Assembly: GCA_044369475.1 (NCBI GenBank)
Contig: JBIPLV010000020.1
Coordinates: forward strand, 1-23,409
Source: Cyanobium sp.
Lineage (GTDB): Bacteria; Cyanobacteriota; Cyanobacteriia; PCC-6307; Cyanobiaceae
Length of the DNA stretch: 23,409 nt
Reading direction: 5' to 3'
Part shown: in pieces, positions 1 through 23,409 of the stretch
Layout: each line of letters begins with the position of its first letter
Numbering within the stretch: the first letter of the stretch is position 1
Made by a program: the position numbers and the translations under genes
The notes under the pieces: model-generated
What the model saw: only the letters and a program-made list of their open reading frames with translations
Database searches by the model: none
What the model was told of the DNA's origin: nothing

Positions 1-2850
1 ACGATCACGACGCTCCCGGATGGTGCGTTTGGAGAGATCGGATTGCTGGATGCCAATGCCAACAATGCTTTTGTGCCGGTGACGGCAGGACAGCAGCTGA
101 GCCTGGTGCAGATGCAGGGGCTGCAGTTCCGGGCGGCTGCGGATGCCTATGGCCCTGGCACCTTCACCTATGCGGTGAGCGATGGGGCAGCCGCTCAGGG
201 CGGCCTGACGACCACGGAGACCTTCACCATCAATGTGCTGGCGGTGAACGACGCCCCGGTGCGCACCTCGCCGGAGCTCGCGCCGCGTGTGATCAGCAAC
301 GCCGAGTTGGTTGTCGACCGCGCCACCAACCTGTATCAGACGGTGAGCGTTGGTCTGACCAACCTGCTGTTCAGTGCCGGTGGCGACGCCCTCGAGCAGG
401 CGAGCCAGCAGCTCCTTTACCGCATCTCCCGGCTTCCGAATGCCGCCATCGGCCAGATGTTGCTGGCCGATGGCACCGTGGTGCTCAATGGCAACACCTA
501 CACCCTGCCCCAGCTGCGTGATCTGATCTTCAGGCCAGCCCGCGGCGTCGAGACGCTCACGGCTGCCGAACGGCTCGGTGAACTGCGCCTGGAGATGACC
601 GATACCCCGTCGCCGGGAAGTGATCCGGCTCGCACCACGGAGCTCAAGGTGCCGATCCTGATCGACACCAACAAGGCTTCAGGCCGTGCCGGCGTGCGCA
701 TTGCCGGGCTCACCAGCGATGAGCAAGCGATTCAGGCGGTGCTGCGTCTGGATCCCACTAACCCAGACACCGGATTCCAGGATCCTGCCGTTGGCAACGG
801 CAACGGCAACGCCCCCTCAGCTGGCCAGGCCAAGGGGCTCAACACCTCTCTCTACAGCCAGCTGGAAAGCAACAACCCTCTCTATCTGGCGGCCATCGGC
901 GGCAACAAGATTCTTGATGGCCAGGAGGTTAACTACGCGCCTTCAGCGGTGCCATTCCTGTTTGATCTGCCAATCACCGCCTGGACCCCCACCAGCTGGG
1001 CCAAGGGTGGCCCTGATCCCACCCACACCCTGCTGTATCGCTCAACCCTCTCAGGCCAGCTGCGCAGCAACGACGAGCTCACCTACACGGTGATTGATAC
1101 GGTGACTGACCCCGCACCGGCGGGATTCACGCTCTCCAGCAGTGGGGCCTGGAGTTTTGATCCCCTCCATACTGCCTACGCCGCCGGGCTGACCACCGAA
1201 GGGGCCACCCAACAGGTTACCGCGCGCTACATGGCCGGCACCCGCCCGGGCGAGATCACCATCGAATTGCGCCGCACCGCCACCACCGTGATCGCCGAAG
1301 TGGTGGGCAACGTCGGCGCCACGACCACCAGCCGCGGTGATTGGATCGCCGCCAACCCCGAAGGCCGCGACAAAGATCGCTACTTTAAATATGTCTCTGA
1401 ATACGTGCTCACCTCTTACGGTGCGCTCGACACCGGCGAGAGAAACGAGGCTGGCGAGAAGATCTTTGCCTGGAGTGGGCCAATCGAGACCGCTGATGGC
1501 CAGCCGATGCGCCAGCTCGATGGAACCCCGATCACCACGGCTGGGTATTACGACTTCACCCGGCGAGGCGGCGCGGGTGACGGAGTGGAGTTCATTTATG
1601 AATCCATCACCGAGAAAGGCAAGCAAGTAAATTACATTATTGGCATGCGCTTCTTCCTGCGCAACAATGTATTTGGAGATAACGATCCTTCACGCACCAA
1701 CATCCGCGATCCAGGGGCCCCGGTCACAATCCTGCGGGAGCTTGGCGTAATTACGAATATCATGCAAAACGAAATCACTCGAATTGGCGCGTCTTCGATT
1801 GGGGCGTCTTCGATTACCACCATGCCTCTAATCAATGCGCCGTTACTAAATCTGGCGACCACCAACCTCACTCAGCAAAGCATCGCTGCCACAGCCAATG
1901 CGCTCTTGGCCTTAGGTTCAGCTGGCAGCCAATCCAGCGAAGCAACACCTCAGGCCCTTGGAGCCGAGAATGGCAATGGCGCGGGAATTGGCGACAGCAG
2001 CAATGATGGTGCGAATGATGGCGCGGCGGCAGGAGGCCGAGGCCAGGGTGACGGAGGTGACTCCACAAACGACCATCTGGGCAAAGGGGCTGGTGATCGC
2101 GGCCTCAGGCTTGATCCTCAGCTGACGCTGGCCACCATCAACACAGCCCCAGACTCCCTACTAGACAGCCTGAGCGATACGAGCATCCTTGGCGCCAACC
2201 TGCTTGATGCCCTGACGCTCGGAGCGGGTCTCCTGTATCTGCTCTATGGGCCGAGGTCGATTGACCAGAGCAGGCGCGGACTTCGCGGGTGGTTGGCCGG
2301 TGCTGCTAATGCGGGCCGTCGCCCATCCGCAGCTGCAGCAGAGCAGCAGGTGCTGTCCCTGCTGCTAACCCGTCAGAACGATGGATCCCTGAGCATCGTG
2401 GCGGCTCAGATCACCATGAGCGGCGTCAAGCTGCTAGCCCAGCACGATTTGGCATCGGCAGCTGGCGATGAAGCCGCACTTCAACAGGCTCTGAGCGAGC
2501 TGATGACGAACTTGAACCAGAAAGGTGCCCACTACGATCTTCTGTTGCTCGATGGACAGCTTGATCGGGCTGTTAGCGCGGCTGAGCAAAACATTGCCGG
2601 CCTGGCGAAGCAGCGGCTTCCCTTGGCCCCAGCTGAGCTGTCCGCTGCGGTAGCTGCAGCAAGCCCGTCTGAATTTGCCGCCCTTCAGCAGTGGCTCAAC
2701 AAACCGTCTCTGATCCTGCCGCCAGAGTCGCCGGTTGCCCAATCATTGGCGCGTCGTCGTGCGGCCTATGGCCAAATCCTGGCCACTGAGCAAGCACAGA
2801 TGGCAGCGATGATCGAGCTGAGCCTGGCGCTGACCTGGTCCCAACGCTGA
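1..2850 (+). CDS. C-terminal ~950 aa of a very large repetitive secreted/cell-surface protein (cadherin-like/VCBS-type repeats); the 5' end lies outside the window
   Basis: Frame 1 is open from nt 1; the track 'M' at 43 is a TTG, so the gene continues upstream. Two copies of a giant-adhesin-type repeat are present (..LPDGAFGEIGLLD..GTFTYAVSDG..TFTINVLAVNDAPV; ..RISRLPNAAIGQMLLADGTVVL..). An 'AGFTLSSSGAWSFDP' VCBS-like segment follows, then a beta-sandwich terminal motif GDNDPSRTNIRDPGAPV (~1666..1725). After these come a Q/S/A linker, a Gly/Asp-rich stretch (~1961..2103), a hydrophobic helix LLDALTLGAGLLYLLYGP (~2185..2253) and a ~195-aa Ala/Leu/Gln-rich helical C-terminus. Stop codon at 2848..2850. 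Confidence 0.75.
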   Translation, partial: TITTLPDGAFGEIGLLDANANNAFVPVTAGQQLSLVQMQGLQFRAAADAYGPGTFTYAVSDGAAAQGGLTTTETFTINVLAVNDAPVRTSPELAPRVISNAELVVDRATNLYQTVSVGLTNLLFSAGGDALEQASQQLLYRISRLPNAAIGQMLLADGTVVLNGNTYTLPQLRDLIFRPARGVETLTAAERLGELRLEMTDTPSPGSDPARTTELKVPILIDTNKASGRAGVRIAGLTSDEQAIQAVLRLDPTNPDTGFQDPAVGNGNGNAPSAGQAKGLNTSLYSQLESNNPLYLAAIGGNKILDGQEVNYAPSAVPFLFDLPITAWTPTSWAKGGPDPTHTLLYRSTLSGQLRSNDELTYTVIDTVTDPAPAGFTLSSSGAWSFDPLHTAYAAGLTTEGATQQVTARYMAGTRPGEITIELRRTATTVIAEVVGNVGATTTSRGDWIAANPEGRDKDRYFKYVSEYVLTSYGALDTGERNEAGEKIFAWSGPIETADGQPMRQLDGTPITTAGYYDFTRRGGAGDGVEFIYESITEKGKQVNYIIGMRFFLRNNVFGDNDPSRTNIRDPGAPVTILRELGVITNIMQNEITRIGASSIGASSITTMPLINAPLLNLATTNLTQQSIAATANALLALGSAGSQSSEATPQALGAENGNGAGIGDSSNDGANDGAAAGGRGQGDGGDSTNDHLGKGAGDRGLRLDPQLTLATINTAPDSLLDSLSDTSILGANLLDALTLGAGLLYLLYGPRSIDQSRRGLRGWLAGAANAGRRPSAAAAEQQVLSLLLTRQNDGSLSIVAAQITMSGVKLLAQHDLASAAGDEAALQQALSELMTNLNQKGAHYDLLLLDGQLDRAVSAAEQNIAGLAKQRLPLAPAELSAAVAAASPSEFAALQQWLNKPSLILPPESPVAQSLARRRAAYGQILATEQAQMAAMIELSLALTWSQR
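1783..1812 (+). repeat. 15-bp in-frame tandem duplication inside the giant protein gene (IGASS IGASS)
   Basis: attggcgcgtcttcg / attggggcgtcttcg, two adjacent units with 1 mismatch, located in a locally AT-richer patch (about 1620..1900). Confidence 0.8.
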
Positions 2851-2863
2851 GCACCTACCGAGC

Positions 2864-3343
2864 TCAACGGCAGCGCTGGTCGAGAGCGACGATCACCATT
2901 GGTATCGCACGTGGGTGGGATTGCATCGAAAACGCCTCACGCTCAACTTCAAAACTGACAGTTCGGTAGTTCATGTAAAGCAGGCCGCTGATTTCACGCT
3001 CGATCTTGTGGTCAAGATCAATGCTCCAACCAATCGGCTTGAGGCGACCTTTGGGGCAGCCCTGGGCGGCATGCACCGCTTCATGAATCAAGGTGGCGCG
3101 CACAATGCCCAGTTCGATGCTGATCGGTGCAATCCAAATGCGCCGCTTCCTACTATCCGTTAATCCATAGGCACCTTGCAGCGGTGGCTTCTCAAATGTC
3201 ACTCGGTAGCGAGCTCGCTTAAGGGCAGCGAGCAGGGGTTGCAGCTCGACAGGTATCGCTGGTGCAGCAGCACGGGCAACTGGCAGCGACATTGGCAACA
3301 CCAGAAGCAACAGCAGCCGCGTCAACAGAAAAAGAGCGCTCAT
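2864..3343 (-). CDS. Small secreted HExxH protein (putative zinc metallopeptidase-like), last gene of the operon
   Basis: The ATG at 3343..3341 overlaps the upstream stop (caATGAgc). It yields a classic signal peptide, MSALFLLTRLLLLLVLPMSLPVARA/AAP. The motif LIHEAVHAAQGC is of the HExxHxxQ type and is reminiscent of DUF4157-like metallopeptidase domains. The longer ATG at 3403 would lie 64 nt inside the upstream gene and would bury the signal peptide. Confidence 0.55.
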   Translation of the reverse strand: MSALFLLTRLLLLLVLPMSLPVARAAAPAIPVELQPLLAALKRARYRVTFEKPPLQGAYGLTDSRKRRIWIAPISIELGIVRATLIHEAVHAAQGCPKGRLKPIGWSIDLDHKIEREISGLLYMNYRTVSFEVEREAFSMQSHPRAIPMVIVALDQRCR

Positions 3344-4014
3344 TGCACGGTCAGACTCCGGCCGGCAGTGCTCCAGAAGTTGACAGGTTTGTCCGCATAC
3401 CATGGCTCCCAGCCCAGGCGCACACCGTGCTGTTGAGCCTTGGCCTTGATGGTCCGATACACGCTGAAGCCGTCGCTTTCGACCACCACAAAGACGGATT
3501 GCTTGTTGCGCGCCATCGTCGCCATCGTGCGATCAAGCCAGTCGCTGCCACCCTTGAGATCCGCCGCTGCCACCGTGGGAGGGCCCACACTCTGGAGACT
3601 GCCCTGCGTGTGACTCACACGCACAAGGATCGGCCCCACCTGCTGCTGGCGCATCCAGTCATCCAACGCAGCGTTGCACTGCTGCTCAGCCACGCCCTGA
3701 AGAGTCGTACAGCGTTTGACGGCCGCTGCCCGTTCGCGGTCGATCTGCACCATCTGATTGACCGCGGGTTGCAGAGACCAAATCCCTCTGGCATTCGCCT
3801 GCAGCAAATAAAAATCCTGCTGCGACTTACGGGCCATCGGAGCCTGAATGTTGAGGCTTCCAGCCGCCGCAAAGACACTCATCAATGAGGTAATGAGGGC
3901 GAGCACACCAACCACGTTGGTCAGCGTATCGAGCAAGCCGACGTCATCGCTCATAAGCCGCTGACCCTGCTGACGGTGATGCCGTCTCAACAGGAGCAAC
4001 AAAGCATTGCTCAT
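3340..4014 (-). CDS. ExbD/TolR-like membrane protein, paralogue 2 (enlarged periplasmic domain)
   Basis: The ATG at 4014..4012 overlaps the upstream TGA (ccATGAgc). It has a single N-terminal TM with an Asp in ExbD position (VGLLDTLTNVVGVLALITSLMSVF). The C-terminus has an ExbD-like layout (SVFVVVESDGFSVYRTIKAKAQQHGVRLGWEPW). It shares the terminal signature LGWEPW / LGYEP with the neighbouring paralogue. Confidence 0.55.
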   Translation of the reverse strand: MSNALLLLLRRHHRQQGQRLMSDDVGLLDTLTNVVGVLALITSLMSVFAAAGSLNIQAPMARKSQQDFYLLQANARGIWSLQPAVNQMVQIDRERAAAVKRCTTLQGVAEQQCNAALDDWMRQQQVGPILVRVSHTQGSLQSVGPPTVAAADLKGGSDWLDRTMATMARNKQSVFVVVESDGFSVYRTIKAKAQQHGVRLGWEPWYADKPVNFWSTAGRSLTVQ

Positions 4015-4484
4015 GGCATTTCGGCGCCAGACGTCGCTGGCGGTGGCTGCACGGTCCACTGGGGATCAAGAGGCTCATACCCAAGCGTGATGCCCTTGGC
4101 TTCGGCCTGGGAACGCACCAGATGGAACTCGGGATAGGTGCTTGGCTTCACGCCGATCACCAGATACTGCGGTGTGCTGGCTTTGGCGATACGATCCAGA
4201 AAAGCGGCCCATTGCGGGCTCGCAATCGTGGTGCGCTCTTGGCGGCCATCCGCCAATAAATCCAACGTACCGTTCCCCTGCAGCAGCACATAGTTGGCCA
4301 CCTTGCCCTGGTTGTTGCCACCGCTGCCACTGGGGATAAATTGAACAGCCTGTCCACCCGGTTTGATCTGCAGAGCGATAATCCCGATCAACAGAGTCTG
4401 CACACCGATCGTTGCTGCCATGATATTCATGAACGCAAACAGATCAACGCCCACAGTCGTTCTCATGCGAAGTCGGCGTGCCAT
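4011..4484 (-). CDS. ExbD/TolR-like membrane protein, paralogue 1
   Basis: The ATG at 4484..4482 shares 1 nt with the upstream TGA (cgcTGATGgca); the track start at 4499 is a TTG. The N-terminal TM carries the conserved Asp (TVGVDLFAFMNIMAATIGV; compare E. coli ExbD TPFIDVMLVLL). The periplasmic part has the ExbD layout (YLVIGVKPSTYPEFHLVRSQAEAKGITLGYEP). Confidence 0.6.
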   Translation of the reverse strand: MARRLRMRTTVGVDLFAFMNIMAATIGVQTLLIGIIALQIKPGGQAVQFIPSGSGGNNQGKVANYVLLQGNGTLDLLADGRQERTTIASPQWAAFLDRIAKASTPQYLVIGVKPSTYPEFHLVRSQAEAKGITLGYEPLDPQWTVQPPPATSGAEMP

Positions 4485-5776
4485 CAGCGCCAGGGCCAAC
4501 GACGCTGCGGGCGGCTCAGCGGCAACTGTTCAATCCGTTGCAACTGAGCGATCAGCTGTTCGATAGAACGGCGCAACTCAATGCTGGCCTTGAGACTGGT
4601 GAGCTCCTCGCCAAGGACCCCACTGAGGGTGCTGGCACTCTTCAACTCACGCAGCAACGGCTGGAGCTGCTGCAAAGAATGGTTGAGCTCTAGGGCGGCA
4701 CCATCCATGCTGCTACGGATGATCTGGGCTTGCTCCTGCAGACTCAGGCGTGCTTCTGCAACACCCTCCACCGAGTCACGCACCAAAGCAGTGAGTGGGC
4801 TGAGCTTGGCCAGGGCAGCTTCGGTGAGCTGTTCGGCATAACGCTGAGCCGGTGATACCAACACAGAGGGATCGGGGAGGTGCTGCTCAAAAGCGTCGTT
4901 GATCAGGGCCGCGAGTTGACTGGATTGAAGATCGAGAGGTCCCGGCAGTGGAGCACCGGGAGACTCACCCATCGGGCTGAGCACCAGCACCGCATCCCGA
5001 ACGCGACCATCAATGGCATTCAGCAGCTTCTCTTCACGACGCTCGACACCGTTCATGGGTATCGCCAGCAGAACCGAGATCACCAAAGCCAGATAAGTGG
5101 TATCAAAAGCGGTACCCAGTCCGCCAGTCACCTTGGTCAGACCAGCTTTGAGGCCATCGACGTTGTCGGCATTGCCCAACACCCCTTCAAAGGAGCCAAC
5201 AGCCTGAGACATGCCGATCACGGTGCCGATGAACCCGAGGATCGGAATAGCCCACAGCAGCACCCTCACAAGGCTGTAGCTGTTCTGCAGGGCCAGTTGG
5301 TAGAGATCACTGTCTGCATCAGCTGCGCGCTCCAACTGAAACGATGACTGACTCGTTCGCCACACCGACAACAGCCGCAGCAAGCGCTTGCCCACCAACG
5401 ACGACGATTGTTCAGCTCGCTGGGCTGCGGCCTCGATATCACCAGTCCTCAGCAGCGTTGTGATGCTCTGATCGAGCTGTTGCAGTTTGCGCTGCTGTCG
5501 TGCCAGCAACTGCCACTTACTGACCAGAAAGGCGCCAATCATGCCGGCAGCAACCAAACAGACAACCTGGGTTGGGCCGCGCTGGTGCAGGAACAAGTGC
5601 AAGGGCGCACCGACAGGAGACGTGCTCGCCCAAAGCAAAAATCCGATAAGACCACCAATTGCCCCCCAGCGGCTTATGCGGGGATCCAGGTCACTGCCCG
5701 ATCCAAGGTTTGCAGACTCCCCTGGTGACGGGGTCACTGAGGTGGTGTCGGTGAAAGGTGGGAAATTAGCGATCAT
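4484..5776 (-). CDS. MotA/TolQ/ExbB-family ion-channel protein with a long (~175 aa) C-terminal helical tail
   Basis: Family signature helices are present: WAIPILGFIGTVIGMSQAV (compare ExbB APFVGLFGTVWGIMNSF) and GGLGTAFDTTYLALVISVLLAIPMNG (compare GIAEALLATAIGLVAAIPAVVIYN). Hydrophobic segments lie upstream (WGAIGGLIGFLLWA; VVCLVAAGMIGAFLV), followed by a charged loop. After the last TM come a Pro-rich linker and a Leu/Gln/Glu-rich helical tail (about 4487..5011). The first ATG is at 5776; the track start at 5797 is a TTG. Confidence 0.75.
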   Translation of the reverse strand: MIANFPPFTDTTSVTPSPGESANLGSGSDLDPRISRWGAIGGLIGFLLWASTSPVGAPLHLFLHQRGPTQVVCLVAAGMIGAFLVSKWQLLARQQRKLQQLDQSITTLLRTGDIEAAAQRAEQSSSLVGKRLLRLLSVWRTSQSSFQLERAADADSDLYQLALQNSYSLVRVLLWAIPILGFIGTVIGMSQAVGSFEGVLGNADNVDGLKAGLTKVTGGLGTAFDTTYLALVISVLLAIPMNGVERREEKLLNAIDGRVRDAVLVLSPMGESPGAPLPGPLDLQSSQLAALINDAFEQHLPDPSVLVSPAQRYAEQLTEAALAKLSPLTALVRDSVEGVAEARLSLQEQAQIIRSSMDGAALELNHSLQQLQPLLRELKSASTLSGVLGEELTSLKASIELRRSIEQLIAQLQRIEQLPLSRPQRRWPWR

Positions 5777-5811
5777 GGCGCTGAACCTGAGCAACAAGAA
5801 TCAAAAAAGGG

Positions 5812-6156
5812 TCAGCGCTCCTCGCTGCCATCCCACTCCTTCCACTCCACCTCGACATCGCCGAGTTGGCTAACAGCTGGCGGTGGAATCCGGCTGAGCA
5901 GATCGTTGGGGAGACCCAGCCTTTGAAAGACCGACTGGCGCTGCTCCACAGACATCCCAGAAAACGAACGAACCACATCACGAATTCGGTGCTCATTATA
6001 AACTAGCTTCATCAATTCGACCTGATCCTGTGCCTCAAGCTCACGAAACCATTGCATAAAGCGCTCGATCCTGCTTTGCAGATCAGTCGCGGTCATTTCC
6101 GTGGTCTTTTCCATGGTCTTTTCAGTGGTCATTTCAGTGGTCTTTTCAGTGGTCAT
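5812..6156 (-). CDS. Small acidic soluble protein of unknown function with an N-terminal TTEK/TTEM tandem repeat
   Basis: This 114-aa ORF sits between hlyD and the ExbB-like gene on the same strand. It has no TM or signal peptide. The N-terminus MTTEKTTEMTTEKTMEKTTEMT is encoded by a 12-bp tandem array. The remainder looks helical (FMQWFRELEAQDQVELMKLVY..) and the C-terminus is acidic. No family was recognised. Confidence 0.5.
   Translation of the reverse strand: MTTEKTTEMTTEKTMEKTTEMTATDLQSRIERFMQWFRELEAQDQVELMKLVYNEHRIRDVVRSFSGMSVEQRQSVFQRLGLPNDLLSRIPPPAVSQLGDVEVEWKEWDGSEER
6091..6156 (-). repeat. 12-bp tandem repeat, 5.5 units, at the 5' end of the small ORF
   Basis: Plus-strand units GGTC(A/T)TTTC(C/A)(G/A)T at 6091, 6103, 6115, 6127 and 6139, plus a half unit at 6151..6156. 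The array is in frame and generates several in-frame ATG codons. Confidence 0.9.
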
Positions 6157-6218
6157 TGGCGGTATTCCTGATGAGAAGATGAGGGAGAGCTAGGAAGCAT
6201 TTGGCACACGAGTGAGTT

Positions 6219-7367
6219 CTATTCGCTATTGGAGCGAATGCGTCGTAGAGAATCAAACATCTTGTCAGTAGCATCAGTTAGCAGTGTGATCACGCGCTTC
6301 TCGCGCAGAATTAGATTCACTTGCACGCTCTGGCCAGAGCTCACAGGAAACCGTTGGGATCCCCGGCTCAGATAATCGCGATCCAGCTTCACGTAGGCCG
6401 GAAAGCGTGGTTGGGGGTTTTGCTCGTCGGGAGGCAATGGCAGGGTTCCAATCATTTTGAGCGAGCCTGAAATGGATCCAAACTGGGTGAATGGAAAGGT
6501 ATCAACTCGAATCTGGGCCGGCATGCCCTGCTTCACAAAGCCCACATCCCGGTTGCTGAGATAGACCTTGGCTTCCAGAACCCCACCAGGCACAATCTTC
6601 GCCAGGGTTTCACCAGCGCTAGCGGCATAGCCAGGGCTGGAGGGCACCAGGCCAAACACCACCCCTGAGAGCGGTGCTCGCAGCACCTCCTTGTCCTGAG
6701 TATCCCTAACCTCGGTCAGCTGGCGGTCGAGGTCGGCCAGCTCCCGCAGCGATTCTTGCTTCATCTTCAGGAGCTGGGCTTCAACCTCCTGAAGGTTGGA
6801 TCGCGACTGAGCGATTTCGGATTCCAGCTGCTCAACCTTGTTACGCTGCTGCAGCAGCTGCAATTTCTGGATGCCGCCCTGGGAGGCGAGGGGGGCGATC
6901 TGGCTATAGATGAGTTTTTCAGTGCGAAGCAGCCGCGTTAAACCATCAGTGCGCTCCCTCAGACTTTGGGCTTTGGCTTCGATTGAGCGAGTCTCTTCAT
7001 TAAAACGGGTGCGCTCAAGCTGAATCTGTTCCCTGAGGGTGTCGGCCCGCTTTCCGGACACGTCGGGATCAAGCCGCAGTAGCTCCTGATTAGCGCTGAC
7101 CTGCTGGCCCTCCCTGACAAGAATTTGCTTCACAACCCCAGCAAAAGGAGCCTTAATCGGCCGCTCAGCACCCAGCGGCTGTAGCTCACCAGGAGCGAGC
7201 ACCACTTCATCTATTTTGGCAAAGATGGCATAGATGAAAGCCAAACATGCCGTACCGATGATGGTCCAGATCAGAGCCTGACTCCAAACAGGGGTGGGCT
7301 TGAGTCGCACCTCCTGAGGATTGACTGGTCGGACCGTCAGAGCTGAGCTCATCGCTTTGTTGGCCAT
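6219..7367 (-). CDS. HlyD-family membrane fusion protein (T1SS periplasmic adaptor)
   Basis: It has an N-terminal TM (WSQALIWTIIGTACLAFIYAIFA) and a lipoyl/hairpin entry (APFAGVVKQILVREGQQVSANQELLRLD). A long coiled coil follows, then a beta-barrel C-terminus (VLRAPLSGVV..; MPAQIRVDTFP). The ATG lies 3 nt after the ABC gene stop. Confidence 0.9.
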   Translation of the reverse strand: MANKAMSSALTVRPVNPQEVRLKPTPVWSQALIWTIIGTACLAFIYAIFAKIDEVVLAPGELQPLGAERPIKAPFAGVVKQILVREGQQVSANQELLRLDPDVSGKRADTLREQIQLERTRFNEETRSIEAKAQSLRERTDGLTRLLRTEKLIYSQIAPLASQGGIQKLQLLQQRNKVEQLESEIAQSRSNLQEVEAQLLKMKQESLRELADLDRQLTEVRDTQDKEVLRAPLSGVVFGLVPSSPGYAASAGETLAKIVPGGVLEAKVYLSNRDVGFVKQGMPAQIRVDTFPFTQFGSISGSLKMIGTLPLPPDEQNPQPRFPAYVKLDRDYLSRGSQRFPVSSGQSVQVNLILREKRVITLLTDATDKMFDSLRRIRSNSE

Positions 7368-7370
7368 GGC

Positions 7371-10300
7371 TCAGCCCACCTCCTGCTGGTGATAGAGGGT
7401 GGCGTAGCGCCCGTCGAGCTGCATCAGCTCCGTGTGGTTGCCGATCTCCACCAACATCCCCTGATCCATCACCAGAATCATGTCTGCATGACGCAGGGAG
7501 GCCAGCCGGTGGGTGATAAAGCACACGGTCTGGTTCTGGTAAGCCTCCTTCAGGTTGGCGGTCAAGCGTCGTTCAGTGTCCACATCAAGAGCACTTGTTG
7601 CTTCATCAAGCACCAGGAGGCGAGGTTTACGCAGAATCATGCGCGCGATCGCGAGCCGTTGCCGCTGGCCGCCACTCAAGCCCGCACCCCTCTCACCCAC
7701 GGAGCTGGTGTAGCCACCCGGCATGGCCTGAATGAAATCGTGGGCGCATGCGATCTGGGCTGCTTGGCACACGTCCTCAAAGCTGGCATCGGGCCGAGTC
7801 AAGGCGATGTTGGAGAGGATCGAGCCGTCAAACAACAGACTGTCCTGGGGCACCACACCGATCTGGGCCCTCAGAGAATAAAGATCAACCTTGCTGATGT
7901 CGTTTCCGTCGATGCGGATCGTGCCCTCGAGTGGTTCGTAGAGGCGCGTAATCAGCTTCAACAAAGTGCTCTTGCCAGAACCGCTGCTGCCCACCACGCC
8001 CACAAATGATCCCGCGGGGATCTTGAAGTTGATATTGCTAAGCTGAAGACCGCCCTGGCTGCCAAAACGAAAGCTCACACCGTTGTATTCCACTTCTCCC
8101 AAAATTGGGGGAATGGGCGGTTTCTGTTCTCCCATGATTTCGAGCTCTTCGGGATAATCAACAATGTCCGCAAGGCGCTCGAGCGAAAGGGCTGTTTCCT
8201 GGAAGTTCTGCCAGAGGTTGGCCAACCGCAGCAGTGGATTGGTGACATAACTAGCCAGAATTCGGAAGGCAATCAGCTGCCCGAGGGTCAGCTCACCCTT
8301 GAGCACCAGCGAGGCTCCCACCCAGAGCACCAGCAGGCCGGAAAGTTGCTCCAGAAACTGGCTGGCTGAGCCCGCCGCCGTGCTCGTGATCACATTGCGG
8401 AAGCCTGACTGGATCTGACTTCCATACAGTTGCTGCCAGCGCCAGCGGCTGTGCAGCTCCATGCTCTGACCCTTCACCGTTTCCATACCGCCCAGAGTCT
8501 CAACCAGATGGCTCTGCACCCGCGCGTTGGCCTCGGCCTGATCGCGCAGCTGCTTGCGAATCAGTGGCGCGCTGAGCAGGGTCACACCCACGAAAAATGG
8601 CACCACAGCCAAAGCCCAGAAGGTGAGCTGAATCGAGTAGAGAAGCATCACGGCGATGTAGATCACCGCGAACACAGCATCAAGGATCACGGTGAGCGCC
8701 GTACCCGTCAGGAAGCGGCGGATCTTCTCAAGCTCATTGATGCGGCTACTGACCTCTCCAACCGGCCGATCAGCGAAGTAGCCGAGCGGCAACCGCAAGA
8801 GGTGATCAATGATCGTCGCCCCCAGGGTGATATCGATGCGGTTCGTCGTATCCGAAAACAGATAGGTGCGCAGCGAGGCCAGCACTCCCTGAGCCAGGGC
8901 CATGCCCACCAGCAAGGTGCCAAGCACATTGAGGGTGCTGATGTTGCCCTGGCTGATTACAGCATCGATGATTTGCTGAATCAGCAGAGGATTCAGCAAG
9001 GCAAACAGCTGCACAAAGAAGCTCGCCACCAACACCTGCACCAGCACGGCCTTGTGCTGTTGCAGAGCCGGCAGGAACCAGGCCAGGCCGAAGCGCTTCT
9101 TTGGGGTGCGAGCGCTGCGCTCGACACACAGCACATCGAGCAGGTTGTCGTCATTCCAACCTGTCAGGGATCGGGCCGCCACCAATCCCTGGCCGGCCAC
9201 AGGATCACCCAGCATCAGCTGACCGCTTTGATCAATCTCCCAGATCACCACCGGTCCACTCGTGCCCAGAGCCAGCGCAGGCAAGGGCAGGCGTCTGAGC
9301 TGTGTTTCATTGACCTGCATGGGTGAGGCCCGCAGCCCCATCAGATCGGCGATCGCCGCCAACTGCAGCAGCCCGATGCCTTGGCCCTGGCTGTCGCGCG
9401 CGAGCTGGTCTTCAAGGATGCGGCGAAGCACATCGCGCCTGAAAGGGAGGTCAAATTGCCGGGCCAACATGCGCAGACAAGCCAGCGGCACGTCCACCGG
9501 CCCTTCACCGCTGAGGTGGGGGTAGCTTCCGTCGTCCCCAAGGCGGCCATACCAATCTTCAAGAGCCTGCTGCTGTTGCTCGATCGCCACAATTGCGGTC
9601 GAGCTCTCCTGCCAGTCAGGTTCGAGCAGTTCAGCTTCAGCAGGCTGGGCATCCCGTGCGCCAGCGTCTGGTGACACCACCAGTGCAGCAGGTCGTGCGA
9701 TGGGCGGGCTCGCAGCCTGTTTGGCTAGAAGCCGGGCCGGCAGTTTCCCGCGCACATGGAGTTTGAGCGGACCCAGGATTTCCTCGCCGGGCTTGAGCCC
9801 CGCCACGTTGCTGCTGCTCAGCAACCAGGGCCCCCAGTCAGCATCAAAGCTGTGCTCCCCGGGTGGAACCAGCAGAACCTGTTGACGTTCAGAGGATTCG
9901 GTGAGCTGGTTGCTCGCCCAGTCGCGCAGAACCAACCGCTCCGGGGTACGCGGCGAGGGGCTCGCAGCGGCAACGGCATACAACTCCTCGAGGTTGGGCT
10001 GTGCAAGGGCTCGCGACAGCACCTCATCAGCGGATACGGCTTCGAGAAATGTGTGCTGAGGCATCAGCCACAGCTGGCTGGGCAGGGCAGCAGCCACGGC
10101 CTGCCCGGTGACCCCGCGCAGCAACCCCACCTGGCCCACCATGTCGCCAGGGCCGAGCCGCTGCAAAGTGAACGGCTCGTTGCGTTCATCGAGACCCAAT
10201 AGTCTGAGTTGGCCCTGAGCGACCAGGGCGACGCCGGGCGGAAGCGCGGCGTAGTCATAGAGCTTCTGGCCAGGGCGCAGCTTCAGGGCTTGCAGAGAAT

Positions 10301-10394
10301 CGGCCAGCTGCGCCTGCGTCGTTTCGGGTAGTTGAGAAAACGGTGCCCACGCCCTCAGGACCCGAAGGGCCAAAGTGAGTTGCAGCGGGGGCAC
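7371..10394 (-). CDS. T1SS-type ABC exporter (1007 aa): N-terminal cNMP-binding-like domain, C39-like domain, 6-TM domain and NBD
   Basis: Walker A GVVGSSGSGKSTLLKLI, signature LSGGQRQRLAIARMIL, Walker B LLVLDEATSALD and H-loop FITHRL are all present. The N-terminus has a beta-roll of cNMP-binding type (LRPGQKLYDY..GVALVAQGQLRLLG..LGPGDMVGQVGLLRG). The C39-like segment is PVDVPLACLRMLARQFDL. The start codon is GTG at 10394. Confidence 0.92.
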   Translation of the reverse strand: MPPLQLTLALRVLRAWAPFSQLPETTQAQLADSLQALKLRPGQKLYDYAALPPGVALVAQGQLRLLGLDERNEPFTLQRLGPGDMVGQVGLLRGVTGQAVAAALPSQLWLMPQHTFLEAVSADEVLSRALAQPNLEELYAVAAASPSPRTPERLVLRDWASNQLTESSERQQVLLVPPGEHSFDADWGPWLLSSSNVAGLKPGEEILGPLKLHVRGKLPARLLAKQAASPPIARPAALVVSPDAGARDAQPAEAELLEPDWQESSTAIVAIEQQQQALEDWYGRLGDDGSYPHLSGEGPVDVPLACLRMLARQFDLPFRRDVLRRILEDQLARDSQGQGIGLLQLAAIADLMGLRASPMQVNETQLRRLPLPALALGTSGPVVIWEIDQSGQLMLGDPVAGQGLVAARSLTGWNDDNLLDVLCVERSARTPKKRFGLAWFLPALQQHKAVLVQVLVASFFVQLFALLNPLLIQQIIDAVISQGNISTLNVLGTLLVGMALAQGVLASLRTYLFSDTTNRIDITLGATIIDHLLRLPLGYFADRPVGEVSSRINELEKIRRFLTGTALTVILDAVFAVIYIAVMLLYSIQLTFWALAVVPFFVGVTLLSAPLIRKQLRDQAEANARVQSHLVETLGGMETVKGQSMELHSRWRWQQLYGSQIQSGFRNVITSTAAGSASQFLEQLSGLLVLWVGASLVLKGELTLGQLIAFRILASYVTNPLLRLANLWQNFQETALSLERLADIVDYPEELEIMGEQKPPIPPILGEVEYNGVSFRFGSQGGLQLSNINFKIPAGSFVGVVGSSGSGKSTLLKLITRLYEPLEGTIRIDGNDISKVDLYSLRAQIGVVPQDSLLFDGSILSNIALTRPDASFEDVCQAAQIACAHDFIQAMPGGYTSSVGERGAGLSGGQRQRLAIARMILRKPRLLVLDEATSALDVDTERRLTANLKEAYQNQTVCFITHRLASLRHADMILVMDQGMLVEIGNHTELMQLDGRYATLYHQQEVG

Positions 10395-10424
10395 TTCTGC
10401 TGTGAAACAAAGTTCGGTGGCACC

Positions 10425-11153
10425 TTAAAGGACTTGTCGCGATTCGGGCGGAATGACGTCTTGATTCAACAATTGATATCCCAGCTCCAGGAGAAGTCTT
10501 CTGCGCATCTGTTGATCGAGGATGGCAGGCTTGCTCTCTTCAAGCCGAACAAGGATCCAGCCCTGCTGAATCGGCTTGGGGGGCCAGAGCTGGCCGGGCT
10601 GGCTCACCCGCAGCAATTGAGCTAACCCCTCTGGCAACTCCGACAGGGCGACAGGTCCCTGCTCTCCTCGGGGGCCGAGGTCGGGCTGAGCTGGTAGCTG
10701 TTGCAACAATGCCTCAAAACTAATTTCGCCTTCTTTAATCTGCATGTAGAGCTCCGAGCAGAGCTCCTGCTCAGCAATCGGCAGAACTGTGTAAGTCACT
10801 TCATCAAGGTCTTTCTTCCGCTGAAGGAAATAGCTCGCCAGTTTTTTGCCAAAATGCTGCTCGCACACCTGCAGCCAGAGGTGATGGCGCCGGGCACGGG
10901 TCACGAGCTCGGCCTCTCCAACACCCTCCTGCAACATCCATTGCTGCACGGCTGCTGGTGCATGGAGTCCAAGATCGGCCAGGTAGACCTGAACTTGAGC
11001 CGCAAGCTCCGCTTCACTGAGGGACTCGACTGAGCCAACAACGTCGGCTAGCCAGCGCTGGCGTTTCAGCTCAAGCTGCACCCGCCCCGCCAGGCCAAGC
11101 GCTTGCAAGAGTTCCATCGACAAGGCTGTCGAAGATGCTGAGGATTGGCTCAC
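10425..11153 (-). CDS. Parvulin/PpiC-type peptidyl-prolyl isomerase-like protein (cyanobacterial T1SS-associated type)
   Basis: The C-terminal half fits a parvulin layout (YTVLPIAEQELCSELYMQIKEGEISFEALLQQ..GPVALSELPEGLAQLL..PGQLWPPKPIQQGWILVRLEE). No signal peptide is seen. From memory, similar genes sit next to cNMP/peptidase-domain ABC plus HlyD pairs in cyanobacteria. The start is GTG at 11153; an alternative ATG is at 11117. Confidence 0.5.
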   Translation of the reverse strand: MSQSSASSTALSMELLQALGLAGRVQLELKRQRWLADVVGSVESLSEAELAAQVQVYLADLGLHAPAAVQQWMLQEGVGEAELVTRARRHHLWLQVCEQHFGKKLASYFLQRKKDLDEVTYTVLPIAEQELCSELYMQIKEGEISFEALLQQLPAQPDLGPRGEQGPVALSELPEGLAQLLRVSQPGQLWPPKPIQQGWILVRLEESKPAILDQQMRRRLLLELGYQLLNQDVIPPESRQVL

Positions 11154-11174
11154 TGGCAGTCACGGCGGGTCCGG

Positions 11175-12191
11175 TCAAGCAACCAGATACCCCTCCAGCA
11201 TCCGCGATTGGGCCCGCACCCCCTCGAGCGCCTTGCGCTCCAGGTTGCGCGTCTTGTCCCGGCTCATGCCCAGATCCTTGGCGATGGCGCTGAGGCTCAT
11301 CGGTTCGGAGCGGCCCGGAGCCTGATCGCAGGGGATGCCGTAGCGCATCTTCAGCACCCGACCCTGCAGCTCCGGCAGCTGCTCCAGCAGTGCCCGCAGA
11401 TCTCCTTTCAAACACTCCCCATCCACCAGGTCCTCCGGCAGCTCCGCATCGCCCGCCAGCAGGTCCAGCAGCTCGGTGTCGTCGCCATCGCCCACCTTCG
11501 TCTCCAGGCTCACCGGTTGCCGCGCACGGCACAGCAGGTCCTTCACCTCCTCTTCCGGCAGCTCCACCGCTTCCGCCAGTTCCGTCACCGTCGGGGTGCG
11601 CCCCAGCAGCTGGCTCAGTTCCCGCTGACCCTTCTTCAGCTTGTTGAGCGTTTCGGTGATGTGGATCGGCAGCCGGATCGTGCGGCTCTTCTCCGCAATC
11701 GCCCGTGTGATCCCCTGCCGGATCCACCAATACGCATACGTCGAAAACTTGTAGCCCCGCGTTGGGTCGAACTTCTCCACCCCACGCACCAAACCAATGG
11801 TCCCCTCCTGGATCAGGTCCAGCAGCTCCATGTTCCGCCGCGTGTACTTCTTGGCCACGCTCACCACCAGCCGCAGGTTTGCCGCCACCATCCGCTCCTT
11901 GGCCCGCCGACCCGCCTGCAAACGCTTTTTCAGCAGTGGTGCACTCAGCCCCGCCGCCTGGGCCAGTTCCGCCTGGCTCGGCTTGCTCCCCATCCGGCTC
12001 TCCAGCTCACCCTCCAGCTCCTCCAGCGCCACCAGCTCCTGCACCTGACGCCCCAGCGTGATCTCCTGCTCGTGGCTCAGCAGCGGCACACGCCCGATGT
12101 CACGCAGGTAGCTGCGCACCAGATCGCCGCCGCCCTGAGCCGAGGAGCTTTCCGAGCCTGAACTGGAGCCAAGAACGGGCAGGGCGGGCAT
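11175..12191 (-). CDS. RNA polymerase sigma-70 family factor, group 2 (RpoD/SigA-like)
   Basis: Region 1.2 [24 protein letters not shown], region 2 [61 protein letters not shown], region 3 [16 protein letters not shown] and region 4 [23 protein letters not shown] are all present. At 338 aa it is too short for the primary sigma factor. Confidence 0.95.
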
Positions 12192-12203
12192 GGGGAGGGG
12201 CGG

Positions 12204-12227
12204 TTACGAAACTCTTTTGTTTCGTAA
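12204..12227. promoter_or_regulatory. Perfect 9-bp inverted repeat with a 6-nt spacer in the divergent sigma / pseudouridine synthase intergenic region
   Basis: TTACGAAAC (12204..12212), tctttt, GTTTCGTAA (12219..12227). It lies 13 nt upstream of the sigma ATG (12191) and 28 nt upstream of the + strand ATG (12255). It is AT-rich relative to its surroundings. Confidence 0.45.
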
Positions 12228-12254
12228 ACCTACCATTTTTTCCCACACGGCAGC

Positions 12255-12989
12255 ATGGGAGCCATGGCTCTTGAACGCCTACAAAAACTGATGGCCGCCG
12301 CCGGCCTCTGCTCGCGACGGCAGGCCGAAACCCTGCTGCGCCAGGGCCTGGTGCAGGTGAACGGCGCCGCGGCCCAGCTGGGGGACCGGGCTGACCCCGA
12401 GCGTGACCGGATCACGGTGCGGGGCGAGCCCCTGGCGGCCCGACCGGAGCCGCTGCTTCTGCTGCTCAACAAGCCGGCCGGCGTGGTCTGCAGCTGCCAC
12501 GACCCTGAGGGGCGCCCCACGGTGCTCGACCTGCTGCCAGCCGACCTGCAAAACGGCTGCGGGCTGCACCCGGTGGGGCGCCTCGACGCCGAAAGCCGCG
12601 GCGCCCTGCTGCTCAGCAACCAGGGCGACCTCACCCTGCGCCTCACCCACCCCCGCTACGGCCACCGCAAGACCTACCGCGTGTGGGTGCAGGGGCGGCC
12701 TGATGCCCCAACGCTGCAACGCTGGGCCGCCGGCGTCCCTATCGACGGCCAGGCCAGCCAGCCGGTGGGGCTGCAGGTGCTCAGGCGCACGCCCCAGACC
12801 ACCGAACTGGAGCTGCGGATGAGGGAGGGGCGCAACCGCCAGATCCGCCGCACCGCCGCGCTGCTCGGGCATCCGGTGCGGGATCTGCAGCGGCGGGCGA
12901 TCGGCCCCCTACAGCTCGGCGACCTGCCTGAGGGGCGCTGGCGGCGCCTCGATCGCCAAGAATGGGCAGCACTGGCAACCCAACCCTGA
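12255..12989 (+). CDS. S4-domain pseudouridine synthase, RsuA/RluB/RluF family
   Basis: An S4 RNA-binding N-terminus (ERLQKLMAAAGLCSRRQAETLLRQGLVQVNG) is followed by the catalytic motif HPVGRLDAESRGALLLSNQGDL and a C-terminal GRNRQIRR. Confidence 0.9.
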   Translation: MGAMALERLQKLMAAAGLCSRRQAETLLRQGLVQVNGAAAQLGDRADPERDRITVRGEPLAARPEPLLLLLNKPAGVVCSCHDPEGRPTVLDLLPADLQNGCGLHPVGRLDAESRGALLLSNQGDLTLRLTHPRYGHRKTYRVWVQGRPDAPTLQRWAAGVPIDGQASQPVGLQVLRRTPQTTELELRMREGRNRQIRRTAALLGHPVRDLQRRAIGPLQLGDLPEGRWRRLDRQEWAALATQP

Positions 12990-13888
12990 CCCGCACCCCC
13001 CAGCTGCCACCCAAGCACCCGCGGGGCCGCCTCGGCCGCTGGTGGCGGCGGGATCCCCTGCCGGCCGCCAACGCTGCGGCGGAGCCGCCGGCCGATCCGC
13101 TGCTGGCGATTGGGCGGCAGCTGCGGCAGCGGCGGGAGGAGCGCGGTCTGACCCTGCGGCAATTGGCACTGGACACCCGCATCAGCACGGCGGTGCTGGA
13201 GGCCCTCGAGCGGGGCTGGCGCGACCGGCTGCCGGAGGCCACCTACCTGCGCACCATGGTGCCGCTGATCGAGCGGCACCTCGACCTGCCCGCCGGCAGC
13301 CTGGAGCCGGTGCTGCCCGACAGCGAACGGCTGCCCCAGGACCAGCGGCGGCAACCGCTGCTGCGACGCTTCACGCCGGGCTCCATCGATGTGTTCACCA
13401 GCTGGCAGGGCACGCTCCTCTACGGCGTGCTCACCCTGGGACTGGTGTATGTGCTGAACCTGCAGCAACAGCAGCTGGCCCTGCGGGGTCTGCTGGCGGT
13501 GCGGCCGATTCCGCCTCTACCGGCGCAGGAGCTGGCCAAGCCGCCGCGGCCCGAAGAGGCCTTGCTGAAGCTCTATCCCGAGCTGCGGCCCCTGGAGCAG
13601 GCCGCCCGAGGGAAGGGGGTCAGCCAGCTCCGGCGCACCAAACCCGCACCCATGCTGCGCACAGGGCTGCTGGAGCTGGAGCTGAGCGAGCCCAGCCAGC
13701 TCAATCTGGAGAGCGCCAGCGGGGTGCGCACCAGCCTTCGCAACGCCAGCGGCAGCCTCAGCCTGCCCCTCAGCGGCGGGTTCCGTTTGCAGGTGCAGCC
13801 GCCGCCAGGCCCCGGCGATCGACTGAGCTGGAATGGGATGCCACTCCAGCCCGTGAAGGGGCAGCCCGGCAGCTTTGCCCGGCCTTAA
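12962..13888 (+). CDS. RodZ-like HTH (XRE-type) membrane protein
   Basis: It has an HTH (IGRQLRQRREERGLTLRQLALDTRISTAVLEALERG), a single TM (LLYGVLTLGLVYVLNL) and a Pro-rich external region. It overlaps the preceding gene by 28 nt; the start is uncertain. Confidence 0.6.
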   Translation: MGSTGNPTLTRTPQLPPKHPRGRLGRWWRRDPLPAANAAAEPPADPLLAIGRQLRQRREERGLTLRQLALDTRISTAVLEALERGWRDRLPEATYLRTMVPLIERHLDLPAGSLEPVLPDSERLPQDQRRQPLLRRFTPGSIDVFTSWQGTLLYGVLTLGLVYVLNLQQQQLALRGLLAVRPIPPLPAQELAKPPRPEEALLKLYPELRPLEQAARGKGVSQLRRTKPAPMLRTGLLELELSEPSQLNLESASGVRTSLRNASGSLSLPLSGGFRLQVQPPPGPGDRLSWNGMPLQPVKGQPGSFARP

Positions 13889-13897
13889 GCCCAGGCC

Positions 13898-15397
13898 CTA
13901 AGAGGTTGCTCGGCCATAGCGGGCTGCCATAGCGCCATAACCCTGAAGCGCACCATCCAGGCTGGCGATGGGCTGCTCAAGGCGCCAGGTCCAGTTGCCG
14001 GAGCTGGTGCCAGGGGTGTTGAAGCGGGCCCGGTCGTCGAGCTCGAGCAAATCCTGGAGGGGCGCCACGGCCAGATTGGCGCAGCTGGCCAGAGCCAGCT
14101 CAAGCAGCTGCCAGGCTGGAGCGGTGATCGGTGCTCCCACCGCCTCGGCCACCCGCCGCCGACCACCCTCATCGAGGCTCTGCCACCAGCCCACGCTGGT
14201 GGCGTTGTCGTGGGTGCCGGTGTACACCACCCAGCGGCGGCCGCGGATGTTGGCGGGCAGATAGGGATTGGCAGGATCGCCATCGAAGGCGAACTGCAGG
14301 ATCTTCATCCCCGGCAGCCTGAAGCCATCCCGCAGGGCTTCCACCGCCGGGGTGATCACGCCCAGGTCTTCGGCGATCAGGGGTAGGCGCAGGCCGCGCC
14401 GCAGCCACAGCAGCGCCAACAACGGCCAGCCCGGAAACCAGCGCCAGCGGCCATGTTCAGCGGTGGGGGCATCGCCGGGCACGCTCCAAAAGGCTTGCAG
14501 GGCGCGGAAGTGGTCGAGCCGCAGCCGATCAAACAGCTCAAATTGACGATTCAGCCGAGCCAGCCACCAGCGGAAGCCGCTGAGCAGGTGCACGGGCCAG
14601 CGGTAGACCGGCGTGCCCCAGAGCTGGCCGGTGGCGGAGAAATAGTCGGGCGGCACCCCGCTCTGAGCGGTGAGGCTGCCATCGGCGCGCAGCGAAAACA
14701 GGGCGCGGTGGGCCCACACGTCGGCGCTGTCGTGGGCCACGTAGAAGGGCAGATCACCGAGCAGCTGCACGCCGGCACGCTCGGCCTGCTGGCGCAGCTG
14801 CTGCCACTGGCACTGCAACTGCCACTGCAGCAGTTCCTCCTCCAGCAGCCAGCCGGCCTGATCCCGGGCGATGCGCCGCAGGGCGGAGCGGCGGCGGCGG
14901 GCCAGGGGAGCCGGCCACTGCCACCAGGGCTGACCGCCCTGGAGCCGCCGAATCACCATAAACAGGGCGTGGTCGGGCAACCAGCCGCGTTCGCGGCGGC
15001 GCCAGCGGCGGAAGGCGCGCTGCTGCTCCATCGGCTGAGCCGCCCAGCGGCGGGCCAGGGCCTCACCCAGCGCCCGGCTGCGGGCCGGCATCAGTGCCAG
15101 ATCCAGCGGCCCGGTGCGGGCGGCGGCGCCGGGGAGCGCCTCGAGATCCGAGCGCTGCAAAAAGCCCGCCTGCACCAGGGCTTCGGCGTCGAGCAGCCAG
15201 GGGTTGAGGGCCGAACCGCTGGGGGAGCTGTAGGGCGAGCCCGTGGTGTCGGTGGGGGCCAGGGGCAGCAGCTGCCAAACACCAATGCCATGGCGCCCCA
15301 GCAGCGCCAGCCAGTCGTGGGCAGGCTGGCCAAAGCCGCCGCAGCCCCCAGGCCCGGGCAGGGACGTGGGATGGAGCAAAACGCCAGAGAGCCTCAC
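13898..15397 (-). CDS. malQ: 4-alpha-glucanotransferase (amylomaltase, GH77)
   Basis: Motifs present: SGVLLHPTSLPGPGGCGGFG, YSSPSGSALNPWLLD, RLDHFRALQAFWSVP, IAEDLGVITPAVEALRD, GMKILQFAFDG and VVYTGTHDN. The start is GTG at 15397, overlapping the upstream stop (GTGA). Confidence 0.95.
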   Translation of the reverse strand: MRLSGVLLHPTSLPGPGGCGGFGQPAHDWLALLGRHGIGVWQLLPLAPTDTTGSPYSSPSGSALNPWLLDAEALVQAGFLQRSDLEALPGAAARTGPLDLALMPARSRALGEALARRWAAQPMEQQRAFRRWRRRERGWLPDHALFMVIRRLQGGQPWWQWPAPLARRRRSALRRIARDQAGWLLEEELLQWQLQCQWQQLRQQAERAGVQLLGDLPFYVAHDSADVWAHRALFSLRADGSLTAQSGVPPDYFSATGQLWGTPVYRWPVHLLSGFRWWLARLNRQFELFDRLRLDHFRALQAFWSVPGDAPTAEHGRWRWFPGWPLLALLWLRRGLRLPLIAEDLGVITPAVEALRDGFRLPGMKILQFAFDGDPANPYLPANIRGRRWVVYTGTHDNATSVGWWQSLDEGGRRRVAEAVGAPITAPAWQLLELALASCANLAVAPLQDLLELDDRARFNTPGTSSGNWTWRLEQPIASLDGALQGYGAMAARYGRATS

Positions 15398-16653
15398 GCT
15401 TCAGGCAGCCGGTAGCGGCTGATGATTGCCTGGGCGAAGGCCGGGATGTGAGCCGCCACCTTCTCAGGGTGATTGCGGCGCAACCATAAGGCGTTGCGGG
15501 TGAAGTGGGAGTCGATCGAGAAGCGGCCGTATTCCAGGCCCTTCGGCCCCAGGCGCCCCACCACACAGCCAATCAGGTTGGCCAGCCAGAGGGGCAGCTT
15601 GACGGCCTTGTCGTAGGCCTCGATGCCCTGCTGCACCGCTGCCTGGCGGTTGCCGCTGCTGGTCACCGGCGCCACATCGAGCTCGCTCTCCACCAGATCC
15701 AGCAGCACCTGACCCTTGGGGTTGCGCACCGTGAGCCATTGGCGCCCAAACGTCGCGCCCATGTAGCCCACCACCAGATCGGCGCCGGCGTTGGTGTAGT
15801 CGAAGCAGCTCAGGCAACTCGGGGCAAACACGTCCTTGAGCTTGGGCGTATCGAGCCCGAAGAAGGGCACCGTTTCCTCGCGGCCGTCGCTGTGGCGGAA
15901 GTGGATGCGGAAGTCCTGCATGAACTCGTAGTGCACCACCGTCTCGGGCGAGCTCACCGTGCTCTCCAGGAAGGTCTGCAACCCGGCCCGCGAGACGTTG
16001 TCAACGCAGGGCAACCCCAGCACATAGAGCGCGTCGAGGGGCAGGGTGGACTGCACCGCCCGCAGGGCCTGGATCTGGCAGCCCACACCGATGGCCAGGA
16101 GCGTCTTGATGCCGCTGCCCGGCAGCTGCTCCAACACCTCCAAATTGGGCGAGAGGGTGGGCTTGTTCACCCGGGCGCTGAGCACCTCCTCCGGCGTGCG
16201 GGCCAGCCGCGGCACCGGCGTGAAGCGATCTTCGTCGCTTTGGCCTACGCACAGCACCGCATCCACCAGGCCCGTTTCCAGGGCGCGCACACCGATGCGG
16301 CTGACAATCCCGGTCCACTGGGCGCCGTCGATCGGCTGGTCCAGGCGGGCGGTCAGCATGCGCTGCTGCACACCGAAATACAGCTCGTTGTCGTTGTTGA
16401 GATCGCGGCTGCGGCCATGGGCCTGCTCCTCCATCGCCTCAAAGCGCTGCTCGAGGAAGGCGCAGCTCTCCTTCACATAGGCCACCCAGCGGCTATCGCA
16501 CAGACCGCACTGGCTGCAGAGATCCTTGGCTGGATACACGCCACCCTTGGCCAGGGGTCGGGCTCGCTCGTGGGGCGCCAGCACGGGGGAAGAGCCACTT
16601 AACGAAGACAGTGCTGCCATCAGCGGGTTCCCTCGCCCCATCAGCCAGGGCAC
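15394..16653 (-). CDS. FrhB-family (coenzyme F420 hydrogenase beta-like) Fe-S flavoprotein; BciB divinyl reductase / HCAR-like
   Basis: It has an N-terminal Cys cluster (CSQCGLCDSRWVAYVKESCAF), a GVGCQIQALR motif and LGLPCVDN. Size and layout fit the cyanobacterial FrhB homologues (the Slr1923/BciB family). The start is uncertain: GTG at 16653, or ATG at 16641 or 16620. Confidence 0.7.
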   Translation of the reverse strand: MPWLMGRGNPLMAALSSLSGSSPVLAPHERARPLAKGGVYPAKDLCSQCGLCDSRWVAYVKESCAFLEQRFEAMEEQAHGRSRDLNNDNELYFGVQQRMLTARLDQPIDGAQWTGIVSRIGVRALETGLVDAVLCVGQSDEDRFTPVPRLARTPEEVLSARVNKPTLSPNLEVLEQLPGSGIKTLLAIGVGCQIQALRAVQSTLPLDALYVLGLPCVDNVSRAGLQTFLESTVSSPETVVHYEFMQDFRIHFRHSDGREETVPFFGLDTPKLKDVFAPSCLSCFDYTNAGADLVVGYMGATFGRQWLTVRNPKGQVLLDLVESELDVAPVTSSGNRQAAVQQGIEAYDKAVKLPLWLANLIGCVVGRLGPKGLEYGRFSIDSHFTRNALWLRRNHPEKVAAHIPAFAQAIISRYRLPEA

Positions 16654-16753
16654 AACCTATCGGGTGCCAGCCGCAGAGGCGAGGTCCCACCAGGGTGTTC
16701 AAACAGGGGAAGCCCGGCAGGTGTAGGCCAAAGTGTGTTGCCGCCCAGCCCCG

Positions 16754-17725
16754 ATGCCCCGTCGTCCCGACCCGCCCAAGCCGCCCAAGCCGCGCCTTGG
16801 GCCCACCCTGCTGCGGCTGGGGGCGGCTGCCACCGGACTGGCCGCGGGCCTGGGGCTACTCAGCCTGATCTGGCCCGAGCACGATCGCGCCACCCAACCG
16901 GCGCAGCAGCTCAGCCCGGCCGACCTGGGCAAGGCACCGAGCCGCAGCATCACCCTGCTGGTGATCGGTCTCGACAGCGAGCAGCCAGGCGATCCGCTCA
17001 ACCAAGCCGCCCCCCGCGGACCGGCCAATGCCGATGCCCTGCTGCTGGTGCGGGTGAACCCCCAGGGGCCGCTCCAAGTGCTCACCCTGCCGCCCAACCT
17101 GGCGGTGCAGCTACCCGGCCAGAAACGCCCCCAGAGCCTGGGCAGCCTCTACCGCCTTGGCGGCGCCGCACTTACGGCCGATGCGGTGAGTGGCTTGGTG
17201 GGGCTCGACTCCGGCGAGCCGGATCGCTATCTGGTGCTGGGCCGCGCCAGCCTGCGCAGCCTGGTGGATGGCCTTGGCAGCATCGCCGCCAACCCCACCC
17301 TGGCCCTGCGCTACAACGACAAGACTCAGCGCTTCACGGTCGATCTGCAGGGTGGTCTGCAGCGGCTCAAGGGCAACGAGGTTGAACAACTGGTGCGCTA
17401 CCGCGATCCCACCCGTCCGGAGGACAGCCGCCAGGACAACCACCAGCTGGTGGTGCGCAGCATGCTCAGGGAAATGGCACTGCCTGAGCAACTTGGGCGG
17501 CTCTCCTCACTGCTCCAATCTCTGCAGAACAAAGGCGTTGTCACCAACCTGAGCCAACCGGAAACCCTGAGCCTGCTGGCCGCCGGCCTGAGCCACGGCG
17601 AAACGGTGGAGTTCACCAGCGTGCCGCTGGCTCCCGCCAAAGCTGGCCAGCCCCTGCGCCAGATCGCCAGCAGCACATCGAGTCCTCTCTGGCAGGCCCC
17701 TGGCCTCCCAGCGTCAGCTCCGTAG
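16754..17725 (+). CDS. LytR-CpsA-Psr (LCP) family cell-envelope protein
   Basis: It has an N-terminal TM (LGAAATGLAAGLGLLSLIW). The LCP core reads ITLLVIGLDS..ADALLLVRVNPQGPLQVLTLPPNLAV..LGSLY..GGAALTADAVSGLVGL. The ATG at 16754 is preferred over the track GTG at 16733. Confidence 0.8.
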   Translation: MPRRPDPPKPPKPRLGPTLLRLGAAATGLAAGLGLLSLIWPEHDRATQPAQQLSPADLGKAPSRSITLLVIGLDSEQPGDPLNQAAPRGPANADALLLVRVNPQGPLQVLTLPPNLAVQLPGQKRPQSLGSLYRLGGAALTADAVSGLVGLDSGEPDRYLVLGRASLRSLVDGLGSIAANPTLALRYNDKTQRFTVDLQGGLQRLKGNEVEQLVRYRDPTRPEDSRQDNHQLVVRSMLREMALPEQLGRLSSLLQSLQNKGVVTNLSQPETLSLLAAGLSHGETVEFTSVPLAPAKAGQPLRQIASSTSSPLWQAPGLPASAP

Positions 17726-17744
17726 TCCCGTAGTCCCGTAGCTC
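17721..17744. repeat. 8-bp tandem repeat x3 filling the gap between two convergent stop codons
   Basis: cgtagtcc cgtagtcc cgtagctc. It places TAG in all three + frames. The LCP stop is at 17723..17725 and the minus-strand gene stop at 17743..17745. Confidence 0.8.
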
Positions 17745-18258
17745 AACGAGCGGCGGTCTGACGCCAGCGCAGGGCCAAGGAGGCCGCCAGGGCTGCGGTT
17801 TCACCGGTGGCAGGATCCAGCCCCCCCAGCCAGGGCAGACCATCGCTGCGGCGGGCCTCCGGATCCCAGGCCCCATCGCCCTGCACCAGTCCCATCAGCG
17901 GCACCTGCCACTGGTGCAGCAGGGCCACCATCGCCGCCGGCAGACCCGTCTCCAGTTGCGCGCCCGCCAGCAGGAGCAGCACCGGCTGGCGCCAGGCCCC
18001 CAGGGCCTCAGCCCAATGGCCGGCGCCGTTGAGGGGCAAGCCGGGATCCAGCGGCAGGGGCACCAGGCACGGCTCCTGCTCGGCCAGAGCAGCCAGAGCG
18101 CGCTGGGGCTCCTGAGGATCCAAAGGGGCACACCAAACCAGACCGAGGGCCATGGCCAGCTGGGGCCCCAGCTGGTGCTGCAGCGCAACGACGGCTGCCG
18201 CGGGCCCAGCGGCCACCAGCACCAGCGACTGCGGCAAACCAGGCCGAGAAAGCGTCAT
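17743..18258 (-). CDS. Conserved-looking hypothetical protein (Ala/Leu/Pro-rich); function unknown
   Basis: This ORF fills the gap between the LCP gene and prs. The segment QPVLLLLAGAQLETGLPAAMVALLHQWQVPLMGLVQ vaguely recalls the C-terminal half of dethiobiotin-synthase-like folds, but no P-loop is present. The start is ATG at 18258 or GTG at 18285. Confidence 0.35.
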   Translation of the reverse strand: MTLSRPGLPQSLVLVAAGPAAAVVALQHQLGPQLAMALGLVWCAPLDPQEPQRALAALAEQEPCLVPLPLDPGLPLNGAGHWAEALGAWRQPVLLLLAGAQLETGLPAAMVALLHQWQVPLMGLVQGDGAWDPEARRSDGLPWLGGLDPATGETAALAASLALRWRQTAAR

Positions 18259-18326
18259 GGATGTTTGCACTAGGGGGGCGGGCACGCTTCTACGATCGGA
18301 TTTCAGCCGACGCGTCCGCGCCCGCC

Positions 18327-19334
18327 GTGACCAGTTTCTTGACCGCTGATCGCGTGGCGCCCCAAGCCAGCGCGACCCAGTCGACTCACGACACCCGCCG
18401 GCTGCGCCTGTTCAGCGGCACCGCCAACCCGGCCCTCGCCCGCGAAATCGGCGCTTACCTAGGCGTTCCCGATGGTCCGCGGGTGATCAAGCGCTTCGCC
18501 GATGGCGAGCTCTACATCCAGATCCAGGAATCGATCCGCGGCTGCGATGTGTTCCTGATCCAGCCCACCTGCGCTCCGGTGAACGATCACCTGATGGAGC
18601 TGCTGATCATGGTGGATGCCTGCAAACGGGCCTCCGCCCGCCAGATCACCGCCGTGATCCCCTACTACGGCTACGCCCGCGCCGACCGCAAGACGGCGGG
18701 GCGCGAATCGATCACCGCCAAGCTGGTGGCCAACCTGCTGGCCAAGAGCGGGGTGGATCGGGTGCTGGCCATGGACCTGCACTCGGCCCAGATTCAGGGT
18801 TACTTCGACATCCCCTGCGACCACATCTACGGCTCGCCGGTGCTGGTGGATTACCTGCGCGCCCGCGACCTCGGCGAGGTGGTGGTGGTGTCTCCCGATG
18901 TGGGCGGTGTGGCCAGGGCACGGGCCTTCGCCAAGCAAATGAACGATGCGCCCCTGGCGATCATCGACAAGCGCCGCTCGGGCCACAACGTGGCCGAAAG
19001 CCTCACGGTGATCGGCGATGTGGCCGGCAAGACGGCGATCCTGATCGACGACATGATCGACACCGGCGGCACGATGTGTGCCGGCGCGAGGCTGCTGCGC
19101 GAGCGGGGCGCCCTCCGGGTGCTGGCTGGCGCCACCCATGCCGTGTTTTCACCACCGGCGATCGAGCGGATGTCGGAGCCGGGCCTGTTTGAGGAGGTGC
19201 TCGTCACCAACAGCATCCCCCAGAACCACGATGGGCGCTTCCCCCAGCTGCAGGTGCTATCGGTGGCCAACATGCTGGGCGAAGCCATCTGGCGCATCCA
19301 CGATGAGAGCTCCGTGAGCTCGATGTTCCGCTGA
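18327..19334 (+). CDS. prs: Ribose-phosphate pyrophosphokinase (PRPP synthetase)
   Basis: Motifs present: LRLFSGTANPALAREIGAYLG, GELYIQIQESIRGCDVFLIQ, VIPYYGYARADRK, AMDLHSAQIQGYFDIP and DDMIDTGGT. The GTG at 18327 (VTSFLTADR..) is preferred. The track ATG at 18261 would overlap the divergent upstream gene. Confidence 0.93.
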   Translation: MTSFLTADRVAPQASATQSTHDTRRLRLFSGTANPALAREIGAYLGVPDGPRVIKRFADGELYIQIQESIRGCDVFLIQPTCAPVNDHLMELLIMVDACKRASARQITAVIPYYGYARADRKTAGRESITAKLVANLLAKSGVDRVLAMDLHSAQIQGYFDIPCDHIYGSPVLVDYLRARDLGEVVVVSPDVGGVARARAFAKQMNDAPLAIIDKRRSGHNVAESLTVIGDVAGKTAILIDDMIDTGGTMCAGARLLRERGALRVLAGATHAVFSPPAIERMSEPGLFEEVLVTNSIPQNHDGRFPQLQVLSVANMLGEAIWRIHDESSVSSMFR

Positions 19335-19354
19335 AACCTGTTTCGCCGACACCC

Positions 19355-20605
19355 ATGTCCCAGGCGCGACCAGCCGGGTTGCGCCGCTTCGCCCGGCTCA
19401 AGGCCCTGCTGCCTGCAGCGGTAAGCGTGCTGCTCACCCTGCCCTGGGCCGCAGCCCAGCCGCTGCAGGCCCAACCGCTGCAAACCCCTCAGCGCCGCAT
19501 CGGTGTGTGGCTCACCAACAGCCCCAGCCCCCTCTATTACGACCCTGCCCGGATCGACCGGGCGGTGAGCGAGCTGGCCGACGCCGGCTTCAACACCCTC
19601 TACCCCAACGTGTGGAGCCGGGGGGCCACCTTCCACCGCTCTCGCCATGCGCCGCTGGAGCCAGCCCTGGAGAAGGCCAACCCCAACCTCGATCCGATCT
19701 GCAGATTCACCAAGGCCGCCCACCGGCGCGGCCTGCAGGTGATCCCCTGGTTTGAATACGGCCTGATGGAGCCGGCCGATGCCGCGGTGGTGCGTCAGAA
19801 CCCCGAGTGGGTGCTGCAACGCCGCGATGGCAGCAGCACCATGGCCATGCACGGCAAGCCAATGGTGTGGCTCAACCCCGCCCACCCCGGCGTGCGCGCG
19901 CGCTTCCTCGGCCTGATCACCGAGATCGTGCAGCGCTGCAGCGTCGATGGCATCCAGCTCGACGACCACTTCGCCTGGCCGGTGGAGCTGGGCTACGACC
20001 CCTTCAGCCGCGGCCTTTTCCTGGCGGACACCGGCCGCGAGCCCCCGGACAACCACACCGATCGGGCCTGGATGCGCTGGCGGCGCCAGCAGCTCACCGG
20101 GCTGCTGCGGGAGCTGCGGGGCCAGCTGAAAACCCTGGATGCCCCGGCGGGCTCCGTGCCCAAGCGCACGATCATCAGCCTGTCGCCCGGCCCCTTCCGC
20201 TTCGCTTACAACCAATGGCTCCAAGACTGGGAACTCTGGGCCCTCGGCGAGCTGATCGACGACCTGGTGGTGCAGAACTACGCCTACTCGGTGAAGGGCT
20301 TCGAGAAGGACCTCAATCAACCGGCCCTGGTGAAAGCGCGCAGCTGGGGCATGCCGGTGGAGATCGGCATCCTGGCCGGCTTCGGCGGCCGCACCCCCGA
20401 CATGGCGACCCTGGCCCAGAAAACCCAGCTGGCCACCAGCCGCGGCCACGGCGTGATCTATTTCTATTGGGAGGGCCTGTGGGGGCTGCACGCCGGCACC
20501 GAAGGGGCCGGCTACCGCCAAGCCGCCTTCCGCCAGCTGCACCAGAGCCTCACCGGCCCGCTTCGCCCCCCGCCACCCCTGCCGCTGCCCGCCCAGCGCC
20601 GCTGA
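19355..20605 (+). CDS. Secreted glycoside hydrolase-like family 10 (GHL10/DUF187, YngK-like) protein
   Basis: It has a signal peptide (LKALLPAAVSVLLTLPWAAA). TIM-barrel-like motifs are present: FNTLYPNVWSRGATFHRS, GLQVIPWFEYGLM, VWLNPAHPGVRARFLGLITEIVQRCSVDGIQLDDHFAWP. Confidence 0.65.
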   Translation: MSQARPAGLRRFARLKALLPAAVSVLLTLPWAAAQPLQAQPLQTPQRRIGVWLTNSPSPLYYDPARIDRAVSELADAGFNTLYPNVWSRGATFHRSRHAPLEPALEKANPNLDPICRFTKAAHRRGLQVIPWFEYGLMEPADAAVVRQNPEWVLQRRDGSSTMAMHGKPMVWLNPAHPGVRARFLGLITEIVQRCSVDGIQLDDHFAWPVELGYDPFSRGLFLADTGREPPDNHTDRAWMRWRRQQLTGLLRELRGQLKTLDAPAGSVPKRTIISLSPGPFRFAYNQWLQDWELWALGELIDDLVVQNYAYSVKGFEKDLNQPALVKARSWGMPVEIGILAGFGGRTPDMATLAQKTQLATSRGHGVIYFYWEGLWGLHAGTEGAGYRQAAFRQLHQSLTGPLRPPPPLPLPAQRR

Positions 20606-21014
20606 AAGGATCCAACAGGCGAACCCCGCAACCCGCAAAGTCACGGGTGTTGCGGGTCACAACCGTGAGGTCATGCAACAGGGCAATGGCGGCGATCTGC
20701 TTGTCAATGGCGTGGTGGGGATCAGGCACCCGCAGACGCCCCCAAAGCTGAGCCGCATCTCCATCGAGCACCAACACCCGCTCGTCGTAGTGCTGGAGCA
20801 CCTGCTCAAGCCAGTGCTCGAGCACATCAGCCTGCTTCAGGTCGCCGCGATGGCGGATGAGATCCACGCCGCGGCGCAGTTCACCGATGGTGATAGCCGC
20901 CAGAAACAAAGGGGTGTTGTTGGCCGTCACCTCGGCCCAGAAGGCCATGACGCCTGGATCAGCGCGACGCCCCTTGCGAGCCTCACTGATCACATTGGTG
21001 TCAACCAAAAACAT
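20550..21014 (-). CDS. vapC: PIN-domain toxin VapC (FitB-like)
   Basis: MFLVDTNVISEARKG.. supplies the first acidic PIN residue. ITIGELRRGV and AIALLHDLTVVTRNTRDFAGCGVRLLDPF follow. The ATG at 21014 overlaps the antitoxin 3' end by 14 nt. The 3' end overlaps the convergent GHL10 gene by 56 nt. Confidence 0.85.
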   Translation of the reverse strand: MFLVDTNVISEARKGRRADPGVMAFWAEVTANNTPLFLAAITIGELRRGVDLIRHRGDLKQADVLEHWLEQVLQHYDERVLVLDGDAAQLWGRLRVPDPHHAIDKQIAAIALLHDLTVVTRNTRDFAGCGVRLLDPFSGAGRAAAGVAGGEAGR

Positions 21015-21237
21015 CGGCGTCGCCACTGCTGTCGATCGGCCGCTGGAAATCGGCATCGCGGCCCACATCCGGCATGGCCGCCAACAGTTCAGCCAGACCG
21101 CGGCGCGGAGGGCTCAGGAGTGCGTCGGCCAGAAGTGCTCGATGTTCGGCCTCGGCACTGCGTCCGTGGTCTCCCGCCCGCCGCTTGAGGGCCTGCACAA
21201 TCGCCTCGTCCACCCCACGCACCAACAGATCCGCCAT
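21001..21237 (-). CDS. vapB: Ribbon-helix-helix antitoxin VapB (FitA/StbC-like)
   Basis: MADLLVRGVDEAIVQALKRRAGDHGRSAEAEHRALL is a typical Arc/RHH N-terminus. It is 78 aa and lies immediately upstream of, and overlapping, vapC. Confidence 0.7.
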   Translation of the reverse strand: MADLLVRGVDEAIVQALKRRAGDHGRSAEAEHRALLADALLSPPRRGLAELLAAMPDVGRDADFQRPIDSSGDADVFG

Positions 21238-21306
21238 CGGCCAAGCTCACCTGATATCAATGCTATCGCCACTGCCCGCGCCATTGCCCGACAGGGGCTT
21301 GCGGCC

Positions 21307-23409
21307 TTAGCTCCCCAGGCACTGCTGCACCACCTCGCCAGTGTTGGGCGAGAGGGGAGCGGCGGCGAGCTGCTCGAGGGCCGCGTGCATGGCCGCTGAG
21401 CGAGCCGGGCCGTAGCTCTGCCAGCGGCTGTACACCTTGGCCAGGCGCGAGGCCGTGATCGGGTTGCGCTGGTCGAGCTCGGCGATGCGCGCCGCCATGA
21501 AGCGGTAGCCAGCACCATCGACGGCGTGGAACACTGGCGCGTTGCCCGCCAAGCCGCCCAGCACAGCCCGCACAGAATTGGGCGCGGCTGGATCGAAGCG
21601 GGGGTGCTCCAGCAGCCGCGCCACCCGCTCCAGACCATCGGCAAAGGGCGCCGAAGCCTCCAGGGCAAACCAGGCATCGAGGATCACGGGCTTGTCCTGC
21701 CAGCGCTGGTAGAAGGCTTCCACCGCCTGCTGCCGCTCTGGGATGGGGTGGCATTGCAGGGCCCGCAGGCCGGCACGAGCCAGGGTCATCGAGGCGCCCC
21801 GGACCGCCGCCGCCGCTGCCGCGCAGACGGCCGAATCGCCTGCTGCCACTCGCAAGCTCCACACCGTACCGGTGAGCAGCCGGTCGCCGTTGCCCTCGGG
21901 CCAGGCCAGGCCCCATTGGGGGGTGCAGCGCTCCAGGGCCAACGCCAGCGGCTCGGCCAAGGCGGCACCAAAGCGCTGCTGCAGGGCCATCAGTGCCGCA
22001 AACAGAGCCGGCGGATCGGGCTCGCCTCCGGCGGTGGCGGCGGCATCCTCGAGCTCAGGCAGGCCGGGGAGCGCCATCAGCACGCTGCGGCTGGCCTCCG
22101 ACAACGAGGGGTCGGCCAGGATCCGGCCAAAGGCATCGATCAGCTCCTCCTCGAGCAGGGCATCGGCCGCGCCGGCAGCGCGGGCCAGCACCGCCTGACG
22201 CAGCAGCACCTGGCCCGCATCCCAGCGGGCAAAGGGGTCGGCATCGGCGGCAAGCAGGTGCACCAGCTCAGCGGTGGGTCGCCCCATCTCCAGGATCACC
22301 GGCGCCGAAAACCGACGCAGCAGCGACAGGGCCGGCGGATGGTGCTGCCGCGGCAACCCCACCAACCGCAGGGTCTGCTGGGGGCGATCGATCACCACGA
22401 GGCGGGTGCCATCGCCGCTCGTCCCAGCCGGCGACGCCTCCCCCTCCAGCTGCACGGACAGGGGCTCACCGGCCTGGCCGACCAGGCCCAGGGCCAGGGG
22501 AATCACCAGCGGCTGTTTGTCGCTTTGGCCGGGGGTGGGCAGGGTGTGCTGCTCCACCTGCAGCTCCAACACGCCGGCCTCCCCATCCCAATGGCGCTGG
22601 ATGTGCACGCGGGGGGTGCCGGCCTGGTGATACCAGCGGCGGAACTGGGCGAAGTCGAAGGAGGCAGCTCCGCCAGCGGCGTCCTGCATCGCCTGCACGA
22701 AGTCTTCGCAGGTGGCGGCCGTGCCGTCGTGACGGCTCACATACAGCGCCATCCCCCGCATGAACGTCTCCTCGCCCAGCAGGGTGTGGAGGCAGCGAAT
22801 CACCTCCGATCCCTTTTCATAGATCGTGGTTGTGTAAAAGTTGTCGATCGCCTGGTAGGCATCGGGCTGCACGGGGTGGGCCGTTGGGCCCGCATCTTCA
22901 CGAAACTGGGTGTTGCGCAGCAGCGCCACATTTTCAATACGGTTTAATGCCGCACCGTGAAGATCCTCCGTGAAGCTCTGGTCGCGGAACACCGTCAACC
23001 CTTCCTTGAGCGACAGCTGGAACCAGTCGCGGCACGTGATGCGGTTGCCGGTCCAGTTGTGGAAATACTCATGGGCGATCACACTCTCGATGCGCTCAAG
23101 CTCGCCATCGGTGGCGGTTTCGGCATCCGCCAGCACGAGCTTGGAGTTGAAGATGTTGAGGCTCTTGTTCTCCATCGCGCCCATGTTGAAATGGCGCACC
23201 GCCACGATGTTGAACTCATCGAGGTCGTATTCGAGGCCGTAGCGCTGCTCATCCCAGGCCATCGAACGCTGGAGCGAGGCCATGGCGTGGGCGGTGAACG
23301 GTGCATCCCCCGGCTCCACATGGATGCGCAGGGCGACCGTGCGGCCACTGGCGGTGGTGAAGGTGCCTGTCAGCTCCTCCAGCTGGCCGGCCACCAGGGC
23401 GAATAAATA
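21307..23409 (-). CDS. pepN: Aminopeptidase N (M1 family), N-terminus outside the window
   Basis: It is near-colinear with E. coli PepN: YLFALVAG, GAMENKSLNIFNS, HEYFHNWTGNRITCRDWFQLSLKEGLTVFRDQ, VYEKGSEVIR and ATCEDFVQAM. The frame stays open to 23409; the track 'M' at 23394 is an internal GTG. Confidence 0.95.
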   Translation of the reverse strand, partial: YLFALVAGQLEELTGTFTTASGRTVALRIHVEPGDAPFTAHAMASLQRSMAWDEQRYGLEYDLDEFNIVAVRHFNMGAMENKSLNIFNSKLVLADAETATDGELERIESVIAHEYFHNWTGNRITCRDWFQLSLKEGLTVFRDQSFTEDLHGAALNRIENVALLRNTQFREDAGPTAHPVQPDAYQAIDNFYTTTIYEKGSEVIRCLHTLLGEETFMRGMALYVSRHDGTAATCEDFVQAMQDAAGGAASFDFAQFRRWYHQAGTPRVHIQRHWDGEAGVLELQVEQHTLPTPGQSDKQPLVIPLALGLVGQAGEPLSVQLEGEASPAGTSGDGTRLVVIDRPQQTLRLVGLPRQHHPPALSLLRRFSAPVILEMGRPTAELVHLLAADADPFARWDAGQVLLRQAVLARAAGAADALLEEELIDAFGRILADPSLSEASRSVLMALPGLPELEDAAATAGGEPDPPALFAALMALQQRFGAALAEPLALALERCTPQWGLAWPEGNGDRLLTGTVWSLRVAAGDSAVCAAAAAAVRGASMTLARAGLRALQCHPIPERQQAVEAFYQRWQDKPVILDAWFALEASAPFADGLERVARLLEHPRFDPAAPNSVRAVLGGLAGNAPVFHAVDGAGYRFMAARIAELDQRNPITASRLAKVYSRWQSYGPARSAAMHAALEQLAAAPLSPNTGEVVQQCLGS

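What the first reader, a model, noticed from the sequence alone, without database searches (positions are those of the whole stretch)
2864..11153. Single minus-strand operon fusing a type I secretion system to an ExbB/ExbD-type ion-driven motor and a secreted HExxH protein, convergent with a giant surface protein gene
**Seen directly.** Eight co-oriented genes have very short or negative junctions:
- PPIase-like stop at 10425, ABC GTG at 10394 (30-nt gap).
- ABC stop at 7371..7373, HlyD ATG at 7367 (3-nt gap).
- HlyD stop at 6219, small repeat ORF ATG at 6156 (62-nt gap).
- Small ORF stop at 5812, ExbB-like ATG at 5776 (35-nt gap).
- ExbB-like to ExbD-like-1: TGATG overlap at 4486..4482.
- ExbD-like-1 to ExbD-like-2: ATGA overlap at 4014..4011.
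- ExbD-like-2 to HExxH gene: ATGA overlap at 3343..3340.
- The operon ends 13 nt from the stop of the convergent giant repeat-protein gene (2850).

**Established knowledge.**
- MotAB, ExbBD/TolQR, GldLM, AglRQS and ZorAB are 5:2-type ion-motive-force motors that deliver work to the envelope.
- Myxococcus AglR plus two TolR-like subunits (AglQ/AglS) and Bacteroidetes GldLM move surface adhesins.
- T1SS (ABC + HlyD + TolC) export giant adhesins such as LapA.

**Inference.** One ExbB-like and two ExbD-like genes are translationally coupled downstream of a T1SS whose likely cargo is the adjacent giant protein. This suggests a machine in which ion flux powers movement, tensioning, release or remodelling of a T1SS-exported surface protein. 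I am not aware of such an arrangement being described.

In marine Synechococcus, non-flagellar swimming is known to need giant/S-layer surface proteins (SwmA/SwmB) and ABC/MFP export genes. It was reported to be ion-motive-force dependent, with no motor identified. A locus like this would be a rational motor candidate, although nothing here shows that this organism swims.
Basis: partly seen in the sequence, partly recalled or inferred. Interest (0 to 1): 0.9.

Follow-up and report, generated by a model that had tools for sequence, protein, structure and literature searches.

The report
Secretion system with built-in ion motor
A gene cluster kept intact across small aquatic cyanobacteria joins an exporter for very large surface proteins to a divergent ion-driven membrane motor and a periplasmic protease; it resembles the Salmonella SPI-4 adhesin system, so it is a new variant of a known design, not an unknown kind of machine.

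Summary
All eight minus-strand genes and every junction are exactly as described, and the operon ends 13 nt from a convergent large-protein gene.

Domain searches confirm:
- a HlyB-type ABC exporter (a domain resembling a cyclic-nucleotide-binding domain, an inactive C39-like domain, the membrane domain and the ATPase);
- a HlyD adaptor;
- a MotA/ExbB-family protein with a 190-residue cytoplasmic tail.

The two "ExbD-like" genes match no family model. They are paralogues with ExbD/TolR topology. Only the second keeps the invariant membrane aspartate. The first has E. coli TolR as its best fold match.

In 67 picocyanobacterial loci, freshwater to open ocean, the gene order is essentially invariant (for example small gene → MotA gene in 61 of 61). 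This argues for one functional unit. The motor triad also occurs alone in Planctomycetota and Verrucomicrobiota, so it looks like a module recruited to this secretion system.

The claim that the arrangement is undescribed is wrong. Salmonella SPI-4 (SiiCDF, the SiiAB proton channel and the giant adhesin SiiE) is a published analogue, although it is not homologous in the periplasmic parts.

The swimming idea is unsupported. Only nine cyanobacterial species representatives carry the motor. I could not confirm whether strain WH8102 or other swimming clade III strains are among them.

Verdict: new variant of a known kind, moderately interesting.

The parts
1..2850 (+). 3' end of the convergent large surface-protein gene, the probable T1SS cargo. 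The frame is open to base 1, so at least 949 aa are seen. The last ~260 aa form a conserved C-terminal module.
   Evidence: Frame open from base 1; stop at 2848-2850. Weak tandem-95 repeat and Big_9 hits. The C-terminal module always lies at the extreme C-terminus of homologues, and only 70 cluster representatives exist among 1.8 billion. Conserved motifs NLLDALxLGxGxLYxLY and QAxMAxLxELSxA. Homologues range from 1,334 to 10,749 aa, and MIT S9452 has a further 21,365-aa gene behind the 1,334-aa one.
2864..3343 (-). Exported HExxH protein (159 aa from the ATG at 3343), a putative periplasmic zinc metallopeptidase.
   Evidence: Hydrophobic N-terminal signal-like segment. Invariant HEAVH and two invariant Cys in six homologues. 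Sub-threshold DUF6782 'putative metallopeptidase' hit, 4e-4. ATGA overlap with D2.
3340..4014 (-). D2, TolR/ExbD-topology subunit (224 aa). N-in single membrane helix with an invariant Asp29, and a periplasmic domain with two invariant Cys.
   Evidence: Alignment A3. AF2 model, pLDDT 73, with the periplasmic domain above 85. Paralogue of D1 (hhalign 86%, E 5e-6). TolR is only rank 20 in Foldseek. No Pfam hit.
4011..4484 (-). D1, TolR/ExbD-topology subunit (157 aa). N-in single membrane helix that has Asn where the canonical Asp would be.
   Evidence: Alignments A2 and A4. AF2 model, pLDDT 67. Best PDB fold match is E. coli TolR 5by4: probability 1.00, E 3.3e-3, TM-score 0.60 normalised to TolR. 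No Pfam hit.
4484..5776 (-). MotA/ExbB-family subunit (430 aa from the ATG at 5776). Three membrane helices and a ~190-aa conserved, predicted cytoplasmic, helical C-terminal tail.
   Evidence: PF01618 at 1e-10, residues 147-261. Membrane helices at 67-85, 169-187 and 223-241. Invariant GFIGTV(I/L)GM and GLGTAFDTT motifs and a conserved tail. Weak ZorA hits only. No NCBIfam ExbB/TolQ/MotA hit.
5812..6156 (-). Small soluble protein of unknown function. The conserved ~90-aa core ends in GDVEVEWxEWD. The TTEK repeat at the N-terminus is peculiar to this genome, and the real start may be the ATG at 6096.
   Evidence: Alignment A6. No membrane helix or signal peptide. No significant family hit. Followed by the MotA-like gene in 61 of 61 loci.
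6219..7367 (-). HlyD-family membrane fusion protein of the T1SS.
   Evidence: HlyD_3 9e-21 and TIGR01843 4e-49.
7371..10394 (-). HlyB-type ABC exporter (1007 aa) made of a domain resembling a cyclic-nucleotide-binding domain, a conserved linker, an inactive C39-like domain, the membrane domain and the ATPase.
   Evidence: TIGR01846, 686 bits. Best solved relative is HlyB, 9e-37, against 1e-6 for bacteriocin exporters. No conserved Cys at the C39 catalytic position.
10425..11153 (-). Cytoplasmic parvulin/PpiC-like protein (242 aa), first gene of the conserved cluster; possibly a cargo chaperone.
   Evidence: Rotamase_2 5.7e-5 (below cut-off) and TIGR04500 2.6e-6. No signal peptide. Precedes the ABC gene in 30 of 30 loci.
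11175..12191 (-). Sigma-70 family factor gene, 21 nt upstream and co-oriented. It is a flanking gene that may be co-transcribed and is not part of the invariant cluster.
   Evidence: Sigma70 regions r1.2, r2, r3 and r4. 21-nt gap. Adjacent in NB0720_010 and several metagenomic loci, but 0.7-2.4 kb away or absent in others.

Best explanation
This is a HlyB/HlyD-type type I secretion system (T1SS) dedicated to one or more very large, non-RTX, cadherin/VCBS-like surface proteins. These proteins share a conserved C-terminal module.

The T1SS carries three kinds of accessory part:
- **A membrane motor or ion channel of the MotA/ExbB superfamily.** It probably consists of a pentamer of the 430-aa A subunit around a D1·D2 heterodimer in which only D2 carries the proton- or ion-binding Asp.
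- **A Sec-exported HExxH metallopeptidase.**
- **Two cytoplasmic helpers:** a PpiC-like protein and a 90-aa protein.

By analogy with Salmonella SiiAB, ion flow through A5·D1·D2 is converted into a conformational change or torque that acts on the secretion apparatus. The periplasmic TolR-like domains could couple to HlyD, peptidoglycan or the cargo. The predicted cytoplasmic tail of A could couple to the large N-terminal domains of the ABC protein or to the small protein. The outcome would be control over whether the huge cargo is threaded, held on the surface or let go. The periplasmic protease would trim or release it, a role analogous to LapG.

Shown here: the gene content, domain identities, topology, conserved residues and invariant synteny.

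Inferred: the 5:1:1 stoichiometry, ion conduction, the physical coupling to the T1SS, the cargo assignment and the protease's role.
For: - Exact junctions with three start/stop overlaps.
- T1SS identity, with an inactive C39-like domain as in HlyB-type exporters of large C-terminal-signal substrates.
- MotA_ExbB domain with conserved Thr-containing membrane motifs.
- D1 and D2 are paralogues with N-in single membrane helices, an invariant Asp in D2 and two invariant Cys in D2's predicted periplasmic domain. D1's best fold match is TolR.
- Invariant order in 67 loci from freshwater, estuarine and oceanic samples, while D1, D2, the HExxH protein and the cargo diverge to 30-40% identity.
- In cultured strains the neighbour is a 10,749-aa protein (NB0720_010), or a 1,334-aa plus a 21,365-aa protein (MIT S9452).
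- The two tandem cargo paralogues examined end in the same C-terminal module. The two complete cargo N-termini recovered have a conserved motif and do not look like Sec signal peptides (read by eye, no predictor run).
- Published precedent that a MotAB-like proton channel is a T1SS subunit controlling retention of a giant adhesin.
Against: - No experiment or transcript data are available.
- D1 and D2 have no sequence-level match to ExbD, TolR or MotB. D2's TolR fold match is weak.
- The family profile of the A subunit finds no solved ExbB, TolQ, MotA or ZorA chain.
- The same motor triad occurs without any T1SS in about 70 Planctomycetota/Verrucomicrobiota loci and in one cyanobacterial MAG. 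The motor is therefore not intrinsically a secretion part.
- No TolC-like outer-membrane gene lies in the cluster.
- The cargo shows no RTX repeats.
- The cargo's N-terminus, which would be the protease target if it works like LapG, was not examined.
Confidence: 0.62

Rival explanations
1. The motor triad plus the HExxH protein is an independent envelope module (for example a Tol-like or unknown periplasmic force transducer). It travels in the same genomic island as the T1SS but does not act on it.
For: The triad exists alone, with no conserved neighbour, in Planctomycetota and Verrucomicrobiota and in cyanobacterial MAG L009. A 35-nt gap with a weak terminator-like hairpin separates the small gene from the MotA-like gene.
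Against: Small gene → MotA-like gene in 61 of 61 loci, and HExxH gene → convergent cargo gene in 28 of 28, despite deep divergence. In the scan seeded on the small gene, that gene was never found without the motor genes next to it where flank allowed. Terminator-like sites are not more frequent than in shuffled sequence.
Confidence: 0.13
2. The motor moves or tensions the giant surface protein to generate non-flagellar swimming or surface motility, as the reader suggested (SwmB-like).
For: The motor for Synechococcus swimming is unidentified in the literature I could search. Some metagenome annotators name homologues of the cargo 'SwmB-cell surface protein required for swimming motility'. The cargo in NB0720_010 (10,749 aa) is about the size of SwmB (10,791 aa).
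Against: The motif scan of 185,579 species-representative genomes returned only 9 cyanobacterial loci, and none of the 9 record titles names WH8102. The motifs used are invariant even in 30%-identical relatives from other phyla. Swimming is reported only in clade III, whereas the one carrier I could assign to a clade, NB0720_010, is subcluster 5.2. The SwmB name is a transferred annotation, not a tested homology.
Confidence: 0.07
3. A Zorya-like sensor: a ZorA-like tailed motor that detects envelope perturbation (phage or grazer) and signals through its cytoplasmic tail.
For: Weak ZorA1 and ZorA2 hits (4e-4, 5e-3). A long predicted cytoplasmic helical tail on the A subunit. Location in a low-GC island, next to surface proteins that others suggest act in defence against grazers.
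Against: No ZorB, ZorC or ZorD hit and no other defence-system hit of note. The tail is about 190 aa, whereas the ZorA models are 461-683 positions long overall. The partners are T1SS genes in every locus.
Confidence: 0.05
4. A canonical Ton/Tol-type ExbB-ExbD energiser for outer-membrane uptake that merely lies next to a T1SS.
For: JGI annotators call the A subunit 'biopolymer transport protein ExbB/TolQ'. The Pfam MotA_ExbB domain is present.
Against: No tonB, tolA or TonB-dependent receptor in the window or related loci. No NCBIfam ExbB/TolQ hit. No hit to solved ExbB or TolQ with the family profile. D1 and D2 have no ExbD Pfam hit.
Confidence: 0.02

Closest known systems
Salmonella enterica SPI-4 system: T1SS SiiC/SiiD/SiiF, proton channel SiiA/SiiB and giant adhesin SiiE
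   Same: One locus combines a HlyB/HlyD-type T1SS, its giant repetitive adhesin and an inner-membrane MotAB/ExbBD-like channel with an essential membrane Asp. In SPI-4 the channel conducts protons and controls adhesion and surface retention of the cargo.
   Different: - SiiA has an OmpA/MotB-like peptidoglycan-binding domain. D1 and D2 show no OmpA-like hit, and D1's fold resembles TolR.
- Here there are two different B-type subunits, and only one has the Asp.
- The A subunit has a long predicted cytoplasmic tail.
- The ABC protein has an extra cNMP-like N-terminal domain.
- A periplasmic HExxH protein, a PpiC-like protein and a small protein are added, and there is no outer-membrane gene in the locus.
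- The nearest relatives of the motor are Planctomycetota/Verrucomicrobiota triads, so the recruitment looks independent.
Uncharacterised Planctomycetota/Verrucomicrobiota 'tolQ-like plus two heterologous tolR-like' gene triads
   Same: Direct homologues. The A subunit is 30-43% identical, and it is followed by a D1-like and a D2-like gene in the same order. D2-like keeps the Asp (LLDxxTNVVG) and D1-like does not. PMC12204202 mentions tolQ-like plus paired tolR-like genes in this group.
   Different: - Those A subunits have an N-terminal zinc ribbon, and their D1/D2 proteins have long coiled-coil inserts.
- No T1SS, HExxH or small-protein gene is nearby, and there is no conserved neighbour at all.
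- I did not establish whether they are the same clusters as the vWA-linked ones in that paper.
Lap system of Pseudomonas (T1SS LapBCE, adhesin LapA, periplasmic protease LapG, c-di-GMP receptor LapD). This comparison is from my own knowledge of the system; no tool or paper was consulted.
   Same: A T1SS for a giant adhesin plus a dedicated periplasmic protease and a nucleotide-signal input. This could parallel the HExxH protein and the cNMP-like domain here.
   Different: - LapG is a cysteine protease, not an HExxH protein.
- There is no LapD homologue here, and the Lap system has no motor.
- The cNMP-like domain here has Gln or Tyr where I expected the phosphate-binding Arg, so ligand binding is doubtful (motif reading only).
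Zorya ZorAB
   Same: A MotA-family subunit with a long cytoplasmic helical tail that is used for something other than flagellar rotation; weak profile hits.
   Different: There are no ZorB, ZorC or ZorD equivalents, the tail is much shorter, and the context is secretion.

Membership tests
Type I secretion system (HlyB/HlyD type) | ABC exporter with an N-terminal C39-like domain, a membrane domain and a nucleotide-binding domain | tested here: met
   Pfam and NCBIfam. Best solved relative is HlyB, 9e-37. The catalytic Cys is absent, so the domain is an inactive C39-like domain.
Type I secretion system (HlyB/HlyD type) | HlyD-family membrane fusion protein encoded next to the ABC gene | tested here: met
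   HlyD_3 9e-21, TIGR01843 4e-49, 3-nt gap to the ABC gene.
Type I secretion system (HlyB/HlyD type) | TolC-like outer-membrane channel | tested here: not met
   None in the window or in the 67 related loci. In many T1SSs this gene lies elsewhere in the genome, which could not be checked here.
Type I secretion system (HlyB/HlyD type) | Cargo without a Sec signal, carrying a C-terminal secretion signal (often with RTX repeats) | tested here: inconclusive
   The neighbouring large proteins share a conserved C-terminal module. The complete ones start MSPLDRQYHDQL..., which does not look like a signal peptide. No RTX family hit. Secretion was not tested.
MotA/ExbB/TolQ-type 5:2 ion-driven motors | A subunit with the MotA_ExbB membrane domain and conserved pore-lining Thr | tested here: met
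   PF01618 at 1e-10. Invariant GFIGTV and GTAFDTT motifs in the second and third membrane helices.
MotA/ExbB/TolQ-type 5:2 ion-driven motors | B subunit with an N-in single membrane helix carrying the essential Asp | tested here: met
   D2 has an invariant Asp29 in LLDxLTNVVG, also present in the homologues from other phyla. D1 has Asn or Ser at that position, so at most one Asp per heterodimer.
MotA/ExbB/TolQ-type 5:2 ion-driven motors | Sequence membership of the B subunits in the ExbD/TolR or MotB families | tested here: not met
   No Pfam or NCBIfam hit. No PDB sequence hit.
MotA/ExbB/TolQ-type 5:2 ion-driven motors | TolR/ExbD-like periplasmic fold | tested here: inconclusive
MotA/ExbB/TolQ-type 5:2 ion-driven motors | 5:2 stoichiometry and ion conduction | not testable with these tools
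   Needs multimer modelling, cryo-EM or physiology.
Ton system (ExbB-ExbD-TonB with TonB-dependent receptors) | tonB or a TonB-dependent transporter as a conserved partner, and ExbB/ExbD equivalog hits | tested here: not met
   No such genes in the window or loci. No NCBIfam ExbB/ExbD hit.
SPI-4-type motor-assisted T1SS (SiiABCDEF) | T1SS, giant adhesin and MotAB-like channel in one locus | tested here: met
   Architecture shown; the precedent is documented.
SPI-4-type motor-assisted T1SS (SiiABCDEF) | Homology of the B subunit to SiiA (OmpA/MotB-like peptidoglycan-binding domain) | tested here: not met
   No OmpA-like hit in Pfam or among solved structures by sequence or fold.
Zorya anti-phage system | ZorA and ZorB together with ZorC/ZorD or ZorE | tested here: not met
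   Only weak ZorA hits and no other Zorya component.
Synechococcus clade III swimming apparatus (SwmA/SwmB) | Presence in swimming (clade III) strains, and cargo orthologous to SwmB | tested here: inconclusive
   The motif scan returned only 9 cyanobacterial species representatives, and no WH8102 record is among their titles. The SwmB label on cargo homologues is a transferred annotation. The WH8102 sequence and the McCarren and Brahamsha papers could not be read.

The most novel reading that the evidence does not exclude
The A5·D1·D2 unit may be a true rotary or force-generating motor that works mechanically on T1SS-anchored proteins of 1,300 to 21,000 residues. It might turn, pull or cycle them at the cell surface. 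That would make it a candidate engine for non-flagellar movement or for an actively moving anti-grazer coat in picocyanobacteria. The standalone triads in Planctomycetota and Verrucomicrobiota would then be the same engine driving other, unknown surface structures.
Probability: 0.07. Interest if true: 0.95.

Novelty: new variant of a known kind. Interest (0 to 1): 0.6.

Why it matters
Picocyanobacteria are among the most abundant phototrophs. Their giant surface proteins are thought to shape grazing, aggregation and, in one clade, swimming, yet nothing is known about how proteins of 10,000-20,000 residues are exported, held or shed.

This locus offers a defined, conserved nine-gene machine in cultured strains (NB0720_010, MIT S9452) in which those questions can be tested.

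It also appears to be a second, independent case of an ion-driven motor recruited to a T1SS. The first is Salmonella SiiAB, whose mechanism is still open. The motor here is unusual in two ways: a heterodimeric axle with a single Asp, and a tailed A subunit. Its closest relatives are an unstudied gene triad in Planctomycetota and Verrucomicrobiota.

Tried and rejected
**Searches that found nothing useful**
- Sequence profiles of D1 (with and without the homologues from other phyla), D2 and the A subunit against all PDB chains gave only coiled-coil noise or nothing.
The D1/TolR alignment did fall on the equivalent beta-alpha region.
- PADLOC gave only weak ZorA hits.
- Rfam and tRNA scans of the window were empty.
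- The promoter and terminator scan was not above shuffled expectation.
- A search for a conserved partner of the triad in Planctomycetota and Verrucomicrobiota found none.

**Unavailable resources**
- The papers defining the WH8102 motility clusters are not held. Searches for SYNW locus tags and for strain MIT S9452 found nothing useful. The supplements of the 2020 comparative-genomics paper did not list the swmB island genes.

**Ideas rejected**
- Bacteriocin or peptide exporter: rejected because the C39-like domain lacks the catalytic Cys and HlyB is by far the best match.
- Ton/Tol energiser: rejected because there are no partner genes and no family hits.
- That the convergent gene in this window is necessarily 'giant': rejected, because the closest homologue is 1,502 aa.

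Full report
**1. The observation**

The minus strand between 2864 and 11153 carries eight co-oriented ORFs at the stated coordinates.
- PPIase-like to ABC: 30 nt.
- ABC to HlyD: 3 nt.
- HlyD to small ORF: 62 nt.
- Small ORF to MotA-like: 35 nt.
- MotA-like to D1: 1-nt overlap (TGATG).
- D1 to D2: ATGA overlap.
- D2 to HExxH gene: ATGA overlap.

The HExxH gene stops at 2864. The convergent plus-strand gene stops at 2850, leaving 13 nt. That plus-strand frame is open to base 1, so only its last 949 codons are in the window.

The region 1-11,000 has about 59% G+C against about 69% for 11,000-23,409, so it looks like an island. The right flank holds ordinary core genes: RluB-like, HTH_25, MalQ, an FrhB-like protein, LytR, Prs, GHL10 and PepN. 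It contains no tonB or TonB-dependent receptor. A sigma-70 family gene ends 21 nt upstream of the first cluster gene.

**2. What the proteins are**

*ABC protein (1007 aa).* It has cNMP_binding, Peptidase_C39, ABC_membrane and ABC_tran domains, and scores 686 bits on the HlyB-type T1SS model TIGR01846. Its N-terminal half matches solved HlyB at 9e-37, against about 1e-6 for bacteriocin exporters. The position of the C39 catalytic Cys is Val, Ile, Ala or Glu in this protein and five homologues, and the only nearby Cys is not conserved. It is therefore an inactive C39-like domain, as in exporters of large substrates with C-terminal signals. This last step is a motif-based inference.

*HlyD protein.* It is a standard T1SS adaptor.

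*The 430-aa A subunit.* It has a MotA_ExbB domain (1e-10) covering its second and third membrane helices. It carries invariant GFIGTV(I/L)GM and GLGTAFDTT motifs and a conserved helical C-terminal tail of about 190 aa. The positive-inside pattern places that tail in the cytoplasm (my inference). It hits no NCBIfam ExbB, TolQ or MotA model and only weakly hits ZorA. Its family profile finds no solved 5:2 motor chain. It is a distant branch of the superfamily.

*D1 (157 aa) and D2 (224 aa).* Neither has any family hit.
- Both have a basic N-terminus followed by a single membrane helix.
- They are paralogues (hhalign 86%, E 5e-6).
- D2 has an invariant Asp29 in LLDxLTNVVG and two invariant Cys in the predicted periplasmic domain.
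- D1 has Asn at the corresponding position.
- The AF2 models are moderately confident in the globular domains.
- D1's best PDB fold match is E. coli TolR (probability 1.0, E 3e-3, TM-score 0.60). For D2, TolR ranks only 20th.

'ExbD/TolR-like' is thus supported by topology, position, the Asp and one fold match, but not by sequence.

*HExxH protein.* It has a signal-like N-terminus, an invariant HEAVH and two invariant Cys, plus a sub-threshold hit to a putative metallopeptidase family.

*Small protein and PpiC-like protein.* Both lack signal peptides. The TTEK repeat of the small protein is peculiar to this genome. The conserved core starts near the ATG at 6096.

**3. Conservation**

*Genome scan with the A subunit.* A motif scan of one genome per species (185,579 species) found nine cyanobacterial loci. 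Seven of these carry the gene set in the same order as far as each contig reaches, and the two longest (L001, L004) show the full PPIase-like, ABC, HlyD, small, A, D1, D2, HExxH and convergent large-protein series. One of the nine (L008) is too short to judge. One MAG (L009) has only A-D1-D2.

*Cultured carriers.*
- Synechococcus sp. NB0720_010 (subcluster 5.2) has the same cluster beside the same flanking genes as this window. Its neighbour is the 10,749-aa protein LY254_04120.
- In Synechococcus sp. MIT S9452 the neighbours are a 1,334-aa and a 21,365-aa protein.

*Metagenome scan seeded on the small gene.* This added 55 loci from lakes, estuaries and the open ocean.

*Tally over 67 loci.*

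| Gene pair | Next gene present / loci with room |
|---|---|
| PPIase-like → ABC | 30/30 |
| ABC → HlyD | 51/51 |
| HlyD → small | 60/60 |
| small → A | 61/61 |
| A → D1 | 48/48 |
| D1 → D2 | 42/43 |
| D2 → HExxH | 31/34 |
| HExxH → convergent protein | 28/28 |

Identities to the window proteins range from 68-96% for the ABC protein down to about 30% for D1, D2 and the cargo.

**4. The cargo**

- The last ~260 residues form a conserved module (NLLDALxLGxGxLYxLY ... QAxMAxLxELSxA). It always lies at the extreme C-terminus, and only 70 cluster representatives exist among 1.8 billion.
- In the closest relative (L001) the neighbouring gene is a complete 1,502-aa protein. It starts MSPLDRQYHDQL, which does not look like a signal peptide.
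- It is followed by a second large paralogue that ends in the same module.
- The cargo set therefore varies from about 1,300 to over 20,000 residues. The word 'giant' is not established for the gene in this window.
- No RTX family was detected.

**5. Relatives outside cyanobacteria**

About 70 loci from Planctomycetota and Verrucomicrobiota have an A homologue (30-43% identity, often with an N-terminal zinc ribbon). It is followed by a D1-like and then a D2-like gene. D2-like keeps the Asp; D1-like does not. No T1SS and no other conserved neighbour accompanies them. The triad is a mobile functional module of unknown role. [quoted passage not shown]

**6. Mechanism**

The best-supported reading is a T1SS for large surface proteins, equipped with an accessory ion-driven unit: A, probably pentameric, around a D1·D2 heterodimer with a single Asp. 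The design parallels Salmonella SPI-4. There the MotAB/ExbBD-like SiiAB channel is a T1SS subunit, conducts protons through SiiA Asp13, and governs adhesion and surface retention of the 595-kDa SiiE.

Possible coupling routes:
- The cytoplasmic tail of A could contact the large N-terminal domains of the ABC protein or the small protein.
- The periplasmic D1/D2 domains could contact HlyD, peptidoglycan or the cargo.
- The Sec-exported HExxH protein could process or release the cargo, analogous to LapG (analogy from my own knowledge).

Gene content, topology, conserved residues and synteny are shown. Stoichiometry, ion flow, physical coupling and the protease's role are inferred.

**7. Rival readings**

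- Independent envelope module that merely shares the island.
- Motility motor.
- Zorya-like sensor.
- Ton-type energiser. This one is excluded by the absence of partner genes and family hits.

The motility idea lacks positive evidence. The motor was found in only nine cyanobacterial species representatives, and no WH8102 record is among their titles, even though the search motifs are conserved even in relatives at 30% identity. Swimming is reported only in clade III. The label 'SwmB' on some cargo homologues is a transferred name. I could not read the WH8102 sequence or the papers that define its motility clusters, so a link between this T1SS half and those clusters remains untested.

**8. Novelty and verdict**

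I found no description of this cyanobacterial cluster in the held literature. Its genes are annotated as hypothetical or generically. The principle of a T1SS plus an ion-driven channel plus a giant adhesin is already known from SPI-4.

What is new:
- the heteromeric, single-Asp, TolR-like axle;
- the tailed A subunit;
- the added protease and cytoplasmic helpers;
- the kinship with the Planctomycetota/Verrucomicrobiota triad;
- the setting in globally abundant phototrophs.

I rate it a new variant of a known kind, with interest 0.6.

Noticed in passing
window 1-11150 versus 11150-23409: G+C rises from about 59% to about 69% at the upstream end of the cluster. The secretion/motor/cargo region therefore looks like a horizontally acquired island. 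It sits at the same place (beside the sigma-70 and RluB-like genes) in Synechococcus NB0720_010, and pepN is also nearby in MIT S9452.
   Followed up: partly
window 11175-12191 (-): A sigma-70 family gene ends only 21 nt upstream of the first cluster gene, in the same orientation. This adjacency recurs in NB0720_010 and several metagenomic loci, but not in all. It may co-transcribe with or regulate the cluster.
   Followed up: partly
L001:11113-19044 (-), L127:7193-13228 (-), L139:13051-21338 (-): The cargo is often two tandem genes: a 1,300-1,500-aa protein and a further large paralogue behind it. In L001 and L127 both end in the same conserved C-terminal module. In MIT S9452 the second gene encodes 21,365 residues, but its C-terminus was not examined.
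   Followed up: partly
window 10030-10280 (-), ABC residues 38-121: The cNMP-binding-like domain has Gln (Tyr in some homologues) where I expected the phosphate-binding Arg, and Gln, Asp, His or Tyr where I expected the Glu of the G-E motif. It may not bind cyclic nucleotides. This is a motif reading only.
   Followed up: no
window 6096-6156 (-): The TTEKTTEMTTEKTMEKTTEM repeat at the start of the small ORF is absent from all seven homologues. It is probably a genome-specific extension or lies upstream of the real start at 6096. It also produces the plus-strand terminator-like hits at 6086-6116.
   Followed up: yes
window 5813-5827 (-): A weak 5-bp hairpin followed by a T-run overlaps the stop of the small gene, in the 35-nt gap before the MotA-like gene. 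Terminator-like sites in the region are not more frequent than in shuffled sequence.
   Followed up: no
L010-L080, e.g. L037:9341-13176, L049:9572-12884: Planctomycetota and Verrucomicrobiota carry a standalone triad: a MotA/ExbB-like gene with a zinc ribbon, a D1-like gene and a D2-like gene. The D proteins have long coiled-coil inserts, and there is no conserved neighbour. Function unknown.
   Followed up: partly
L023:13361-19498 (+) and five related Pirellulaceae/Mariniblastus loci: A protein of about 2,000 aa with no Pfam domain lies directly downstream of the triad in this subgroup. It may be a large partner protein.
   Followed up: no
L009:9944-12425: A Prochlorococcaceae MAG has the A-D1-D2 triad at 30-38% identity with no T1SS within 10 kb upstream. 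A ComEC-like gene lies upstream of the triad, and the ORF downstream looks like a transposase (by eye, not searched). Here D1 carries an Asp at the canonical position.
   Followed up: no

Follow-up and report, generated by a model that had tools for sequence, protein, structure and literature searches.

A pair of distant ExbD/TolR-like paralogues as the candidate plug of a TolQ/ExbB-like motor in a picocyanobacterial type I secretion operon

Results

Two single-pass proteins encoded behind a TolQ/ExbB-like gene in a contig of Cyanobium sp. (assembly GCA_044369475.1, contig JBIPLV010000020.1; the window analysed comprises positions 1 to 23,409, i.e. 23,409 nucleotides) are probably divergent paralogues from a very distant branch of the ExbD/TolR family, which together would provide the asymmetric plug of a TolQ/ExbB-like motor accessory to type I secretion. 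The two minus-strand genes, here designated X1 (4011-4484; 157 aa, ATG at 4484) and X2 (3340-4014; 224 aa, ATG at 4014), exactly fill positions 3340-4484, and both products are unannotated, public sources labelling them "hypothetical". Each protein has a basic N-terminus and a single hydrophobic segment. The stop codon of the preceding MotA-like gene and the start codon of X1 have one base (4484) in common within a TGATG junction, and the X1 stop overlaps the X2 start in an ATGA at 4011-4014; both junctions were verified as the first-pass annotation of this DNA had described them. A third ATGA overlap (3340-3343) joins the X2 stop to the start of a downstream gene encoding an exported HExxH protein. 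X1 and X2 were always adjacent and usually overlapping in related loci, and such tight junctions recurred there.

At E<=1e-3, homologues of X1 amounted to 115 cluster representatives, all unannotated, and those of X2 to 216; because they are conserved to this extent, X1 and X2 are real genes rather than chance open reading frames. Every motif quoted from the two proteins by the first-pass annotation was found, i.e. VGVDLFAFMN and KGITLGYEP at residues 11-20 and 130-138 of X1, and VGLLDTLTNV, RCTTLQGVAEQQC and HGVRLGWEPW at residues 25-34, 101-113 and 196-205 of X2. GYEP of X1, GWEPW of X2 and both cysteines of X2 were invariant in the alignments.

X1 has its transmembrane (TM) helix at about residues 11-40, followed in the AF2 model (moderately confident, pLDDT 66) by a linker of only about 20 residues and by a periplasmic domain of beta-beta-beta-alpha-beta-alpha-beta-beta topology, which ends in GYEP (4071-4082). 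The periplasmic domain of X2 was modelled by AF2 with a pLDDT of about 85-95 and contains an insertion that roughly spans residues 58-123 (3646-3843) and forms a beta-hairpin and a helical hairpin with the invariant C102 (3709-3711) and C113 (3676-3678). An insertion of ~80 aa with two cysteines had been described at this place; insertion and cysteines are present, but hhalign puts the length of the insertion at about 57 aa (12 + 45), and the total length difference between the two proteins is 67 aa. The GWEPW motif of X2 lies at 3400-3414, and its C-terminal tail FW..GR..TVQ is conserved.

Compared by hhalign, X1 and X2 were colinear in the TM segment as well as in the C-terminal domain (87%, P 4e-6). 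Similarly, X2 matched the wider X1 family, i.e. the 336 representatives collected by an X1 profile search at E<=1e-3, with 98.2% (E 3.6e-14). On these profile alignments, X1 and X2 are paralogues.

The assignment of both proteins to the ExbD/TolR family, which had been read from the sequence, did not hold against standard profiles: scans with Pfam and NCBIfam revealed no ExbD match for X1 or X2 even at E<=0.1, remote members of the trio formed with the MotA-like protein likewise gave none, and a sub-threshold match to the ExbD profile (E 0.002) was obtained for only one of 69 wider X1-family members. Profiles built from picocyanobacterial X1 or X2 only did not match ExbD/TolR, and in a PDB sequence search they returned noise only. 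What stood was a remote relationship seen through the wider X1 family and through the X1 fold. The alignment of the wider family with ExbD/TolR (hhalign 92.8%, P 3.9e-7, 111 columns) placed its LFPFLxIL on TPFIDVM of ExbD; TM part (P 2.8e-5) and periplasmic part (P 0.02, marginal), run separately, agreed in register, and 5 of the 15 weak PDB profile hits of this family were ExbD or TolR chains. The best PDB fold match of the X1 model was E. coli TolR (5by4; E 2.2e-3, prob 1.0), with TM-scores of 0.41 (query) and 0.58 (target). A fold search with the X2 model found no significant PDB neighbour, TolR ranking 41st at E 0.17; weak RNase-H/integrase-like fold matches of X2 were taken as noise. The link to ExbD appears to be carried mostly by the short juxtamembrane and TM motif. 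A MotB-like reading was discarded: the wider X1 family had no similarity to MotB (P 0.19), no OmpA or MotB domain was matched by X1 or X2 in Pfam, and neither MotB nor SiiA was among the top-ranked fold hits.

The missing direct ExbD profile matches, the marginal similarity of the periplasmic part when taken alone and the X2 fold without a significant neighbour could all be accounted for if X1 and X2 were not plugs at all but lineage-specific single-pass accessory proteins, serving for example assembly or anchoring, with a likeness to ExbD/TolR that is convergent or too weak. We consider this quite improbable, given that X1 and X2 always follow a gene of the MotA/TolQ/ExbB family in more than 70 loci from distant lineages, that the invariant TM Asp of X2 lies exactly in the ExbD D25 register, and that TolR was the single best fold match of X1.

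At the position equivalent to ExbD D25 (TolR D23), X2 has Asp and X1 has Asn. The X2 residue, D29 (codon 3928-3930), was Asp in 112 of 112 orthologues, and X2 also carries N33. The corresponding residue of X1 is N20 (codon 4425-4427), and none of 104 orthologues had Asp there; the only Asp in the quoted X1 motif, D14 (codon 4443-4445), aligned with ExbD N19 and not with ExbD D25, and at position 14, 67 of these 104 orthologues had Asp and the other 37 (36%) had Ser. The suggestion that both paralogues carry an Asp at the proton-relay position is thus correct for X2, whose Asp is also conserved among orthologues, but not for X1, in which D14 is off-register and frequently replaced by Ser. Throughout 78 paired loci, Asp occupied the D29 position in every X2 that aligned, and X1 had its acidic residue at position 14 or 20 or lacked one altogether. 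In distant trios, X1 had the canonical Asp. As judged from these alignments, the Asp asymmetry strengthens the idea of a heteromer rather than weakening it.

The same asymmetry may also be read differently, with X2 alone forming a homodimeric plug, as in ExbD2 or TolR2, and X1 being a peripheral single-pass accessory that docks outside the pentamer like TonB or TolA and passes the force to a periplasmic partner. Among the X1 orthologues, none has the canonical Asp and about one third are devoid of any acidic TM residue, every aligned X2 in paired loci has the canonical Asp, and some component must transmit force in an operon without a separate TonB- or TolA-like gene. We nevertheless regard such an arrangement as unlikely: X1 shares both its TM motif (LF.F..I...IGV) and its periplasmic domain with X2 and ExbD, it is without TonB/TolA architecture, its linker of ~20 residues is too short to cross the periplasm, and the canonical Asp of X1 in distant trios points to an ancestral location in the pore.

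The gene preceding X1 (4484-5797, minus strand) encodes a protein of the MotA/TolQ/ExbB family, with an ORF of 437 aa from a TTG; the likely start is an ATG at 5776, which gives 430 aa, and its homologues are 430 aa long. Pfam PF01618 (MotA_ExbB) matched with E 1e-10 and 41.9 bits against a cutoff of 22.9. The TM motifs are GFIGTVIGM and AFDTTYLAL, and T192 (5222-5224) and T234 (5096-5098), both invariant, aligned with T148 and T181 of ExbB. By hhalign, P was 1.3e-4 for TolQ, 4.6e-4 for ExbB and 0.011 for MotA; by this measure TolQ and ExbB are nearer relatives of the protein than MotA is. Matches of its profile to PDB entries were confined to apolipoprotein-like helices, came from the helical tail that makes up roughly the last 170 aa and were set aside. 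One TolQ-like gene followed by two different TolR-like genes, as proposed at first reading, is the arrangement both in the window and at over 70 related loci across distant lineages, the order MotA-like, X1, X2 being kept wherever flanking sequence suffices. A Limnocylindrales locus recovered by the genome scan was dismissed, since the short string GWEPW had matched there by chance in a frame that is not coding. In Zorya, ZorA is likewise a MotA-family protein whose C-terminal tail is long and helical, and PADLOC gave weak ZorA matches (E 4e-4) from the domain in common with the MotA-like protein; a Zorya reading was rejected, as X1 and X2 did not match ZorB, a peptidoglycan-binding domain and ZorC, ZorD or ZorE were missing, and the context is one of secretion, not of defence.

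The trio belongs to an operon on the minus strand, whose first gene (10425-11153) encodes a PpiC-type rotamase-like protein of 242 aa with weak matches to Rotamase_2 and TIGR04500. It is followed by the gene for a HlyB-type type I secretion ABC transporter (7371-10394; 1007 aa), in which Pfam detected ABC_membrane, ABC_tran, cNMP_binding and Peptidase_C39, the cyclic-nucleotide-binding domain being N-terminal and the peptidase-type domain C39-like; TIGR01846 matched with E 5e-206 and 686 bits, under its cut-off of 725.55 bits. A HlyD-family type I secretion periplasmic adaptor (6219-7367; 382 aa) was recognized by Pfam HlyD_3 (E 9e-21) and by NCBIfam TIGR01843 (E 4e-49, under the curated cut-off). 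Between the genes for HlyD and the motor, a small soluble protein of 114 aa (5812-6156) is encoded, which had no Pfam or NCBIfam match and occupied this place in every sufficiently flanked picocyanobacterial locus. Downstream of X2 follows the exported HExxH protein (2864-3343; 159 aa), which carries a signal peptide and the motif HEAVH; it is weakly similar to DUF6782 metallopeptidases and is kept in this position in picocyanobacterial loci.

Convergent to the operon, on the plus strand, lies an ORF for the C-terminal 935 aa of a giant repeat protein (43-2850), the presumed cargo, with hints of tandem-95 and Big_9 repeats. A module takes up approximately the last 270 aa (about 1951-2850) and comprises a Gly/acid-rich stretch, a hydrophobic NLLDALxLGAGxLY segment and an end reading ...EQAxMAxxIELSxALxWS. 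This module recurred with 33-38% identity at other loci on cargos of about 1,334 to 10,749 aa, the latter in Synechococcus NB0720_010. In picocyanobacteria, the trio was always part of an operon composed of PpiC-like, ABC, HlyD, small protein, trio and HExxH protein genes. The synteny of operon and cargo covers every picocyanobacterial locus long enough to show its flanks (dozens), which bears out the initially suspected genomic link of the trio with type I secretion and a giant protein. Beyond picocyanobacteria, distant trios exist without any type I secretion genes, and the trio is therefore not intrinsically a secretion accessory.

The order of one ExbB-like gene and then two ExbD-like genes is known from Ton systems of Xanthomonas, Stenotrophomonas and Sphingobium, and the trio could accordingly be taken for an ordinary ExbB-ExbD1-ExbD2 motor of TonB-dependent uptake that merely resides beside a secretion operon. 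A tonB gene adjacent to the trio in related genomes had been named as the observation that would speak for this. Neither tonB nor a gene for a TonB-dependent receptor or a TolA-like protein was found in the window, in the orthologous loci or in the sampled neighbourhoods of distant trios. Furthermore, X1 and X2 fail the ExbD profiles, and the trio is bound to the ABC, HlyD, HExxH and cargo genes by overlaps and by an invariable synteny in dozens of loci. On the basis of the absent TonB and receptor and the fixed secretion synteny, we rejected the uptake system, which has at best a minute chance of being correct.

Discussion

For the asymmetric plug that we favour, we infer an X1-X2 heterodimer in a 5:1:1 stoichiometry, through which ions would flow and which would be coupled to the secretion system. 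A pentamer of the TolQ/ExbB-like protein would surround one X1 and one X2 helix. The proton-relay residue would be X2 D29, facing T192 and T234 of the MotA-like protein, and X1 would be the degenerate half of the pair, its acidic residue having shifted or disappeared. In the periplasm, the TolR-like domains of both proteins may pair via their common GYEP/GWEPW strands, and the extra hairpins of X2, probably stapled by a disulfide, may offer a unique docking surface. A contact with the secretion adaptor, as suggested at first reading, is likewise putative. Such a module would most likely spend proton-motive force (PMF) on the export, retention or release of the giant surface protein in picocyanobacteria.

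To our knowledge, the idea of a PMF-driven motor acting on the type I secretion of a giant adhesin has so far rested on SiiAB of Salmonella. SiiA and SiiB, encoded in SPI-4, form a MotAB-like proton channel that serves as an accessory of SiiCDF, the type I secretion system for the giant adhesin SiiE; proton flux requires the TM Asp D13 of SiiA, and how PMF helps secretion is still not understood (10.1101/641415; PMC12204202). SiiAB gives such assistance to SiiE, and a secretion-assist role is the putative function of the picocyanobacterial trio. In both systems, one operon encodes a MotA/ExbB-family protein, its Asp-bearing single-pass partner and the ABC transporter and adaptor of type I secretion; the operon adjoins the gene for a giant repetitive surface protein, and TonB is missing. 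They differ in that Salmonella has one plug protein, SiiA, which carries a MotB/OmpA-like peptidoglycan-binding domain, while the trio has two TolR/ExbD-like plug-type proteins without MotB similarity, and in that the host is a picocyanobacterium whose operon adds PpiC-like, small soluble and HExxH proteins. The SiiAB idea would thereby be extended to abundant aquatic phototrophs. The giant surface proteins of these organisms are considered relevant to defence against grazers and to motility.

With the ExbD/TolR proteins (Pfam PF02472) of the Ton and Tol-Pal 5:2 motors, X1 and X2 have in common an N-in single-pass topology, a modelled beta-alpha periplasmic domain with TolR as the best fold match of X1, and a gene position immediately behind the gene for a TolQ/ExbB-like protein in which the channel threonines are conserved; the TM motif P-F-(I/L)-D-(V/I)-(M/L) is present in X2 and many wider-family members. 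Unlike ExbD/TolR, X1 and X2 remain under all curated thresholds, two unequal paralogues with Asn at the Asp position of X1 take the place of a homodimer, X2 has the 57-aa insertion and a C-terminal extension, and a TonB, TolA or Pal partner is missing. One TolQ/ExbB-like gene and two different TolR/ExbD-like genes are also combined in AglR-AglQ-AglS of Myxococcus and in ExbB-ExbD1-ExbD2 Ton systems (PMC13104615). This common gene order implies a heteromeric or alternative plug; those systems serve gliding or TonB-dependent uptake, whereas the trio in picocyanobacteria is tied to type I secretion. Their paralogues score as ordinary members of the ExbD/TolR family. X1 and X2 are far more divergent, and only one of them always keeps the Asp.

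If read correctly, X1 and X2 represent a widespread ExbD/TolR-like family without a Pfam or NCBIfam model, which occurs in obligate pairs behind a TolQ/ExbB-like gene, and many genes now called "hypothetical" could be annotated as motor parts. Since the Asp is always kept in one paralogue and moved or absent in the other, these naturally occurring pairs allow one to ask whether one Asp suffices to drive a 5:2-type motor.

We know of no engine identified so far for the non-flagellar swimming of Synechococcus. It is conceivable, if very doubtful, that the island, which unites the TolQ-like motor and its asymmetric X1/X2 plug with a dedicated type I secretion system, a periplasmic HExxH protein and a giant surface protein, is a version of this engine, moving giant surface proteins or putting them under tension during such swimming or another surface motility; its role would in that case go beyond helping secretion. 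At 10,749 aa, the NB0720_010 cargo has the size of SwmB. No link of the module to motile clade III strains emerged: the pattern-based genome scan did not recover WH8102, and text searches for SYNW095x loci returned nothing relevant.

Organization of the secretion and motor operon

X1 and X2, the two paralogous single-pass genes under study, lie in a run of eight closely packed minus-strand genes extending from 11153 down to 2864, convergent with a plus-strand gene for a giant repeat protein that ends at 2850 and is the presumed cargo of the encoded type I secretion system. In operon order, Pfam and NCBIfam scans revealed a PpiC-like protein (10425-11153), an HlyB-type ABC transporter with cNMP-binding and C39-like domains (7371-10394) and an HlyD adaptor (6219-7367). 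These are followed by a small soluble protein (5812-6156), a MotA/TolQ/ExbB-family protein (4484-5797; PF01618, 41.9 bits against a cutoff of 22.9; hereafter MotA-like), X1 (4011-4484, 157 aa, ATG at 4484), X2 (3340-4014, 224 aa, ATG at 4014) and an exported 159-aa protein with an HExxH motif (HEAVH; 2864-3343), whose likeness to the DUF6782 metallopeptidases is weak and below threshold (E 4e-4). The MotA-like protein probably starts at the ATG at 5776, which gives 430 aa, the length of its closest homologues.

Direct reading of the junctions bore out the overlaps described in the first-pass annotation, TGATG combining the MotA-like stop with the X1 start and ATGA the X1 stop with the X2 start; a second ATGA joins the X2 stop to the start of the HExxH gene. 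All peptide strings cited in that annotation were likewise found in the X1 and X2 reading frames. The 11.2-23.4 kb part of the window holds housekeeping genes (sigma factor, pseudouridine synthase, MalQ, PRPP synthetase, aminopeptidase N) and no TonB. G+C content is 54-64% in the secretion/motor/cargo island (1-11150) versus 65-72% in the flanking core genes (11150-23409).

Distribution of the island and of the motor trio

X1 and X2 are genuine genes. At E<=1e-3 we retrieved 115 cluster representatives for X1 and 216 for X2, all from picocyanobacteria or metagenomes and without a Pfam domain; every source that names these homologues calls them "hypothetical protein". Strain NB0720_010 (genome paper: PMC9387257) carries the same operon in the same chromosomal setting, adjacent to the sigma factor and pseudouridine synthase, with a 10,749-aa cadherin-like protein as convergent cargo. 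Marine Synechococcus MIT S9452 shares the operon, as does AG-670-A05, a single-cell genome; their cargos range from about 1,334 to at least 1,787 aa. A metagenome scan yielded 80 further loci, which were annotated with purpose-built HMMs. All picocyanobacterial loci with enough flank showed the order PpiC-like, ABC, HlyD, small protein, MotA-like, X1, X2, HExxH, then convergent cargo. Scanning one genome per species turned up only five genuine loci, which makes the island a sporadic accessory element; the G+C contrast together with this patchy species distribution suggests that it is horizontally mobile.

Whatever their size (about 1,334 to 10,749 aa), all cargos share a C-terminal module of about 270 aa (1951-2850, plus strand; elsewhere L001:11218-12117, L009:11213-12112, L011:11434-12333) with 33-38% identity. 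In it, a stretch rich in Gly and acidic residues is accompanied by RKRGLLLQP, a TM-like hydrophobic segment (NLLDALALGAGVLYALYAP) and a conserved end, ...EQASMASLIELSxALGWS. A membrane-like helix so near the C-terminus is unusual for type I secretion substrates and may be a recognition element for the transporter or the motor. Five picocyanobacterial loci (L033, L034, L035, L037, L047) have two tandem cargo genes, each terminating in this module.

Distant loci, in which X2 identity falls to 21-36%, keep the trio of MotA-like, X1 and X2 genes and lack the secretion genes (e.g. L025:6130-9142, L027:8008-11517, L095:7511-19299); their neighbours are unrelated (RuvA, TenA, HisF, glycosyltransferases). 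The trio is thus an old, self-contained module, and its joining to a type I secretion island is specific to the picocyanobacterial clade. The first-pass annotation had held that tonB beside the system in related genomes would mark a standard ExbB-ExbD-ExbD uptake motor; no TonB was seen in any locus examined, whether the window, the picocyanobacterial loci or the distant trios. Some distant trios adjoin FGE-sulfatase-domain proteins and Ser/Thr kinases, and one immediately precedes the gene for a 2,860-aa beta-helix/cadherin/lectin protein.

Relationship of X1 and X2 to ExbD/TolR

Although both proteins had been annotated as ExbD/TolR paralogues, Pfam and NCBIfam scans at E<=0.1 gave no ExbD match for either, and profiles of their orthologues gave nothing meaningful against the PDB. 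Searching 1.84 billion representatives with an X1-orthologue HMM defined a wide family of 336 single-pass proteins (E<=1e-3; about 145-280 aa) with the consensus ..(V/I)SLFPFLDIL...IGVL.. followed by ..VRPxG..F...R...I.(I/V)GYEP. This family aligned to a reference of E. coli ExbD and TolR and ten plasmid-borne ExbD genes with an hhalign probability of 92.8% (P 3.9e-7). The match spans 111 columns, starting in the juxtamembrane segment and reaching the second periplasmic-domain helix. When the match was split, the TM-proximal part (P 2.8e-5) and the periplasmic part (P 0.02) kept an identical register. Against the PDB, 5 of 15 weak matches of the wide-family profile were ExbD or TolR chains; a sub-threshold Pfam ExbD match occurred in one of 69 members, and no similarity to MotB was found.

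Structure prediction gave partial backing. In the AF2 model of X1 (pLDDT 66), residues 15-38 form the TM helix and the domain has the order beta-beta-beta-alpha-beta-alpha-beta-beta; TolR of E. coli (5by4) was the model's top PDB fold match (E 2.2e-3; TM-score on the target, 0.58). The periplasmic domain of X2 was modelled confidently (pLDDT about 85-95); its fold search against the PDB returned no significant neighbour, and X2 profiles alone did not match ExbD. X2 matched the X1 wide family over its C-terminal 72 residues (98.2%, E 3.6e-14) and X1 directly, colinearly across the TM segment and C-terminal domain (87%, P 4e-6), and is clearly homologous to the X1 family. We conclude that X1 and X2 both belong to the ExbD/TolR superfamily, on a branch that is distant and carries no annotation, the case for X1 being better supported than that for X2.

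Compared with X1, X2 has an N-terminus 9 residues longer, a conserved C-terminal tail (FW.N.GR..TVQ) and an insertion between TM segment and core domain. The insertion, initially put at ~80 aa with two Cys, is smaller by alignment (about 57 extra residues, in gaps of 12 and 45); its Cys pair, C102 and C113, stands. In the model it comprises a beta-hairpin (68-80) and two helices (82-103 and 108-118), each predicted to carry one Cys. Both are invariant in a 28-sequence X2 alignment, and 106 of 118 full-length orthologues have no other cysteine; a periplasmic C102-C113 disulfide is likely.

Asymmetry of the membrane aspartate

The MotA-like protein aligned better with TolQ (P 1.3e-4) and ExbB (P 4.6e-4) than with MotA (P 0.011), its T192 and T234 corresponding to ExbB T148 and T181. 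These channel threonines are conserved: T192, T233 and T234 are invariant among 18 diverse homologues. The protein ends in a helical tail of some 170 residues, which accounts for weak ZorA and apolipoprotein-like matches.

The first-pass annotation had placed an Asp at the ExbD/TolR proton-relay position in both paralogues. When the wide family is aligned with ExbD, position 20 falls on ExbD D25 and position 14 on ExbD N19; X1 N20 stands opposite X2 D29, so only X2 has Asp at the relay position, while X1 has Asn there and its Asp (D14) six residues before. This is an important correction to an account otherwise largely right in its observation and partly supported in its interpretation. Conservation of the Asp was found for X2 (112 of 112 picocyanobacterial orthologues) and not for X1, where position 20 is Asn in 99 and Asp in none of 104 orthologues and position 14 is Asp in 67 and Ser in 37. 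Where X1 could be aligned in secretion-linked loci, its position 20 is Asn throughout and its position 14 is Asp (27), Asn (10) or Ser (3); X2 has the Asp wherever aligned. Paired distant trios also keep the X2 Asp wherever aligned; their X1 has Asp at position 20 where position 14 is non-acidic, another large group has Glu at 14 and Ser or Ala at 20, and a few X1 proteins are acidic at neither. Among 98 wide-family members, the acidic residue is at position 14 only in 31, 20 only in 22, both in 2 and neither in 43.

By this pattern the paralogues are functionally unequal, X2 being the constant Asp-bearing subunit. Two independent homodimeric plugs would be difficult to square with it. A plug mixing X1 and X2 would agree with it, as would one made of X2 with X1 in an accessory role. 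In picocyanobacteria, TM polar residues are invariant in X1 (N20, T25 and Q29, the last at 4398-4400 and mostly Leu across the wider family) and X2 (D29 and N33, the latter at 3916-3918), and may form a lineage-specific polar path making up for the lost X1 Asp. In L027, a distant trio, both plug paralogues have the canonical Asp and long coiled-coil insertions.

Proposed mechanism and precedents

X1 and X2 are always encoded together, and in picocyanobacteria the trio shows fixed co-operonic linkage with the type I secretion system and cargo. In the proposed mechanism, a TolQ/ExbB-like pentamer would surround one X1 and one X2 helix, and protons would flow via X2 D29. X2-specific hairpins of a heterodimeric periplasmic head would dock on the HlyD adaptor, the C-terminal module of the cargo, the HExxH protein or the cell wall, and the energy would serve to export, retain or release the giant protein. 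The system is best seen as a TolQ/ExbD-type motor whose proposed secretion coupling has its nearest precedent in Salmonella SiiAB, and whose paired plug genes have precedents in AglRQS and ExbB-ExbD1-ExbD2. SiiAB, counted among the 5:2 motors (PMC12204202), is a MotAB-like, Asp-dependent proton channel; it is part of the SiiCDF secretion system, whose substrate is the giant adhesin SiiE, and what the channel contributes energetically is still unexplained (10.1101/641415). SiiA differs in being MotB-like and in having a peptidoglycan-binding domain, which is true of neither X1 nor X2. The main interest lies in the unannotated family, its apparently naturally asymmetric plug and its occurrence in ecologically major cyanobacteria. 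Synechococcus swimming is still mysterious (PMC13104615); a tie to the trio or island is very improbable.

The cyclic-nucleotide-binding domain of the ABC transporter (7371-10394, minus strand) is N-terminal, preceding the C39-like domain, which hints at cNMP control of export. The HExxH protein is translationally coupled to X2 and kept downstream of it in picocyanobacterial loci; speculatively, its role might be in processing the giant protein or setting it free, like that of LapG in Lap systems.

Follow-up and report, generated by a model that had tools for sequence, protein, structure and literature searches.

A conserved long-tailed ExbB/TolQ-type subunit encoded with two TolR-like partners inside a picocyanobacterial secretion operon

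I analysed a stretch of Cyanobium DNA of 23,409 nucleotides (hereafter, the window) and found that a gene on its minus strand (4484..5776) encodes a MotA/TolQ/ExbB-type protein. The data support an ExbB/TolQ-family A-subunit whose helical cytoplasmic tail is conserved and unusually long. Two genes for TolR/ExbD-like single-pass subunits, D1 and D2, follow directly. Judged from the genomes compared, the three genes form an old and probably self-contained module that occurs widely in cyanobacteria, with relatives in planctomycetes and verrucomicrobia. The reading to which I give slightly better than an even chance is that the module is an ion-driven ExbB/TolQ-type motor, with D1 and D2 as the axle and the tail as a tethered regulatory arm, and that in picocyanobacteria it has a role in giant-protein handling.

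The ORF of the A-subunit spans 4484..5797 if a TTG codon is the start and 4484..5776 (430 aa and a stop codon) if an ATG is the start. The ATG is the real start because the N-terminus MIANFPP is kept in orthologues. Among 652 homologues found, the best 120 are all 420-460 aa in length and cover 94-100% of the query, and more than 120 orthologues have the same architecture of core and tail. When codons were compared with those of a 95%-identical orthologue, the tail had 18 synonymous and 5 amino-acid-changing differences, while the core had 37 and 11; by these counts, the tail is under purifying selection equal to that on the core. Homologue length, coverage, and selection data rule out a fusion, a frameshift, or two separate genes. 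The ORF is a single, real gene.

The core (5039..5575, minus strand) has hydropathy peaks for membrane helices at residues 68-90, 169-190, and 221-246, with a cytoplasmic helical loop at residues 91-168. Pfam MotA_ExbB (PF01618) matches residues 140-254 with an E-value of 9.8e-11 and 41.9 bits against a cut-off of 22.9. The two signature helices of the MotA/TolQ/ExbB family, which had been noticed in the original prediction, are present as IPILGFIGTVIGM (residues 177-189) and GLGTAFDTTYLALVISVLLAIPMN (residues 219-242), and Pfam and the fold agree with them. The membrane helices 169-190 and 221-246 bear the motifs WAIPxLGFIGTV and GLGTAFDTT. In the orthologue alignment, the core has the lowest column entropy anywhere in the protein. 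An AlphaFold2 monomer model has a mean pLDDT of 74, with the core mostly above 85. Its best PDB matches by Foldseek are the TolQ/ExbB chains 9ddm_E, 9avi_A, and 5sv0 (probability 1.0, E about 3e-3), and MotA and ZorA chains rank below them. In a profile alignment, residues 176-258 correspond to residues 136-209 of the 230-residue Escherichia coli TolQ, and past the aligned core there are 172 residues in the A-subunit versus about 21 in E. coli TolQ. The NCBIfam ExbB/TolQ models gave no family at E <= 0.01, and a sequence search of the whole A-subunit against the PDB gave no match. By family, the A-subunit should be pentameric and belong to the 5:2 rotary motors; it would form the channel of a membrane motor that is driven by ions and falls in the ExbB/TolQ branch.

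An extra hydrophobic helix precedes the core at residues 34-51 (5624..5677, minus strand; pLDDT 85-90 in the AlphaFold model). Every aligned homologue has an equivalent, and in homologues from the PVC phyla (Planctomycetes/Verrucomicrobia) a zinc-ribbon lies N-terminal to it. The helix may be a fourth membrane helix, which would put the N-terminus in the cytoplasm.

The tail, about 165-175 residues, begins with a flexible Pro/Gly/Ser-rich tether at residues 267-284 (4925..4978, minus strand). As noticed earlier, a Pro-rich linker follows the last membrane helix: SPMGESPGAPLPGPLDL lies at residues 267-283. Among 121 orthologues, the length of the tether (the spacing from P268 to I292) ranges from 18 to 46 residues and its composition is rich in G/S/A/E (G 17%, S 13%, A 13%); residues 270-284 are modelled as disordered with a pLDDT below 50. 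Residues 292-418, on the other hand, are free of indels, with exactly 126 residues in 121/121 aligned sequences. The conserved proximal part, residues 285-358 (4703..4924, minus strand), consists of a short helix, an invariant non-helical LPDPSVLVxPA element, and the first part of a long helix. The mean entropy of residues 288-358 is nearly as low as that of the membrane core, and many polar residues there are invariant. In the model, where the pLDDT of the tail is 57-80, a second non-helical break at residues 299-306 is followed by one long helix of roughly 110 residues (307-416), which includes the conserved prolines P309, P327, and P373. The distal stalk, residues 359-418 (4523..4702, minus strand), is variable in sequence, fixed in length, and heptad-like. 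The protein ends with a basic-aromatic tip, PLSRPQRRWPWR (4487..4522, minus strand; consensus RRxWxW), in which W429 is conserved in at least 90% of sequences. A basic C-terminal tip is also found in planctomycete and verrucomicrobial homologues; the counterpart is KPRRRWF in planctomycetes and KPRRITLVE in other cyanobacteria, whose stalk is about 55 residues longer than the picocyanobacterial one.

The original prediction described a helical tail with about 150 residues of Leu/Gln/Glu/Ala-rich, heptad-like sequence after the linker, and this stretch is present as far as residue 418. The periodicity is real: the hydrophobicity power of residues 307-416 at a period of 3.4-3.7 is 66, while shuffled sequences give 20 +/- 11 and 2/2000 shuffles reach 66, and the period of the stalk is 3.5-3.6 residues. 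However, the tail is not uniform, given the LPDPSVLVxPA element and the three prolines, and only its distal part is coiled-coil-like. The tail itself is real and conserved: its 126-residue span is fixed in 121 sequences, and the tail is not disordered and shows core-like selection. Pfam searches with the tail at E <= 10 gave chance matches only (DUF720, Mis12), and no Pfam or PDB sequence matched the proximal part. The tail profile matched designed coiled coils, coronavirus spike heptad repeats, IncA, and prefoldin among PDB sequences, and a Pfam scan of 15 tails found DUF948 in 9/15 (best E 7.4e-5) plus other coiled-coil families. These remote matches reflect generic coiled-coil similarity only, and no specific homology of the tail was found. 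It had also been stated that canonical relatives have short tails and that ZorA is the best-known member with a long one. TolQ has indeed only 21 or so residues there, but in the present branch a long tail is nothing rare: the 143 closest representatives at 50% identity extend past their last membrane helix by a median of 205 residues. A published survey likewise reports that non-flagellar A-subunits often have N- and C-terminal extensions (PMC12505986).

The start codon of D1 (157 aa; 4011..4484, minus strand) overlaps with the stop codon of the A-subunit gene (TGATG), and D2 (224 aa; 3340..4014, minus strand) overlaps with D1 through an ATGA. By these overlaps, the A-subunit gene is translationally coupled to D1 and D2. 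D2 is also called at 224 aa in orthologous loci and has a conserved Cys pair. D1 and D2 match each other by hhalign with a probability of 99.1% and an E-value of 6e-19, which identifies them as paralogues. For the model of D1 (pLDDT 78.6), the PDB entry that matches best is E. coli TolR 5by4 (E 1.3e-3, probability 1.0), although the folds agree only modestly (TM-score 0.59 on target) and hhalign aligns the profiles of D1 and TolR weakly (E 0.033). An invariant Asp of D2 in the motif LLDxLxN aligns with Asp23 of TolR, while this position is unconserved in the D1 family, being N, S, or D; D1 of the window lacks the membrane Asp. The D1 family has 1122 matches, some of which are labelled ExbD by JGI and UniRef. 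Neither D1 nor D2 matches Pfam ExbD, their profiles gave chance matches only against PDB sequences, and an OmpA/MotB-type domain was found in neither with Pfam or PDB sequence profiles. The axle would be supplied by the two paralogues together. The ion would be carried by the membrane Asp of D2 alone, giving a heteromeric, asymmetric axle.

In the window, the module is nested in a type I secretion operon on the minus strand. The first gene of the conserved cluster encodes a PPIase-like protein (10425..11153) with weak Rotamase_2 and TIGR04500 matches below the cut-offs, and its position is conserved in picocyanobacterial loci. It is followed by an HlyB-type ABC exporter (7371..10394; Pfam cNMP_binding, Peptidase_C39, ABC_membrane, and ABC_tran) that carries a cyclic-nucleotide-binding domain at its N-terminus and also a C39-like domain; its score of 686 bits for TIGR01846 is just under the cut-off of 725. 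Next is an HlyD-type membrane fusion protein of type I secretion (6219..7367; Pfam HlyD_3, NCBIfam TIGR01843 E 3.9e-49). A small cytoplasmic protein of 114 aa with N-terminal TTEK/TTEM repeats (5812..6156) matches no Pfam family, is limited to picocyanobacteria, and is always encoded directly upstream of the ExbB-like gene in their loci. The gene X3 (2864..3343), which overlaps with D2 through an ATGA, encodes a small exported protein of 159 aa with a signal-peptide-like N-terminus and the HExxH motif HEAVH; its match to the DUF6782 metallopeptidases is weak (E 4e-4, below the cut-off). X3 is at a conserved position but in picocyanobacteria only. Convergent with the operon, an open frame from base 1 (1..2850, plus strand) encodes the last 949 residues of a large repeat protein, the rest of which lies beyond the window edge; it has the VNDAP repeat signature and a weak tandem-95 repeat match, and it is a candidate secretion substrate. 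Its counterparts have Cadherin/Big domains and lengths of 1334 to over 3442 aa, and in Synechococcus MIT S9452 a gene for a protein of 21365 aa follows the counterpart.

Is this setting common to the module? In all picocyanobacterial loci whose flanks are long enough (L001-L005 and L087-L090), the eight genes keep the same order beside large cadherin/Big proteins. The embedding in a type I secretion operon is, however, limited to picocyanobacteria. The triplet of ExbB-like, D1, and D2 genes is present in 22/23 non-picocyanobacterial cyanobacterial loci examined, and these 23 loci share no recurrent neighbours besides D1 and D2; the module lies there among housekeeping genes or beside CRISPR genes. 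The tail element has the form LPxPExL[IV]EPA in cyanobacterial homologues without secretion genes nearby. A similar triplet with two D-like genes was found in one Verrucomicrobia locus. In total, more than 3000 representatives at 50% identity from cyanobacteria, planctomycetes, and verrucomicrobia match the A-subunit profile. Database labels for this long-tailed branch are generic only, and I found nothing in the literature on the picocyanobacterial form of the cluster. Since the linkage to secretion is confined to one lineage and the settings differ elsewhere, the ancestral role of the module is something else.

Several known systems resemble the module in part. As in TolQ-TolR and ExbB-ExbD, the A-subunit belongs to the same Pfam family, has its best core fold matches with these proteins, and is directly followed by a TolR-like single-pass partner gene. 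Unlike them, the module has a putative extra N-terminal membrane helix, a long tail, and two B-subunit genes (one without the essential Asp); a TolA- or TonB-type partner is not nearby. Myxococcus AglR-AglQ-AglS combines one TolQ-like A-subunit with two different TolR-like B-subunits. The proposed axle would thus be like that of AglR with AglQ and AglS, a comparison at the family level, but gliding-machinery genes are not found at the module. In a published classification, AglRS is grouped with non-flagellar generic ion transporters (PMC12505986). In Salmonella, SiiAB is a MotAB/ExbBD-like proton channel that is encoded in one operon with an ABC exporter and an adaptor for a giant repetitive adhesin, and it controls the retention and release of that adhesin (bioRxiv 10.1101/641415; PMC6272769). 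The picocyanobacterial module likewise shares one operon with an exporter and an adaptor and adjoins a giant repeat protein. The differences are that SiiA is a single B-subunit with a peptidoglycan-binding MotB-like domain (bioRxiv 10.1101/641415), while the module has two TolR-like B-subunits without an OmpA/MotB-type domain, and that the cyanobacterial module occurs also without any secretion genes; the likeness to SiiB is one of gene order. By this analogy, the picocyanobacterial module is most likely a functional counterpart of SiiAB. From gene order in this one lineage, I infer that the membrane potential may be used there to control the export, retention, or release of giant proteins, as SiiAB does for SiiE.

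The variable, floppy tether and the 126-residue domain of fixed length suggest that the tail would be a cytoplasmic arm rather than a rigid shaft. The five stalks may bundle, which is plausible, or they may attach sideways to a partner or, via the tip, to the membrane. The tails would then be a platform for assembly or regulation, reporting or gating the activity of the motor, with no torque transmission, although five tethers in parallel could pass some torque. The N-terminal domains of the ABC exporter and the small acidic protein had been proposed as partners of the tail. This proposal has lost ground: their genes adjoin the A-subunit gene only in picocyanobacteria, while the tail is also found elsewhere. 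Because the tail is common to homologues without secretion genes, these proteins cannot explain its existence. They may be lineage-specific partners, but an ABC-exporter-specific ligand is unlikely to be ancestral.

The tail might also need no external partner and instead fold back on the motor or lie on the membrane via its tip, as an autoinhibitory or assembly element. The long flexible tether permits a fold-back, the Arg/Trp-rich tip seems akin to membrane-interface peptides, and conserved partner genes beyond D1 and D2 are absent. I regard this as rather improbable, since the stalk is fixed in length within a lineage and greatly changed between lineages, as expected for a spacer reaching something, and since KPRRITLVE, which replaces the Trp-rich tip in other cyanobacteria, is not membrane-like; the monomer model, which is weak evidence here, shows no fold-back. 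Less probable still is a Zorya-like device whose five tails would together be a rigid, rotating shaft carrying an envelope signal to cytoplasmic effectors, for example in phage defence. In ZorA, the tail continues the membrane helices without a break and has several hundred residues. The A-subunit resembles ZorA as a MotA/ExbB-family protein with a long, helical, heptad-periodic cytoplasmic tail at its C-terminus, it has weak matches to the PADLOC ZorA profiles (best E 3.2e-4), the ZorA chain 8qyd_A is among its fold matches, and one homologous triplet (a Nostocales record) immediately follows the Cmr genes of a type III-B CRISPR system. However, TolQ and ExbB outrank ZorA in the fold search, and the ZorA profile matches score only 11-18 bits; the best one pairs residues 165-357 with only positions 106-241 of a 683-position profile. 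The PADLOC defence models have no match for D1, D2, X3, the small protein, or the large protein, and a ZorB-type peptidoglycan-binding partner and ZorC/D/E-like genes are absent by PADLOC and Pfam. The A-subunit gene is syntenic and vertically conserved across picocyanobacteria rather than island-like, and the viral contig collection contains no copies. The tail of about 165 residues sits behind a disordered tether of 18-46 residues and has the second break at residues 299-306, so that there is no continuous shaft. Membership in Zorya is rejected, as there are no ZorB or effector genes and the tail is not continuous with the membrane helices; the ZorA-like transmission of rotation suggested at first is weakened on the same grounds.

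A more serious competitor of the motor for giant-protein handling, although I still consider it unlikely, is an ordinary iron-uptake energiser, the counterpart of Synechocystis sll0477-0479, with the tail as an embellishment and the secretion neighbours as incidental. The genes sll0477-sll0478-sll0479 encode an ExbB-like protein and two hypothetical proteins on one transcript that is induced 6.7-fold by iron starvation (PMC4195498), and they are listed as an exbB/exbD set for iron uptake (PMC8634477). This induction points to a role in nutrient uptake, not secretion. The pattern is that of the present module, an ExbB-like gene with D1 and D2 whose products domain libraries do not recognise, and the ExbD labels on some D1 relatives fit as well. 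But the likeness to sll0477 is one of gene pattern: a homologue search with a Microcystaceae relative had no Synechocystis entry among the 120 matches listed. The iron-regulated Synechocystis genes are also not reported to adjoin secretion genes, whereas the module is tightly coupled inside the secretion operon in all picocyanobacterial loci seen. Genes for TonB-like proteins or TonB-dependent receptors were found neither among the 19 window proteins (Pfam) nor recurrently in the 23 cyanobacterial loci, the failure of the NCBIfam ExbB/TolQ models speaks against a standard energiser, and purifying selection on the tail equal to that on the core is unlike an embellishment.

Motors of the ExbB/TolQ/MotA type convert ion flow into mechanical work in flagella, nutrient import, envelope integrity, gliding, and phage defence. 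The combination found here, a tethered cytoplasmic arm and two axle proteins with one ion-binding Asp in a picocyanobacterial secretion operon, is unusual. It may even represent a distinct class of motor in which a tethered coiled-coil arm goes with a one-Asp asymmetric axle. Such a motor would couple membrane potential, in picocyanobacteria, to the handling of the giant surface proteins exported by the adjoining secretion pump and is perhaps the swimming motor of Synechococcus, but I think this very unlikely. The giant surface protein SwmB is required for the non-flagellar swimming of motile marine Synechococcus, for which the source of energy is still given as unknown (PMC7004002). If the idea is true, a copy of such a cluster in these Synechococcus could be the long-sought motor. 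If the link to secretion is true, the module would join Salmonella SiiAB as a second, independent case in which a giant adhesin is controlled by membrane potential. The picocyanobacterial hosts are among the most abundant phototrophs on Earth, and a contribution to the protection of cells from grazers and similar threats has been proposed for their giant surface proteins (PMC4949707). The module may also make it possible to ask, in a system found in nature, whether a 5:2 motor can run with one ion-carrying site.

The gene for the A-subunit, an ExbB/TolQ-type protein, can be read from a TTG as an ORF at window 4484..5797 (-). Since the N-terminus MIANFPP is conserved in orthologues, the ATG at 5776 is the real start, giving a protein of 430 aa (4484..5776, -). 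These residues 1-7 (window 5756-5776, -) are strongly conserved and the following ~15 residues highly variable, which suggests a short N-terminal interaction motif. The MotA_ExbB model of Pfam covers residues 140-254 (41.9 bits; cut-off 22.9), and none of the TolQ, ExbB and MotA naming models of NCBIfam matched the protein. In an AlphaFold2 model made from an input alignment of 55 sequences, the core is confident, and TolQ and ExbB chains come out as the top PDB matches, ahead of MotA and ZorA. A profile alignment pairs residues 176-258 with residues 136-209 of the 230-residue Escherichia coli TolQ. Thus, the tail has ~172 residues, compared with ~21 in TolQ. The Pfam match, the fold and the tail length all bear out the original prediction of an ExbB/TolQ-family protein with a long C-terminal tail, and the motifs that it quoted were all found where it placed them.

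In the AlphaFold2 model, the last membrane helix extends to residue 266 and is followed by a disordered stretch (residues 270-284), a helix (residues 285-298), a break (residues 299-306), and a single helix (residues 307-416, pLDDT 57-80). The hydrophobic periodicity of residues 307-416 has its maximum at 3.5-3.6 residues, a peak that only 2 of 2000 shuffles attain. Remote-homology searches with the tail alone returned generic coiled coils only.

Is the tail conserved? The best 120 of 652 homologues have lengths of 420-460 aa and a query coverage of 94-100%. The part corresponding to residues 292-418 is exactly 126 residues long in all 121 aligned sequences, and the G/S/A/E-rich segment from P268 to I292 varies from 18 to 46 residues in the same alignment. 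At residues 288-358, which include an invariant LPDPSVLVxPA element and many invariant polar residues, column entropy is near the level of the membrane core. Compared with a 95%-identical orthologue, there are 18 synonymous and 5 amino-acid-changing codon differences in the tail, and 37 and 11, respectively, in the core. The tail is thus conserved in orthologues, by its fixed length and core-like entropy; judged from these comparisons, it is real and under selection. The C-terminus is a basic-aromatic tip with the family consensus RRxWxW, whose equivalents are KPRRITLVE in other cyanobacteria and KPRRRWF in planctomycetes. The mid-stalk of other cyanobacteria is longer by ~55 residues. Conserved ends with a middle fixed in length within lineages and variable between them are as would be expected of a spacer arm.

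When 1.84 billion representatives were searched with a profile, 3178 relatives were obtained, mostly of 400-800 aa, including 185 at E <= 1e-30. Of the 150 relatives listed, 143 align across the last membrane helix; beyond it, they have a median of 205 residues. An LPxPExL[IV]EPA element marks a cyanobacterial subset among the listed relatives. According to a recent survey, non-flagellar A-subunits are often extended at their N- and C-termini, with no function known for the extensions (PMC12505986), so a long tail as such is not new.

Downstream of the A-subunit gene lie D1 (4011-4484, -; 157 aa) and D2 (3340-4014, -; 224 aa), encoding two TolR/ExbD-like proteins, and X3 (2864-3343, -; 159 aa). 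Stop and start codons overlap between the A-subunit gene and D1 (TGATG, window 4482-4486), between D1 and D2 (ATGA, 4011-4014), and between D2 and X3 (ATGA, 3340-3343). These three consecutive overlaps suggest translational coupling and fixed ratios of the A-subunit, D1, D2, and X3. D1 and D2 share a basic N-terminus, a single membrane helix and a periplasmic alpha/beta domain, and are paralogous (hhalign probability 99.1%, E 6e-19). Neither matched Pfam ExbD or PDB sequences, and some sources label D1 relatives as ExbD. For the D1 model (pLDDT 78.6), the best PDB match is E. coli TolR (5by4; E 1.3e-3, probability 1.0). The profile alignment of D1 with TolR is weak, yet it is collinear and spans the membrane helix and most of the periplasmic domain. 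The residue corresponding to TolR Asp23 is an invariant Asp in D2, and is Asn or Ser in most aligned cyanobacterial D1 sequences (Asp in one). These sequences suggest to me a motor whose axle is mixed, with one chain only carrying the ion-binding residue.

A scan of genome contigs revealed that the A-subunit gene, D1, and D2 occur together, as a module, throughout cyanobacteria. Clustering of all neighbouring ORFs at 23 non-picocyanobacterial cyanobacterial loci gave no recurrent neighbour besides D1/D2. Cultured carriers include Crocosphaera watsonii, Gloeothece citriformis PCC 7424, and Lyngbya aestuarii, and the annotation is always generic. In the Nostocales record AP018170.1 (L085 and L086, 1-11175), a homologous triplet (466, 153 and 231 aa) lies immediately after, and on the same strand as, a type III-B CRISPR Cmr set (Cmr2/Cas10, Cmr3, RAMPs). 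Two D-like genes are likewise present at one verrucomicrobial locus. Homologues from planctomycetes and verrucomicrobia (L042 9455-10921, L071 6352-7677, L058, L062) have an N-terminal CxxC...CxxC zinc-ribbon ahead of the first membrane helix, and have the basic-aromatic C-terminal tip in common.

All picocyanobacterial loci with sufficient flanking DNA have one gene order: a PPIase-like gene, an ABC exporter with cyclic-nucleotide-binding and C39-like domains (7371-10394, -), an HlyD-type adaptor, a small cytoplasmic protein (5812-6156, -), the A-subunit gene, D1, D2, X3, and a convergent gene for a large repeat protein (1-2850, +). In the HlyB-type exporter, the cyclic-nucleotide-binding domain precedes the weakly matching C39-like domain; given this domain, export may be gated by cyclic nucleotide. 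The small protein has imperfect TTEK/TTEM repeats at its N-terminus (MTTEKTTEMTTEKTMEKTTEM) and then a conserved helical body, which belongs to no known family. Its tblastn matches to orthologues begin at residues 18-25, leaving the repeat part outside. X3 starts with a signal-peptide-like sequence and contains the HExxH motif HEAVH; its match to the metallopeptidase family DUF6782 is weak and below the cut-off. By loose analogy with LapG acting on LapA, X3 could be an exported protease that acts on the giant protein. The large repeat protein extends beyond the left window edge. Towards its end, a Gly/Asp/Asn-rich stretch is followed by a hydrophobic segment (LLDALTLGAGLLYLLYGP) and then by an Ala/Leu/Gln-rich helical C-terminus; classical RTX repeats are absent from this C-terminal end. 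At its far side, the window (G+C 64%) matches the neighbourhood in Vulcanococcus, and it therefore comes from a picocyanobacterium of the Cyanobium/Vulcanococcus kind. The large proteins in a Vulcanococcus genome carry Cadherin and Big domains. In Synechococcus sp. MIT S9452 (L001 17182-21338), a gene with a called length of 21365 aa, about twice the size of SwmB, comes after the cluster and large proteins.

What is the role of the tail? Among known tailed A-subunits, ZorA is the nearest structural precedent, and a ZorA-like transmission of rotation had been proposed. Unlike ZorA, the A-subunit has a floppy, disordered tether of variable length (18-46 residues) and a second break (299-306), and Zorya partners are absent. 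These differences argue against a driveshaft; the tail would rather be a tethered arm that probably self-associates and serves in assembly or regulation. The exporter domains and the small acidic repeat protein, suggested earlier as tail partners, cannot be the ancestral ligand because they are neighbours in picocyanobacteria only and the tail is much older; they may still be partners in this lineage.

Synechocystis sll0477-0479, described as an ExbB-like gene with two hypothetical genes, is induced 6.7-fold by iron starvation (PMC4195498), and it has been counted as an exbB/exbD set (PMC8634477). The module fits this gene pattern and might be its counterpart in iron uptake. I consider this less likely. 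A classical Ton role is disfavoured, as genes for TonB or a receptor are not linked to the module in the window or at the 23 cyanobacterial loci, and curated ExbB/TolQ models gave no match. For a motor serving secretion, the closest functional precedent, by analogy, is Salmonella SiiAB, a MotAB/ExbBD-like proton channel that shares its locus with a type I secretion system and governs how the giant adhesin SiiE is retained (bioRxiv 10.1101/641415; PMC6272769). A link of the module to the unknown motor of Synechococcus swimming (PMC7004002) is conceivable but improbable. In the literature searched, no description was found of this A-subunit family, its proposed mixed axle, or the picocyanobacterial secretion-motor operon.
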